Origin: Marsupella aquatica
Lineage: Eukaryota > Plantae > Marchantiophyta
Assembly: GCA_973895155.1 (NCBI GenBank)
Contig: OZ316892.1
Span: forward strand, 27,179,233-27,243,232
Reading direction: 5' to 3'
Length of the DNA: 64,000 bases
In this document: in pieces, positions 1 through 64,000 of the stretch
How the letters are laid out: each line of letters starts with the position of its first letter
Numbering within the stretch: position 1 is the first letter of the stretch
Notes under the pieces: generated by a model
What the model saw: only the letters and a program-made list of their open reading frames with translations
The model's database searches: none
What the model was told of the DNA's origin: nothing
Translations under genes and position numbers: made by a program

Positions 1-2934
1 GCCAGCTTACCTTGCATTTTCCGAGGGAGGTTCAAGACATCTTCTTCAAGTAATCAGCAGTAACACAACCAATGCCCAGGCACCACTTCTATTGGCAAGG
101 AGCCGGACGGATAGGCCAAATCCGCTCCATGGACTAAAAACATATACGAGAGGGTACAATCTGTCCAACAAAGATTATGGGGCGGTGAGTCTCGTTCTCC
201 ATTTGCATCAATACACTTCCTTTGTCTCTGCCGCTTCGGGCAAAGCTTAGATTCTACACAATTTCGAGTTCATTGCAAGAATCATTGGACACGCTTGTCT
301 TGGGGGCTTCGTGGTCTCTGCCTCCATCGTCTAGGACGACCCGCAGATCCGCAGATTGGGTTACGGCTGTTCTATTGCAAACATTACCAACATATTGATT
401 TTTCGTTCTGCTTTTGCTGGATGACAGTCGGTGGGATACACGGGGCTTCCAGGTTGGATTTTGGCCATAATCTGGGCAGCGCTAGCCTTGTTCCTGCTCA
501 TGACTCTGTGTTTCATGTGTTGCTGCTGCCGGCATAGGACCAAACATGAATACAGCCACGGACGCCTGGGATATATTCTTCCGATACTCGCGCTAGTGCT
601 TTTCACTCTTGCTGCCATGTAAGTCAATTGCTAGCTCGAAAATGCACGTCGTCCGTAGCTTCTGAACGTCTTGGGTGTGAATCCGCTTCCTCTGCTCTTA
701 ACCGGTGCTCATCCATTTTGTTGGAACTGCGAGCCCCAGCTTTTGTGCCCGACTCGGCTTTGTTCCACTGCCTCACTTACAATCTCGTGCTGTTGGGACT
801 TTGCAGAGCTGGGTCGATCTTACTCTACTACGCTCAGCGTTCTTTTAATAACGAGTTGACGGACACTTTGGACTATGTGGTCCAGCAGTCACAAGTCACT
901 GAGGGAGGCCTTCGACAGGTTCAATCCAACCTGAGCAGTGTTGCTAATCTCAACATCGTCGGTATCACGTTCACACCTGCCGACCAACAAACGATTACGT
1001 CATTAAACACGCGGCTTAATAGTACAGCTAATGATCTGCACAGCAAAACTTTGGACAATCGGAAGAAAATAAAAAATGCTATCAATATTGTGTACGTTTA
1101 CTTCACACCACGTCTTTGTGATTGGCCTGCGTTGACAAATTTGCTCTCGCGGTTACGGGGCGTTCTGCCCGTTGAACAAAGTTTGCTGTAAATCTCACAT
1201 TTCAGTCTCGTTGTTGCAGGCGAATCGTGCTCGTAGTGGTGGCTGCTGTCATGTTAGCGCTTGTGCTACTTGGCCTCCGTGAGTTTTTCTACGAATCGAC
1301 CTCTATGAACTTGTGCTATTGTTTCTGGGAGTTTCTTGTCTTCTTCGTTAGCCTCTGTGTAGGGACTTTGAACACAGTCGTTAAGCCAAAACAAGCCTCG
1401 AAAGAAGAATATGTTTGCTACAAACGTAGCTGCATTTTCTCATTATAGCGTATGTTAATGGTTCTCCTGGACCTGCATTCCTGTAAAATATGTACTCACG
1501 TTTTCTTGTTGTGCTTTTCAATGTTTTCAATTCTCGGAATACGATGGCTTGTTTACTTGTAAGTTTTGTCGCGGCGAACCTTTATTTTTGGTTGGACATT
1601 GGTCTATGTTTGTCTTTCTTTCCTGGCATGGCATTTTTGCATCTGGAAGTGAATTGCAGGCACAGGTCAGATTGGAAATTTCCTTGCCAATTCACTCCGT
1701 AGTTGTTACAGTTCTAAGAGTCTGTTCTGCGTGGATTGATTCCGAGATATGTTCTTTTTTCCACAGGTTGGTTTTGGTGGGCTGGGTGTTGGTGCTTGGA
1801 ACATGGATACTTTGCGGCATATTCATGTTCATTGATAAGTATGTATTTTACTGAGTCATCTTCCTTCCCCGCCTAACAGGCTCAGATATTGGTTCTTATT
1901 AGTCTTGTGATCACTTGTTCGGGGTTGTGAATTTGTGATTCGTCCTGTCTTCGCAATTATCAGGGTTCGTCTTATCGTACCCATTACCAGAAAAGGGAAC
2001 TGCGTGATTTGATGGATTTTGATGGTGATTTCGATTGCAGTGGTGTTGGAGACACTTGTTTGGCCATGCAAGAATGGGTAGCCAATCCTGAGGCGAACAC
2101 GAGTTTGGATAAGTTCTTGCCGTGCAGTGGAGCGGCTGCAGCCTCTGCTCTCACTTCATCTCAGCAATTCACGACTCGGATAGTTAATGATGTGAACAAC
2201 GGAATCAATAATCAAGTGAACCGGAACTTACCATTAGGAGTAGTGGGTGGTTACAATCAAAGTGGACCATTGGTTCCTACTTTGTGCAACACAACACCAT
2301 GTGGAGCAAATACTACCAGCTTGGCTGCTGCCTCTCAGGTAATAACTTTTCGGGTATCATTGGTTTCCTTGCGCATTGATACGTGTTGTCTACGTCTTGC
2401 TACTGAGATGCACCCATTTGGTTTTGAGAAGAGCAAAATCATTCCTACGTTCTCTCATTCGGCGGATATCAGTATCATCTTAGGGGCTTTCAGTAGAAGT
2501 GTCTGACTTGATATTTTGGTAACATGCAGGTGTGGAACGCATATTTATGTGTTCCGGACTCAACTGGGCAAATATGCACAACCCAGGGAAGGTTGACGCC
2601 GTCGTTGTACCGACAATTGTCGGGTGGGGCGTCGGCTGCAAATTCGCTTTCCAGCAGTGGCACTTTCCTTACCAATGCAGCAAACTGCGCATTTGTCCGC
2701 GACGTCTTCACAAACGTTTATCAATTTAGGTGTCATAATCTGCGAAAGCATGCAAAGTGGATTTGGATAGGACTGACCCTGGTGTCTGCCGGGAACATGT
2801 TGTCAATTCTCTTATGGATTGTATTCATAAGAAGGAAAAAGTACAGGTATAACGGTAAGGAGGATGAGATGCCAATGCGAAAGGGTCAATCTCAACCTTA
2901 CTCTCCACCTCCACCAGCTTCATCTGCGGCATAA
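1..2934 (+). CDS. Multi-exon plant transmembrane protein (At1g71110/At2g12400-like, Tweety-related); 5' end lies outside the window
   Basis: GT-AG exons at ~<1-184, 428-618, 807-1091, 1220-1278, 1767-1838, 2041-2338 and 2530-2934. Motifs RTDRPNPL..Y..GYNLSNKDY, SVGYTGLPGWILAIIW, CCCC, DTCLAMQEWV.NP..TSLD..LPC, YNQSGPLVPTLCN and CTTQGRLTP are typical of this family. Phase bookkeeping needs one more small 3n+1 exon between 1279 and 1766, which I could not place. Confidence 0.8.
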
Positions 2935-5027
2935 ATGTTTAGCTTAGGGCACTGTAGGAAGTTGGGTTACTGCACCTATTTATGACACATTTGATTCCTT
3001 GAGCTCGTCCAATTTTCTGTAGATATTGCGGTTTGTGTGCACGTTATCCTCAGTAACTTGAACTTCTCATTCTTTCGTCGCGGATCAATCTGCAACTTGT
3101 AACGGTAGGCTCTTCTTTCTGGGAAAGAATTGAGAGGGAATAACGTTGATGGTACCGTATAAAGCTTTTCTGGAATTGACTTTTGTGCCCTCAGTTTTGT
3201 CCTCGAGTATAGAGTCGGCGACAAGCTAGACGAGGTGTGGTGCATTATTTTGGAAAAGCTCTATTCCATCCATATTGTTTGGTATGTGACAGGAAAAATA
3301 CGGAATCGTTATGGCAATGTTGATTTAAGTCACGGGTTTGCAAATATTAAGAATTCTAAAATCACTGTCTTCATCGTTTTCTTCAAATTGTAAGCGTGAT
3401 GTTCTATATGGTTATGGAATTCATCGCACACCGGTGAAGTTCAATTTTCCTACTACACTTTTCGACGAACGTCGACACTAGAGGCTCGCCGTGGAATACG
3501 ACCCAAGAAATCTTCTAATTCGTGAATTCCTTGCCCTGACCTTTCCTAATCAGCCAAAATAGCTTAAGTCGGATATACCATGGCGCAAAAATTCGCTCCA
3601 AGGACTCACTGGGGCACAAATATAGCTGCACATGAATTGTAAACACCAAAACTATCTAAGGTTCAGTTTATGAAGTCTTGAGTAGGGTATGGTACTTTCT
3701 TGGACCACGGAGCACGATAATGTTTGTGCTACTTTTGCTCTATACAGACGATGGTAAATGAGTTGGCCACGTCTATGAGGAAAGATATAGTAAAGCAACT
3801 TTCCCATCTTGTGCACATAGCAAAATAGTACGAGGACCATCATGGTCCCAGACAAAGGATTTTTGCCCCATGCACAAGATAGGAAAGTTGCCACAGCACA
3901 TCTATGAGGAAAGCTGCAATTTTCATCAAATTGGCAGTAGCTGGCCTACAACTTGGTTGGTGAGAGGCACATGTTTTCCATGTACATCAGATGGGATTAA
4001 TCGCCATGAATTCAGTCATTCAGCTGATGAGAACTCTGTGAAATCTTGCAGATGTCAATTCAAGTTTGTCCTCTCGTGTCAAGAAAGGAGAAAGAGAAGC
4101 AAAAATAGAAACGGTGAAAACTATTGCAGAGGCTTCAATAGTCTTCCCTCGTGTCAAATGACTTGTTTCTGAACTTCGTTGGCCCCATAATATATCGTCC
4201 ATTCTCACAAGTGATTTGCCACTGCACCGTCGTCAGTAAAGTCACTCAACCTCCCTTGGCCCCATAACACATCTTCCACAGTCATAAGTGACTGGCTTGC
4301 TACTTCAATGTCATAACTGGCTTATCAATCAACCCTTATCACTCAACCCTCCTTGACCCCATAATATATCTTCCATTGTCATAAGTGAGGACAACTGAAC
4401 CCTACTTGACCCCATAATAAATCCTTTGTGTTAATCCACATAGAAAGCATCAGGTGTAGTGCCATCTGGCACATGATCGCTTATTAGACTAATTTTTCAT
4501 ACTACAATAAATCAGATTGTTCTTTCATATCATTGAGTTTTGAAACAGTAGTTTATATCATTGAGTGTTGAAACTTGGTACATTCTAAAATGCTGCTTTT
4601 TTTAGGTGTGCTTCTCGCGATGCATAATATATCCAATTCTCTTGTCATAAGTGACTTGTCACTTGACTGTACTTGGCTCCACAACAAAAAGGAACTGTTA
4701 CAATCCATGTCTAGTTGCAAGGTGCAAGGGAACCCAAGTACAAAGTGAGCAACTCAACATTTAATTATGCTTAAAACATCGGCTGACTTAGTGTAGTGTG
4801 AAACACAGTCCAGAGTGCTTTCAGTAATACTTGGATTTCTTAGCTTGCCAAAATTTTGCAGCATAATGCTTACGTTGAAAAGCTGGAACATATCATGATG
4901 TGATCCAGGGCAGCCGGATGACGAGAGAGGATCAGCTTCCAGGAGGCAGACCCTACATCTAACAGTGGAGCTGTAACCTGGTAAATGCACACAACTGGAC
5001 ATCACAGGGGTGGCACAATCACAACGG

Positions 5028-5301
5028 TCTTCCTCATAATGGAGGGAACTAAATACTAAGTTCCAACAACTTACACTGCTAATTTTTTTCTGTTTTATCA
5101 CAATGCCACAAATTTTGGTTGTGGGTTATGATAATCACCTGGATGATTGCCTGGACATTCAATTTCTCTTCCTCATAATGGAGGGACATTAATACTAAGT
5201 TCCAACAAATTACACTGCTATTTTTTTTCTGTCTTACCACAATGCCACAAATTTTGGTTGTGGGTATGAAAATTACCTGGATGATTGCCTTGACATTCAA
5301 T
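5028..5301. repeat. Tandem duplication, ~139-bp unit x2
   Basis: TCTTCCTCATAATGGAGGGA...GGATGATTGCC..GACATTCAAT starts at 5028 and again at 5167. Confidence 0.9.
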
Positions 5302-5735
5302 GGCTAACATCCCACCCTATCTGTCCATTGTATGGTGGTTGCTTCCCTCACAATTGACCCAGGGGTGGGCTGCCTACCCTCACTCCCTCCTTTCTCTCCC
5401 CCCTATTCTTCACAGCCCAACTGTGCCAGGCCTCCTCACCAATCACTGCTTGCCTTCAACTGCTGGTGGCTTGGGCAATGCCTCGCTGCTTTAAGACAGT
5501 GAACTCAAAGATTGACTATGAAGGTGAGCCTATGTAAAAGTAGATCTATTGAATGGATAAAGAGTCTCAATTTCCAAGGATACAAGTTTGTCTATTGTAC
5601 ATGGTGTGTAGTAGTATTCTCAGCAAGCATTGTAAGGGAAAAGGGTGCTTTCAAAGTAGAGCTCAGCAACTACTCAATGTCAGCTTTGATTAACGTGAGC
5701 AAATGTAACAGTTTGACAAGGTATGGCGTCCAGGA

Positions 5736-8700
5736 TCAAGGTCCCCTACTAGTAAGAATCTTTAGCTTCCGCCACGCAGGAACCGAATTCTCCAGTGCCT
5801 CTTCTTCAATTTGCTCTATTGCAGAAACACCAACAGCTGCTGGGGACAGGAAGACTGGACATTTATCTTGAACCATGCGCAAAAGCTTCTGAAGCTGCCA
5901 AGTCAAAAAGTATGTACAGTCAGCACTCAAACGGAGAGAGAAACGAGTACAGTGAGAAAGTTTCCTAGCCATGAAACAAATACAACAGATTCTGGCCTCA
6001 TCTACCATCTCCACGCAAGGCCCGATCAGCAGATGCAAGCCTCTTTGTTTCAATGAGCGCTTACATTGAAATTCAATACCTCTTCTGCTTAGCCTCCAGA
6101 TTGTGGTTGGAGACCTATCCAAGATTTCACATGCTAATTTTATTTAAAACTGCCTGTGCTTGAATGTTACTATTAAAAGCTTGGATACGGGGACTTTGGA
6201 CAACCATTTCTGATATTGTCAACGATGTCGATATAACATACTTTCAACCTCAATTCCTGGCCATCTACTCGTTTCTTTCGAAACGGACTCGTTAGTAATG
6301 CTTATCTGAAGAATACCACGCGCTACTCATTCAAGCTTTAAATTGTGAGCTTTGATTTGATCTGACAAGAATATCAAAGATACAGACCTGAACAGTCTCT
6401 TGGACACTTATGTCATTCATAGCAACGACTTCAGATATAATTCGCTCAGCTGCCAGGTTTATCAAACGCCCCACCACCTTCAAGTATATGTTATGAGCAA
6501 GAACTGGCCATAACTGTTTCTCCACGTTTGCAAATGTATCAAACACCTGCATGGCACTGCAATGTGGCAAAGTAACACCGTCAGCAAAGTCCAAGATCCA
6601 TGAGCATCAAAGCTTCTATTGTGAGGATCCTGTGCGAAATAACTTTCTAATCTAGCCAATACCCTCGCTAAGCCGAAAAGGTCACAACTTCTCATCTTGA
6701 GGGCTTCAATTTCCCTTAGATTGATAATGAACCTCTTCAAGAGTTTGTTGAGCAAGTTGAAACATCTTATCGTCGTGAGTGTATTCAAATCCGTTGGCTT
6801 GATCAAGAATCTGCAGCAACAATGATAAACATCGCACTCATGATAAACAAAGGGATCTTGTGGTCCATTGACAGGCACCTACTTCACTTCAGTTTTCACA
6901 AGACACAGTGATTGGTATCATAATGAATTACATGGTAAATTTCTGCCATTGCCTTGCAGCCAAAGACCTATGACTTGCATCAAAAGAGCATTTCAAAGTT
7001 AAAACGTGGTTCGGCCCTGTTTGCTTGGACTCGAAAACCCAGGCTCTGTACAGCTGAGGCATGTACAGCTGATGCTTTAGTCCATGAAACGGACTTTATG
7101 CAATGAATCTCAGGACAAATGCAACCCAAATGCTCAATAATCCTTTTTGGACTTGCTTAATTACCTTCATGACTTCAGACTCTACAACCTTGATTTGTTT
7201 GTCCAGAACTTCCACTGCCATCTTTCGAAACAGTGGTACCAGGTCTACAAACGTAAACACGGGCTGCAATGATGATGGCAACTCTTCATGGTACTGCATT
7301 ACATAGTCATCGAATGATTTTGTAAGAAGAAATTAGATGGGCACGGAACGACAAGGCTATCATGACATAACCAGTTAGGTTGATCAACTCAATTTGTGAA
7401 CCACATGAAAAACCACTATGCCCTTAAAACCTACCCATACAATAATAGAAAACAAAATAAATGATCTCCCAGTCCATGGTCCCTTGCAACAAGGGACAGT
7501 AAGCCTCTCTAAGAACGGACCTGATACTTGAAAGTAAGCACTTCATGGGCAATATAGAGGGAGTCATTGTAACACAAGGCAGAAACCTGCAGCCTGTCTG
7601 ACCTCGCCCCAAGCTGCACATTCCAAGAGACCGCGCAATCCAAAGCTTGATAAGCAGAACGATATAGAGTGCTGGCTTGCAGGAAGCAACAACAAAATAC
7701 GGGCTTTCCTCGGTAATCATATACGATCCGACAAAGCAGTCCATGTTGTTTCCTGTGCATGACAATCAATGCCCGCAAACTGCTTCATCTGCAGCACAGT
7801 GACGCTCACAACATAAAAACGGACTAGTTTGTATGAACCTTGAGAGGGATGATTGCTCGATACATAAAAATGGCATCTCGGGACGCATGATAGAGCTCCA
7901 AGGCTGTCCTGGGGGTTGAGAGACAGACATCCTGCATACGAGAAACGTCTGTAAATCAACTCTATATACAGTCCTTCCGAAAGAGTGCACATCAAAAAAT
8001 GTCCATTAGTGAGCAAAGTCCTGTCTATGGCAAGAGCAAGACATCTTTGCCAATTGGTCACTGAGCAGAGTCTCAGGTGAAACAAACCTGGCTGAATAAA
8101 AACTGAGTAGCAATTCGATGAAAATTTGACTACTAAACACATATCATCCGTATTCGTATAAGCTGGTCAATACCAAGCAGCAGACCACTCAAAACAAAAC
8201 AGAAAAGGAAAAAAAGAATGTGTGCAATCACAAATTTCCCTACCTCGAGCATATCATGGACCGTTTCCAACAGCGATCTGGCCAGGAGACTGATAGCACA
8301 TGGGTTTGGGAAGAGATAGATTGAACGATCTGGACCGGCGTTGGACTCCTCCTCACTGAAGTTCGTCCATTTGCTTTTCTATAAAATGACGGAAAAACAA
8401 CAATCACCATTTTGAAGTTGCTTATCAAAGTGCACTTTAGTATTTAGTGGACTTCACAACCAAAACAACAACCTAAAAGTACGCGAGAGAGTTAACCATC
8501 AGAAAGGCCTCCTTCCATGCGGATGGAGTTTCAAGTTGACACTGCAACTATCCTAAAAAGCGATGGCAGACTAGCGAAAGAAGGTGTTAGATGGTTTTTG
8601 GACTTACTGCTAAACTGTAGTCAGATTGCATGAGTAAGCTTCTCACTTTAGCTAACATCAGTTTCTTCCTTTTTTCAGCAAAGTGAACTTCCACTTCTGA

Positions 8701-11049
8701 CGCGAAAATACTCAATTTGTCACCTTTAGCAGAATCAAAGTTGGCAATAAGGCCTTCATTTGCTAATTCTTTCTCAAAATTCGTCGTTACTTCAGCAATG
8801 TGCTCGAAGTCTTTCAGTTGCGAAGTTTCATTTGGAACCGCCTGCACCACTTACAGAAGTATCAGAACCTTCGACTCAAACATCATTGGCTTTACACACA
8901 GGTCAGAGGTTCGTGAATAATTTGTGTAAGGAATTTAAAATCAAGCATCATTCAGTCCGACAATAAAATTATTCGGATGCATTGCTATTGAACTAACGGG
9001 ACAAAATGCATTTCAGATGAACGAGTCTGGACCTTGCTAAGGCTGCCAGCAATAATGGCATCAGCAAGTCTTGGCCAGAGTGTACGCCCAAATCTTGTCA
9101 TTCGCCCATCATGATTGCCCAAGATGTGCTCGTTAAGAAACTTGATGACTTGAACAATCTTTGGATACAAGCTCTCCAGCAGAGTTTCTGCACTCTGGGA
9201 TGCCAAAACCCAGATCATCATGAATAGGACGTTACGAAAACCACAACACATTTAACCACACGGGTGTGAAGATTGATTAGGTTAATGAAAGAACAATTCA
9301 AACTCTTGCTACCAATCAAACGCCTGGTGACCACATACCATTTGCTACCCTGCTGCAACCGAAGGACAAAAATCACGACTGTAATTCTTTCAGATAAATA
9401 CCTGAGTCCCAAAGCTCCATTTCAAAACACTTCTTGGTGTGGAGCCAACACCAGATCCAAGCAACAATGTAGATACTACACCCTGAGAATTCTTCAGGAG
9501 CGGACTTAAAATATGTTTGACAATCGCATCTCCAAACTTTGCAAGCCTGACATCCAGCACTCCCAGAACCTGTCCAAAGGACAAATTGTGAGTGACACAT
9601 GAAGAATTCCAAATAGAAGATCAACTACCAAGCACAATCGGATAGTGGCCGATCAAAATGCAGCCTAATAAGGCTGACACTTAAAGATGAGACAATACAG
9701 GAAAGATAACCTTTCCCTGAGAGAGTGTAGAGACGAGCACTGTGTTGATCAGCTATAAACTCTAGTCATCCTTCCAGGGCATTCATCCAAATTATCTTTA
9801 AAATACATTGATCCGTTAGCCCTAACAGATTGATAACGTCAGTCAGTCGATCCGTATAGTTCATTCCAATGCAATTCATGATATGATAATTAAGAAAGGG
9901 AAGTTCCAACTGCATCCAGGCATTTGACATTTTGATTCATGACAGAAAACTCGCCACTGTCACTCACATCCATGGCCGTCAGAATGGACGACAAATCGAC
10001 TGCCCCGGCCTCAACACCATTTACCACCATATATCACTTGTAATGTGTCGAATCACTGTCAATTCTGATTTTCTTTCGTCCAGGACAATTGCTTTCGAAA
10101 CTAGGTCGTCCAAGAGAACTAGAAGCTGTCATGCATCCAATATTAACCGGCAGATCAGATAAACGTTGTCAACTGGTATAAACAGAGTCAAAGCAGTACA
10201 AGAAAGGAGCTGTAATGTATCTTCAGCTGATGAACTTCCCTGCTGAAAACCTTCGTCAAGATGGTCAGCTGACTGCTTTGCCTACTCAAAACTAAGTAAG
10301 TCAATCTGTTACATAGGAAAACCGGGAGGACAGTACTCGCATACCGTATTGTAGTGAATCGACCACTCCTCTCGTAGCAATTCAAAGACTTTGACATCCT
10401 GATCCTGGTTTCCAGCCTCTTGTTGCCCATCCTTCAGTCCTAATTTTTCCTGCAGAATTACCATGTCTTGGGCAGCTTCAACCAGCTGACCTGGCAAAAA
10501 TTTCCTCTCCGTGGCCAAAATAAGGCTATGTAACGAAGAGATTGTCTCCACTACAACCAAAGCTTTCTCATTTTCCTTCACTTTGCTCCTTAGTCCCTGT
10601 ACTTCTGCCGCTAAATTGCAAATTTCCACATCCACCGGCGCTCTGCTAATCATTGCACCAGCTCCGCTATCACCTTCTTCAGAATGCTTGTCGTCACCAG
10701 CAATTGTCTTGGAAATGCTTTTGTCATGAGGTAAAAACCTTACAATGTCCTCACGAACAACCACTTCTTCTTTCTCACCTACAAGCTCTAACACACTTTT
10801 CAGGTGCTCAGCCACATTCTCAACATTCAAAATAGCCTGATATGATTGTGTGATTATACGTAGAAAATCTTCGTGATAGCTGCTCACTGTCCTCTGAACC
10901 TTTTTCTTAATTCCTTCGGATCGAGCCCTAATATTTTCCAGGACAGTGATCACGTCGGAGGCTGAAAGAGGAGCCGACTCATCCAGCCTCCCTGAATTAG
11001 ACCGAGGGATTACCTCCCTCAGAGTGGAATCAGCCACTGGAATACCCAT
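5736..11049 (-). CDS. ZW10: Centromere/kinetochore and Dsl1-tether protein ZW10 homologue (multi-exon; apparent frameshift in exon 2, terminal exon not found, possibly pseudogenised)
   Basis: ATG at 11049. Exons translate to PLSASDV..SEGIKKKV, VLGVLDVRLAKFGDAIVKHILSP, FGRTLWPRLADAII, VEVHFAEKRK, DVCLSTPRTALELYHASRDA, YNDSLYIAHEVL, FVDLVPLFRKMAVEVLDKQI, ILDQANGFEYTH, MNDISVQETVQLQKLL and PAWRKLKIL, collinear with plant ZW10/MIP1 as I recall it. Confidence 0.85.
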
Positions 11050-11619
11050 AACTTCACAACAGGGCAGGAATCCCCAATTCCCCCCGATCACCGACTAATT
11101 CTGCTGCAGCCAATCCAAAAACCCTTGTTAGGGAGTTCTCGCTGCATGTGCAACGAGTTCGTATGACGGTAGTGGACCGGCCCCAAGTGCTGACGTGGCC
11201 ATGATCGAGAGAACCTTGAGGGTATTCCAGAACAATGATGTTTCGCTGGACGCTGTAGCTCGCAACGAACGTCTATGCTTTATTATTAGCGACGAATCTC
11301 AGCTCGGGTATTACCTCGCCTCACCGTGCTGCTCCTCTGTGCTTTTCCTTCCTCACAAAAGCACAGTGCTGACGAATCGGTGCTCCTCTGTGCTTTTCCT
11401 TGCGCAGAGGTGACTCTGGCCTACGATTGAACGAAATTGCTATGCGGTGAGAGGACAGACGCAAATTCGTTTAGAATGATGTTATACGCTTCTGTGAAAG
11501 GGCTGTCTCTGTAAATGTGACGAATTCACGATGGTTCCTGGCAGTGGTCCAAATGGTGTCGAGACCTAAATGAATTTGGGCTTACCTGCTTTCCCGGGGA
11601 AGCTTGGGTAATCTGCTAT

Positions 11620-11767
11620 GAGTGCTCCTTTGAATGAATGAAGGCCTCATTCACTTCATCATCTCTGGTATGTTTTGTATCTTTTGTTGTCTTGAGTACT
11701 CCTTTGAATGAATGAAGGCCTCATTCACTTCATCATTTCTGGTATGTTTTGTATGTTTTGTTCTCTT
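11620..11767. repeat. Tandem duplication, 74-bp unit x2
   Basis: GAGT(G/A)CTCCTTTGAATGAATGAAGGCCTCATTCACTTCATC... at 11620 and 11694. Confidence 0.9.
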
Positions 11768-12784
11768 GAAGGGTCTCAACCCTGCCATAATTGCTTTGAT
11801 GGAAAATGATCAACCCTACCAGATAGATAATTGACACTGGTACTGATCAAGTTACTATAATATTCAATCCCGCCCACTTCTGGGCTTGGTTTGCTTACAA
11901 AAATCTAAAAAGGCGGGAACAAATCTTGATCATCCATTGAAAAGACATTTTTTAGTAACCATCAGATATACCAAAATCATCCATTTGTCTCCCCTCAAAT
12001 TTATTTCACAAACAGTGTAAGTAAGGCCAAGGTACCACCTCCAAGGCACACTTGACCATTTAATGCTCTATGCCTGTGGGCAATTGTACTTGAAAGTACA
12101 GCAATGATGGGGCTAATTAGAGTGTACTTTTATTCACTACGAGGAGCAAGATCGAGGCACATTAAGACCTGCAATTGTACTAATCAGGCCAGGGTTAGGG
12201 GACGGGCAGCGTTGGGACTCTTTGGGCCATGCGAGGGTGACACGCAGAGGCTGCCCAGATTTTGCGAGGGCTCTGCTGCACCCAAAAAACGGAGGTCCTG
12301 TCCATTGCCTTTCGGCCCTGTCCCTCGCCGCAGCCCTGTCGCAATTCCCCTGCACCCCGTCGCTTTACGCCCGTCACGCTAAACGCCCGTCACGCTGCTA
12401 TGGAACACCCGTCTTCCGTGACTGTATTTCCCTGTCGCCCATCGGCAACTAAATGTCGCTGTATTGCAACGAATCAAGTGTACTCGACGTACGTTTAGGG
12501 AAGGGGGTGCCTCTAAGGGTATCTGCACATGAGATTGGCATTTCAGCTGCTTCGTCGCCTTACATGTTAGGGTCGATACAGGGCTGAAGGGTTTAGGGTC
12601 GCGGAGGTCAGCTGTGATTTGCATCGAATCGGATTCAGCCCTGCTACATTGTTGTCAATATTTCCCTTCGACCCAATTCTGAAGGTTGTTTCGTTTGTGT
12701 AGGGCAAACGTGCGTGGTGCAGTGTTTAGGACCAATTTCAGGCAAGTTGTCTCATTCCCATCTGTTGTCTTTGTGGGATAAAAA

Positions 12785-13645
12785 ATGGCCACCTTGAGCG
12801 ACGTCTACCATGCTGTGATTGATGCAGAGACCCAAATTGTGGGCCCAATGCATGTCAGAGTCCTCAATTTTGTAGCTCGAAATCCTTTCCCAAGGAAGTT
12901 TACGTATTGTGGATCCACTGAGAGGACTCGGATTGGAATGTGTAAGGTGTCTATTGATGGGCCAAATCACAAGCACTGTCTTCATGATTCGGCGGAGAAT
13001 GGTAACTATGTTGATATGTTTCGCTTTGAGGTCATTGTGTCAGATGACACTTTACAGACAAATTTTGGGCAGCCTGCACTTCGTGCTTCAATTTGGGACT
13101 CAGCTGCTTCTCTATTGGACATCTCTGCCCCTACATTGGCAGCTATGGAACCCCATGATCAATTCCAACGAGTCCACGATTGTACAAAGGATTTACCTGT
13201 CTGCAATGTCACTTTTAGGCTGCAACGCGGAGTAGTTCACCTTCAAGAATTGCACATCATTTCCAACAATAGTGTGTTGCAGCATAGTCGTATTTGGCAG
13301 CCATCGCTGACGCCAAGGCGAGGTGCCCAATGGAGCCCTTCATCAAGGGTCCCTTCTCCCGCTCCAGTCCTGATTGCATCTGTTCATACCACTCCACCAA
13401 GGATCGTTGTCAATGTTGTCCCTAGCATTACACCATCGTCAAATTCCAAGGCTGGATCGCAATACAAGACAAGCACATCGCAGACAACTTTCACTTCAAC
13501 TTCTGAAGCTATTAGTGTAGTAGATGATGATTGTGCAAGTGAGAAATTAGAGGACGTCGGGAACATGGTGTCCGTAGTAAAGAGGCTAGCCAATGCCTTC
13601 AGTGCATCGCTAGACATGTACTCCTCTCGGGGCAACAAAGATTAG
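12785..13645 (+). CDS. Intronless RPA70 C-terminal-like OB-fold protein with Ser/Thr/Pro-rich tail (probably transposon-borne)
   Basis: 286-aa open ORF. FTYCG...MCKVSID....HCLH...MFRFEVIVSDDT...LRASIWDSAASLLDISAPTLAAM follows the Rep_fac-A_C pattern (FxYxAC..CxKKV..C..YxLxVxVxDxT..xFD.AExLLGxSA.EL) with a degenerate Zn ribbon. Confidence 0.6.
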   Translation: MATLSDVYHAVIDAETQIVGPMHVRVLNFVARNPFPRKFTYCGSTERTRIGMCKVSIDGPNHKHCLHDSAENGNYVDMFRFEVIVSDDTLQTNFGQPALRASIWDSAASLLDISAPTLAAMEPHDQFQRVHDCTKDLPVCNVTFRLQRGVVHLQELHIISNNSVLQHSRIWQPSLTPRRGAQWSPSSRVPSPAPVLIASVHTTPPRIVVNVVPSITPSSNSKAGSQYKTSTSQTTFTSTSEAISVVDDDCASEKLEDVGNMVSVVKRLANAFSASLDMYSSRGNKD

Positions 13646-14572
13646 AGTTTCCACTAAGATCTGTAGGGATATTGTAGTACCATATTTTGTCTGTGACGAT
13701 TGTTTTTAACTTTACTAGGACTGCCCACAATGTAAACAAGGCCGCTATTAATGCGTGCAGATGAATCCATACATTGAATTTCTTTTGGGCACTTTCCATC
13801 ATTTGAGTCTTGGAAGTCACTTTCTTGTTTCCGTCCATGTATCATGCATACTTTCCCGCACATGGTTCATTTACAAATACATATGCTCTCGTTTTTGGTT
13901 CTGTGAGATGATGGTTATTTGGTAAGAGGAGAAATGAAGGGAAATTTTTAAATTTTTGCCCCTTAAAGCACAACCTTCCATACCTTAAACCCATTTAGTC
14001 CATTATGAGTACTTAAAGGTACTAACAAATACTTCTGGAAGTTGCTATGGAAAAGAGTGGACGGTTCGAGAGGAGGAAATCCGGTTGAACCTCCCCGACT
14101 GATAAGGCTGGCTTCGACATCATTCAGACCCGGTCCTTTCCGGCAGAGGATGGCGCTACGGCGAACGGCTGAACCGTAAAACCACAAGTTCTAAAACGCT
14201 CCGCAACCACCTCGGAGATCAAAAGAGGTTGAACCGGTCTCTCTCTTTCCACAACTCTCAAGGCTGAACAAAGTAAGTCTTGAGCTCCCGAGTGGATAGA
14301 AAGTTAACGCGCTAGGGTGAGGAATCTCTTCCGTCTGGTTGAGGATCTTTGGTCCGGAGGAGAGGACCCTTCTAGTAATCTGTGAGTGCAAGGTATAAGA
14401 GAGATTTGACGGATTTGTGTGAGGTGGAAGCCTACTCCTACTCATGGAGGGAAGGTTGGGGAATTAGTTAGATTTTGTTCTTGGTAGAGGAAGCTTGTCA
14501 GTTAGGGATTGACGTTTGAACCGGCCGCTGCCTCGAACCGGCTACTGATTGTGTGAATCCGGTTGAGATGTC

Positions 14573-16269
14573 ATGAGGAATTTGAGAGCTCCACCCACGG
14601 AGAAAGCCAAAGCGAGCTCTACTCCCGTGAAGAGTGAAGTGAGGAGATCCAAGAGGAAAGATTTGTCGATCGCTCTGAAGCCCCTATGGCCTGAACTCCC
14701 AACCGGATCAGAAGAGAAAGAGAAATTGAGAGCCGATCTTGAGAAGATGGGATGTAGAAATCTGTCACTCCTGACTTGGGCATGGCAGAGCGAGGACGTG
14801 CTTCGTGAACTACTCACCGGTGAGATTCCTAGCGAATTCACCAATACCATCAGAGCCCAACCAAAGCTGTGGACGAAGGAAGTGGTTGGCAAAGCTCTTG
14901 GTGTGAGCACCGATGGCACTGGTCTGCTCCCTAGAGGAGAGAACCTCACTTCTGATTATTTCACTGGGAAGATGGATACCAAGGAAGGTTGGACTCTCAA
15001 CCAGTGTGTACACGATGACTTACGAAGAGTGCTCGCTTTCTTAGTTCCCCTGTTGCATCCTGAGAAGCCCAAACGTGTCACACAAAGAATTGGAAGTACT
15101 GCCATCGCTTCTCTCTTCAAAGGGAAGGCCAATTCCTGGGCTACTATCTTTGTGGAGATTCTTTAGAAGCTAGTAACCAGTTTGTCTGGGAAGTCTGCCA
15201 ATCCTCTGTCTTCCTACTTGGTCCACCTCTACGCCCATGTGGGAGTCTTGTTCAAACAAGAAAAGAATCTCTTGGGAACCAAGAATAGCTATGTTCTTTA
15301 TGGAGTGCCTGATCCGGAGTCCATCAAGTTGGAGGACTCTGAAGAGGATGAGGAGGAGCCAGTGATACAAATTGTTGAACCGGCAAAGCGCCAAAAGCTT
15401 ATTTTAGGAGGAAATCCGGTTCAACCGGCCAGCGCTTCCACTCCCACTTCCGGTTCGCTTTCAGAGTCTTCTCAGAGCCATTTTTTGTTGATCCAACGGG
15501 AGATAGAAGCAGTGCAAGTGAAGATGGGAATCATGGAGAAGAATCTGTCCAAGATGGCCCGAATAGCAGGTGTGCCAGTTTCAGACCTGATATCCCATTT
15601 CGAGCAAGTGATTGAATCAGCCGGCAACAAGGAGAAGGTGGAGAGAATGGAAAAGAACCTCAAGGAGAAGTCTAATAGACTCAGAGATTGTGAAGACCAG
15701 CTGAAGGAGAGAAGACAGAGGAGTAAAAGGAGGAAGAAGCCATTGAGAGTCTGGAAGATTTGGTGGATTGTTTAGACCCTTTCCTGAACACCAGAGGTAG
15801 AGATTTGGTTCAGACAGAACTCTTTCGAGAGTACTTTGTAAAAGTACCCAACCCTACTTGCCTTGCCACTGTCATTAAGATCTCTCAGGACTATGGAGAT
15901 AAGCTTGAAGATTATTTGGCTACCATGAAGGAGATTTTAGAGTAGATAAAGACTCTACAACAAGTATGGTTCAAGGATGATGAAGAACCAAGAGAGTACA
16001 GCTCACCATCTCCATGATCTGAACCTCCCATTACCCTTGATACTTCTGCTCCTGATTTCACTTCTTCCACAGGAACTTTACCGGGTTCTACCCCTCGGAC
16101 TTCCCACTTGACCTCTTTGATGAATCAGTTTACTTCAAAGCCGATCCTCCCTGGAAACATAATGACAACCGCCTCAGGTATAGCTTATGTCCTGGAGCCT
16201 CTTCAGAGCCAAGTTCCTCCCCCGAATGTCGTTCCTAAGATTTCTGAAGGAACTGAAGCCGCGACTTAA
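14573..16269 (+). pseudogene. Decayed retrotransposon accessory ORF (PEKPxRVT...WA.IF...L..YL.HLY family plus coiled coil)
   Basis: ORFs 14573-15166 and 15182-15775 are in one frame, separated by a TAG; further frameshift and stops follow. The motif LRRVLAFLVPLLHPEKPKRVT resembles accessory ORFs I associate with bryophyte LTR elements. TATA- and polyA-like signals follow at 16500-16610. Confidence 0.55.
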
Positions 16270-16739
16270 CTAATAAATGGTTAAACCGGAAACCTCTTTA
16301 GTTACTAGCCGGTTGAACCGGAATCAGGCTTTTGTCACTCATATCTACTGTAGTTTTGAATAATTTTGTATGACATGAAGATATGATACTCTTACCTTTA
16401 CCTAGTATAAGATAGTCTAGTTTGATAAGATTTATTTACCTTTTGATATTATGAAAATGCATGTCTTTTCATAAGTGTTTTCTCAAGGGGATCTCTCTTC
16501 TATATAAGAGAGAGAGTTTCCTCCTTGAACCTTAGACTTAGGCTTAATATGATTTTCATGAAATTATCTTTCAACGTTAAGTCTCCTTCTCTTTGAAGTA
16601 ATAAATCAATGAGAAGTATACTCTAGTTTTTGGTCATCTATGGTTTGTGATTCAACATTAGTGTGCGATTATCCTTTACTGGAAAAAGCTGTTTGATGTG
16701 ACTAGTAATGCTGGGTTGACCCGTAGGTTGACTAGAAAT

Positions 16740-16950
16740 GTATGCATGAGATCATGCAAAAGCCTATTGATTCGTGTTGACTATAGAGCTCTTGTATTCA
16801 ATGAGGAGCTGATACAAATTCACCACTAGAATTCCATAAATTGCATAGATCCAAAAGAGCAATCTGATGGATTGACTAAAAGAATAAATTGACCATTCGG
16901 AGTGATTAGTACTACCTTGCTTTGACATAGGTCAGAAAATCAATACGGGC
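16740..16950 (+). pseudogene. Highly degraded Gypsy pol scraps
   Basis: Traces of RT (IRVDYRAL) and integrase core (QSDGLTKRIN). Confidence 0.35.
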
Positions 16951-17533
16951 TATCTTATGCTAATCTTTAATTTATAAATTTCTAAGATGGCTGGTTTGAA
17001 GAGGACATGTAGGCATCAGTTTTACATGAGTTTTGACACCGATGATTCTTAATGTACTACCGCTGGCCATAAGTTGTTATGTAGTGATAGGGTGTATTTC
17101 CATCTATAACTCGCTTTCTATCAGTTTTCACGCCGCTGGCTTTTGGTTTTGTTTAGTTCTTTTAATCTTTTGATTGCACTATGGATGATACAAATGTCAT
17201 ACCTTTCATGGAAGTATCATAGAATTCCTTCCATAAACCTAAACATGTTAATAAGGCTTGTAACCTGAGTTTGTTACTCAAAAGTACTCAAAGTATCGTA
17301 ACACAATCTTTTAGGTCTCACAAACTCTTAACGGGAACAAATCTAGGCTATTAAAGAGAAGAATAGTTACTCTTACTCTAAACCCTACTCTACAAGTTCA
17401 ATCCTAACCTGGTTTCATGAGTGACGCGGGATAAGGACAGTGGTATCTTTGACCGGGCCCCGTGCAGACTGATACACGTGGGTCTACTTACAACAGGATC
17501 AACGTTTCATATACGCCATTTTTGCAAAATCTT

Positions 17534-20309
17534 ATGGCTAGAACTAAAAAGCAGGTACTAAGCCAGATTAGGGTAATGCCATAGCTGATTCCCATTGTGT
17601 TCTATGTTGTTTGTATGAAGTCGCGTATCTTGTCCACAACTAAGAAGCTTGTCTTAAACCAGATTAGGGTAATATCATAGTTGAGCTGCATTATTTTATG
17701 CGTTCTTTCTTTCAAGTCCAATATGAAGTGCGACTTATAGCACAACCTCACTATTTGATGCGTGTCATTCGCTGCAGCTTCAACTCTCTCAAGGAAGTTT
17801 TCTAAAGGGGGATGATGGCACTGCAGAGCCGTCATAGTGTCATGACGGCGATGGCAGGGCAAAACCGCCCATGACCAGGCGCACATTGCAGCAAAAGAAA
17901 CTTGGTTTGTCATTGAAGGAGCTCGACATAGAGTCAGACCTTGATGAATTGAATGAGGCACCAAGAAGGCTATCGGGTCATGTGCCTGTAAATTTACCGC
18001 CCCCAAAGTCGACCACAAACTTTGGTAAGTTACCTCCTCGGCGGGTGACACGACAAACAATGTCAAAGGATGCACATATTCAAGAGCATCTTTGGGTTAC
18101 GAGGTCAAGACTCCCAACCGCAAGAGCTAAGAAGGTCCGAAGAAATAAACCTGCAAAGGAGTCTGCAAGTGAGGGCTCTCAGGAAGGCTCTGATAGTGAT
18201 GAAATTCATGCAGCACCCCGTAAGAGAGTAATTAGTTCTAGCAGTGATAGCTCTGAAGATGCTTCCAATAGCAATTCAAAGGATGAAGCACCTCCAAAAC
18301 AAACTGCATTCAGAGTTAACGCACAAAAGGTGAGGGTCACATTCAATGTAACTACGTTCATTTTGCCATCATTTGTTTTCAATATATATGCTCAATCCTA
18401 GCCACTACCCGTTGAACGCAGGCAATAGCAGTTCAGTCCAAACATGGCACTACAACAAAGGGAGATCATTATACATTGTACGCCAATGCAGTGGTGTGCA
18501 AGGTTGCACCTTGCAAAAACCGAGTCTTCAAAACCGAGAGAACTTTTGGAAACCATGTCTTCAAACAACATGGTCTAATTTTGTCCGGGACTTCGGTATC
18601 CCTATATGCCTTGGATAGTGATGATGAGCAGAGACGGCAATAGTATAATGCAAGGAGGAGGAAGCAGCCAGGTGAAGTTGTTTGTGATTCCTACTATGAA
18701 GCCAAGGGTTCCATGCGAGCTAGATGGAGTCAAGCCAAGTACATAATGAGGTAAATTTGCACTCAAGCAATTCAATTAAGGAAATTCCTATGTGCAAGTA
18801 TCCATGTACTACTCATTCTGTACTCACATGCGCTTGATATGTCACATGCAGGGCATGTATATTCAAACAGTTGGTCACAAAATTTGAACAGAACTAATTC
18901 GCACATCCCCATCCAATTGTGGGAGAAGAAGGCCTATTCCTTGTTGTATTCAAGTTTGTGATGCCCGGTCTTGGTTATCATCCATGGAACAGCCTTCTCA
19001 AGGCGACAGATTTCAAGAAATTGCTATGTCTAATCTCTTCCTGCCCTTCTACTTCCGTTGTTGGTTCATGGACTCACAAATTGTCGCAGGAAATTGAAGA
19101 AAGTTCTCATTCGCATTTGGAGAGTGACAACCTTCATGCCTTAAAATCCTCTATTGTTGTGCTTGGCACAATATTCAATGCCACTGTCACTCCGACTAAC
19201 TCTGAGCACTTAAGGCATGCATTGCTCCTGCACAGAGAGAATATTTGTAGGATGCAGTTTCATGGCTTACAAAGAAGAGAGAGGCCATCATGTGGGAGAA
19301 CAACCACGGCTGGAGTGTGTATATGAGAACAAGGCAGAGCAGGAGTACCAAGCATGGAAACATAAAGCAAAACCCAATAGCTATGCCACGACTCTACCTA
19401 ATCTAGTCACTGCATACATGGCACTCATGGGTTGCAGCGAGGCAGAGGCCAAACAACAAGTAAGTACAAATGTTCTCAATTTAGTTTGATGCATGTATGA
19501 TGTTTGTGTATGTGTTCATACCTTTTGTGCTTTTTGTGTTGCAGCCCCTTAATCGTTTGTATAGGTTGTTTAATTCTATTTATTGCTTGTACATGTCCAG
19601 GCCGCAACGGATAGTGTTTGGATTGACACTTCAGATGATGGTGCTGTGCCTAAGGAGCGGAGAACAAAGCCATTACCCAAAGTCAAGAGGAAATTTGTCT
19701 CATTGACCAAATTGGTTTAACGGAAGAAGTCATTTCAGCAGAGACCAACAAATGTGGTGCCCAATTCTGGCAAACCTGTATCACCGGCAGCTATTCCTAT
19801 GTGCAGTAATGATTTTGTGGATGTAACAAAGGAGACGCCCACTTCTCACAAACCTGTTCAATCTAAAAGTCTTCCTATTTTTGATGAATGTGATGTCCAG
19901 TGGCAACTCCCAGATGACCCTGCAACAAAATTGTTTATGCAGACGCTTGATGAATAGGAGCGCGAGCGAGCAGAGTACTACCAAAGGAAGAAACATCAGC
20001 CTATATCTCCCGCACCAGATGACATCGTATCTGCAAGCACGGAAGATGAATTCGCAGTAGAAGAAGCAGACAATTGTGTCAAACTCGGAGGAAGTGCAAG
20101 CGCCAGACCCACCTCCCACTTTAACAAGTGTAGATGATCTTACTTCAACACAAGTGTTGTGTGGGCATGGATCATTTGCAGGAATAACCTTGTCACAATA
20201 TAGTACTCCCCTCCCAGATGATACCGAAAGCAATGGGTCTCTATCCAAGAGGGCACAGCCGCAATTGTGGTCAATTGACACCGATGGTAGTCACATTGGA
20301 TTTGCGTGA
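17534..20309 (+). pseudogene. Decayed multi-exon gene of unknown function with MARTKKQ micro-exon and C2H2-like zinc finger
   Basis: Exon 17534-17554 (MARTKKQ|GT) splices in frame to 17778 and ORF 17871. Exon 18422 encodes CKVAPCKNRVFKTERTFGNHVFKQH (C-x4-C-x13-H-x4-H). Several in-frame TAG/TAA stops are consistent with CAG/CAA transitions. Confidence 0.55.
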
Positions 20310-20729
20310 GCCATTGGCAGATGATCAGCTGAATGACAACTATAACTTATCTTCCCTAGTCAATATTTTTCTAGAATCGATACATTTATTAGTTTTGTAC
20401 ACTAAATAACTAATTAATATAAATTGTACACAAAACAAAAAAATTCAATTAAAAAAAGCATTCCTTTCAAGAGTACCGAAGCTTTTGTTATTTTGTCCTT
20501 GATCTCATCGTGCTTAATTGTGTTTTGATTCGCATTCACCAGCGGACATAGATATTGCAATTGCATGAACTTCAGTGGCGACAACGCTTCTACCGAGACC
20601 CCCAGGTCCTGATTTTCTAATTATAAGATACTATAACAATGACTATCCGGCAATGTGAAGTTTAGCCGGTGAAATTTGATTCCACTCTGCAACATCTCCA
20701 CTCCTTCATTGCACTAGTGGAAAATAGTG

Positions 20730-21350
20730 TCCTTAATGACTAGAATGAGGACTGAAAAATGAGTCATATGTACCAATATATGACTAGAGCTTTTTTGTCA
20801 TACCTGCCTCGTCTTTTAGGACAGTCAATTAAGACAAATGACTAAAACTCTCACCAGTCATTTATGGTAGTCCTAAATGACACAATATTTCTGAAATGAC
20901 ATGTTATCCTAAATGACTGAATGAACGGCCGTCAGTCATTTAGGCATGTCTTTAATGACACATATTTAAACAAATCATATTACAACACATGGCAACTACG
21001 CACGGTTGTCATTATATGTCATTTCAGACATGTCATAAATGACACAATAATAAATCATTTAAGGTGTCATTTAGTGTGTCATTGAAGGTGTTGTACATGG
21101 TGTCATTAAAAATGTCATACAAGGTGTCATACAAGGTGTCATTGAGAGTGTCATATAAGGTGTCATTGAGAGTCATTGAGGGTGTCATACAAGGTGTCAT
21201 TGAGGGTGTCATACATAGTATCATATAGGGTGCCATACAGGATGTCATATAGGGTGTCATTGAGGGTGTCATACAAGGTGTTATTGAGGGTGTCATACAT
21301 GGTATCATTGAGGGTGTCATACAGGGTGTTTTTAAGTAATGTCATTTGGA
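20730..21350. repeat. CACTA subterminal repeats, including a 12-bp tandem array (GTGTCATACAAG/GTGTCATTGAGG) at ~21060-21330
   Basis: Directly visible periodicity next to the CACTA terminus. Confidence 0.85.
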
Positions 21351-21436
21351 ATGTATCTAAGAAGAGCTCATAGTTATATTCAAAATCACATACAATGAAT
21401 CCACTTAAAACCCTAAACAAAGACATCACTTTGTGC

Positions 21437-21580
21437 ATCATCATTGTATTCAGAAATTCACACTCCAACATTCACAAGCTCTAATATAGAATAATTGAAA
21501 AAACAGAAATCATCATTGTATTCAGAAATTCATATTCCAACATTCACAAGCTCTAGTATAGAACAATTGAAAAAACAGAA
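21437..21580. repeat. Tandem duplication, 72-bp unit x2
   Basis: ATCATCATTGTATTCAGAAATTCA...GAAAAAACAGAA at 21437 and 21509. Confidence 0.9.
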
Positions 21581-21675
21581 GTCTTTATGATGAAGTGATA
21601 GAAAGTACACATTTTTCACTCGCATGAGTGAAACAATGGTAACCAAAATATTCAAAAATTCTTTGTTCTACATGA

Positions 21676-24123
21676 TCAGAGAAAATGTTCAACACTTCCC
21701 AAGAAACCTAGCATTCCACAATGTACATTCATTCCTAACACATTCCGTAAACAGAGTTGTTTCTCTTCTTTGTTGGGCATTGGCAATGCTGCATCACCAC
21801 AATACACTGCCTTAACTGATACTCGCACCCAAGGACTCTCAATCATGACACAATGAAATTTATCCTCTCCTGGTAACCCTGTCACTTCACCTCTAGCAAC
21901 AACTGTAGAGCGATCCACAACGCTTCGTACTTCTACAGCATCTCCTTTTGAAAACTGCCACACAAAATTGTTAGGACAAAATACTGTCTTGTAGTACTGA
22001 TTTGGGCATATCATCAATTTAAGAACATAAGCCAACTGAAAACAAATTCACCTTTGCTACTGGATTTGGGGAGAGAACTGGTCCTCATTCACTAGGTGAG
22101 ATAGTGATAGGGGTTGATTTCTTGAATCTCTTTGAAGGCCTAGGTGGTGTAGCCTCTTGTTCCTGAATTGCATTTGACACTATCTGTTCATCTGTGACAG
22201 CAATCTCATCACTCTCACCATTACCAATGCTCCTTTGTACAACGCAAGGTTCCTGCAGTGCTCCCAAATTTGCTTCTCCCATACTTGGCTTTGGCTTCTG
22301 CCTTGTTAAAGTATCTGATTTCTCTCGTTGTGATACAGGATTCTCCCCTGAAGAAGGTACCACAAAACCAAACAATGAATGCTTAAAAAACTTCATTCTA
22401 AATTGAAAAATAAACTATTGCATATGTAATATGTTTAGAGTATAAGTTTGTATGTTCTTACCATCACCATCACCTGAGAAAGTAAGAGAACGTTTTCTAC
22501 TACTACCTTTAGGCTCAACCACCACCTTAGTAGCAATTGCATTTGATAATTGCATATGAAACTGATTCTGTTGATTTTGTGCAATGAAAGAGGTCATCAT
22601 AGATGTCAAATTGTCCACTTTGAACTCAAGCTTGGTTAAATTCTCCATAGACTGTTCAAGCTTGAGTAATCGAGCTGGTTCCTCAATTGTAGTTTCCCTG
22701 GACAATGGAGTCTACATACACAAACACACCATACAATGTCAATCATCAATGATAATTTGAACATCATGGATAACTGATAATCAAAATTGAATATATACAC
22801 AGGTTTTCATTACATACCGCTGATCCATGTGCAGACTGATCCAATTCCAACAAAACTACTGCCTCGATGTTCACCACTGCCCATAGATGGACTAATCTGC
22901 ACTGGGGGGACTGGACTACTAGACACAAGTTTTGATATAATAGGGCTCATCATTCCTTTTGCTTTCTGGAAACACATAATCACATTCAAAGCAATTAGAA
23001 TATTAATGAGAACTCATCATGTCATTGTTTATTCCTATACTAGATAAACACTTCAATTCAAATGACAATCTAGACCTGCAGTGAGATGGACCATCTGAAG
23101 ATTCTTACCAATCTTTTTTCTGCTCCAGCAGCCCCTCCTCTTCCAAAATGCTCTTTGTTCACCACTTCTGCCCTCCTTGCTTTCATCACAGCACTCCTTG
23201 CAAGCAAAGCAGGACTATCAAAATGATCCACCAGTCGTGCCCATTTCAATGGGTCAACATATTGAGGTCTTGGTTTGGAGCGATCACGTTTACATACATC
23301 CTTCCAATAAATATTTAGTTTGTGACGTTCTCTTTTCAATAACGTCCGATAGTGACTAATAAATTTCTTGTCAGACACTGACTGCTTATCTAGATACTCC
23401 CAATCTGCCTCCATCAATTTCTGCACATCCTCAATTATGTTTGGATCTTGTTTGTTCCAATCAGGTTCTGATACATCAAAAAGCCTCAAGACATTGGCAC
23501 GTAGCTCCTCCATCCAATATGGTTTATTAGGATGAGAATCATCAATATCATTGTCATGAATCTGAAAAAAACACCACAAATGATAGTCATCAACATTGGG
23601 AATGAAACAAACACCCAATTGTTTCTGAGTACACGAATTATAGGCCACAATATGATATGTGCAATGAAAATCTTACCGTTATCAATTTTCCCTTCTTATT
23701 GTCAGCCCTTCTTGCACTACCGGTTCTCTGAAATTGTTTCTTGGCTTGCCTAGATTCCCTATGTTGCTCTGTTGCAGTCTTTCTTCCCTCTACATACACA
23801 ATGAGCATCCAATATTGATCATCCACAATTGCAAAATGAGGGACAAGAAATATTACAATATAATACCTAGGAGGCTTCATTGAAATTGACTTACCTGAAT
23901 CCTGACTGGATGTCATTACTGCAGAGTACCCAGATTTTCCAATCGATGTTGATGGAACCACCACTATACACATGCAAACCACTGAAGTTTTGAGTCCAAC
24001 ATTCATATAGATCAACATTGAAAAATACATTGAAAATCTTTGAAATTACTTACATTCAAATAGCTGGCCAGTCACAGGGTCTTTGTAACATTGCACCATG
24101 CCACTCATGGAAGGTCCAACCTT
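21676..24123 (-). pseudogene. TnpA/TNP1-like CACTA accessory gene of element A (5'-truncated, frameshifted last exon)
   Basis: Exon 23070-23560 KRERHKL..W..PRPQYVDPLKWARLVDHF..RS..MKARR..HFGRGG is Transposase_24-like. Last exon VVARGEV..KFHCVMI..VRVSV..AALPMP is Transposase_23-like. Both are homologous to the element B TnpA. Confidence 0.75.
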
Positions 24124-24990
24124 CACTAGTAGAAACCGGGGCAATTTAGACCATACCTTATAGGACTATGCCCACTAAGTCCTTTTTCCATACTTAAAAT
24201 GACTCGCACCCATTGCACCGGTTTTGTTGAAGACTAGAAAAGACTATGAGAGTTTTATGGTTCACTAAAAGACTATGAGAAGTAACCTTGCTACTTTGTG
24301 AAGGGTGAATAGTCTAGCACATCATGGGTAATGTTCACTCTATGTTGAGGAGGGGTAATTCTCCTTCATCTTTGAGCCGAAAGCACCGACGTCTATCGAG
24401 TGCCAAAGAACTGCTGGAGATCGAGCGAATTCACACTCTCAAATGTGGGTCGTGTCAAATTGTTTCCTCCATTGATGGCAGCCTTCTGTGAGATTGATTT
24501 ATACTGTGTGGCTATCTGGGAGTTTTGTTGACTCATTTGACACCGATACTCCCGTGATTTCCTCATACATAGTGCCACTGCCCCCCCGCATTGTGTTCAA
24601 TCCCTATAGCTTATAGCTGCACCACTCTTGGTGGCCCTTGCTCATGCCTTGGTTTTTTTTTCTTTTTCCCATTACAGTATACACCCCCTTCTTACTAATC
24701 AGGTGGATTAATTTAGTACTAGACAATGCTTTGACACTTTACACTTACACTATGCTGACCTACTGCGCCTTCTAGTGCTTATTCCCTGTTTTACATGTCA
24801 CGACTATTGTATGTGATTCAAATGCATGAAATGTTGTTGCAGATCTCCTTTGGTGAATCATAGCCACAATTAAAATTGAGGTGTTGGTGGAGAAATTGTA
24901 TTAGGGGATCAGTTTTGTGTGTGGGCTCAACATACCAAAAGTATGTGTGCTCTGCATCCTTGTGTGGCCATTCCAATTCATTGCAGTAGC

Positions 24991-25134
24991 AAATGCCTTT
25001 GTACCTTAAATGCTAAATATATTTTACTTTCTGTGCAGTCTGCTAAATTGTAGAGTCTATCTAAATGCCTTTGTACCTTAAATGCTAAATATATTTTACT
25101 TTCTGTGCAGTCTGCTAAATTGTAGAGTCTATCT
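24991..25134. repeat. Perfect tandem duplication, 72-bp unit x2, just upstream of the PHD ORF
   Basis: AAATGCCTTTGTACC...GAGTCTATCT at 24991 and 25063; each unit contains an acceptor-like TTTCTGTGCAG. Confidence 0.95.
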
Positions 25135-25145
25135 CATGCGCAGGC

Positions 25146-25826
25146 ATGGCACGGCCTAAAATTCAAGCCAAAAAGCATGTGACAGAGGTGAGAAACACAG
25201 GTGTACTTGGGGCAGATGCTACTAACTTCTCTGCAAGTCAGATTTTCCAGAAGGCAGCTCATTGTTGTGCCATTTGTGACGATGGTGGGGGCCTGGTCAT
25301 TTGTGAGGGCCCTTGCATGAGGCATTTCCACCTCAACCCGGAGTCTGACCTTGCTGCAGAAAACAACTGTCCAGGGGTGGGCCTCCCGTCAACACACCAG
25401 GGAGACTGGATGTGCACTGATTGTTTGGAGAAGCAAGCTAAGTGTGCACAGTGTGGGAAGTTGGGGTCCTATGAGGGCTCTGTTGATGCTGCAGCAAATG
25501 TTAGGAAATGTCCAGACCGTTTTTGTGTGAGATTTTTCTGTTTTGAGTGTTTGCCTGCTCATGCCACAGCTTGCCCACTTCATAGGTGCAAGGCATGTGG
25601 TGAGCATGATGATGACTACTGGACTGACATAGTCCACTGTGCTAGGTGTCCCACTATGTGGCACTATCATTGCCTGAAAGATCATCAAGCAGAGGGTTAT
25701 GCTTGTGACAGAGAAATCTATGATCACTCTGCACATGGTGTTGATCGATGGATATTTTATTGTCATCGCCATGCCATTGATCCTACCTCGCGCACTCCTG
25801 TGAGAGATCACATATCTTGGCTGTGA
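25146..25826 (+). CDS. Stand-alone EDM2-like composite PHD-finger protein (CACTA cargo)
   Basis: 226-aa intronless ORF: CAICDDGG.L.ICEGPCMRHFH...WMCTDC..K..KCAQCGKLGS...VRKC...C..FFC..C...CPLHRCKAC...CARCPT.WH..CL...IFYCHRHAIDPTSRTPVRDHI. This is collinear with the Arabidopsis EDM2 PHD region as I recall it (CAICDNGG..CEGSCLRSFH; CPLHKC; CRRCPKSYHRKCL; YCQEHEIDEELLTPVRDHV). Confidence 0.85.
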   Translation: MARPKIQAKKHVTEVRNTGVLGADATNFSASQIFQKAAHCCAICDDGGGLVICEGPCMRHFHLNPESDLAAENNCPGVGLPSTHQGDWMCTDCLEKQAKCAQCGKLGSYEGSVDAAANVRKCPDRFCVRFFCFECLPAHATACPLHRCKACGEHDDDYWTDIVHCARCPTMWHYHCLKDHQAEGYACDREIYDHSAHGVDRWIFYCHRHAIDPTSRTPVRDHISWL

Positions 25827-26364
25827 AGCTGAACATTGTACATGCACAGTGCACCTGATGTGGATGTACTATTTTTTGAGATTGCAGAGATTCCAATTTT
25901 GAAAAGGAGTTGGGTAGGCGAGTTTATATAGGCAGCACTTATCTTGTGCTCTGGCGTCAGTGGCTGGGTACATGCCTATACAAACTTATCCTTACAAGCC
26001 TTCTTGGAAGTATTTAGGCTGAGTGGTCATTTTCATTTTTATAAACACTTTCATCAGACTGCTAAATTAAAACAGGACTTCTAAGTTGTAAGCGTATAAA
26101 TTATCAAGCATGCAATTAATCAAATTGCCCTATAAGTTTGTCATTTGAATGTATCCTCCTTTACAACAAAATATGTATGTGCCATGACAAGTTGGTTGCA
26201 CTTCATTTCACCACGGATATGGATTTTGTAGTATATATTCAAACAATGTCCTGCATCCGTGCAGGTGCCTAGTACGTATTGTTCACATATCCCTTGTACC
26301 TATCAAAATCGGACCTGAGCACCAGTGGGCCAGATCAACTCAAAAAGCAGGAATTTTGAAGAGT

Positions 26365-26778
26365 ATGTTGGCTGAGGAGACGAAGCAACCAACCCCCATT
26401 CTGAAAGGGCTGAGCATGGTATTTGTGGAGGCGGGAATTGGAGAGGTTAAGTGCAAAGTGTACAAGTCCACAGTGCTTGACCTAGGTGGGACAGTGGAGG
26501 AGAATATAACAGAGGACACCACTCATGTCATTACTAAGTCATATCCCAAAGCCTGCCGCAAGTTTGGGAAGGGAGACATTCGCTTTTATGTCATGTCCCA
26601 TAATGTGTTTGTGGTTTCATATGCTTGGCTTGTGGAATCAGTAGCAGCTGGGAAGCGTCAAAACCCAATGGACTATGATCTTTTTGAGGCCTGGCCACGG
26701 AAGGGTCAGGATCCTTACAGAGAGGACTATGAGACAACAAGTGAGGAATGGGTCATTAGCGATTCTGAATCAGAGTGA
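26365..26778 (+). CDS. Stand-alone BRCT-domain protein resembling the N-terminal BRCT of plant DNA polymerase lambda (CACTA cargo)
   Basis: ILKGLSMVFV..G....KVYKSTVLDLGGTV......TTHVI...VVSYAWLVESVAAGKRQNPMDY has the BRCT hallmarks GG, THVI and WxxxS, followed by an acidic tail. The frame is open upstream to a possible acceptor at 26264. Confidence 0.8.
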   Translation: MLAEETKQPTPILKGLSMVFVEAGIGEVKCKVYKSTVLDLGGTVEENITEDTTHVITKSYPKACRKFGKGDIRFYVMSHNVFVVSYAWLVESVAAGKRQNPMDYDLFEAWPRKGQDPYREDYETTSEEWVISDSESE

Positions 26779-27211
26779 GGAGTAGTAGCATCAGTTTGGA
26801 CACAAGTTTTTTTGTATAAATCAGATCATTGAAATAAATGTGATCTTTGAACTAATGTACCTTGTTATGGTTGGTGGCAATTGGGCTTATTTTACTGTTG
26901 GCGGATTGTTGTTTCCTGCTGCCTGGGGGTGTCACTGTAAACGTACATGCAACGGCGGTACATTTGAGGACAGCGGAGGAGGTGGTGACACCCTCCAACA
27001 TTTAGGAATTTTGTGTCATTCACTTGACAATAGGTACACTACTTGCGAACCTGTTTTTTTCTTTTGGGGTGGTTTAGGGTTTGTGAGAATTTAGTACACG
27101 TTATGTTAACTCTTTTGGCAGATACAGTCAGGGATATATGGAACACAAATACCACCATTAGGCATCCTTGTTCACTGCTGTCCATGACTGCAGAGCTCCC
27201 AGCCTGTTACA

Positions 27212-30200
27212 ATGCACCCTGGTCACCACCCTCCCCAGACCCAGCCCAGGGCACAGGCACTGCCTTTGCATCATCCCACAAGGATATCACGCCATGATAA
27301 TAAGCTTTGGCAGCGTGAAAGGTTACGAACCAGACTTTCAGGAGCCAGTAGGATGAGATGTCCTTGTGCAATCTGCCAAGGATCCCGTACCAGGGGTCTG
27401 AATGAGGTTTGGCGGCATATCGCGGTTCATGGAAGAGATCCACGACATCGAGTTTGGAATGATCCTGCAGAGGAAGATTCTTCCGACGAGGAGTGGAGGT
27501 TAGAATTTGATGTTGCCAATGCTGCAAGACGGGCAAGTGAGGTTCTGCCTGGTGCATTTGAAAATGTTGTAGCTGGTCTCTATGGGTTGTCAGCTCTCCA
27601 ACGGGATGGTGCTCAGGCAGCACCACGTGACGAAGGAATTCATGTGGAAGAGATGGTGAGAGACATCTTCCAAGACTTGGATGCATTTCATGATGGGCTG
27701 GACAACGAAGAGGATACGGCTGCAGATGCAAGTGTGCCCCCTATCAAAGAGCCTCTTGATGAGTTTGAGATAGGGCAGGAAACCCCTGGGCATGATGGGA
27801 TGTTTGGCTCTCCCCTGCAAATACAGGAAGGCAGGAAGTCTTTGTACCCCGGTAGCAAATGTTCTAAACTGGGATTTGTCATCATGTTCCTGAACATTTG
27901 CGGCAACCACAATGTCCCCAACGTTTTGGTTTCTGAGTTGTTGGCATTCTTGCGAACAACTATGCTACTAGATGGTAATATTTTGCCCAAGAACATGTAC
28001 GAGGCAAAAAGATGCATATCTAATCTTGGATTGAACTATGATTCGATCCATGCCTGTCCTGATGGGCATGTTCTTTTCAGAAAGGAGTATAAAGAATCGT
28101 TGACATGCCCTAAGTGTGGGAAGCACAGGTATCGGAACTCAGGAAAGTCTATGGTTCCCGCCAAGGTACTTCGTCATTTTCCACTCATTCCCAGACTTCA
28201 GCGGATGTTCAGAAGCCGTGCCATCTCGGAGATGATGACTTGGGCAACTGACAAGAAAAGTGATGATGGCCTACAACGACATGCTGCAGATTCAAGGCAA
28301 TGGAAACTCATAGATGAGATGTATCCCGAATTTGCTGCTGAGCCGAGGAATGTCAGACTTGGGCTGTCATTGGATGGGGTAAACCCATTTGGAGACAAGA
28401 ACAACAAATTTTCGTGCTGGCATGTAACTATTTTGAATTATAACCTTCCTCCTTGGATGACTACAAAGCGATTTTTTGTTCTGATGGTCCTACTGATACC
28501 AGGGCCAGACAGTGCTGTATCTGCCAACATAGATGTGTTTTTGGCTCCCCTAGTGGAGGAATTGAGAAAGCTTTGGGAGGAAGGAGTTCTCACATATGAT
28601 GTCCTACAGAGGCTTGGGAGGTTAAACCCATTCATCCTTAGAGCCATTGTCATTCTGACTATAGCTGACTACCCAGCCCATGGGATGATATCAGGCCAAA
28701 CAACAAAAGGATATTGTGCTTGTACTATCTGTGGGCGCAATGTCACCAGTGAGTACTCCAGAGCCCTGCCAAAAGTGATATACATGGGCCATCGTCGTTT
28801 TCTGAAGGTAGATCACCCTTACAGAGAAAGACAGGCACTGATTGCACACTTTGGCAATGAGATTGAGCAACGTGGACCCCCGACACGAGTGACCAAAGAG
28901 GAGATCAGGCAGTGGGGAGCACTAAGGGATGACTATATCAAACGAGGGGGCAGGGAAGATGGAGTGAGTGATCCAATAAAGCGATATGGTGTAAAAAGAC
29001 TGAGCATATTGGACTTGGAGCTCAAGTACTGGAGGGTAAGCCTCTTGGAGTTGATGCTAATTGGGATACATGTTTTGGTTCAGAGCATGTGCATTCATTT
29101 CGAAGAGAGAGACTAAACTTGAGGCATTTCCTGACGCTTTTGCATTGCAACGATGCAGGAGTTTGAGCCAAGCAAACATAACATTGATGTTATGCACATT
29201 GAAAAGAATATTTGTGAGAGTCTACTCAGATTCTTGTGTGGAGAGAAAGACACTGGTTCAGTGAGATTGGATCTTGAACAGAGGGGAATGAAACCCCATC
29301 TTTGGTTGAGGCCACATGCCCACAGAGCTGATGTGCTCTTGAAGTACCAAGCGCCCTATGTTCTGACAGACATAGAGTGGGAACTATTTGTGCAGAGGTT
29401 GAGTTCTTTGAAGGTTCCTTCAAACTATGGCAGTGCTTTCAAGAAGCATATCATGACTAGAAAGCTTGGTAGTATGAAAAGCCATGACTACCATATGTTG
29501 ATCCAACAGGTGTTGCCTTTATGCTTGAGGGGCTTGTTGCAGAAGCCTGTTCGTACTGTGATCATGCGACTCAGTGATGTGTTTCGTCGTATTTGTGTGA
29601 AGGTTTGGGATGAAACACACTTCCCACAACTGACAAAAGATGTCGCTCAGGTGCTGTGTGACCTAGAGATTTATTTTCCTCCCGCATTTTTTGATGTCAT
29701 GACCCACCTACTTGTCCATGTTGTGGAAGAGCTACACCAATTTGGGCCTGTGAGTGCTCGTTGGTTGTACCCTTTGGAATGGTACATGAAGCTACTCAAA
29801 GGTCACGTGAGAACATATTACAAACCTGAAGCAAGCATGGCTAAAGGTTACATCAAGGATGAGACTCTGGGATTTCTGACCGAATACATAGCACAATATG
29901 AGCATGTGAAGACCAGGGTGTGGAATTCTGATGAGGAGGAAGGGGTGATAGGTGAAGTACTGGAAGGGGCTGCAACCACAAAGAACCTGACCATATCTAT
30001 GAGAGACTTGGCACATGACTTTGTATTGCACAACACTGTGGTGATGGAACCCTGGATACAGTGAGTGCATACATGTGCTATAATCCAGTTCATGAGCTTA
30101 AATGTTGTGTTCGTGTGGTTTTCTCCTTCAGCCTGTTCATGTTTACCCAAGCTAATGCTGTGTGGTTGTTCGTTCAGGGAGTATGAGTCATTGAAGGCGG

Positions 30201-30943
30201 CCCATCCCACTGCAGGAACAACTTTTCCAGGTTTCATGGAGTGGATCAGAGTGGCAATTAGAGAGCATCACGAGACCCACCCAGACATGGATGCAGATGT
30301 TTACCTACTGTCTAATGCCCCTAGCCTGAAAGTGAAGACTTACAAACGGATGAGAGCATATGGGAATCACTTCCGAGTGAAGGATGGTGACAGTGCCTAC
30401 AGGGTGATGAATGACTACGGGCTCATCACTGTATTTGAGCAACAGAGCCACAATCACGACAGGGCCTGGATGGAGATGGGATATGTGGGAGAATTAGTTG
30501 ACATATGGGCTCTGGACTATGGGGCGGTGTCCAGTCCTGTGATTCTTATGAAAGGTTCATGGGTGCGGCAGGATTGGCTTGGTAACAGGGCTACCATGAA
30601 GAGAGACAACGACGGTTTCTTGCTGGCCAATTTCAGAGGGAAATTGCCCGAATGGTCTGAGCCATTTGTGTTTCCTAGTCAGGTGGAGCAAGCTTTCTTC
30701 CTGGATGTGGAAGACTCCCCAGGTTGGCGTGTAGTGTGTCATAAACAGGCCAGGCAACGTCGGATGGAAGGATCAAACCTTGAGTTTCATTTACACTCTC
30801 ATAGTGCCTTTGATCGTCGGCGTTCAGACCAAGTGCCTGTAGTTCATGATAGCGGGGACTTCATTCCTGTGACAAGGGTAGATGCATTTGCTGAAGGAGG
30901 CGAATTCAGAGATGCAGATGCCAACAGTGTGCCTGTGCCATGA
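27212..30943 (+). CDS. CACTA transposase (TnpD/TNP2), three exons, apparently intact
   Basis: Exons 27212-29035, 29159-30060 and 30178-30943 splice in frame. RCPCAIC (Transpos_assoc), IHACPDG..CPKCG..RY, PRNVRLGLSLDGVNPFG, NYNLPPW, DYPA, HNIDVMHIEKN, MKSHDYH, FFDVMTHLLVH (DUF4218) and EPFVFPSQVEQAFF (DUF4216) are all present. Confidence 0.95.
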
Positions 30944-31099
30944 GTAATGTGAATTGTTTGTATGGACATTAGTGAGGGGAAGGATGTGTAATAAAGTAAT
31001 TCTGAAGCAACACAGATGTATGGATGGATGCCTGGTGATTGTGGTTGCATTGTGTTATACGGGGTGACCATAGATGACATGTTTTTGTGGTCCAGTAGG

Positions 31100-34000
31100 A
31101 TGGAACAGAGTGACACAGAGATGTGTGAGTATGAAAGGAAAGCTATGGAACAACGAGCATACGTGAAAGCCAAAATCGCAGAATTGGATCTGGAAAAGGA
31201 TGTGGCTGAATTGTAAGGGAACGATTCTCAACTACACCCCTCCGCTGAGTTTGTGTGACATGAATAGTTCAATGTGGCACTGAAATTGTGACTGTATTCT
31301 CATATTGGAATGTCGCAGAGCCACAGCATTTTCAAAGAAACAAAAGGAGTACGCAAGAAGGGTGACCAGCACTATCTCTGGGCCTGTGCGTCGGAGTGAC
31401 AGGTTGAGCAAGAAGGTCGTACCTACAATGGCAGAATGTGGAGATGACATTGATGCTGCACAGGTGGGTGCAGACACTAGACAAGAAGATGCAGATGATG
31501 AGTATTTTCCAGAGGAAATGGATGAGGATGGGGGTTATGAAGATGAATACATTGCAGAGCAGCCCCAAAAGAAACATGTAAGTAGTTTTCCCAACAAGGT
31601 TTTGAGTTAAAAACTCTTGTTTAGAGGTTTCATATGTTCAGTACTACACATATGTACCTTGCTTAGTTCCTGACATTGTAGTTGGTGATGTGATGCAGCG
31701 TCCTGCCAGTTCTGTTTTGCCTTCGAAGCCTGTGCATGCACCATACCAGCAGGGGGGGCTGACCTCTGATCAAGGTTGGCAAGGTGGTAGTAGTGGTAGA
31801 TCCCAGGCTGGTGCCCAATACTATGGCAGGGGGCAAGCTCTAGGTTATGCCCGTGGTAGAGGCAGAGCAGGTCCAAACCCACAATCTCGTGGGTATGGAT
31901 GTCCACCTCAACCATGGGGATGTGAGTATATATCTATATGCCAGTTCTTTGTGAAGGCATGGCACTCCTGAATTTCAGACTGCATATCAATTTTTGACAT
32001 TGTTTGGGATGTATTGGATTCAGACAACATGAAATTCTGTCCACCTGCCATTGCATGCAGATTCTGCCCAACCTGATTGGGCAAATGCTAGTAATGATCA
32101 GTTCCAATGTCCATAAGGACAGACATGGGTTGAACCAGGTTGGGAGGATGGTGGTGGGTCGTGGAATGAACAAGGTTGGGAAGGTGGTGAAGGTAATTGG
32201 CAGGGATATCAAAATTCAGTACCTACAAACGCTGGAAGAGGAGCAGGTAATGTCTGATCTTGTCAGCAATGGAAGAACTCATTATATGTGGAGTCCATTC
32301 ACGTGGGGGGGACTCTGCACATGTATAATGATAGAAAATGTATGTGTGTAGGTTGGACAGTCGAACCATCGACTCAAGTATTCACTAATGCCCCTATGCA
32401 GATGCAGCACAGAAGGGGGACAGGTATGTCGGTGAATGTTCAATTGTTTTCCTACAGTTTGTACTTAGTTTTCAGTACATATGTTTGCACACACATACCT
32501 AGAAAGTGACATCATCCGGCCCCTGTACTAGGCTGGACAGGTGGTCCAGGGTCGCAACAATTTCAGAGTGCAGTCCCTGCACAGGCATCTACAGGCAGAG
32601 CTACAGGTATGTATGTTTGAAGAATTTTTCTTGAAGTGAAGCATTGAATGTTGCCGTCATCCATTCTGCTATATGTAGTTCTCAAGCATGAATGGCATTG
32701 TATTTTCCCAGGTGGCTTCAGAACCCCAGGTAGGGTGAATGAAGGGGTGGCCAATACAACGCCCAGTACTACCGAGAGTAGTGCACGAGGGGAGGTGACA
32801 AAGAAAGGGAACGTAAAGTTGAATGAGAGACAATGGGTGGATGCTGAGTGTCCTCGCAAGAACCGATGGCATGCTGATTTGAAAGTTGAAGTATTGCGTT
32901 GGTTAGATGTGAGTGTTATTAATTTTAAAAAACAGCATCCAAAAGATTGGAAGACTGTATGTGAAAATGTTGCTGCCAAATGGAATTATGTGGGCAGTGA
33001 TGATGGCGTGGACATAGGTTGCCTAGAGAGTACAGCAGGTAAAATTATCAAGCAAGAGAGGTGGAGAATGCATAAGGCTTGGAAGGAAGGTGGGGAGAAG
33101 CCAGATATGCCTCCACCAGCCAGTTGTGATGATAAAGTGTGGGCAAGGTTAGTAGCTTATTTTGTAATAGATGCTTCAAAAAAGAAGAGTTCACAGATGA
33201 CCGAGGCCAGGTTGAGTGTTCAGAACCCTAATCTGACAGGAAGGACCGGCACTGCACCGACAGCTAAGCGTTTGGTAAGAATGAATGGCCTAGCTATGTA
33301 ATTTATGCTACACTATGTACTATTTTTTAGTGTAAACCCATACATGTAAACTTTGTTTTTTAGTGTACGTTCCCTGAATATTGATCGATAACTTGTGTTT
33401 GCCATGCATGTGCAGAAAGCCCAATTGGGGCAAAGCCCTGCAAAAGAAGAGTTGAGGGCTGAAATTGTGAACACCCGGGCTCAAGAGGGTGCATCTGAAT
33501 CCTCCAAGCATGTAAGTTATATGAGTTCTGATTGGTAATTGAATGACCTGCGTTGAATTTCAGGTGTACACTGTATATAACATTGATTGTGCATATATTG
33601 CCCAACATTTCATATGGAGTGATTGAACCTATACCCCTGTGTCATGTAGGGAGGTGGATCTTCACTTACAGAGATAAGTGGTCGTTTGAAGGCTGTCGAA
33701 ACATGTCTTCCAGAGATCAATGAACGTTTGAATTCATTGACTGACTTGTTCCATGTGAATTTCAAGACATTAATGGAAGCTGTTGTGTCGGTGAGAGATA
33801 AAATTGATTCCAATTCTGTAGGAGTTCCACCATCACCACTTGAGGTGGCAAAGTCGATGCACTCTTCTGGCATGCCAACGACATGTAGGCTTGAAGGTAA
33901 GGCCTTTACAACTGTGTGGGATATGATTATTAAATGTATAGTTTGAATTAACATTGTTTGTTGAATGTGTTATTTTCAGTAACATATATTGTGGTTGTTG

Positions 34001-34806
34001 TGTCCATAGAGAATAAGACAGGTGCTACAGAGAAGAAGTATGAGAACCTGGCAAATACTCGCTGTAATTTAGAGGCAACAAAGTTGCAGTCTATACAAGC
34101 AACTTGTTTGACAGAGGGCAGTCAACCATGTTTGGATGAGGATGACATTGGCAAGGGAGTGGATGATATCAATGTTGGGGCAAATGAGGATATCAGCAAG
34201 CATGACAATGATACCATTGAGCCAGATTCATGCTATGTAGATCTTGACTCCATTGCAGAGATAAATGATTTGCAGAATGTATCATTCTCAATGACAGGTG
34301 TGCCTCTTGTTGAGATAAATCCAACCAAAGAGTTAGTTGGTATGACACTCCCAGGTGATGAACCTGCTACTGTGACAGTCCTAACAGAGGAACCTACTGA
34401 GCCTAGCTTCACTACTGTGAAGAGAGGAAGCATGCGCACACGAGGCAAGTCTGCTGGTGGGAGCAGAGCCACGTCAAAGGTTTCATACAAACCTCCAAGA
34501 ACAGTGCTGGCAGAAAGATCTAAGGTGGAAGTGGGGAAAGCACCTAATGTTGAGGGACAAAGTGGCTTGTTAGCTGTTGATGAGAGTGGAACACGAGTAG
34601 GATTTGCCAGAGTGCAGGTTGGTTCCACAACGTTCCATGGCAAGAGGATTCCCCCAGGTTATTCAGTAGTGTTAGTCACATTACTAGTGAAACCTAAAGC
34701 TGTCCTTCCCATTCCAAACACAAATGATGATCCTCCTCAAAAGACACTTGGAGATGCTGCAGGTTCTTTGGTATTATGGCCAAGCAAGTTCATAGAGGAT
34801 CCATAA
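31100..34806 (+). CDS. TnpA/TNP1-like CACTA accessory gene of element B (multi-exon; exact splicing not fully resolved)
   Basis: Starts MEQSDTEMCEYERK, followed by many small GT-AG exons. Contains a Transposase_24-like block (KQERWRMHKAW..PP..CDDKVWARLVAYF..SSQMTEAR) and a Transposase_23-like end (FHGKRIP..LPIP..TLGDAAGSLVLWP). Confidence 0.8.
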
Positions 34807-35304
34807 CAATGTCATGCCATTATTTGTTTGTAGTGTGAGTCATGTTATGTAGATTTTAGATGTCAAGAAGCAGTACAAGAATCATGTCCTCTTGGAGATT
34901 CATAGTATCATGCATGTGCTTTCAGTTATCTCATCCTACAGTCATCAATTACGAGTTCCTGTTTTGTCTAAATTACATTGATCACATTGTAAACTATTCC
35001 ATTGGAATTCAAATGATCTTCATTTTTTAGCAAGATTGTGATTGTGTTTAATTTTTATGAATGTTTTATGTAGGATCTGCTTATATGATGCTTTGTTTCA
35101 TGTAGATGTCATTCATGCTATGTTCATTTATTGTATTCAATGTGTTATATTTCTAAAGTTAGAACATCAGGTTTCTATGTATTGTAATGTCGAGTGCTCT
35201 CTCTCCTTATGAACTGTCCCTCTGTGTTCATTAGTCATGGTTATAACTTGCATGTGAACCTTATTAGTTATAAACATGAGTATATAGAGTCCCAAATGGT
35301 TCTG

Positions 35305-35645
35305 TTGTGTGACGCGGGCCAGGGTCTCCATTGGTCTCTCCTGTGACACTAAATAGTCACACGCTAGTCGTTGTTGAATGCGGGTAAGTCATGTATGTGA
35401 CTTACGATGTGACTCGCTGAAGTCATATTGCAGTCACGTCGAAACAAGGCTAGACTCCACAATAAAGTCACAGATCAGTCACAAATGGGTATCAAGCAAG
35501 TTGCAAAGCCCAGTATCAATAGTGACTTCCATTTTTTGGTCTCAACTTTTGCAACTCCAAGGGTCACAGCGTGGGTCAAGTCACGTTGAGTCACAATGAA
35601 GTCACATGAGCCAAAATGAGTCATATATTGCGGTCTCAGTTCACC
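35305..35645. repeat. Right subterminal repeats of CACTA B (GTCAC/GTGAC motifs)
   Basis: Many AGTCAC/GTGAC motifs in both orientations leading up to ...TTCTTCTAGTG. Confidence 0.8.
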
Positions 35646-35661
35646 TCGAATTCTTCTAGTG

Positions 35662-36488
35662 AAGGATAGTGTCAGCAGTCTATGGTCAGAGAAGAGGATG
35701 TGTGGGGATTATCGGGCACTCAACCAGGTAACTCAGCAGGATAGATATCATGTCCCCACACCAGAAGAGATCTTTGATGGGCTAGGAAAGTCTCAATATT
35801 TCTCTATTTTAGATCTACGGCAAGGGTTCAACCAAATCATTGTGGTAGAGAAGGACAAAAAGAAGATTGCATTCCATGGCAGTGACAAGTTATGGGAATG
35901 GCTATACATGCCATTTGGCACAATGAATGCAGCCATCTTCTTTCAGAAGGTCATGGATATAGTAAAGGAAGGTGTAGCACACATCAAATATTACATTCAT
36001 GATGTCATAGTGCATAGCCCTTCATTTGACCAGCACATGGATGATTTGGAGGATCTGTTCGAAAGGCTCAGAAAAGCAAATCTCAAATGTCATTCCAAGA
36101 AATGTGAATTTAGGGTGAATACTGTGATCTATCTGGGACACCGAGTGATTCTAGATGGACTCATGCTAGAGGAGGCCAAGGTTCTGACTATCAACAACAC
36201 GAAGGCACCTACAGATTTCAACAAACTATGCATCTTTCTAGGTCTGTGTAATTACTACCACACACATGTTGAGAATTTTAGTACCATTGCAAGCCCTTTG
36301 AATTAGTTGTTGAAAAGGGATACCCCATGGTACTGGACTGTAGAATGGCAGACTACATTTGAAAAGATCAAAGCAGTACTGACCACACACCCAGTTCTAC
36401 ATCAGCCTCATTTCAAGATCCCTTTCATTCTTCACACTGATTGGAGTGCTATTGGTCTTGGAGCCATTATGGGACAACAAGATGATGG
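35662..36488 (+). pseudogene. G1 reverse transcriptase and start of RNase H
   Basis: EKRMCGDYRALN, LDLRQGFNQI, MPFG, degenerate YIHDV, LHTDWSAIGLGA; internal stop present. Confidence 0.85.
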
Positions 36489-38589
36489 TGAACCAGAAGT
36501 GGTGGACCTCCCACCACGTGCACGTCCAAACTCGCTTCTTAGCCTTGAAACAAGTCAAAACTTGCACTAACACAAAATGTTGGGGCAAATTCTCTCCGAC
36601 TATACTCCTTGTCGTTAGCGACCCCTCCCATACGAAGCCGCACTTGCCCTCATTAGCATAACAGTTGCTCAACGGTCTTTACTATCTGCACAAGTAACCA
36701 ACCAATTGGTAAGAACCCGTCTTGATCTCAGAACACCCAAGATCATTGTCTTGCATCACTCTTAACAATTGTTAGTAAGTAGGTCAGCGGATAGAGCCTC
36801 CCAGGCCCGCATGGCCTTGCCATAAGCTGAAACTAAGGTCGGCATCATTGTTCGTCCGGAATAGTCTATCTATCGGATGTCGCCCAAGCTTCCCCACTTT
36901 ATATCCGTCAATGGCTGACCGCCCTGCCTCCAGGACATGCCCATGGCCCAAACTCAATTTGTCACAAACTAGTAGTAACACGCCGGGATCATTCAGTTTC
37001 TAGATCTTATCCACCTCTCTGTGAAACCGGGTTCCGCTCAACCTCTCACCATGCATTGGGACCAGATCTCAATGGCAGCCCCCAGAGTCTACTTGGTTCT
37101 ACCTCTCCAACATCAGGTCCCCATGGGAACCAAATGTGGTTTGGTTACTGTTTGACTTCGGATTGGCAAGAGGGACTCCCCCCATTGCAAGCCTCAAAAC
37201 CAAAACCATCCAATGCACAATCAAAGAGCACCATGAGGTAGATTTCTTCATTATCTTTCCAACGAGCCCAAGAACTCCCCCAACAGAGATCCGGTCGTCG
37301 CGTTATGCTTGTTTTTGCTTCAAAACTTGAAACAACGTATCTTCATCGATCGTGATCAGCTCGAGCTCAAACTTGAGAGGACCACTCCCCTCATATATGC
37401 TTCTGGGGACCTGCCACCCCCGGACCAGCTTTGGTCCCCTATCTTTGGCCCCCTACCCGAGGGTCCGTGGGCCCCGCCTCTTAGCTCGAAACGAAGATAA
37501 TCGAAAACCTTTTGTAACTTGGCCTTGAGCACAAATTGTGGCATAGGGGGCTAAAAGTTGCGGCCCTAAACCCGCTCTGGTCCAGGCAACCCCCTCTTGG
37601 TCCATCGATGTGCGACGACTCTAATCGAGTCTAAATCGGCCATAACTTTTGGCCCCTAGGTCCGTTGGCCAAAAAATATGCGGCCCATGATCGGGCTCAT
37701 GTGGGGCTTCTTGGGCCCCTATGGTGATCCATTGGAAAAATAGTTCATTTTTCCATGATTGGCAATGGACCCAAACTACAAGTATGCGGCTTGAGTTGGC
37801 CATAATTTTTGGCCACTGGGTCCGTTGGCCGAGAAATATGTGGCCCCATGATCGGGCTCATGTGGGGCTTCTTGGGCCCCTATGGTGATCCGTTGGAAAA
37901 ATAGTTCATTTTTCCATAATTGGCAATGGACCCAATAGAGTTATTTGAAGCGCGCTTTTCTCAAGCCTTGTCCTTGCTCTTACTAGCCTCCTCTTTGTTA
38001 GTTGCATCCCTAATGGCCATGATGGTAGCAAATCTAAGAGGGGCTCAACGCTGGAGTTAGGCAACGTCGGAGCAATTATGAGTAGGTGAAAGTTGTATTC
38101 GCGACTTGTACCCCCTTTTTTTAAATGGTTGATGTCTACGTCAACCGAATGGGTACCATACCACACGCCTAGACCAATTGGCGTCTAGAAGGTGATGTAA
38201 GGTAACAAGTGGTCCGTCCTATAAGGTAGACACGGACCTAGTTGAAGTGCGCATCTCAAGTCTTAGAGAAATTCAACTTATCTAACAAATGAGTTAGATG
38301 TCAGTATGCTTGGGCAAGCCGACTCCTTGTCCAACAAACCCTTCAATCTTCCCCGGAGATAACTCCCACAGGTTTGATCAAACTTGCTTACAATGTAATG
38401 CAAGTACCAAATAGCTTAACCGTAAGGATAGCAAAGTGGTTGCCCAACAACCACTAATTGGTGCAGGTTTGAGAACACTCTCGAGAGGCTAAGTGTGGTG
38501 AAACCAGGATACAACTTGCTTAGGTAATTGCAATCGCCCTACTTCAATAAGGGGGTGTTAAAAACTATTTCTTCCCTATGATTAATTCA
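36489..38589 (-). repeat. G2 3' LTR (~2.1 kb)
   Basis: TGAA...TTCA termini; adjacent CTTAACCCTCCTCT is a PPT on the minus strand; 36675-38385 is highly similar to 54794-56975; contains ~160-bp subrepeats. Confidence 0.7.
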
Positions 38590-40237
38590 ACTTAACCCTC
38601 CTCTATTCATTCGCTTTCGTATTAACCAATTAATCGTCCAACAACAGGGTAATCTTGTAAGTCGTGTTCATACTCTGAACCTGTAATTTCCGCTGAATGT
38701 TCTTTGATGTCTACTTCTTCTTTCCACTTCCTGGGTACGATCGACTCAGTTAATACTAATCCTTCCCTGTATATAATTTCTATAAATCCACACCATTCAC
38801 GATACGTGAAAATACAAATTGGAATACTCTCTTACCTTAACCGACGAGTGATTAGGTGCGAACCAATCGAACAGATCCATAATTCAATTGGCCTGAGCCT
38901 AATTAGTGAGGAATTCTTCCTATCCTCGTTGCTAGTAGTCATGCTTCCAGTGATTGTGATCTGATTAGATCCAATCATCTCATTGACACTCCCACCAGGA
39001 TTTTGATCAATTACTTATGCTACGGAGTAGATCAAGAAAAGCTATTCGCAAGTAGAATGTCAATTCAATGATTACTCCGTTATGCTGCAGGTGTATGACC
39101 ATTAGATGGTCATTCTCAAAACACACACACTTCAGCTAGACTCCACTACTTATGAGTTGTCTGTTGGTTTGTTTCCGTAAGGTGTTACTTCTCAACGTGT
39201 TCACTCTGAGTGAATTAATCCTCATTCATTCTCTCACAGTCAATCATCATCTCTTCATGTAGACACTCTCAACAATGTACTCATCCAAGAACAATTCATC
39301 AGGTGGTGCCATAATGATATATTGCTTTACTTCTCAACATCAAAATTCTACTCATATCTGAGCAGAGAACACTTAAAAGGATCTACTGATCATATTAAGG
39401 AAAGTCAGGCTTCGCCTTTCAATCAAATTACCTATTGTAAAAGTGGCACCCTGTTCTACGCTCTTGCCTGCCTTAAATACTATCTTCCGGAAAAATTATC
39501 GGTTTCCAACTGCCTGACTAACAAAAATGGTTATCTAACTTACTAATCGAACATAATTGCATAGCAGTTAATAAACTGTTGTTTTGCGATTACTAAACCG
39601 CAATCCGTAGTTCCCGATTGGTATACTCTGTTCAACTGAGACTACTGCATTGAACATCTCTATAAACGATTGGTGGTTGGAGTCGTGGTTTCTAAACTGC
39701 CAATGGTTAAGCTTCTCAATTCTGATGTCACATGATAGACATTAAATGGATCTTCTGGTTCACCAATGTTCCAAAAAATGATTACTTGTTCAGCGGCGAT
39801 TAGCCTCCAGCAGTGACGTTGTCATTGATCGAGTTCTCGTTCCAACGTCAAGTTCCACTTTGATGACATGATTCCCCTGCAAAATTCTTCAACAGCTTCT
39901 TGAGTAGTCAACTGTCGTTGGAAAGTTTCACCATTCATGCCAAAAAGCTGCTGCCCTGCTTATTCCATACTCGGTAGACTCCCTCCCTAAGACGGATCAT
40001 AAATTGGAACATGGGCTTCCCCTCTCCTATGAGCTTGCAAATATGAGTGCCTTGATCCCTACTGAAAACGTTTGATCGTTCTTCTCCCATTTGCCTTCGT
40101 TGTCTTGCTTTCACCCCCAGAGCGCAATCTCTGCCGTCTCCTAGCTTGGTATCGCATCCTTCATAGCAAAACCCTAATCTGGTACTACTCCAAATAGCAA
40201 AAATTGTTGTGCCTTCTAATGTTAGTCTCCCAGCCAT
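38590..40237 (-). pseudogene. Heavily decayed extra ORF 3' of G2 pol
   Basis: Reads as protein across many stops, e.g. MNGETFQRQLTTQEAVEEFCRG..., FWNIGEPEDPFNVYHV, YIIMAPPDELFLDEYIVE, MDLFDWFAPNH. Confidence 0.45.
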
Positions 40238-40339
40238 CTTACTAAGCTATTTCTACCTGCCACTGACCCTCTTAAATACTTGATCTATTATCTTTCGCTT
40301 GACGTTTCTCCACTAATTCTACTTAATTATTTTCTTGGT

Positions 40340-41258
40340 TTACAGGGGGGCAAGCCGCTCTGCTTACGATAGCTTGCAAGGATATTGGGACTGTGTTTTA
40401 GATTATCTTTGGGCTCCCATGTGCTTTCCGTTTGGTCGTATCCATACCACTTAACCAAATAGTCAAGCATTTGCTTTCCAAGTCAATGCTTGTATCGATG
40501 ATCAAGAATAGTCTCCACGACGTACTCCTCCACATCATCAACAAGCAAGGCATCGGGCCGGAGGACTTGTTGCCAATTTGGGTCCATATCCTTTACAAAT
40601 TTCTTGAGTCGGCTCACATGGTAACTTTTTCTCGATCCTCTTGAACCGGGCATGTCCAAAACTACAGAGACTGGATTATCCGTGTGGGCCCATCGCAAGA
40701 TGCGATAGGGTCTTGCGTACCTGGGTGCCAACTTCTGACTTATCTTATCATTGTATTGTTCGAGTCTCAATTGCAACCAGACGCTCTCCCCAATTTCAAA
40801 GCTCACCTGGCGTCGATGCTTGTCCCCTTGCTCCTTGTATCAACTTTGGGCAAGGGTCATCCCCTTGGTGGCTGCTTCCACCACTACACGCCACTCTCAA
40901 ATGAATTTGTCTGCTGCAAGAACCTTGCTTTCCGTTCGCCAAGTATCAGGATTTATGAACCAGGCCGGAGCTCTAGGTTTCCGGTGCGTGGCCAAAAAGA
41001 ACGGTGAAAATCTTGTCACCATATGCGTGGTCGAGTTATACCAAAACTTGGCCATAGTTAAGTGCGTTGACCAATCTTTTTGGTCAGCACTCACAAAATG
41101 GCGTAAATACTCCTCAAGGACCAAATTCAGGCGTTCAATCTGCCCATCGGTTTCATGATGGTAAGCAAACCCTCTGGTAAGGTCTGCACCTGATAACTGG
41201 AATAAAGTTTTCCAAAAATGACCCGTGAATTTGGAGTCACGATCAGACAAGATGTGCA
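40340..41258 (-). pseudogene. G2 integrase C-terminal part and chromodomain
   Basis: ILSDRDSKFTGHFW, HETDGQIERLN, KLAPRYARPY, EEYVVETILDHR..*..YLVKWYGYDQTESTWEP. Confidence 0.9.
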
Positions 41259-41594
41259 TGTGGGGAGAAATTAGATCAGGAAAAACCCCGGGAAAAACAC
41301 TCCAAACATACACGTGCTCAATAGTTACGTGGTTTGCCTCAAGGTTGGCTACGTCCACGGGAAGACCAAGCTTTATTAATGGTTATGTGTTTACTCAAGC
41401 ATCACCATAGCTCTCATTTCTTCAAGCTCTCATCTCTTGCTATATCACTGTGTTCTCTCTTGAGAACTCTCTTGTGTGTTCTCACTCCACATAGAAGTTG
41501 AAGAGATAAGGACCAATCTCTTCAACTAGGGTTTACTCTAATCCTAGTTAACATACTAACCATAGTTCAACCCAAGACTGAGTTAACCTCTACA
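41259..41594 (-). repeat. C1 3' LTR
   Basis: Near-identical to 50263-50585 apart from a small indel and substitutions. Confidence 0.95.
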
Positions 41595-41676
41595 AACTCC
41601 CCCTTGACTCATGTCTTGGGAGGGTTCATAACATTGTCTTTTCCTTACAAGTTCCTCCGCGGGAAGTTCAAGATAG

Positions 41677-41958
41677 TCTATTATGGATGCCAAGTATGTA
41701 GCGGCAGCAGAAGCAGCATAAGAGACCATTTGGTTGAAAAAGCTTGTCACGGAGATGGGTTTATCACAAGAGTGTGTATATCTTCATTGTGATAGTCAAA
41801 GTGCAATTTACACTGCCAAGAATCAGGTGATGGATGGCAGGGTAAAGCACATTGATGTCCGCTATCATTTCATCCGACAGGCATTATCGGATGATGAATT
41901 TGAGCTTGTCAAGATTGATGGAAGCTTAATCCAGCGGATGCTTTTACCAAAGTATTAG
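41677..41958 (+). pseudogene. Copia RNase H segment, inverted relative to the rest of C1
   Basis: AKYVAAAEAA*ETIWLK...LHCDSQSAI..AKNQV...KHIDVRYHFIR on the + strand. Confidence 0.9.
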
Positions 41959-42099
41959 ACTCCAATAGTTTTTCAAGGCATTGTAATTATTTATAAATAT
42001 TGTAAATATAAAGTTAACCAAGAAAATATCTCTATATGAGTACTCCATCCGATGGCTTATCGGCTACGGCTTAGTTCTAGTTAACCCTTGCATTAGGAG

Positions 42100-45000
42100 G
42101 AGGGTAGACTTCCAACTAATGCATCCACCAGCAAGTGTAAATACATATCCAGTTGTTGATCTCCTCTTATCCAAATCACCTGCGTAGTCTGCATCCACAT
42201 AACCTTGAAGCACTTTCATATTGTTTGAACTTGCATCAAACAATAAACCCTTCTTAGTGGAACCTCTAATGTAGCGCAAAATCCATTTCACTGCTTTCCA
42301 ATGAACTTTTCCTGGATTTGCCATGTATCTGCTTACTTTGCTAACGGCATAAGCTATGTCTGGTCGGGTGCATACCATGAGATACATTAAACTACCCACA
42401 ACACTTTCATAAGGAACTTTGGACATCAAACACTTTTCTGTTGCATCCGATGGACAAAATGCTACAGAAATATTAAAATGCCTTGCCAAAGGAACACTCA
42501 TAGCCTTAGCATCTGCCATGTTGAATTTTGAGAGCATCTTCTCTACATATCTTGTTTGCATCAGCCAAAGTTTGGCTGTGTTCACATCCCTAACAATCTC
42601 CATGCCTAGGATCCTCTTGGCTGTGCCCAAGTCCTTCATCTTAAACTCAGAACTAAGTTGGACCTTAAGTTTATCAACTTTGCCCCTATCCTTTGCTGCA
42701 ATGAGCATGTCATCCACATAAAGTACAATGATGACAAACTTAAAACCTGTGCTGTTCACAAGCCTGATGTAAACACATGGATCGTACACGCTTTGCACAA
42801 ATCCAAGCGATTTCAAAAATTCATCAAAATGCTTGTTCCACTGCCTTGGGCTCTGCTTTAATCCATACAAGGATTTTAGCAATCTGCATACCAAATTTTT
42901 CTTGCCCTTTTGCACAAAACCCTCTGGTTACCTCATGTAAATCACCTCATCAACGATCCGTATAAGAATGCTGTGACAACATCCATTTGATCTAAAACCA
43001 GATCAAATAAAATTGCAAGAGCACATAGCAAACGTATTGTTGAATACTTTGCTACGGGTGAAAAAACCTCATTGTAGTCTATACCTTTCTGTTAAGTAAA
43101 ATCCTTGGCTACCAACCGAGCCTTAAATATCTTCTCAGCATCCTCCGTGGGTCCATCTTTCTTCCTATACACCCACTTGCTGTCAACAGCCTGCTTGTCA
43201 CTAGATAAACTTGTGAGTTCCCAAGTCTTGTTATTATGAAGTGATTTCATTTCCATGCGCATTGCCGCTTGCCACTGTTGCTTCTCCATAGAAGCTAGGA
43301 CCTCTTGAAATGAGGATGGATCTCCATCTTCTATCACCAATGTATCAATAGATTCTTCATCCAAATCCACTTGATCAGAAGGAAGCCAAGTTCCATACCT
43401 TTCCCGGGCTTGACGTTTGTGAGTTCCTCTTCGCACTGAAGACTCTGGCTGATCTAATTGTAGTGTGCTTTGCCTTATAGTGGTGGCATCATATTCTTCA
43501 TCTAACACATCCTTTCCCCTTAAATCCTCTAGAGGAGGAGATTGCTCTTTGTTAGTAGTAGGGAATTGATCTATCTCCCCCTCCTTCAATGATTTTTCTT
43601 CATTGAAGGATACATCCCGACTAACAAGTAACTTGCAATCAACTGGATCCCACAACCGATAACCTTTAACTTCATGCTGATAACTAAGAAAAATGCATTT
43701 CTGGGCTCTAGGATCTAGCTTAGTCCTATTGTTGCTAGGAACATGTGCATATGCTTCACAACCAAAAATCCTAAGCTTTGAATAATCAGCAGGTCGATTG
43801 TGCCATAACTCAAAGGGGGGTTTTGTAAGTAATTGCCCGACTAGGAGAGAGATTTACTAGATAAGCAGTTATGTTGACAACTTCCACCCAAAGATTTGTG
43901 GCAATTTAGAGTGGCTCAACATGCTCCTTGCTCGCTCCAACAATGTGCGTTTGAGTCGCTCAGCAACACTATTTTGCTCAGGAGTGTACACAGTTGTGAG
44001 ATGGTGAGTAATTCCCTTATTTGTACAATACGTGTTGAACTCGCCAGAGGTGTATTCACCACCATTATCTGATCGTAGATATCTCACATTCTTTGTAGTC
44101 TGTGTCTCAACTTGAGCTACCCATTGTTTGAAGATGGAAAGCACTTCAAACTTATGGGCAATGAAATAAATCCAAATAAACCTTGAGTAATCATTGATAA
44201 ACGATACATAGTATTGTTTGCCTGAATGTGAGGAAACCGGAGCAGGACCCCACACATCGGAATGAATATACTCAAGTACAACTTTAGAATGATGAATGGC
44301 AGTCGGAAATGGAGTTCTTGTTTTCTTGCCGATAATGCAATGATCACAAAAACTCAACTTGCATGCTTGCAATCCTGGTAGGAGATGTCGCTTGTGTAGG
44401 ATTTCCAAACTTTTTTCACTCATGTGACCAAGCCAAGCATGCCATAAATTGATTTTCTCCTCTTGAGATGTGACCAAATTGACTTCGGCAAGAAGGGTGG
44501 TGCCTTCCAAGACATAGATGTTTCTTTTCCTCTTGCCAATAAGAACTTCATTTGATCCGTGCGTGACTGTTAACACCCCATCAGTTGCACTCCATTGATA
44601 ACCCTTCGCATCCAAGTAGCCAAGAGAAATCAAATTTTTACACATTTTTGGAATGTGTCTGACATTTGATAGAGTACAGTACTTGCCATCGGGTAGTTGA
44701 ATCTTTACGGATTCAATCTCTAAAACTTTGCAAGAAATAATTATTTCCCATCAAAACAGATCCGTTGATAGGAGTGTAGGATGAGAAAAATTCATGCATA
44801 TAACACATGTGATACGAGCAAGCAGAATTCAAGATCCATTGACAATCCTCAACTAACAAGAAGCCTTAAAGGGTGAGTAACAAGCCCAAACTCTAAGCAC
44901 TCTCGTAAAAAAATTGCAGAAACAAAGAAAATGGCAAAAAAGTGGCCAAAAATACTACCTATTTTTTGACAAAATTATAAAACAAACTGAAAGTATTAAA

Positions 45001-48000
45001 ATGACACACTTTTTTCACCATCTCCTAATTACAAAATGATCTCAACTTACTTTTGATAAAATTACTACCTATAATTTTACTATGCCATTTTAGCAATTTT
45101 TACCAAAACAGGATTTGTATTTTTAACAAACAATCAATTACCTCCATAATTCATTAGACTTGGGAAATATTCAAATTCATAAAATATGATCTCTTTTTTA
45201 CTCTCCAACATGCGCCCCTTCACTCTTTGAGGAAGACTTTTCAATGAAAGATGATATCTCCACAAATTCACCACCTACGCTTCTAGATGTACCCGTTTTG
45301 ATCCAAATCAGATCACTCAATGGCTCCTCTTTGACTCTCAACCTGGCTCTCAACATGCATGAGTTTGATTTGTTAGGCAACATCTGAATTTCACAAACAT
45401 ATTGACCCAATTGGGCTCCCCCAACCTCTTCTTGGGGACCTCTTCCAAATTCTTATTCTTCCCCTTCAAGTTAATTTCTTGATATTGATTGGCTTCCAAT
45501 CTCAGCCAAATGATGCAAGTGTGCCCGGGTGACCTTCTTGTGATGATCCATTCCTTGCCGGAATTATTTATAGCCTCAGTAGGTCTTCTTGTATCCCCGC
45601 TTGTGTCAGCGCTCTTACCCCTTCCTGGAATTTGAGAGATGTCAGACGACCATATTCACTCTCTCCCCTTGGTGCTTGTTGCAACGCTTGACCTTTCCAA
45701 AATGCACAAAAATCTGGTTTTGAGACAGGACTTAGTGTTTTTAGAAACTTGTTACATCGGTCTTCATGAATTCATGAGTCCGCTTTCTCAACTGTCCACT
45801 ATCTTGAAGACCCTTGAGTCGGACACCCAAATTAACACTAGTCTCAACCACATGGGATAGAACTTAACGCCCGGGGAGGCTAGTGCTCTCAAATGAGTGA
45901 GAAGAACTTAATGTAGACAAAACACACAAAAGAGCAAAAACCCTTTAACTTGAAACAAATGAAATAACATGTTTTCATGAATAGAGGGTGCCTATTTGTA
46001 CTTAATTGGTCCTTTCTCTAATTTAAATGAATAAGAAATGCTTAAATCATTTTTCAATAATTAAGCCAATCCTTTCATGACATAGATGAACAAGTCAAGG
46101 AAAAAGTTGAAAAAATTATATTTCCAAAAGTTTTTTATGACACAACACTTTATTAATTAGTCTTGTTGGCTACTAGGTGGTATCTTAGTCCTTTGACTTT
46201 TTGGCTTGTTGGGCAACTTAGGGCTTCTTTGGGCCTTTTCCCTTCCCCATACCTCCCTTTACTAGATTGCTCAATTATTAATCTCACAATATTGTTTGGA
46301 CTACGCAATCCAGTTTACTTGGAGAAATAAATCATTTTTAGGTTTGCATTCCCACGTTTCATGAGGATAAACATTGGCATTAAAAACCCATATGTTTTTG
46401 CCCACCAAGATACGTACTTCCATGACTCATGATTGGAGAGTTTGTCTTGTTGACCTACTGTTTCCATATGCTTTTTGGAATATTGGCATTTGGGGCACTT
46501 TTTGCTTTTATTTCACCATATTTTTTGCATTTCTTGAGATTGAGTGGTTTGTCTTTATCGCCTTTTCTTTCACTTTTGAAGTCTTTCTTTTGGCTATTCT
46601 GGAGATTTTCTCCCTAAGATACCTTATTCTCTTTCATGAATTCATGAAGGGGCTACCACCTGGGAAACTGAGAAACCAAAAGCTTCATGAATTCATGAAG
46701 CCCAAAACTGGTTGTGACAAAATACAAAGGGCAAAGACTGTGTTGCAAGCTCAATGACCTACAAAGGGCGAGGGTAGCCAATTGGCTATGGCAAAGGAGG
46801 CTGCGGCCTGGAGAGGAATAGCCCTCACTTAAGATCAAGTCGCATCAAGGTGCTGTCATCAGCTGCCGATTGAGGTCAGGCCTAATTTATGGTCTGGGAA
46901 CGGCTGCTAATCTCTACTGTCGCCTTCAAAATCCTGAAGCTGAAATTTTGAATTCCTGGTTTGATGTTGATGCTTTGATTGCTGGATTTCACCTGAGTGT
47001 TGGACTTTGATTTCTCAGATTTGGTTATTGAATGAGCTTCTACTGTGATTGACTGCTGCTTGAATTAGCTGTGGTAGACTCTGATTAAATGAGACAGATT
47101 CCAATTAGGGGAGATATCCACAAAGGATCAGGGATAATTTGTGAAAAATTGAGCTTGAGAGCTAGATCTCAATCGAGCAGACCTAAGGATTGAAGGGGGA
47201 GCGAGTGGAGGATGGGAGAGGGAGCAAGGGAGATTGGAATGGGATTGATAAGGATTGGAAGGGGATTGGAAGGGGGGCCATTAAGGGATTGGAGGAGGGT
47301 GGACAATTGACCGTCAGGGGAACGATCAACCATCAGAGGGGGATGGAGCACCGAAGGAGGGCAGTCGAGCATCAAGGGGATGATCAAACATTGGAGGGGG
47401 AGCGGTAAAAGATCGGGGGGAGGGCTTAGGATCGGGGAAGGGTTTCACTAATCAGGGACCGGGGGAGGGCCGATCGGGAATCAAGATTGATCCAGGGAAA
47501 ATTAAGGGTTGACCAGGCCTGGTCTGGGTCAAAAATGAGTCCAAGGTGGGTGGATTGGGAGCAGAAGCAAAGAGAACTATCGAGCTTGGGGGAACTAACT
47601 GGAGGGAGCTAGGAGGATCAGGTAGCTTCTTTCAGGTGAGAACCCGGCTTCATGATTTCATGAAGCCAAGTGGCTGCCCAAATCAAACTCGATGTACATT
47701 TTGATATTGGTATGGATCAAGAGAGTGAAGAGGACGTGAAGCGCACCAGAGTAGAGGGTGCAACAGAAGATGTAACTATTGAGCTAGCTCGGATTGAAGC
47801 AAGGATCTTCTAGAAGTGGAGAGGAGGTTAGAGAAGCCTTAGATTAGTTGAGTTGCATTGTATTTAGAGATTTAGTGTACTTAGATGCACACCTACAATG
47901 GATAGTGGCATTCTACTTAAGATTTTGAGTTTGCACAAACTCAGATCAAAGACCGTAAATTTTATGTTTGTAATTAAGTATGGATTTGTTGTTTTTGGTA

Positions 48001-49102
48001 ATTGTGAAAATGATGTTGAAAATATCCCAAGATTTTCATTGAAAGAATTATAATAGCAAAGTTCACAAAACATGTTTCATTTTTATATGTTTTTTTAAAG
48101 CACTTTGGAAAAATCATGAAAATCTTGAAAAAGGAATTCGGGCCTTGGACTCATCCCTTAAGGCTCCATGTTAACTTGGGAAGTGGTACACAATGCAAAT
48201 CCTTCACTATCCTCTTATCGAACAACTACTTGGGTTGAAGAACTGGCAACTTCCTTGAATGTGTCTTTGACGCGACAATCCTCCTTCATGTGGCCCACTT
48301 TGTCACACTTCCAACACTTTATCTCACGAGTAGACTTGGATGGTGATTTGGATCAAGATCTAGATCTAAACCTGCTCCTACCAAATGATCGCTCCTGGAA
48401 CCTTCCTCGCTCCATGGGTAGAAGGTTAAACCTTTTATTTTCATGAAATGGTTCCCTTCTCTTGCCTCTTTCTACCAACAATGCTGTTGATGATGACGTT
48501 GAGGTAGGATGAGCTGAAGAAACCAGCTTAGACTGCATATCATCGGTCAACAGGGCACTCACCACATCATTGTAGGATATAGTGGTCTTATCACAAAATA
48601 GAAGAACTCGAGACAAAGATTGGTACAAAGGTAGTAGTGAGCTCAAGAGTTGTAAGGCTTTTTTTTCTTTGCTCAAATGCTCCTCCAAATTCTCTAGGTC
48701 AACCACAAGATCATTGAACTGATCGATATGATCTTGAATCTTGACTCCATCAGCCATTTTGAATTGCATGAGCTTCATGCTTGCATATATTCGGTTTGAT
48801 ATCTCCTTCTTGTAGTACTTATTGCGTAATGCTTGAAACAAGTCCATCACCGTTTGTGTTGATTTTTCCTCGAACTGCTTCTTCACATTGTTTTTCAGGT
48901 ACATGCCAACAATGCTTACCGCTTGATCCTGGAGATCATGCCAATCATCATCTTCCATCTCCTTGGGTTGAGATCTTAGCACCTTGCCTAGGCCCATCGC
49001 CCTAAGTGCATCCCTCACGTTACGTTCCCACATTGTATAGTCCATTCGACCATCAAATTTTTCCACCTCAAACCTTTGACCTCCAATCCTAGTAGTCGCC
49101 AT
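42100..49102 (-). pseudogene. C1 gag-pol (gag, Zn knuckle, protease, integrase, RT), frameshifted and interrupted
   Basis: FEVEKFDG, CWKCDKVGHMKEDC, WILNSACSYHM, LWHAWLGH, HSDVWGP, LRSDNGGEY, KARLVAK, LYGLKQSPRQW, LYVDDML, YVDADYAGD, ISWKS. Confidence 0.9.
44861..48166. mobile_element. Non-autonomous TIR DNA transposon (~3.3 kb, ~30-bp TIR, 4-bp TSD; Sola-like)
   Basis: Left AAGCCTTAAAGGGTGAGTAACAAGCCCAAA vs right reverse complement GAGCCTTAAGGGATGAGTCCAAGGCCCGAA; flanks CAAG/CATG. Removing it and one TSD restores the Copia frame QVNMLVEDCQWIL. Confidence 0.75.
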
Positions 49103-50246
49103 CGCTGGAATGCCAAATGTTGTGTTGAGTTGCCTTCCGCAAGAATTAAATGTCAAATACTCAGATGTGGGGTGTGAAAATAAGGCCAAAAATGAAAGTT
49201 GGTGAATTTTGAAACTAATCACTCATGTGTGTAGCCCACAAGGTAACGCTCCAAATTCTGAAAACAATTTGTCAAATGGACTCTCGAGTGCCGAGAATTT
49301 TTACTCCGACCGGAGGGGGGTAAAAGATGAAATAATTACCCCTCAAGGGAATCTATTATGCCAAATATTCCACTAGTATACTTTTTCAAAATTGAACGCA
49401 TCAATACTTGCCTAGCTTCCCCAAGTACTCTTCTCCAAAAGTTGAAGTTGATCCGATTTTGTTTGCCGCTTGGAACTTTGACTTTCGGTAAAAATTTAAG
49501 CCTATGGAAAAGAATCTTTTTGGGAAATTCCGTCCGCCCTTGTACAGCCCCTGTGCGGGACTTCACAGGGGTCACTTCCCCCTGCTCGAGCCCTATCACG
49601 CCCTAAAAGGCCTTCCTCAAACTTTTTGACCTCCTTGCGCGCCTGCGCAAGTTGCGACTACTCACGGCAGAAAGTACCCCTCGGCGGATTCATTCAAATT
49701 CCCGTCTCAGTTTTTTACGAAATCCAATTCTGATTCAGAAACTAGACTTTGAGGGCATCAAGATCGATATAAAGAACTTGCAAAATGATGGAGTTATGAG
49801 GGAGAAACAATTCGGTGAAAGTGACTGATATTAAGTTATTCGCCATAGCCAAAAGTTTGAGCTCAAAAAACGAGAATTGAAATTAAGATTGCTTCTCAAC
49901 CGTTTGATGGAATTCAACGATGTTGATATTGAAATATCTAGAATGACAAGGCGCTCAAGTGTATCTTAGTTTCAAGTCCCGATAGAACAATAAAAAAGAC
50001 TGATCTGAGAAATTGACCTTATCTCTTGACGGTAACATAAATTGAAAACCGTCACTTACAATTGTTTCTGTTTCTGACCTCAGGCCTTCATTGCTTCACT
50101 GAAATGAGCCCCTGGTTGTGTGCTCCACACTTGTGAGAAGATTGAGTTTGATCTTCTTCCAATAGCTTCGCTTCGAAGAGGAAATCATCCGTTGTTTGCT
50201 TTGCTTGAAGCAAGTTCTATGGAGTCCTAATCGATTGAAAAAATTT

Positions 50247-50260
50247 GAGCTTTGATACCA
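50247..50260 (-). promoter_or_regulatory. C1 primer-binding site (tRNA-iMet)
   Basis: Minus strand TGGTATCAAAGCTC, 2 nt from the LTR. Confidence 0.9.
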
Positions 50261-50262
50261 AT

Positions 50263-50585
50263 TGTGCGGAGAAATCAGATCAGGAAAAACACTCCAAACA
50301 TACACGTGCTCAATAGTTATGTGGTTCACCTCAAGGTTGGCTACGTCATGGGAAGACCAAGCTTTATTAATGGTTATGTGTCTACTCAAGCATCACCATA
50401 GCTCTCATCTCTTCAAGCTCTCATCTCTTGCTATATCATTGTGTTCTCTCTTGAGAACTCTCTTGTGTGTTCTCACTCCACATAGAAGTTGAAGAGATAA
50501 GGACCAATCTCTTCAACTAGGGTTTACTCTAACCCTAGTTAACATACTAACCATAGTTCAACCCAAGATTGAGTTAACCTCTACA
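50263..50585 (-). repeat. C1 5' LTR
   Basis: TG...CA, adjacent to the PBS. Confidence 0.95.
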
Positions 50586-53500
50586 ATGCAAAGGCAATCC
50601 CCAAAGTCTGAATACGTGATTAAACACCATTGATGCTACTTCCCGTGCCAAAACTGTCTTGCGCGTAGGAAGGAAAAATGTCATCTTAGAAAAACGATCG
50701 ACGATTGTTAAGATGACATCATAGCTATGGGATGATGAAAGACTTTGGATAAAATCCATGGAGATGGACTCCCAAGGTTCGGAAGCCACGGGTAAGGGTT
50801 GCAAGAGTCCTCATTTCGCTTTGTAAACCGTTCGGTTTTTCTAGCATGAGTAACAACTTTGCACATGTTGGAGTATTGAATTTTTCATGTCTGGCCAATA
50901 CACGTTGCGGGACATACTTGAATAAGTAGAACGTTGTCCCCCATGCCCATCCCAAGGCGAGTCATGGTACTTTCTCAGAATCTCTAATCTGAGTGACTCA
51001 GGAATGTAGACGCGACTCTGTTTGTATTGCCATAAATTGACATTATAGTTCTTGTCCAACACCCAAGACACATGCCGTATCTTTCCTTGGACACCCCCTT
51101 TTGTTGCCACTCTTGCGCAAGTCAGTCGTCCGCGTATTGGGCAGCCAAGAGCATGGGCCATTTGGTTTCCAGCATTAAAATGTCATTGGCACGATGATGC
51201 TCTTGCCTAGAAAGTGCATCAGCAGCCTTATTAATATTCCCTGGGACATGTTGTACTTCAAAGTCAAAGTTTGCAAGGAACATTTGCCAACGCATTTCTT
51301 TGGGACTCAATCGAGGCTTGAAATTGAAGTACCCTGCTGGCGAGCTATCTGAATGGACCACAAACTTAGGGCCGTTACGTAGATAGAACTCCCACTTTTT
51401 AATTGCATGGATGACGGCATACAATTCACGTTCTGGGGTGATCCAATGATTCTCTAGCTTACAAGACTCAAAAGCTACTGGGCGCCCGTCTTGATGAAGA
51501 CAAGCGCCAATAGCAAAATCAGAGGCATCGGTCCATATCTCAAATAGTTTTCCAACTTCCGGTAATTTGAGAACCGGAGGAGTCACCATCCGGCGCTTAA
51601 GTTCAAGAAATGCTATTTCGCAATCTTGGGTCCAAACAAACACTTTATATGTCAATGTTAACATTGTTAACGGTCTAGAAAGGCGTGCAAAGCCTTGGAT
51701 GTAATGTCGATAAAAACCCACAAATCCCCAAAAGGACCTAACCTATTTGGCTCTTGCAGGTCGTTCCCAATCACGAATATCAATGAGTTTGTCATGGCTT
51801 GGTTTGATGCCATCCTTGGTAAAGGTGTGCCCTAAAAATTGGATTTCATTCATGGCAAACTCACATTTGCTTGGTTTATCAAAGAGATGAGCTTTGCGCA
51901 AACGCCGAAGCACTTCCTTTAGTAATTGCTCATGCTCTTCCATGGTTTTTGAATAAATCAAGATGTCGTCAATGAAGACAACTACTCCTTGATCCAACAA
52001 ATCATGAAAAATTGTGTTTATCATTTTCATGAACGTGGCTGTGGCATTGCATAATCCAAATGGCATTACCAAATACTCAAAGGATCCAAACCTGGTACGC
52101 ATGGCGGTTTTATATTCATCGTCTTTTGCCATACGAATTTGATAATAATCGGATCGTAAGTCTACCTTAGAAAACTTCCGAGCACCTGAGAGCGAGCCAA
52201 ATAAATCATCCATATGAGGTAGCGGATAGCGATTCTTGACCGTTTGTTTGTTGAGGGCTCGATAATCAGCACAAAGTTGTAAGGTTCTGTCTTTCTTGGC
52301 CACAAATAGCGCGGGTGCACCATAAGGGCTCTTACTAGGCCTGATAAACCCTTGATTAATCAATTCATCTAATGCTTCCTTGAGCATTCCACGTTTGTTC
52401 AAGTTCAAACGGTAAGGGGCCTTCGCTTGAGGAGTCGAAACCGGTTCCAGCTCAACTTGGTGATCAACTTCTCTTCGTGGAGGTAATCCCTTAGGTAACT
52501 TTTGCGATAAAACATCACTGAATTCCTTCAAAATTTCAGGAATTCGTCCGCAATCGGGGCCAATTGTTACTGTCTTAGACTTATTCATAGAGCTCTTAGT
52601 TGGATGGAGATGAAAAAAGAAACATTCATGTCCACCCTTGAAGTCCTTCCACCATTGCTTGGCCGAAATACAAGGGGTCAACCATGACACTGTACTTACT
52701 TGGAGAAACTTTTCTTTATTCTCAGAAATTTCATGTACAATGATGGGATTACCTCCCGTACTCGGGAAAATCAACAATGCCTTGCTAGGTTGAAGAGTAA
52801 TATTATGCTTACGGAGGTAGCCTATAGACAATATAAAGTCTACCTCCAAGCCATCTAAAACAAAGAACCTTTCCTAGCTTACAAAATTCCTATCTTTGCC
52901 AACAACTTCTACTTTGAGATGTCTGACTACTTTTGAAACTAATCCTTGGGTGTCATTGGCAAACTTACACACCAAGGGATCTAACAACTCGTGCACGGTT
53001 GCTCCGCTACGTTTGACTGCCGCCTTGCTTATGAAGTTGGCAGTCGCACCTGAATCAATCAAAGCAACATCCCGACAATTGTTAGCTAATGTTTCAATTA
53101 GGATAAGTTTTGCAAGATCGTCTACCTTTGCATCAATAATCTTCTCTAGCAACACTTTGTCTATATCAATGATGGAATTACCGTAAGGAGCTCTAGCATC
53201 TAACAGAAGATTGGTTAGAGCAATACTCACCTTAACGCTTTTAGACCCCGCATCCAAATTAGGTTTGGCGCCCTTGCGTGGACACTCCTTACTTAGATGA
53301 CCAGGCTCGCCACATTCAAAGCAAAGCCCTTCCAACTTGCGCTTTTCCTTGATTGCTTCACGTTTTGCTTTTTCAGATGATGATTGACCTGGCCTGGGCA
53401 AAAACTTCCATCCACGTTTGGGGTGGACGGAAGGTCCATGAGAGTTTGCATCTGAACTCGGTCGCTCTTGTTGCTTACGCTTAGCACCAAAAACTTTGAG

Positions 53501-54669
53501 TTTCTTACTCTCCGCTAGCTCGGATTGCTCTTTGCCACCAACCTTAGCCAAACCAGGACGATTGTTCACCAATGTTGTGGCTCGGTCAAAGGCATTAGTG
53601 AGTTGTTTAAATTCATGCTGCCTATCTTGCAATTTTTCATGGAGCAACGGTGGAAGCTTGACAATGAAATTATGCAATTGCGTTGAAAGGGTTTCATCCC
53701 CTTCCGAAATACACGCCAATTGCATCTGATAGTAGGCGATATACTTTTGTATATCGCCTCTATAAGTCATTTCAGAGACACACTTCTTTGCGTGTCGCTC
53801 CGGATACTTGGTGGTGACATTGAGCCGGAGATCTTCAACCATGTCTTTCCAAACAAGCGGTTAACCACTAGCCTCGAGAGTCTTTACCCAAGACTTGTAC
53901 CAAGTTAAGGCATACTCTCGCAGATACGGGGCGGCAGCGGAGGCCCAAGTGGATGGGGCAGCACATGCTTGGAGATGGATCTCCATAGTAGTGAACCATT
54001 GCCAAAACTTTTGTCCACTTTGTTCATAGGCTCCATCATAAGTCGGGGGTGTGGGCAACTGATTGACTTGCACCATACCCTTTCTATTAGGCCAGTCACC
54101 CTTGTCGCTTTTGACAAGTTCTTTGCCCAAGTTTAAAATGTAAATTACTGGGCATTTTTGTCAACGTCGAGCGTCAAATAAATTTGGCGCTGCTTGGCGG
54201 TCAGCTGGTCCAAGAAGGTCACGGACCTACTTGGTAACATGGTTGTGCCTGATGAATGTTTCTCTTTTGGTCTCCTCTCTTGAGTCCCCGGTTCCTCCTC
54301 TAAAAAGGCTTCCTTGACTGGTGGGGGCTCAGAATCACCCGCAATGTCCTCACCATCAAGCCCCAGATTATCCATAATCAAATCATCATCATGCTCATCA
54401 TTTGAAAAATCAAGCTCGTGAGCGGCAGGGCTAACTTCCTCTTTTTCAAAGTAGTCAGCCCGTGGATCGCCAAGGCTTGCGACGCTAGCGGGGGTTGTAT
54501 CATTTGCCTTACTCTTATGTCGTTGTCCAGAGATTTTTGGCAGAGTAAGAGGGTCGGAATGAAGCCCCCCTACTATCATCCCACTCATTGGAGTGAATGG
54601 AGGGGCGTGAGCCACTTCAGCCATTGATTTTGCCTTGATACGTCGCTTTCGCCCTTTCCCCTTGGCCAT
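50586..54669 (-). pseudogene. G2 gag-protease-RT-RNase H-integrase N-terminal part
   Basis: Collinear ORFs 54145-54942, 53861-54130, 52874-53842, 51743-52849, 51122-51721, 50841-51161 and 50574-50804, broken by stops and frameshifts. Confidence 0.9.
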
Positions 54670-54793
54670 CCCAAGATCGATTGCAAATGCTTTCAGTCGC
54701 ACCACCAAGCCCAAGCCGTTAAGATAAGCCCCCGCAAAAAAAATTTGCTTATTTTCTTTTGGATTCTGACTTAACTTGACGTTTGGCCCCGGC

Positions 54794-56975
54794 GTCTTTA
54801 CTATCTGCACAAGCAACCAACCAATTGGTAAGAACCCGTCTTGATCTCGGAACTCCCAAGACCATTGTCTTGCATCAAGCTCAATAGTCGTTAGTAAGTA
54901 GGTCAGCGGATAGAACCTCCCAGGCCCGCATGGCCTTGCCATAAGCTGAAACTAAGGTTGGCATCATTGTTCGTCCAGAACAATCTATCTATCGGATGTC
55001 GCCCAAGCTTTCCCACTTTCTATCCTCGGGGGTCTCACTATATGGGGACCTCCCCATCGCCTGCGACGTTTTTAGGCCTCGGACCCCCTAAAATGTAAGA
55101 AATTTTTTAAATTTTTTAACCCCTATAGAGTTGGAATATTCTTGGAATATTCTAAAAATTGGATTAAAAATACCCTAATATTCTTATAAGTCTCAAAATT
55201 GAATTTAAAAGACCCTATTGTTCTTCTACAAAAATTCTTAAGTCTTCCCTTAGAACCAATAAAATGACCCTATTCTTCGTCGCACGTGATATGTCATTTT
55301 TGTGGAAGTGAAACCCCCGAGTTTCTATCCGTCAATGGCTGACCGCCCTGCCTCCAGGACGTGCCCATGGCCCAAACTCAGTTTGTCACAAACTAGTAGT
55401 AACACGCCGGGACCATTCAGTTTCTAGATCTTAGCCACCTCTTTGCGAAACCGGGTTCTGCTCAACCTCTCATCATGCATCGGGACCAGATCTCAACGGC
55501 AGCCCCCAGAGTCTACTTGGTTCTACCTCTTCAACATCAGGTCCCCGTGGGAACCAAATGCGGTTTGGTCACTGTTCAACTTTGGATCGGCAAGAGGGAC
55601 TCCCCCCATTGCAAGCCTCAAAACCAAAACCATCCAATGCACAATCAGAGAGCACCATGAGGTAGATTTCTTCATTAGCTTTCCAACGAGCCCAAGAACT
55701 TCCCCAATGGAGATCCGGTCGTCGAGTTATGCTTGTTTCCGCTTCAAAACTTGAAACGACGTATCTTCGTCGATCGCGATCAGCTCGAGCTCAAACTTGA
55801 GAGGACCACTCCCCTCATATATGCTTCTAGGGACCTGCCACCCCCGGACCAGCTTTGGTCCCCTATCTTTGGCCCTCCTACCCGAGGGTCCGTGGGCCCC
55901 GCCACTTAGCTCAAAACGAAGATAATCGAAAACCTTTCGTAACTTGGCCTCGAGCACAAATTGTGGCATAGGGGGCTAAAAGTTGCGGCCCTAAACCTGC
56001 TCTGGTCTAGGCAACCCCCCGGTCCAGGAAACCCCCTCTTAATCCATCGATGCGCGGTGACTCTAATCAAGTCTAAATTGACCATAATTTTTGGCCCCTA
56101 GGTCCGTTGGCCAAAAAATACACGGCCCCATGATCGGGCTCATGTGGGGCTTCTTGGGCCCCTATGGTGATCCGTTGGAAAAATAGTTCATTTTTTTGTG
56201 ATCGGCAACGGGCCCAAACTACAAGTATGCGGCTTGAGTCGACCCCTGGGTCCGTTGGCCGAGAAATATGCGGCCCCATGATTGGGCTCATGTGGGGCTT
56301 CTCGGGCCCCTATGGTGATCCATTGGAAAATAGTTCATTTTTCCATGATCGGCAATGGGCCCAAACTACAAGTATGCGGCTTGAGTCGGCCATAACTTTT
56401 GGCCCCTGGGTCAGTTGGCCAAGAAATATGCGGCCTCATGATCGGGTTCATGTGGGGCTTCTTGGGCCCCTATGGTGATCCGTTGGAAAAATAGTTCATT
56501 TTTCCATGATCGGCAACGGGCCCAATAGAGTTAATTGGAGCGCGCTTTTCTCAAGTCTTGTCCTTGCTCTTACTAGCCTCCTCTTTGTTAGTCGCATCCC
56601 TAATGGCCATGATGGTAGCAAATCTAAGAGGGGCTCAACGCTGGAGTTAGGCAACGCCAGAGCAATTATGAGTAGGTGAAAGTTGTATTCGCGACTTGCA
56701 CCCCCCCTTTTTAAATGGTTGACGTCTGCGTCAACCAAATGGGTACCATACCACACGCCTAGACCAATTGGCGTCTAGAAGGTGATGTAAGGTAACAAGT
56801 GGTCCGTCCTATAAGGTAGACACGGACCTAGTTGAAGTGCGCATCTCAAGTCTTAGAGAAATTCAACTTATCTAACAAATGAGTTAGATGTCAGTATGCT
56901 TGGGCAAGCCGACTCCTTGTCCAACAAACCCTTCAACATTTCCCGAAGATAACTCCCACAGGTTTGATCAAACTT
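54794..56975 (-). repeat. G2 5' LTR remnant (trimmed at both ends, carries a MITE)
   Basis: Direct repeat of 36675-38385, with about three subrepeat units versus about two in the other copy. Confidence 0.85.
55025..55321. mobile_element. MITE, 297 bp, 15-bp TIR, 8-bp TSD
   Basis: CTCGGGGGTCTCACT...AGTGAAACCCCCGAG flanked by TTTCTATC on both sides; the empty site is visible in the other LTR at ~36900. Confidence 0.95.
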
Positions 56976-58422
56976 AGAGTATGTTGTTGCCTATGCTTCA
57001 CGCAGTAACAACAAGGCAGAAAGAAACTACACATCCTATGAAGGAGAGCTACTTGCTATGGTATGGGTTGTGGTACATTTCCAACCATACCTATATGGTA
57101 AGAAGTTTGTGTTGTTCACAGATCATCAGCCACTTAAATGGTTGATGACTAACGATAAATTGACCAGTAAGTTAGCTAGGTGGCATTGATCTTGCAAGAG
57201 TACACTTTTGATGTCATCTATCAACCAGGAGTCACCCATCAGAATGCTGATGCAATGTCACGCAGTCCTCTGAGTACAACCAAAGATCACGGCTGCAAGA
57301 CAAGATTTTGATGCTACAGCCGAACCAACCGCTACTGCATGCTTGACACTATTGGCGGATGTGTAGGTTGTTGAGGTTACATCTGTAGATATATGGAACG
57401 ATTATGCAACCCTACACTATATACAACAGGGGGATTTAATTCCTTCTAATGCTACCCTCATGGAGAGAGACCGCATCCAGCACAGAGCACGTCGATATGC
57501 ATGGAAGGGTAACCATTTGATCCAACTATTCCCATCAGGGGATCGAGTGGTTCCACGTGTGTTGGAGAGACCAGCACTGATACAGAAGATCCATTCCGAG
57601 TTGGGGCATTTTGGCATGAAACGCACCCACAGCTTGCTCACTCCTCACTTCACGTGGCGAGGTATATACACGCAAGTGAGGGATGTGTTGGCTCGATGTG
57701 CAGAATGCAATCGAGTAAAGAGTTCATTCTCAGACCGCCAAATGCAGTTGCGACCTCTACCAATTCAAAGGTTATTCTACCGTTGGTCATGTGACTTGGC
57801 TGGTGAATTATCGATTACACTCAGGGGTAATATCTTTGTGATGATTATAATTGAGCACTTTTCAAAATAGATTGAGTTAGTGCCACTGCGTAACAAGTCA
57901 TCCCACATCACCAGCCAGGAATTTCTACAACGGGTTCTCAATCAGTTTGGCGCATGTGCTGAATGCTTAACTGATCAGGGAACAGAGTTCAGAGGAGAGT
58001 TTCAAGACCTCCTCGACCATGCGCTCATTGATCACAGGAGGATATCACGCGATCATCCACAAGCTGATGGTCTTACAGAACGCATGGTCTAGACATGTAA
58101 GAAAGAGCTACGCAAGATTTTCCTTACCAAAAACAAGGTTGATTGGGATCTACAACTACCCTATATTGCTATGGGTTACCGTATGTCCAAGCATGCAACT
58201 CTTTCATCATTTTCTCCTTATTTTCAGTTATTTGGTCGACATCCGGTACCACCCTCTGCCATTGCACCGCAGATGGACCAGGTAGTGGACCTAGACAATG
58301 AGCAGGTTTCGGCTCAGGTCATTTCAGACATAGCAGCTTTGTTCAAGCGAGTCATGCCTATGGCCATGCAAAACCTTTGCATTGCTCAACATTGGGATAC
58401 TTTGTGCTATGCTTACACCCGT
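56976..58422 (+). pseudogene. G1 RNase H (rest) and integrase
   Basis: EYVVAYASRS, FTDHQPLKWL, HSELGHFG...CAEC, LTDQGTEF, HPQADGLTERMV; multiple stops. Confidence 0.9.
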
Positions 58423-59266
58423 TGTCACGTGGACTTTAAGTTAGGGGCTCCTCGGGCAAACTACTCGCTTCTGGCTGCGATCAGGACAGGTGACAAGCAA
58501 TTTTCGGAGCAAACTCTCACTCCTTTATATTTTTTACTTTTCTCACAAAGTTTACAATAGGTGCCCTCAAGTAAGCTTGCCCGCAAGAGTCTGGTAGCTG
58601 GCCCTACGGCGGGCCGCTACCTCTAACTTATTGGGTAGAACTCCTCGAGTGACTAACTACTCGAAATCTGACGGAAAAATTATCCTCCTTAGTTCACAAA
58701 ACCAAAACTCGACTAGCTACTCTACTAGTCTAAAACAGCTCGCACGGAACTCGGGCCTGGACCAACGAGGCTCCAGACTTGAGAAACTCCCCACCTGGAT
58801 CAATGAGACTCCAGACTCAAGAAACTCCCCGCCTAGATCAACGAGACTCTAGACTCGAGAAACTCCCCGCCTGGATCAGAAACTCCTTGCCTGGATCGAA
58901 AACTCACTCAGAACTCCAAAACCGACGCACAACAGCCGAGTCCCGCAGAACGGAGCGGAACTCACAGAACGTAATTCAACTGACCTCAATAGACAACCGT
59001 CAACCACAATGAGCCAAGTCTTAAGTAGCATCAGAAACCCAACCATCCAGCCTGAGCCAGCTGCCATCAGCGAGGCTCATCCAAACTCCAAGCCTGGTGA
59101 CTCATCCAAACTCCAAACCTGGTGACGACGAGTCACCCAATCGCCAAACCTCAATCCATCCAACCAAGCAGCCTCTCCGAGTCAACATGCATGCAACCCA
59201 ACCGGGAAGCCTCGTCCATCATCCCCTATAAAAGCCATTCCTGAGCCGAAATCATTCGGCACGACA
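58423..59266 (-). repeat. G3 3' LTR with internal ~39-bp subrepeats (58750-58900)
   Basis: TGTCACG...CACGACA followed by TCCTCCCCC (PPT complement). Confidence 0.85.
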
Positions 59267-59311
59267 TCCTCCCCCAATAAACCTGAGCAGCCTCCGGTCT
59301 GCTCCAATCCT

Positions 59312-62300
59312 TCAGATTTCCTCCAAGTCTGAGTCTGAACTCGAGCCATGCGCCTGGACCACTTCCTCCTCAAGAAACTCAAACCCAAAGCCTTCAGACT
59401 CGGCCTTAGGCACTCCACTTTCCAGAAACCCAAAATCCAACTCATCCGAATCGGAACCAGTCAAGTCACTTCCGAAACTCAAGCCCATCGGATGCGCCTG
59501 GACCAGCGCCTCGTCTTCAAACTCACTCAAGTCGGAACTTGAGTCCATTCCCTTCTCAGTCCTCCTCTTGAAGATCTTCACCCTTTTCCCTGCGTAAGGT
59601 ACTTGGTGAACCGTCCCATCCAACTCCCGAATAGTGTAGGTCGCATTCGCATGAACAGCAACCACCACATACGGACCTTGCCACCTCCGAGCAAACTTGT
59701 TTCGGCTCAAGTGTTGCTCGTCCAACTTACTTTCGTAAACCAGAACCCAATCCCCTTCCTTAACCAAGACAGGTCTCAACCGATGAGTCCTGTCGAACCT
59801 ACCCTTGTTCCTTAACCTTGCCATCTTCAATTGCTTCCGAGCCACCTCAATCTTTGCAGGTAACAAGTTGAAGTGTCCGATTCTTCGAGCCAGCAACTCC
59901 TCTCTCGAAACTTCATCTTTCTATCCAATCAGTCGCCAGCTGCAAACATCTTCTTCGAGTGGCATCATCGGCAAGTGCCCAGTAAGTAGCTCAGCCGGAA
60001 CGTATCCGGTCACTGAGCTACATGTCATCCGATCCGCTAGCAGAGCAAGTGGAAGGAGACTCAACCACCTGCCCAAGTCCCCATCACAAGCCTTAGCCAA
60101 AGCGCCCACAATCTGCATGTGCCCCCTTTCAGACTTCCCATTGCCTTCCGGATTATAACTCGAAGTCAGCTTCAGTTTGATGCGGTATTGGTTGAAAAAC
60201 TCTTGCGCTTCCTTGGAGCTGAGATCCCCCCTATCAGCCCTGATCCTCGTAAAGCACCCATGCCTTGCAATGATATCCTCAAGTATGAACTGGCAAACGG
60301 CAGCAGTAGTGTTTGAAACCAGCGCTCTCCCTTCCACATAAGAAGACAAGTCTTCTCTTGCCAAAACCAAGTATCTTGCTCCATTACTCTCTCTTGGCAT
60401 GTACACCACATCAACAGCCCATTGAAAGTGTAGAGCCACGGGGTAAGTCGGAACCAATCCATCCCTATGTCGGATCCTCGAGTAAAACTGGCAAATCTCA
60501 CAAGTCTCGACATAGTCTCGAACGGCCAAGTACAAACTTGGCCACCAGTACAGCTTCCGAACCCTTTCGTAAGTCGAATGCACCCCTTTGTGCCCAGCCA
60601 TGTCAGCATCATGGCTCTCTTTGAGAATTCGGTCTTTCTCACCCTTTGTATCCACAACCCTCTGCAACAACTGACTTGGGTCCTTATGCCTTCGCCACAA
60701 ATAACCCTCCCTCAATAGGAACTTGTAAGATCTCTTCCGGATCTTGACGAACTCCTGGTAACTCCACTATGGTTGCTTCTCCAAAGTGCTAATGTAACGC
60801 CCGATATCCAGCAACTCTCCCGAGTAGAGTTCCTCCTTGAACTCTAGACTTCCAACACTTTTGGTTCTGGTCACCTCGCCAACTCTCGTTGCTACCTCAT
60901 TTCCGAATCTCGCCCTCGACAGCATGTCGGCAACCGGATTATCCTTTCCCGCAATGTGACTTAGCTCAGGGTGAACATCCGAATGAAAGCGATCCACCTG
61001 AGCATCGCTATGTCAGGCGTGTCACAATTCGCGATCATCCCCAGCAGCGATTGGCAATCAGTCTCAACCACCATCGGCGCCCCAATCAAATAGTTCCTCT
61101 CCTGATGGAGTGCCACCTTGGCACCCCAAAGTTCTCTCTTAACTTGGGCATATCTCCTTTGCCTTTCCGTAAAAATTTTCGCCCCAAATCTGATCGCATA
61201 CCTTTCTCCATTCTCGTCATCTTGCCCAACAGCCCACCCGGCTGCGAACGAACTCGCATCAACAGTCATGATCAGTGGTCGCCCGCTCTCATAGTCCGCA
61301 GCTCGGAGAACTGGTGGGCTCATGAGAGCTCTCTTAAGCTTAGCCATTGCTTCACTATGCTCGGGTAGCCATCTCCACTTAACCTTTTTCCTCAATAGCT
61401 CATAGAGCGGGTCCGCCAGGTGCGAGAAGTGAGGGATCCAGATCTTGTAAAAGACACAAGCACCCAGAAACCTTCAAACTTCCGGCACCGATTTGCAATC
61501 CTTCATCTCGCTAATAGCTCTCACCTTATCCATGTTCGGTTTCCTCCCATAAGATCCGCACATTTGCCCAACGACTTTCACTTCTTTCATCCCGAATTCA
61601 AACTTCTCCCCCGAAAGAGTGACTCCCACATCAATCAGCTTCTCGAGAACCGCCTTAACATCCGCAATGTGATCCCACACAAACTGCCGGATCCCATCAC
61701 TTCTCAAGGTCTCATCCCTCCCTTCAGCCAAGCACCCTTTTATTGGGACATCGTCAATAAACGGTCTCGCTTTTTCCGGAATGAACGGCTCCAAGATTTT
61801 GCTCATTGCATTTTGCATGTGCGCAACTGAGTTCGTCGCCCCTTGAGGAAGAGTGCACATCCTCAAGAGGCCCAACGGAGTCCTCATAGTCGTAATGTCT
61901 CGGCTCTCTTGCGCCAACTGGAACTGGTCGTAACCCAAAAACAAATCACCCATGGAGTAGATCGCCCTTCCAGCGAACTCCTCCGCAAACTCATCCACGA
62001 GTGGCCCAACTCCCACATTCCTGATGGTCACCTTGTTCGGAGGTTGCATATCCTGAATGAACCTCAAGCTTCCATTCTTCTTTCTCACCGTAAACCATCT
62101 GTTCGAGTAGGGAGCATCAGACCTCTCAAGAATCCTAGCACTCAGCTTCTCCTTAAGCAGTTCCGCAAGCTTTGGAGCTAAAGCCCGCGGAACCAAAATC
62201 GGTTTCAGATCCCACGGAACATGAGGGATGGTAAAGATGACCATCGGTGTCACCTTACTTGGATCCGCACAACCAATCTCCTCAATCGAAAACGAGAATG

Positions 62301-63995
62301 CCTTACCATGCTCCATTATCATTTTTTGAAATGCCACTTGCTCCACCTCCGTAAGTAACCCATCCAAACCAACCTTTAGCTTTGCCAAACTCTCTTGAGT
62401 AAACTTATGCCCTATCCGATCAGTTGGCCTCAGCCTTGGTTCCAATCTTGCTCGATCCATAACCTCCATCGCATCGTCCGGCAAAGGTATCGCCGCCGGC
62501 CTCACCTTCTTGTCAACCGTTTTGTATTTGGTACTCAAGTATACAAGCATGGCCATAGACGAGTACTGCCTTTCCAACTCCTTCTCCAGCTTGTCCATTC
62601 CCAAGTTAGACTCTGCACATTTGAGTGGCTCTTCCTCTCCATTATCCATCGTATTTTCCCTTTCACAAGGAGCTAAGGAACGAGCACTCCGCTGATCCAC
62701 TCTTTTCAGCAAAGTGCCAAGTCGTTTTCCGGACCTGGACCGGAATTGACACTCTCAGTCCTCAACCCTTTCCTATTCCTCTCGTTTCCAGGTAAAACAG
62801 CCGGAAATTGAACCACCTCTTTCCCATCTTTGCTCCGAACCTTCACCATGAAGGTAGTATCATCCAGAACCTTTGTCTCCATCCTCCATTCAGTGATGAA
62901 CGGCATGCCCAGTATCACCGGAAACGACAAGTGCTCATGAACAAAAATGTTGCAAGCCTGCTTGACATTCCCAAACTTCACCATCACATTTGGACATCCG
63001 CCCCAAAGATAGTCCTTCATTGAACTGACCGAGTTCACACTCCAAAGCAACTCATTGTCCACCGGCCAATTCCCCTTTTGAAACACCTTTGGATCCATCA
63101 AGTTGATCTCCGAGCCAGTATCAATGAGCGCCCGCACCTTGCCTTCCATTCCTTCCAACTGGCACTCGCTCTCCGGACTTGCTCGAGCCCAGTATCCATC
63201 CCGGTAAGCGTAACCGTTTCCCTTCGTTGAGCCCATGACATGAATGGTCCTTGACTCCGCGGTAATGCTTTCTTGTTCTCCCCATTCGGTCGGGTCCCTG
63301 TTTGCCACAGACTCAGTTTCACTTTCAGCTCCCATGAGCTCCTCCTCCGCATCGAAGAACTCAATGTCCAAGTCCATGAGCTCCTCGTCAAGGGACTTGA
63401 CCCCCTTCGGTTTTCCCAAGCCTGACTCTTCGGGGACAGCAAGCTTACTACCTGAACCCATGGACACCCCAGCAGTATAAGTTCAGAAACTTCCAATTTC
63501 CGTCTCGCCAGCCTCCCCCATCAAGGTGTGAGGGCCCTCCTTGTAAATCCGTTTCCTCTTGGATCTCTCCAAGATCACTTCCTGGATCTCTCGCCTCATA
63601 CTGCCAAAGAACTCGGCGTTGGTAAACCCTTGAGCCTGTTGGCTCCAGAATTTCTCAGCTACGACCTCCGGGTACATGGTCTGGTCCACGTCCCTGCCAA
63701 GCACCCAGCCCGGGTCCTTCCTGATCGGTTTCCCTTTTTCCGGCTCTTTCTCGCTCATTTCCTCTTCTTTGAACCTAACCCTCCTTTCCTTGTCTCGAGT
63801 GTCCCGCCTCTCTCGTTCCCCTGATTGAGATGGAGTGTCATCCTCGTCGGTTTTCTTCCATTTTGACTCGACCGAGGAATCCCAACTAGCCCCAACCTCA
63901 ACCATTATCGCATTGATCAGCACCGGGTCACTCCATTCGGATCTCTCTCGCACCAGATCCGCCAAGCGCTTGTAAAACTTGTCCGTTTCCGTCAC
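59312..63995 (-). pseudogene. G3 gag(end)-protease-RT-RNase H-integrase with several stops and frameshifts
   Basis: Collinear ORFs 63483-63995, 62706-63467, 61474-62712, 60961-61395, 60767-60997, 59921-60715 and 59312-59896. Confidence 0.9.
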
Positions 63996-64000
63996 GGGGC

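What the first reader, a model, noticed from the sequence alone, without database searches (positions are those of the whole stretch)
24124..35661. CACTA transposon carrying a two-gene chromatin/repair cargo module (EDM2-type PHD reader + BRCT) upstream of its transposase: candidate new anti-silencing system
Seen: between the left TIR and the transposase lie two co-oriented, stop-free, intronless ORFs, one a composite PHD protein and one a BRCT protein, whereas most neighbouring TE ORFs carry stops or frameshifts. Established: canonical CACTA elements encode TnpA/TnpD; EDM2 reads H3K9me2-containing marks and, with ASI1 and AIPP1/EDM3, promotes full-length transcripts through heterochromatin; some plant DNA transposons encode anti-silencing proteins (VANC of VANDAL Mutators). 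Inference: this family may have captured a heterochromatin reader and a repair-scaffold domain to transcribe through silencing, choose targets or repair excision sites. I know of no described CACTA family with this cargo, but could not search.
Basis: partly seen in the sequence, partly recalled or inferred. Interest (0 to 1): 0.9.

Follow-up and report, generated by a model that had tools for sequence, protein, structure and literature searches.

The report
Transposon carrying its own histone reader
A plant jumping gene with an intact transposase, likely present in many copies, also carries a gene for a small conserved protein predicted to grip histone tails, which would likely help it stay active in silenced chromatin; its second extra gene (BRCT) is likely cut short in this copy.

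Summary
The element is real: CACTA-type ends at 24124 and 35661, an intact 1163-aa TnpD, TnpA-like exons, and two upstream ORFs. The cargo is no one-off. Contigs of five public runs cover both ORFs at the depth of the transposase; in three of the four runs laid over the flanks that depth is far above the flanks. The 226-aa PHD protein belongs to an old, well-supported clade of stand-alone ~220-aa proteins that keep their zinc ligands down to 37% identity. It is EDM2's 2.5-finger module without EDM2's other domains. Its flexible N-terminus fits the published histone-H3-mimic pattern (9 of 19 relatives, against 3 of 136 other hits). Corrections: this copy has no target-site duplication, and its BRCT ORF likely lacks a first repeat (three runs show at least 77 to 333 extra bases just before its ATG; a relative has tandem BRCTs). 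Expression, histone binding and anti-silencing are untested; TnpA is already a known CACTA anti-silencer. Best reading: a selected, transposon-borne reader acting as adaptor or decoy in silenced chromatin. I found no description in print. New variant of a known kind.

The parts
24124..24134 (+). Left terminal inverted repeat, CACTAGTAGAA
24124..24473 (+). Left subterminal region, six GACT[AC] motifs (window mean 1.3 per 350 bases, maximum 7); sparser than the right end
24785..24788 (.). Point at which contigs of other copies leave this copy (165 and 162 unmatched bases): this copy likely lacks a segment here
   Evidence: tables 7 and 8, records 4 and 10
24991..25134 (+). Perfect 72-base tandem duplication holding the acceptor-like site before the PHD ATG
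   Evidence: (D14)
25146..25826 (+). ORF for a 226-aa stand-alone EDM2-type 2.5-PHD protein; residues 26-226 fold confidently
25146..25175 (+). N-terminus MARPKIQAKK, fitting the H3-mimic pattern M-small-R-x-K with a second lysine at position 9; low model confidence over residues 1-25
26357..26358 (.). Likely deletion junction (2-base overlap): other copies carry at least 333 more bases here, where a first BRCT repeat would lie
   Evidence: records 5, 25; record 5
26365..26778 (+). ORF for a single BRCT domain with acidic tail, 137 aa; 58% to the second repeat of tandem-BRCT protein P0161, 56% to P0006
26943..26946 (.). Third point where other copies carry extra sequence (about 127 bases in X6)
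   Evidence: record 5; table 7
27212..29035 (+). TnpD exon 1 (Transpos_assoc, Transposase_21 E 9e-70)
29159..30060 (+). TnpD exon 2 (DUF4218)
30178..30943 (+). TnpD exon 3 (DUF4216)
31284..34806 (+). Series of likely TnpA exons; 32648-33301 matches Transposase_24 weakly (E 0.0035, below cut-off); gene model not completed
35312..35650 (.). Right subterminal repeats, 13 [AG]TGACT in 350 bases (window mean 0.5)
35651..35661 (-). Right terminal inverted repeat
20712..24123 (-). Left flank: 3' part of a different CACTA element (end CACTAGTGGAAAA at 20712, TnpA-like exons 33% to this element's), cut off at 24123
35662..36306 (+). Right flank: low-depth reverse-transcriptase fragment, unrelated to the left flank

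Best explanation
This is a CACTA-type DNA transposon with an intact transposase that carries a conserved accessory gene for a stand-alone EDM2-type PHD protein, which is predicted to bind histone H3 tails and likely acts as an adaptor or decoy that keeps the element usable in silenced chromatin. Shown: the anatomy; the presence of both ORFs across copies in several runs; the age and conservation of the PHD clade; the loss of all non-reader EDM2 domains; the H3-mimic-pattern N-terminus. Inferred: the element amplified recently (uniform high contig depth with 0-5 differences over 380-590 bases). Inferred: the gene is expressed from the left-end promoter by alternative splicing, as TnpA/TnpD are. 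Inferred: the module reads H3K9me2-containing tails as Arabidopsis EDM2's does. Inferred and weakest: with no effector domain of its own, it works by occupying marked nucleosomes on element copies and by offering its H3-like tail to host readers or writers, alongside the DNA-binding anti-silencer TnpA. The BRCT gene is a second standing passenger, likely a tandem BRCT in the common form and truncated here; it would most simply be a protein-binding adaptor, with a role at excision breaks possible but unsupported. My odds by step: PHD gene is a selected accessory gene 0.75; BRCT gene likewise 0.55; the role is to counter or bypass silencing 0.4.
For: Family-wide cargo: X1 contigs at depth 1641 (25880-26358) against 1554-1782 over TnpD; X2 TnpD contig 4166 against 41 for a flank contig; ratios; in X6 one diverged contig links BRCT to the TnpD start (record 5). 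Selection: five full-length relatives of 217-245 aa at 81, 75, 53, 37, 38%. Cys kept 22/22, 22/22 and 18-20/22 against 29-83% of non-C/H/W columns (Fisher p 0.025 to 1e-7 for the 7 rows tested). The 11 stand-alone rows form one clade, 100/100, stem 1.09 changes per site. 3 of the 4 listed nucleotide variants in the PHD ORF are silent. Fold: mean pLDDT 85, closest solved structures are tandem PHD modules of NSD2/3, JADE1 and BRPF1 (Z up to 5.9, modest). EDM2-type: full-module matches are EDM2-like proteins, named ones from liverworts; Atlas top hit is a plant PHD_NSD cluster at 0.91. H3-like tail: pattern met by 9 of 19 stand-alone proteins against 3 of 136 other hits; window score at positions 2-10 beaten by 0.04% of shuffles. 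PHD sequence is at high depth in another organism's run (X7) where the rest is near background. Precedent: H3K9 methylation persists on TnpA-activated Spm elements; EDM2 binds H3K9me2 (reviews); VANC arose from a captured host chromatin protein.
Against: No function was measured. The genomic setting of the protein relatives is unknown (contigs of 0.9-13 kb that I could not open), so linkage of PHD to a CACTA transposase is shown only for this family. PHD depth above TnpD depth, and PHD-only cover in X7, could mean the gene also sits in other elements. Many relatives are frameshifted or cut (e.g. P0012, P0014, P0046, P0141, P0143, P0150), and homology search favours intact ORFs. No codon-level dN/dS: only 4 PHD and 5 BRCT variants were listed, and 4 of the 5 BRCT ones change the residue. 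The tree does not reject NSD-like or canonical EDM2 as sister (p-AU 0.42, 0.09). The module has changed: the second finger has Cys where EDM2 has His and is about 20 residues shorter, and the acidic residue before the first Cys is lost, so mark specificity may differ. The tail motif was noticed after the fact, relatives are not independent, liverwort EDM2-like proteins also begin M-A-R and score 14-16 against 20, and a basic N-terminus may be only a nuclear signal. In X6 a variant that skips part of BRCT has depth 376 against 186 for the intact form. TnpA alone suffices for anti-silencing in Arabidopsis Spm.
Confidence: 0.45

Rival explanations
1. Target-site tether: the PHD protein is a selected accessory factor, but it steers the transposase complex to H3K9me-rich, repeat-rich chromatin where insertions do little harm, as chromodomains do for some plant retrotransposons (recalled). 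BRCT would be the link to TnpD or TnpA.
For: Same conservation evidence. This copy lies between two other transposon remnants in a window dominated by transposon ORFs. A reader with no effector suits a tether. PHD fingers fused to transposases are known (Rehavkus, PMC6446971 passages).
Against: One insertion site, itself rearranged, says little in a repeat-rich genome. No part of the protein is known to bind the transposase. The H3-like tail is not needed for tethering.
Confidence: 0.25
2. Neutral or relic passenger: host gene pieces captured long ago and copied along in a recent burst, with no current use to the element (Pack-CACTA-like).
For: A recent burst copies any passenger intact. Broken relatives are common. 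BRCT is likely truncated here and broken in an X6 variant. CpG depletion in both ORFs (0.22, 0.32 of expected) points to long methylation.
Against: The clade has diverged to 37% identity with ligands kept and length fixed at about 220 aa, far from host EDM2-type proteins (about 30%). The transposase is intact, unlike Pack elements. Three BRCT sequences at 55-58% share 49 invariant columns. CpG depletion is similar in the intact TnpD exons (0.23-0.42).
Confidence: 0.15
3. The PHD gene belongs to a separate mobile cassette, or to small host genes, and this CACTA lineage picked it up once; the selection seen in the clade was exerted elsewhere.
For: PHD depth exceeds TnpD depth 1.5-4.2 times and about tenfold in X6; X7 holds PHD patches at depth up to 10,505 with 13 or less over BRCT and TnpD. 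Context of the relatives unseen.
Against: Sister CACTA families with diverged spacers and transposases would give the same pattern at an 80-85% laying threshold. The window-wide repeat scan listed no inverted ends around the PHD ORF among its 25 longest pairs (not a targeted test). High depth in X7 speaks against a single-copy host gene.
Confidence: 0.15

Closest known systems
CACTA/En-Spm elements with TnpA and TnpD (maize Spm, Arabidopsis Spm1/Spm3)
   Same: CAC..GTG ends, subterminal repeats, TnpD with Transposase_21/DUF4218/DUF4216, TnpA-like exons downstream. TnpA is itself a sequence-specific anti-silencer (bioRxiv 10.64898/2026.08.24.746577, passages).
   Different: Two extra protein genes between the left end and TnpD; the words PHD and BRCT do not occur in that preprint's main text or in the Arabidopsis TE-product atlas PMC13547354.
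EDM2 and EDM2-like proteins (ASI1-AIPP1-EDM2 complex)
   Same: The whole 2.5-finger PHD module with its C-terminal H-x-I..TP.RDHI-type motif; about 30% identity.
   Different: No RFD domain, no methyltransferase-like ELP domain, no proline-rich tail (domains as listed in PMC7529245, passages; Pfam). Second finger shortened with a His-to-Cys ligand swap. H3-mimic-pattern N-terminus. Sits in a transposon.
VANC proteins of VANDAL Mutator elements
   Same: Accessory gene of a plant DNA transposon, derived from a host chromatin protein (MAIN; PMC13547354, passages).
   Different: Different superfamily and fold; VANC binds DNA motifs and has shown activity, whereas this is a predicted histone reader with no tested activity.
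TET/JBP-carrying fungal DNA transposons, including EnSpm and Plavaka
   Same: CACTA-clade elements with a separate captured chromatin gene, proposed to escape silencing (PMC12730594, passages).
   Different: An eraser enzyme in fungi, against a reader with no catalytic part in a plant.
Rehavkus (Mutator group) and other PHD-bearing transposases
   Same: PHD finger on a DNA transposon (PMC6446971, passages).
   Different: There a single finger is fused to the transposase; here a composite module is its own gene.
H3 N-terminal mimic proteins (H3TMs)
   Same: Start with M-small-R-x-K and a disordered tail (PMC8166343, passages: 48 of about 21,000 human proteins).
   Different: Those are host proteins; here mimic and reader are on one transposon-borne chain, and binding is untested.

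Membership tests
CACTA/EnSpm superfamily | 5'-CAC..GTG-3' inverted termini | tested here: met
   CACTAGTAGAA / CACTAGAAGAA; definition in PMC12730594
CACTA/EnSpm superfamily | [quoted passage not shown] | tested here: met
   PF02992 E 9e-70, PF13960, PF13952, PF13963; CTIC at 504 and HLLVH at 791, between IADYPA at 484 and YPLE at 812; the D/D/E assignment is recalled
CACTA/EnSpm superfamily | Insertion makes a 3-base target-site duplication | tested here: inconclusive
   This copy has none (CTT against AAG), but its flanks come from two unrelated elements, so it is not an intact insertion; no other insertion site could be read
CACTA/EnSpm superfamily | TnpA-like second gene and subterminal repeats | tested here: met
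   PF03004 E 0.0035, below cut-off; 33% to the neighbouring element's exon, E 2e-15; 13 [AG]TGACT at the right end
EDM2 / EDM2-like proteins | Composite module of two and a half atypical PHD fingers | tested here: met
   Profile positions 33-215 match EDM2-like proteins, best named one E 2e-33; alignment
EDM2 / EDM2-like proteins | RFD and methyltransferase-like (ELP) domains | tested here: not met
   226-aa ORF ends right after the module; no other Pfam hit. Not filed as an EDM2; it is an EDM2-type module
EDM2 / EDM2-like proteins | Binds H3K9me2-containing tails and AIPP1/EDM3 | not testable with these tools
   Needs biochemistry; the primary papers were not held
VANC-type anti-silencing factors | MAIN/plant-mobile-domain-related fold, DNA-motif binding | tested here: not met
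   Both ORFs match only PHD or BRCT families and folds
VANC-type anti-silencing factors | Expression in trans demethylates and activates cognate copies | not testable with these tools
   No RNA or methylation data
Pack-CACTA | Non-autonomous: no intact transposase | tested here: not met
   TnpD 1163 aa, open
Pack-CACTA | Cargo is a recent fragment close to a host gene and differs between copies | tested here: not met
   Cargo shared by copies in five runs; about 30% to the nearest host-type proteins found; this host's own genes could not be searched
H3 N-terminal mimics (H3TM) | Starts with M-small residue-R-x-K | tested here: met
   MARPK; 9 of 19 stand-alone relatives, 3 of 136 others
H3 N-terminal mimics (H3TM) | Tail is bound or modified by H3 readers or writers | not testable with these tools
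   Needs peptide binding and methylation assays
Tandem phospho-binding BRCT scaffolds (BRCA1, Rtt107, TopBP1 type) | Two packed BRCT repeats with a phosphate pocket in the first | tested here: inconclusive
   Window ORF has one repeat; relative P0161 has two, about 50 residues apart, 21% alike; PDB matches weak and spread (best E 3.5e-5); structure model unusable

The most novel reading that the evidence does not exclude
A lineage of plant CACTA transposons has kept, over a long time, a dedicated chromatin gene that joins a histone-H3-tail mimic to the EDM2 heterochromatin reader: a transposon-encoded histone mimic that sits on silenced nucleosomes and diverts host H3K4/H3K9 readers or writers, with a tandem-BRCT partner. 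That would be histone mimicry, known from viruses, used by a DNA transposon against host silencing.
Probability: 0.2. Interest if true: 0.9.

Novelty: new variant of a known kind. Interest (0 to 1): 0.68.

Why it matters
Known transposon counter-measures in plants work through DNA: VANC and TnpA bind motifs and cause demethylation, and H3K9 methylation stays on TnpA-activated elements. How such elements cope with the histone layer is open. A small, single-exon, transposon-borne reader of the EDM2 type gives a direct handle: it can be expressed, tagged and assayed for mark binding and for effects on cognate copies. It is also a natural minimal version of the EDM2 module, for which my PDB searches found no entry, and its H3-like tail makes histone mimicry by a transposon testable.

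Tried and rejected
No whole genome is held, so copies could not be collected and dN/dS not computed. Run search: no RNA holder listed; this says nothing about expression. X8 and X9 gave only 7 and 5 short contigs and are not used. The metagenome scan returned 11 loci, all host EDM2-type transcripts or unrelated PHD genes, none of the stand-alone clade; scans of viral and prokaryotic contigs found no relative. Search for a decayed first BRCT repeat in the spacer 25827-26385: best score 37, 40 shuffles up to 38, rejected. Plant polymerase-lambda BRCT as donor (recalled likeness): PDB profile match only E 1.2, not supported; Atlas hits all under 0.9. BRCT structure model unusable, pLDDT 35. Docking of residues 2-31 onto residues 27-226: no verdict, score 0.26 against a mark of 0.34. 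Donor test: sisterhood with short liverwort EDM2-like paralogues has support 30/80 only; the alternatives are not rejected. Shared 6-8-mers between the left and right 350 bases are no more than background, so the pairing of the ends rests on the TIRs and on continuous depth. Viral structure library: no match at E 0.001. Earlier-findings look-ups by sequence, by place and by the six-word query were blank. Literature searches for this cargo: (0 papers hold BRCT, CACTA, transposon, encodes); listings only, none on a PHD- or BRCT-carrying CACTA. Repbase and subscription journals were not searchable.
Full report
Anatomy. The stretch 24124-35661 is bounded by CACTAGTAGAA and its near-perfect inverse. 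Inside, all on the plus strand, lie a 226-aa PHD ORF (25146-25826), a 137-aa BRCT ORF (26365-26778), a TnpD gene of three exons that splices to 1163 aa without a stop (27212-30943), and a run of TnpA-like exons to 34806. The right end has 13 [AG]TGACT repeats in 350 bases against a window mean of 0.5; the left end has six GACT[AC]. There is no target-site duplication. The left flank is the cut-off 3' part of another CACTA element and the right flank a reverse-transcriptase fragment, so this copy is rearranged, recombined or mis-joined. The host is a land plant, possibly a liverwort or moss; this rests only on the nearest named EDM2-like proteins (Marchantia, Riccia, Calypogeia) and is weak.

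Is the cargo part of the family? No genome is held, so I used public runs. Nine of 11 listed runs hold the cargo region, five of them half its words or more, under three organism labels. I laid 8 of the 11. In X1, X2 and X4 summed contig depth rises at the left end, stays high across PHD, BRCT, TnpD and TnpA, and falls at the right end: BRCT bin 0.92-1.24 times the TnpD median, PHD bin 1.5-4.2 times, left-end bin 0.33-0.90 times, TnpD 18-137 times the right flank. Single contigs agree: in X1, 1641 for the PHD-BRCT spacer and 1554-1782 for TnpD, with 0-5 differences per contig. The tool warns that depth is no copy number, so 'tens to about a hundred near-identical copies' is an inference. X5 covers all parts at low depth (27-53 per contig). 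In X6 a diverged contig of 1381 bases joins BRCT to the TnpD start. The 'this copy only' refutation therefore fails.

This copy is not the common form. Contigs at main depth leave the window sequence at 24787, at 26357/26358 and at 26943-26946. The middle break lies 8 bases before the BRCT ATG, with 77, 78 and 333 unmatched bases in X1, X5 and X6. A search for longer relatives found P0161, 295 aa, with two BRCT repeats, the second 58% identical to the window ORF. No remnant of a first repeat was found in the spacer. The simplest reading is that the family encodes a tandem BRCT and this copy has lost the front part; I could not read the missing bases, so this is inferred. In X6 a variant skipping 26697-26903 has depth 376 against 186 for the intact contig, so BRCT is often lost. 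Still, three sequences at 55-58% identity share 49 invariant columns. No donor was identified.

The PHD protein. Five relatives of 217-245 aa were found at 81, 75, 53, 37 and 38% among 116 candidates. A profile search of 1.84 billion representatives gave 563 hits; among the best 150, the top ones are more short proteins of this kind, some broken, followed by EDM2-like proteins that match positions 33-215, while NSD-like proteins match only about 29-171. In a tree of 53 rows chosen from the 145 with enough cover, the 11 stand-alone rows form one clade (100/100) on a long stem. A 26-row tree puts them beside short liverwort EDM2-like paralogues with support 30/80 and rejects neither alternative. 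Cys residues are kept 22/22 in the two closest relatives and 18-20/22 in the distant full-length ones, against 29-83% for other columns; this is protein-level evidence of purifying selection, biased by searching for intact ORFs. Of the variants that the read tool listed (the best 40 per call), 3 of 4 in PHD, 1 of 5 in BRCT and 5 of 11 in TnpD are silent: too few for dN/dS. The model is confident from residue 26 on (mean pLDDT 85) and resembles tandem PHD modules of NSD, JADE1 and BRPF1 (Z at most 5.9). Against EDM2 (domain list in PMC7529245, passages) it lacks the RFD, methyltransferase-like and proline-rich parts, and its second finger is shortened with a His-to-Cys swap. PHD sequence is more abundant than the rest of the element in X1, X2, X4 and X6, and in X7 only PHD patches are at high depth, with in-frame loose ends resembling the relatives (frames, read by eye). 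So the gene is shared by further high-copy repeats whose nature I could not see.

The tail. The protein begins MARPKIQAKK, in a region of low model confidence. This fits the published H3-mimic pattern M-small-R-x-K (PMC8166343, passages; 48 of about 21,000 human proteins). Nine of 19 proteins that I assigned to the stand-alone group by length and likeness start this way, a tenth has it at an internal Met, and six have lysine at both positions 4 and 9; of 136 other hits 3 do, all 320-386 aa, the one looked up being a grass protein. Scored against H3 residues 1-9 (recalled), the window's positions 2-10 are beaten by 0.04% of shuffles of its first 30 residues, or 1.3% if any position is allowed. 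Against this: the motif was noticed after the fact, the rows are kin, liverwort EDM2-like proteins start M-A-R and score 14-16 against 20, and a nuclear signal would look similar.

How it likely works. Established: EDM2's fingers bind H3K9me2 and the ASI1-AIPP1-EDM2 complex favours full-length transcripts through heterochromatin (PMC7472560, PMC7529245, PMC10241880, passages; EDM2 affects transposons in both directions, PMC3632883, passages; the primary biochemistry papers were not held). Arabidopsis TnpA activates cognate Spm copies through DNA demethylation while H3K9 methylation stays (bioRxiv 10.64898/2026.08.24.746577, passages; supplements not seen). Inferred: a reader with no effector would act as adaptor or competitor on those still-marked nucleosomes, and its tail could engage host H3 readers or writers. 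I put 0.45 on this overall, 0.25 on a role in target choice, 0.15 on a neutral passenger and 0.15 on a cassette whose selection happened elsewhere. Acceptor-like AG sites just before the PHD and TnpD ATGs fit expression by alternative splicing from one left-end promoter, untested.

Comparison and novelty. By ends and transposase it is a CACTA element; it is not a Pack-CACTA, not a VANC system, and the protein is not an EDM2. Accessory chromatin genes on DNA transposons are a known kind: VANC from MAIN (PMC13547354, passages), TET/JBP on fungal EnSpm (PMC12730594, passages), PHD in Rehavkus transposases (PMC6446971, passages); a gene-capture review (PMC13317346, passages) does not mention PHD cargo. 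Unchecked notes of this scan report PHD fingers on several marine transposons. Seven literature searches (listings only) showed no CACTA with a PHD or BRCT gene and no transposon histone mimic; Repbase, subscription journals and supplements were not seen and may hold such a family. Verdict: observation partly confirmed, interpretation partly supported, new variant of a known kind, interest 0.68.

Noticed in passing
window 20712-24123 (-): A second CACTA family, also at high contig depth (about 4000 in X2, 250 in X1), with a 12-base tandem array (21019-21362) in its subterminal region; truncated by the element studied.
   Followed up: partly
window 24120-24123 and 35662-35665: The four bases outside each end (CCTT, AAGG) are inverse complements although the flanks are unrelated; chance (1 in 256) or a target preference.
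   Followed up: no
window 18448: A further CACTA-like end (CACTACAACAAA) with no partner found in the window.
   Followed up: partly
proteins P0032, P0040, P0058; L004, L005: Short EDM2-like, PHD-only proteins (P0032 named from a grass) also start M-A-R-x-K, outside the stand-alone clade where tested (P0032): possibly a parallel origin of tail plus reader.
   Followed up: partly
proteins P0013, P0016, P0018, P0024, P0029: Liverworts have a clade (99/94) of 620-770-aa EDM2-like paralogues that end shortly after the PHD module, without the methyltransferase-like part.
   Followed up: partly
window 24991-25134: Perfect 72-base tandem duplication just upstream of the PHD ATG; very recent or an assembly artefact; X5 shows a joint across it.
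   Followed up: partly
window 36675-38036 and 54794-56626; 41291-41595 and 50283-50586: Two pairs of long direct repeats (89-98% alike), likely LTR pairs, around retrotransposon ORFs.
   Followed up: no
window 10309-11094 (-); 550-2506 (+): Host-gene exons: a ZW10 kinetochore-like exon (E 0.003) and exons of an unassigned protein.
   Followed up: partly
window 12782-13645 (+): 287-aa open frame with no Pfam match.
   Followed up: no

What the first reader, a model, noticed from the sequence alone, without database searches (positions are those of the whole stretch)
25146..25826. Stand-alone, intronless EDM2-like composite PHD protein
Seen: the 226-aa ORF keeps the Cys/His array and the terminal YC..H.ID....TPVRDHI motif that I recognise from EDM2, but has none of the flanking EDM2 regions and has shortened loops between fingers. 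Inference: a minimal reader trimmed to domain boundaries suggests selection on the domain. It could act as a dominant-negative competitor or recruiter of the ASI1-AIPP1-EDM2 complex. The lack of introns would fit capture through a cDNA.
Basis: partly seen in the sequence, partly recalled or inferred. Interest (0 to 1): 0.8.

Follow-up and report, generated by a model that had tools for sequence, protein, structure and literature searches.

The report
Transposon carrying a captured histone reader
A high-copy plant jumping gene carries its own trimmed copy of the chromatin-reading part of the host protein EDM2, which likely binds histone tails and would help the element stay active in silenced DNA.

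Summary
The 226-aa ORF is real and EDM2-type, but it is not a free-standing host gene. It lies inside a CACTA (En/Spm) transposon, about 24124-35661, ahead of a BRCT ORF, an open 1163-aa TnpD and TnpA. In public runs its flank has the same high contig depth as the transposase (1641 against 1554-1782; outer flanks 69-124). All 24 zinc ligands are present and the model folds well (pLDDT 88). It belongs to a family of at least 26 stand-alone proteins, full-length ones mostly about 220 aa (31-81% identity). They form one clade (100/100) inside the EDM2-like radiation, share two derived features, and show purifying selection (dN 0.48, dS 2.49); many copies are decayed. New: 18 of 23 members begin with a motif resembling the histone H3 N-terminal tail. 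Best reading: a transposon accessory chromatin reader that likely counters silencing of its own element; integration targeting is the main rival. Histone binding, expression and contact with the ASI1-AIPP1-EDM2 complex are untested, the donor paralogue is unresolved, and transposon context is shown only for this subfamily.

The parts
25146..25826 (+). Stand-alone EDM2-type triple-PHD ORF, 226 aa
25149..25175 (+). Residues 2-10, resembling histone H3 residues 1-9 (5 of 9 identical: A, R, K, A, K; H3 motif recalled)
25266..25424 (+). PHD1 (C41-C93), most like AIRE/TRIM/CHD-type fingers
25443..25583 (+). PHD2 (C100-H146), with family-specific His-to-Cys132 and 8-residue C135-C143 spacer
25587..25772 (+). 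Variant PHD3 (C148-H209), followed by the EDM2 terminal motif
24124..24137 (+). Candidate left CACTA terminus; may instead pair with CTAGTG at 24777 (3-bp duplication CTT), making a 654-bp element
   Evidence: depth step in X1 and X4 only
24991..25134 (+). Perfect 72-bp tandem duplication holding an acceptor-like site, upstream of the ATG
26365..26778 (+). Second cargo ORF, single BRCT domain, 137 aa
   Evidence: PF00533 E 3.7e-8, above cut-off
27212..30943 (+). TnpD transposase; one GT-AG solution (introns 29036-29158, 30061-30177) gives 1163 aa open
   Evidence: PF02992 E 8e-70, PF13960, PF13952
32648..34806 (+). TnpA-like exons
   Evidence: PF03004 E 0.0035, under cut-off; 33% identical to the neighbouring element's TnpA, E 2e-15
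35261..35661 (+). Subterminal GTCAC/AGTCA repeats and right terminus
   Evidence: depth drop in 4 of 4 runs
20712..24123 (-). Second, truncated CACTA element (terminus, subterminal repeats, TnpA-like exons), head to head with the first

Best explanation
The ORF is an accessory gene of a high-copy CACTA transposon with an open transposase, and its triple-PHD product likely binds histone H3 tails on the element's own silenced copies and would help keep them transcribed. Shown: place inside the element, co-amplification with TnpD, intact fold, EDM2-type origin, long-term constraint, H3-like N-terminal motif. Inferred, step by step: (1) an EDM2-like paralogue of a non-seed plant was captured long ago and cut down to its reader module; (2) the protein is made from the element's 5' end and docks on H3 tails; (3) having none of EDM2's other regions, it acts by occupancy or as an adaptor, shielding marked nucleosomes from host readers or favouring full-length, spliced TnpD/TnpA transcripts across H3K9-methylated chromatin; (4) the H3-like N-terminus would act as a switch that folds into its own PHD pocket, or as a decoy for host H3 readers and writers. 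My odds: transposon-borne 0.9; kept by selection for the transposon's benefit 0.7; the anti-silencing mechanism in particular 0.45.
For: Context: TnpD and TnpA domains downstream, TnpD open. Summed contig depth across 24088-35767 is 2005-5772 in X1 (outer flanks 69 and 124), 20459-102286 in X4 (314, 456), 5059-35651 in X2 (106, 312). In X1 the contig just 3' of the ORF has depth 1641 and three TnpD contigs 1554, 1782, 1775. CpG observed/expected 0.22, like the transposon genes (0.26-0.38), unlike two host genes (0.59, 0.74). Constraint: ligands complete in 12 of 17 rows over the positions they cover, 1-2 changed in 5; pN 0.36-0.44 against pS 0.72-0.80 in 3 of 3 pairs, dN 0.48 and dS 2.49 for L001-L002. 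Decay typical of transposon copies: L001 has a premature stop, L002 a frameshift, 8 of 18 homologue rows go out of frame or end early. H3-like motif: [AST]RxK in 18 of 23 family N-termini against 4 of 137 other proteins; mean score 16.5 against 9.3 for shuffled N-termini (highest of 2000: 11.4) and above 1000 of 1000 permutations of the H3 letters. Literature (passages read): EDM2 binds H3K9me2 and its complex suppresses proximal polyadenylation in heterochromatic introns (PMC7529245; PMC10241880); TnpA-activated Spm elements keep H3K9 methylation while transcribed (10.64898/2026.08.24.746577).
Against: No binding, expression or genetic data. Transposon context is shown for this subfamily only: L001 and L002 (1867 and 1495 bp) are too short to show a transposase. 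The 24124/35661 pair has no target-site duplication (CTT, AAG) and is not unique (44 of 4486 pairs match as well); the left end has few subterminal repeats (9, against 33 on the right) and no depth step in X2 or X5. No listed contig bridges the ORF and TnpD; summed depth is not a copy number, and one run may be the window's source. CpG depletion is not diagnostic: a gypsy element in the window has 0.74. The acidic residue before PHD1 (Asp in 38 of 61 other rows) is lost, so specificity may differ from EDM2. The H3 likeness was noticed after seeing the sequences, members are related, H3's Thr3 is mostly absent, the motif follows Met directly in only 11 of 18, 5 of 23 lack it, a basic nuclear-localisation signal could look alike, and several host EDM2-like proteins of non-seed plants also begin Met-Ala-Arg.
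Confidence: 0.45

Rival explanations
1. Integration-targeting subunit: the reader joins the TnpD/TnpA transpososome and steers insertion to marked chromatin, as the RAG2 PHD does for RAG1 or chromodomains do for some retrotransposon integrases (both recalled).
For: Same element as an open TnpD; this copy sits in a nest of other elements; En/Spm transposases share motifs with RAG1/Transib (PMC12730594 passages).
Against: One insertion site says nothing about preference; no contact with TnpD or TnpA was tested; the protein has little outside its zinc fingers.
Confidence: 0.25
2. A host gene family of small PHD readers, one member of which was picked up recently by this CACTA family and amplified as a passenger; the old constraint reflects host function.
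For: Context of the distant members is unknown; short EDM2-like proteins of 260-400 aa are annotated in grasses; a second cargo (BRCT) shows that this element collects host domains.
Against: Many distant members are decayed; none of the 20 of 26 members whose source was shown comes from NCBI or UniRef annotations; the grass proteins fall elsewhere in the tree and keep the His and the long loop.
Confidence: 0.15
3. Neutral Pack-CACTA-type cargo with no protein function.
For: Neutral capture is the commonest fate of captured genes (PMC13317346 passage); many relatives are broken.
Against: Exact domain boundaries, 24 of 24 ligands, synonymous saturation with dN about 0.5, shared derived features across about 37% identity; no close host source (longer hits 26-33%).
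Confidence: 0.05
4. A non-histone role: the fingers bind DNA, RNA or another protein, and the basic N-terminus is only a nuclear-localisation signal.
For: Changed residues before PHD1; fold matches to H3-bound structures are partial (TM-score by query 0.15-0.28).
Against: The acidic residues at 45 and 54 and the aromatic at 88, aligned to AIRE PHD1 (their role in H3 binding is recalled), are kept in nearly all members; the order of the H3-like letters matters.
Confidence: 0.1

Closest known systems
Arabidopsis EDM2 and EDM2-like proteins
   Same: The same 2.5-repeat atypical PHD module and terminal motif; all 26 longer hits carry EDM2-type domains at 26-33% identity; top named host scores are liverwort paralogues.
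   Different: No RFD, acidic, methyltransferase-like or Pro-rich regions; His-to-Cys ligand change; about 20-residue loop deletion; transposon-borne and high-copy.
VANC and KIU/Ulp1 accessory genes of VANDAL Mutator-like elements
   Same: Transposon-encoded accessory gene, captured host domain under long conservation, anti-silencing role (PMC13317346 passages).
   Different: VANC recognises DNA motifs; here the cargo is a predicted histone reader, in a CACTA element; no sequence likeness was found or sought.
TET/JBP dioxygenases of fungal DNA transposons, including EnSpm
   Same: A chromatin factor carried as a separate gene by EnSpm elements, thought to help escape silencing (PMC12730594 passages).
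   Different: An enzyme acting on DNA methylation, in fungi; here a non-catalytic reader in a plant.
PHD fingers in retrotransposons (Chlamydomonas Gypsy-7a; CR1 ORF1) and RAG2
   Same: PHD finger in a mobile-element setting (PMC9940879 figure legend and a reference title; RAG2 recalled).
   Different: Those are single fingers inside larger proteins; this is a separate triple-finger gene of traceable EDM2 type.
NSD2/NSD3 PHD1-3 cassette
   Same: Same three-finger order and ligand pattern (E 3e-11).
   Different: Much lower score, match ends at profile position 175 of 222, His kept, no SET or PWWP here.

Membership tests
CACTA (En/Spm) autonomous transposon | TnpD transposase (Transposase_21, DUF4218, DUF4216) | tested here: met
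   open 1163 aa
CACTA (En/Spm) autonomous transposon | TnpA-like second gene | tested here: inconclusive
   PF03004 E 0.0035, under cut-off; 33% to the neighbouring element's ORF
CACTA (En/Spm) autonomous transposon | CACTA...TAGTG termini with subterminal repeats | tested here: inconclusive
   Right end clear (33 cores in 400 bp, above the 99th percentile; depth drop in 4 of 4 runs). Left end 11 of 14 match, 9 cores, step in 2 of 4 runs
CACTA (En/Spm) autonomous transposon | 3-bp target-site duplication | tested here: not met
   CTT against AAG for 24124/35661; both flanks are cut-off other elements, so this copy looks rearranged
CACTA (En/Spm) autonomous transposon | Dispersed multicopy family | tested here: met
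   Depth about 16- to several hundred-fold above the outer flanks in X1, X4, X2; many variant contigs
EDM2 orthologue | 2.5-repeat atypical PHD module with terminal motif | tested here: met
EDM2 orthologue | N-terminal RFD and C-terminal methyltransferase-like (ELP) domain | tested here: not met
   Absent; no fused family member among 26 longer hits, weak evidence by the tool's own note
EDM2 orthologue | Binds H3K9me2 chromatin; works with ASI1/IBM2 and AIPP1/EDM3 | not testable with these tools
   Feature from PMC7529245 passages
EDM2-like protein family (by descent) | Nested among EDM2-like PHD modules | tested here: inconclusive
   Inside the land-plant EDM2-like group at 86/88, unstarred, stem 2.15; sister to liverwort paralogues at 88 in the quick tree, not in the careful tree; that grouping not rejected, p-AU 0.58. 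No animal NSD row was in the trees.
NSD histone methyltransferases | Closest relatives are NSD PHD1-3; SET/PWWP present | tested here: not met
   46.5 bits against 82-142 for EDM2-like proteins
Pack-CACTA neutral cargo | Non-autonomous element with recent, decaying host fragments | tested here: not met
   Open TnpD; nearest long host proteins about 33% identical; constraint
Transposon anti-silencing factor (VANC-like in function) | Expression de-represses related copies in trans | not testable with these tools
   Needs transgenic work
Histone-tail mimic | Motif matching H3 residues 1-9 beyond composition | tested here: met
   post hoc, related sequences
Histone-tail mimic | Bound or modified by H3 readers or writers | not testable with these tools
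   Needs peptide binding and methylation assays

The most novel reading that the evidence does not exclude
An old lineage of plant CACTA transposons captured the reader module of EDM2, the host protein that manages transcription through transposon-containing heterochromatin, and paired it with a built-in histone H3 tail mimic: a two-part device that reads and decoys the host histone code, the first histone mimic encoded by a transposon that my searches could find.
Probability: 0.25. Interest if true: 0.85.

Novelty: new variant of a known kind. Interest (0 to 1): 0.62.

Why it matters
The transposon anti-silencing factors in the papers I read act through DNA motifs or DNA demethylation (VANC, TnpA, TET/JBP). 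A transposon-borne histone reader taken from the host's own EDM2 pathway would add a histone-level strategy and could explain how CACTA elements are transcribed while still H3K9-methylated. It also gives a small, well-folded natural version of the EDM2 reader for structural work (no EDM2 chain appeared in the PDB searches), and a direct test of histone mimicry by a selfish element.

Tried and rejected
No whole genome was held, so copy census, target-site duplications of other copies and host intron positions could not be examined. No RNA holder listed among 11 runs: no evidence either way on expression. Complex prediction of residues 2-31 with residues 26-226: no answer (score 0.01, mark 0.34, alignments not used), counted neither for nor against. 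VIA-align comparisons and an atlas look-up of the BRCT ORF gave no result. The metagenome scan gave 2 loci from 88 pattern matches, both too short for context. Rejected: terminal exon of a longer EDM2 gene (upstream in-frame stop, shared start in homologues, no EDM2 regions nearby; a weak acceptor at 25143 is not formally excluded); NSD origin; chance ORF. A scan for termini alone is uninformative (44 of 4486 pairs). PMC5584460 and PMC4203584 were not held, so which EDM2 region binds AIPP1 and the exact peptide specificity were not read. Earlier scan notes: nothing. Rows left out of trees: P0010 and P0034 (repeated domains), partial or out-of-frame rows; 79 rows, 50 (P0001, P0009, P0160, P0153 among those dropped there).

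Full report
1. Observation. The ORF at 25146-25826 is as described: 226 aa, uninterrupted, matching three NSD/EDM2-type PHD models in order, each under its curated cut-off. It has 24 of 24 Cys/His ligands. AlphaFold2 with a 78-row alignment gives pLDDT 88.0 and pTM 0.83, low only at residues 1-3 and 10-23. Foldseek's best matches are multi-PHD chromatin readers (JADE1 PZP E 1e-4; NSD tandem PHDs; AIRE), all partial. An in-frame stop at 25116 and the same start in homologues argue against a last exon of a longer gene. Only one loop is much shortened: C135-C143 is 8 residues in 17 of 17 family rows against a median of 28 in 61 other rows.

2. Context. Downstream on the same strand lie a BRCT ORF, TnpD (Transposase_21 E 8e-70, DUF4218, DUF4216) and a weak Transposase_24 match. 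One GT-AG solution opens TnpD to 1163 aa. Candidate CACTA termini are at 24124 and 35661. The match alone is not special (44 of 4486 pairs) and there is no target-site duplication. The right end is well supported by subterminal repeats and a depth drop in 4 of 4 runs; the left end is less sure, and 24124 may pair with 24777, where CTT is duplicated. Of 11 runs listed, 9 hold the stretch or part of it; I laid 4, from 3 studies. Summed depth over 24088-35767 is 2005-5772 in X1 (outer flanks 69, 124), 20459-102286 in X4 (314, 456), 5059-35651 in X2 (106, 312) and 27-1756 in X5 (0, 3). In X1 the contig directly 3' of the ORF has depth 1641 and TnpD contigs 1554, 1782 and 1775, so gene and transposase appear amplified together. 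Depth is not a copy number and no listed contig bridges both. Loose ends at 24785-24787 and a contig that leaves the window's sequence at 24310 suggest subfamilies with different 5' ends over a shared core (inference). A second, truncated CACTA lies head to head on the left and a gypsy reverse-transcriptase fragment on the right.

3. Family. Searches returned 26 short homologues: 5, 13 more among the best 150 of 563 hits, 6 and 2 cluster members, plus locus L001 (L002 encodes the P0122 N-terminus). Full-length members are mostly about 220 aa and end at or just after the RDHISW motif. All 20 whose source was shown come from Logan, JGI or ENA, none from annotated proteomes. They form one clade (16 rows, 95; 13 rows, 100/100) and share a His-to-Cys ligand change (Cys in 17 of 17; His in 61 of 61 others) and the loop deletion. 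Synonymous sites are at or near saturation while dN is 0.48-0.66 (3 pairs). Many members are broken, as expected of transposon copies, but L001 and L002 are too short to show a transposase, so transposon context is shown only here.

4. Origin. The family profile scores liverwort EDM2-like paralogues highest among single-module host proteins (Calypogeia 142, Riccia 138, Marchantia 130 bits), named seed-plant EDM2 82-123, NSD2 46.5. The quick tree joins the family to those paralogues (88); the careful tree leaves it unplaced on a 2.15 stem inside the land-plant EDM2-like group (86/88); the grouping is not rejected (p-AU 0.58, likelihood 2.8 higher). So EDM2-type descent is well supported by scores and motif, the donor is not resolved, and a bryophyte host is an inference. 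The coding sequence is intron-free here and in L001 and L002, while the element's TnpD has introns; that fits capture through a cDNA but does not show it.

5. H3-like N-terminus. Residues 2-10 match histone H3 residues 1-9 (recalled) at 5 of 9 positions. [AST]RxK occurs in 18 of 23 family N-termini and 4 of 137 other proteins; the mean best score is 16.5 against 9.3 for shuffled N-termini and beats 1000 of 1000 permutations of the H3 letters. At the anchor, position 1 is Ala in 12 of 18, position 7 Ala in 12, position 9 Lys in 11; the motif follows Met directly in 11 of 18. The linker after it is variable. Against: post hoc, related sequences, Thr3 mostly absent, 5 of 23 without the motif, likeness to a nuclear-localisation signal, and Met-Ala-Arg starts in several host paralogues.

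6. Mechanism. Most likely (0.45) an accessory reader that counters silencing of its own element. EDM2 binds H3K9me2 and its complex suppresses premature polyadenylation in heterochromatic introns (PMC7529245, PMC10241880, PMC5364540, PMC3632883; passages), and Spm elements activated by TnpA stay H3K9-methylated (10.64898/2026.08.24.746577; passages), which leaves room for such a factor. Rivals: integration targeting (0.25), host gene carried as passenger (0.15), non-histone role (0.10), neutral cargo (0.05). Every step beyond location, fold, descent, constraint and motif is inferred.

7. Known systems and novelty. Captured or accessory chromatin factors in transposons are known: VANC and KIU/Ulp1 (PMC13317346), TET/JBP in fungal EnSpm (PMC12730594), PHD fingers in retrotransposons (PMC9940879). 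I found no report of an EDM2-type PHD gene in a CACTA element or of a transposon-encoded histone mimic in the listings (titles and abstract starts only; one search had no hits); 'PHD' does not occur in the main texts of PMC13317346, PMC13547354, PMC12730594 or the Spm preprint. No supplements were read, Repbase was not searchable, and subscription papers are missing, so prior description is not excluded. It works like a transposon accessory chromatin factor; it is not an EDM2 orthologue.

8. Verdict. Real, constrained, transposon-borne EDM2-type reader; new variant of a known kind; interest 0.62. The most novel reading (reader plus functional histone mimic) has probability 0.25 and interest 0.85.

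Noticed in passing
window 26365-26778: Second cargo gene in the same element, a lone BRCT domain. From memory it resembles the BRCT of plant DNA polymerase lambda, which would suggest recruitment of end-joining repair; the PDB search gave only weak BRCA1/Rtt107/TopBP1 hits. High-depth contigs in X1 and X5 leave the window's sequence at 26358, so most copies may differ just upstream.
   Followed up: partly
window 20712-24123: Second CACTA family, head to head with the first and cut off inside its TnpA region; 12-bp subterminal arrays at 21019-21362; lower depth than the first in X1 and X4, similar in X2.
   Followed up: partly
window 25256-25839: Summed depth over the PHD ORF is higher than both neighbouring bins in 4 of 4 runs; may mean further element families carry the gene, or only more branched contigs.
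   Followed up: no
window 24124-24777: CACTAG...CTAGTG with CTT on both sides: possible 654-bp non-autonomous element at the left end.
   Followed up: partly
   Followed up: no
proteins P0012, P0014, P0015, P0017, P0018, P0024, P0079, P0090, P0118: These long EDM2-like proteins (five named as liverwort or lycophyte) begin Met-Ala-Arg, whereas most seed-plant EDM2 rows begin with an acidic run.
   Followed up: no
window 12785-20400: ORFs without Pfam match (12785-13645, 14573-15166) and a spliced-looking region with Cys/His motifs near 18416-18640; possibly another element's cargo.
   Followed up: no
window 36675-38385 and 54794-56975: Two copies, 90-95% identical, of a repeat with 160-bp internal units, probably long terminal repeats.
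   Followed up: no
window 10309-11049 and 2012-2934: Host gene exons (Zw10-like, weak Pfam match; a membrane-protein-like gene) flank a transposon nest of about 50 kb.
   Followed up: no

Follow-up and report, generated by a model that had tools for sequence, protein, structure and literature searches.

A BRCT-domain accessory gene in a high-copy CACTA transposon of a liverwort, probably the remaining half of a twin-BRCT gene

Introduction

CACTA/EnSpm elements include the maize En/Spm type. The accessory genes described for DNA transposons mostly counter silencing (SET, TET/JBP, VANC). For the EnSpm group, the relevant sections of two reports describe the Plavaka accessory genes PAG1-3 and EnSpm elements that carry TET/JBP (10.1101/2025.02.11.637652, PMC12730594), and the word BRCT is absent from the main text of both. 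Neither a transposon that codes for a BRCT protein nor a CACTA element with PHD accessory proteins turned up in our own literature search; subscription journals, Repbase and supplements, which lay beyond its scope, may contain one.

BRCT domains are modules through which DNA-repair proteins dock, and DNA polymerase lambda has one. According to the portions of two papers that treat the interaction, human Pol lambda docks on Ku70/80 via helix 1 of its BRCT domain (PMC12056208, PMC12910108); R57 and L60 are given as most important for Ku binding (PMC12056208), and R55 is called crucial (PMC12910108).

The window, that is, the whole 64,000-nucleotide stretch of Marsupella aquatica DNA analysed here, holds an element that is like CACTA/EnSpm elements in its CACTA..TAGTG ends, its TnpD-type transposase, its TnpA-like second gene and its possession of extra accessory genes. 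An initial annotation had reported a stand-alone BRCT protein in it, similar to the BRCT of Pol lambda, and had proposed that the protein may steer or block end-joining at the element's own breaks.

Results

The CACTA element and its genes

The features of the element are as follows.

24124 to 24787, plus strand: CACTA 5' end, with terminal CACTAG and GACT-core subterminal repeats; sits inside a minus-strand TnpA-like gene
24785 to 24787, no strand: junction whose two sides overlap by 3 bases; contigs from both sides continue in other sequence (X1, X2), and there are loose ends in X2 and X3
25146 to 25826, plus strand: NSD-type PHD-finger cassette gene of three PHD-like units with its own stop (PF23011, PF23004 and PF22908, below curated cut-offs)
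26265 to 26358, plus strand: start of a putative exon that follows an AG acceptor; the BRCT frame is open here but has no ATG; left of the probable deletion junction
26357 to 26358, no strand: probable deletion point with a 2-base overlap, at least 121 bases missing relative to deep contigs
26365 to 26778, plus strand: BRCT domain (about 26392 to 26690) and acidic Thr/Ser tail, equal to the second half of twin-BRCT proteins
27212 to 30943, plus strand: CACTA TnpD-type transposase, with exons 27212 to 29035, 29159 to 30060 and 30178 to 30943; start provisional
31284 to 34806, plus strand: multi-exon TnpA/Transposase_24-like gene, bounds approximate (PF03004, E=0.0035 on 32648 to 33298, below cut-off)
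35300 to 35661, plus strand: subterminal repeats of the 3' side, with an AGTC/GACT core, and a terminal TAGTG; adjoins an LTR-retroelement reverse transcriptase

Both hallmarks of the CACTA/EnSpm group are present. The CACTA..TAGTG termini at 24124 and 35661 are alike in 10 of their first 12 bases, and the transposase has the combination of Transposase_21 (E=8.6e-70), DUF4218 and DUF4216, the last scoring below its cut-off. The transposase is uninterrupted, its exons being stop-free and compatible in phase.

The PHD cassette has its top Atlas cluster at 0.91, in Streptophyta, and the matches of the element's genes point to a land-plant host. Presumably, the end of the cassette is similar to the composite PHD of EDM2 in plants, a reader with links to introns that contain heterochromatin, and the cassette may be an anti-silencing accessory gene. 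Just upstream of it lies a perfect 72-base tandem duplication (24991-25134). An X5 contig skips 85 bases there, with 10 other letters, and the duplication is therefore probably recent.

The copy in the window is rearranged. No 3-base target-site duplication surrounds it (CTT on the left flank, AAG on the right), and its two flanks do not come from the same element: to the left lies a TnpA-like gene, to the right a reverse transcriptase. Because the flanks are mismatched and belong to different elements, the ends at 24124 and 35661 do not represent one intact insertion. Loose contig ends at 24123 and at 24785/24787 bound the 5' end; an internal deletion or a recombination in this copy would account for the junction at 24785-87.

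A second CACTA element occupies 20712-24123 on the minus strand, with an end at 20712 and an array of 12-base repeats at 21019-21362; its multi-exon TnpA-like gene is cut at 24123 by the 5' end at 24124. At 17535-20310 (plus strand) is a multi-exon gene with no confident Pfam match, possibly a transposon accessory gene or remnant. Several LTR-retroelement remnants lie at 35.6-64 kb, and two long repeat copies, about 91-95% alike and with internal units of 150-160 bases, are probably LTRs (36675-38385 and 54794-56975). Likely host gene exons were seen at 1931-2503 (plus strand) and at 10312-11094 (minus strand), the latter with a weak Zw10_N match (E=0.003).

The BRCT reading frame

The BRCT frame lies between the PHD frame and the transposase. 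It is open from 26188 to 26778 on the plus strand, with an AG acceptor at 26263-64 that may serve as a splice site, a first ATG at 26365 and a stop at 26776-78. It matches PF00533 with E=7.1e-8 (33 bits, cut-off 21.3) and PF16589 with 27.5 bits (cut-off 27.3), and the conserved Gly-Gly, Thr-His and Trp core places it in the BRCT domain superfamily. Pfam found no Pol X catalytic domains in this frame or in the scanned family proteins, and no first BRCT domain lies upstream of the frame in the window. Several points of the initial annotation are thus borne out: the domain itself, the acidic Ser/Thr-containing tail, the lack of a polymerase domain and the location inside a cut-and-paste transposon. 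Since the PHD, BRCT and transposase frames all end in stop codons of their own, a fusion of BRCT to either neighbour is not favoured; leader exons may yet be shared.

The BRCT gene belongs to a high-copy transposon family. Of the words sampled from 25000-27300, 64-76% occur in five public runs, which represent three labelled organisms, and all 30 bins of that interval were covered in the four runs compared. Contigs of X1, with depths of 1641-2060, tile 25880-26946 with zero or one substitution; at a depth of about 1800 they match 26357-26615 and 26686-26946 with zero or one difference. From 26943 to 27278, a contig of X5 leads on into the transposase. The PHD, BRCT and transposase genes all have coverage by deep public contigs that are nearly identical to the window. 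Depth over the BRCT stretch is of the same order as that of its neighbours; such depth does not equal copy number, and a contig does not represent a single molecule.

In near copies, no indel falls inside the frame among the variants listed for X1 or X4 (two of two runs). The outcomes that the initial annotation had named as refuting, lack of a BRCT profile match and a disrupted frame, thus did not appear in these data. An equally deep X1 subfamily (depth 1767) keeps the frame, and so do diverged subfamilies, as seen from a loose end at 26513 in four of four runs. By our own reading, two of the nine listed base variants in the frame are silent, and the variants fall mostly in the tail; among near copies there is consequently no sign of purifying selection in these figures, which come from too few sites for a selection test.

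A probable deletion in this copy

For two X1 contigs (depths 1641 and 1799) and a pair of X5 contigs, agreement with the window reaches only to 26358 or sets in at 26357; beyond these points they carry 77-78 and 121 bases unlike the window. A deletion in this copy is therefore likely, with a 2-base overlap as the simple reading of the break. The 30 extra bases listed at 26357/8 are stop-free in the BRCT frame, and three of their ten codons, compared by hand, agree with the linker of the relative P0002. We consider it likely, judging from these extra bases and from the relatives described below, that the missing stretch held a first BRCT domain and most of a linker; its length is at least 121 bases, and a complete domain with its linker would take up about 420-465.

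Breaks at 26357/8 are present among the listed pieces of two of four runs (X1 and X5), and X4 has no loose end there among the matches listed. Because the listed matches of X2 and X3 include no piece from this place, and those of X4 no loose end, the short form may exist in more copies than this one. The present copy of the BRCT gene is likely to be defective.

Twin-BRCT relatives

Against 1.84 billion representatives, a HMMER scan returned 18 matches, seven of which (ranks 1-6 and 8) form one family that carries no informative names. Counting family matches from the scan, cluster members and one further match, there are six full-length relative clusters (P0002, P0003, P0004, P0005, P0021 and P0023), and all six have two BRCT domains. 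These proteins are 264-321 amino acids long, intronless or in a single frame. Compared with their second halves, tail included, the window frame has an identity of 57% to P0002 and of 58% to P0023. Three apparent single-domain relatives look partial: P0001 begins within the domain, P0008 within the linker, and P0006 owes its short form to a stop in the contig L001. The window frame is thus probably the C-terminal half of a twin-BRCT protein, cut by the deletion in this copy. The initial description of a stand-alone single BRCT is accurate for the window frame, which has one domain, but does not extend to the full-length relatives.

The acidic C-termini of P0001, P0002, P0004, P0021 and P0023 share a Thr-x-Glu/Thr-Thr-Ser-Glu pattern that is absent in P0003 and P0005. 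Presumably, these tails are similar to the CK2 sites on which FHA proteins dock in repair scaffolds.

Of seven locus scans, which covered metagenomes, viral contigs and prokaryote genomes, six came back empty. The exception gave L001, a JGI metagenome contig of 1404 bases with an intronless twin-BRCT gene at 1-940 that has one internal stop. Its cluster relative P0021 is intact. The roughly 460 bases of flank in L001 gave no transposase match. Because the loci of relatives gave no readable transposon context, transposon carriage is demonstrated only for the transposon family of the window. A word-index search with 'longer' lengths returned no relatives, whereas the HMMER scan did find twin-domain ones, and an Atlas search with the BRCT sequence returned only generic BRCT clusters, below 0.9.

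Two other accounts of the family bear on these data. One is that the twin-BRCT proteins are ordinary host genes, and that only the transposon family of the window took half of one. That no transposon context could be read for the relatives would fit such an account, but the family clusters lack UniRef and NCBI nr accessions as well as informative gene names, L001 is intronless and broken by a stop as for a repeat copy, and the extra bases at 26357/8 sit in deep, repeat-like contigs. We regard this account as very improbable.

The other account is that the BRCT gene is passive cargo of the Pack-CACTA type, a captured host fragment that is amplified with the element and has no function. Broken copies do exist, namely the window copy and L001 with its internal stop, and silent changes are few among the nine listed variants. 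On the other hand, the twin form is not part of any named host gene among the 18 matches; open frames of full length persist with invariant BRCT core residues at identities of 23-58%; and diverged subfamilies retain the frame. Passive cargo is accordingly improbable in our view, and we think it quite probable that the BRCT gene is under selection as a protein.

Origin of the BRCT domain

The remaining 11 of the 18 matches comprise five Pol lambda-like proteins, three that we read as BRCA1-like, one TOPBP1, one unnamed multi-BRCT protein, and one without a BRCT domain (P0014, match 14 of 18), which was dropped as a chance match. The three best single-stretch scores outside the family are all Pol lambda-like. 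With profiles of the first and second domains of the family, the algal Pol lambda-like P0011 has the top score of the 19 domains from outside (48.7 and 61.0 bits, against 24.2 and 47.7 for the best non-Pol domain), in a reference set that was picked by the query itself but in whose picking the first-domain profile played no part.

The Pol lambda-like label varies in its backing. One of the five such references has a named full-length cluster member (P0025, in the P0016 cluster, with Pol X domains), and P0011 matches this named Pol lambda with E=2e-11. In the PDB, human Pol lambda is the only match to P0011 and a weak one (E=0.2), and the best match to P0018 is TOPBP1. In the PDB sequence ranking, human Pol lambda stands below Rtt107, BRCA1 and REV1.

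A first tree of 34 rows did not resolve, and a long BRCA1-like row fell beside the window domain. For a second tree of 25 rows, nine were dropped (seven long-branch outside domains and the partial P0001 and P0008); plant REV1, XRCC1 and ligase IV domains were outside its sampling. There the BRCA1-like domains group with TOPBP1 in a starred clade of their own (96/91), and the order of the family and the Pol lambda-like domains stays unresolved. AU tests reject no grouping (p=0.44 for Pol lambda-like, 0.13 for BRCA1-like and 0.14 for a third). The second tree sets BRCA1-like and TOPBP1 domains apart but does not settle descent from Pol lambda; the likeness to Pol lambda stands in that Pol lambda-like domains are the best-scoring outside relatives. 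On these scores and profiles, the Pol lambda BRCT is the favoured origin of the family domain, and its capture and duplication by the transposon would be a reasonably probable course of events.

The Ku-binding helix and predicted structure

At the positions of R55, R57, L60 and F61 of Pol lambda, with numbering read from alignment spacing, the window domain has E, K, V and Y; its Ku-binding helix thus appears only partly kept. Among eight second domains of the family, position 57 is basic in five, position 60 is hydrophobic in three, and both hold in two. Because only those two of eight have both residues acceptable, the Ku surface is not a constant of the family. R57 is kept in four of the five Pol lambda-like references.

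These residues bear on the proposal that the single-BRCT protein is itself the functional form, which would act as a decoy by binding Ku in competition with Pol lambda at excision breaks. In favour of it, the window frame includes an ATG of its own (26365), and position 57 in it is still basic, position 60 hydrophobic and position 61 aromatic. In the part of the human work that concerns us, the isolated Pol lambda BRCT reaches breaks through Ku, and gap filling drops with a catalytically dead Pol lambda, though not when its R57 is mutated (PMC12056208). Against a decoy of this kind, position 55, whose arginine is the residue emphasized in passages of the second paper (PMC12910108), is acidic in the window; the six full-length clusters are all twin-domain; deep contigs contain extra sequence at 26357/8; and this copy is rearranged, with its 24785-87 junction and no target duplication. 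We think a single-domain decoy unlikely.

A model of P0002, built on an alignment of 11 rows, so shallow that packing can be missed, has two well-folded BRCT domains on a helical linker without fixed orientation (mean pLDDT 72, pTM 0.44). Solved BRCT pairs align to it with a TM of at most 0.33 by query length. A Foldseek list was headed by a chain of 9cq3, an NHEJ complex, which we take to be the ligase IV BRCT pair, with TM 0.26, 14% identity and an rmsd of 25. The prediction is thus of two domains strung apart like beads along the linker, and not of a packed pair that binds phosphopeptides. The Ser/Thr-Gly pocket motif, which we assume to mark phosphopeptide-reading BRCTs, is absent from the window domain. 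A single-sequence fold reached a pLDDT of 41 and gave no usable model.

The structure also bears on a different kind of function, in which the BRCT protein acts together with the PHD cassette on chromatin, through anti-silencing, transcript processing or target choice, and not on end joining. The two genes are adjacent in the same element, the Ku motif is degenerate, and EnSpm-group elements, in the sections of the reports that deal with them, carry chromatin-acting accessory genes (SET, TET/JBP; 10.1101/2025.02.11.637652, PMC12730594). However, the likely donor is a repair protein, the BRCT and PHD genes have separate stops, and the P0002 model lacks a packed tandem pair of the kind that reads phospho-histones, as its pTM and TM values indicate. 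A chromatin role is, in our judgement, somewhat unlikely.

Discussion

The reading that we prefer is as follows. A CACTA transposon lineage would have taken up the Pol lambda BRCT and then duplicated it. In intact elements, the resulting twin-BRCT protein would be a non-catalytic, two-armed adaptor, and this adaptor would engage host break-repair proteins at the element's own cuts. The explanation as a whole, consisting of a CACTA BRCT gene that is half of a twin family, a deletion, descent from Pol lambda and a break-repair adaptor, is put forward tentatively, at slightly less than even confidence. By itself, a role as adaptor or decoy at transposition breaks is a possibility that we would rate a little lower again, and the partner need not be Ku. 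Because the window frame is apparently half of a twin protein and the Ku residues are only partly kept, the steering or blocking of end-joining, as the initial annotation had it, is no more than plausible. The boldest version is that a captured and doubled Pol lambda BRCT docks on the end-joining complex and controls the repair of the element's own excision and insertion breaks, which would make it the first repair adaptor to be encoded by a transposon, with a PHD chromatin reader beside it in the element; we consider this version unlikely on present sequence evidence.

If true, a conserved BRCT protein would represent a different strategy for a transposon, namely managing the host response to transposition breaks. 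Repair-pathway choice by plant cut-and-paste elements would then become testable, and the protein would be a possible tool for biasing end-joining outcomes. Even without a repair function, there would be an unnamed twin-BRCT family in a high-copy element.

Finally, we compare the protein and its element with known systems. With the N-terminal BRCT of Pol lambda, which matches best outside the family in single-domain scores and in profiles alike, the protein shares 33% identity to an algal Pol lambda-like BRCT and a full-domain match to human 2jw5. It differs from Pol lambda in having no polymerase domain, a doubled BRCT and an acidic tail in place of the catalytic core, and R55, R57 and L60 are retained only in part. 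The C-terminal BRCT pair of DNA ligase IV also has two domains with a long linker, but the likeness is one of layout, and an origin from ligase IV has no sequence support (rank 27 in the PDB sequence ranking). The packed tandem readers of BRCA1, TOPBP1 and Rtt107 share the presence of two repeats and are the top PDB sequence matches; the family has a longer linker and no predicted packing, and the BRCA1-like and TOPBP1 domains form a tree clade of their own. As for the accessory genes described in the EnSpm group, these act on chromatin or DNA marks and not on repair proteins, and the window element has a PHD cassette and a BRCT protein instead. The element is of a known kind; the BRCT gene that it carries is a real accessory gene, and one of a new type.
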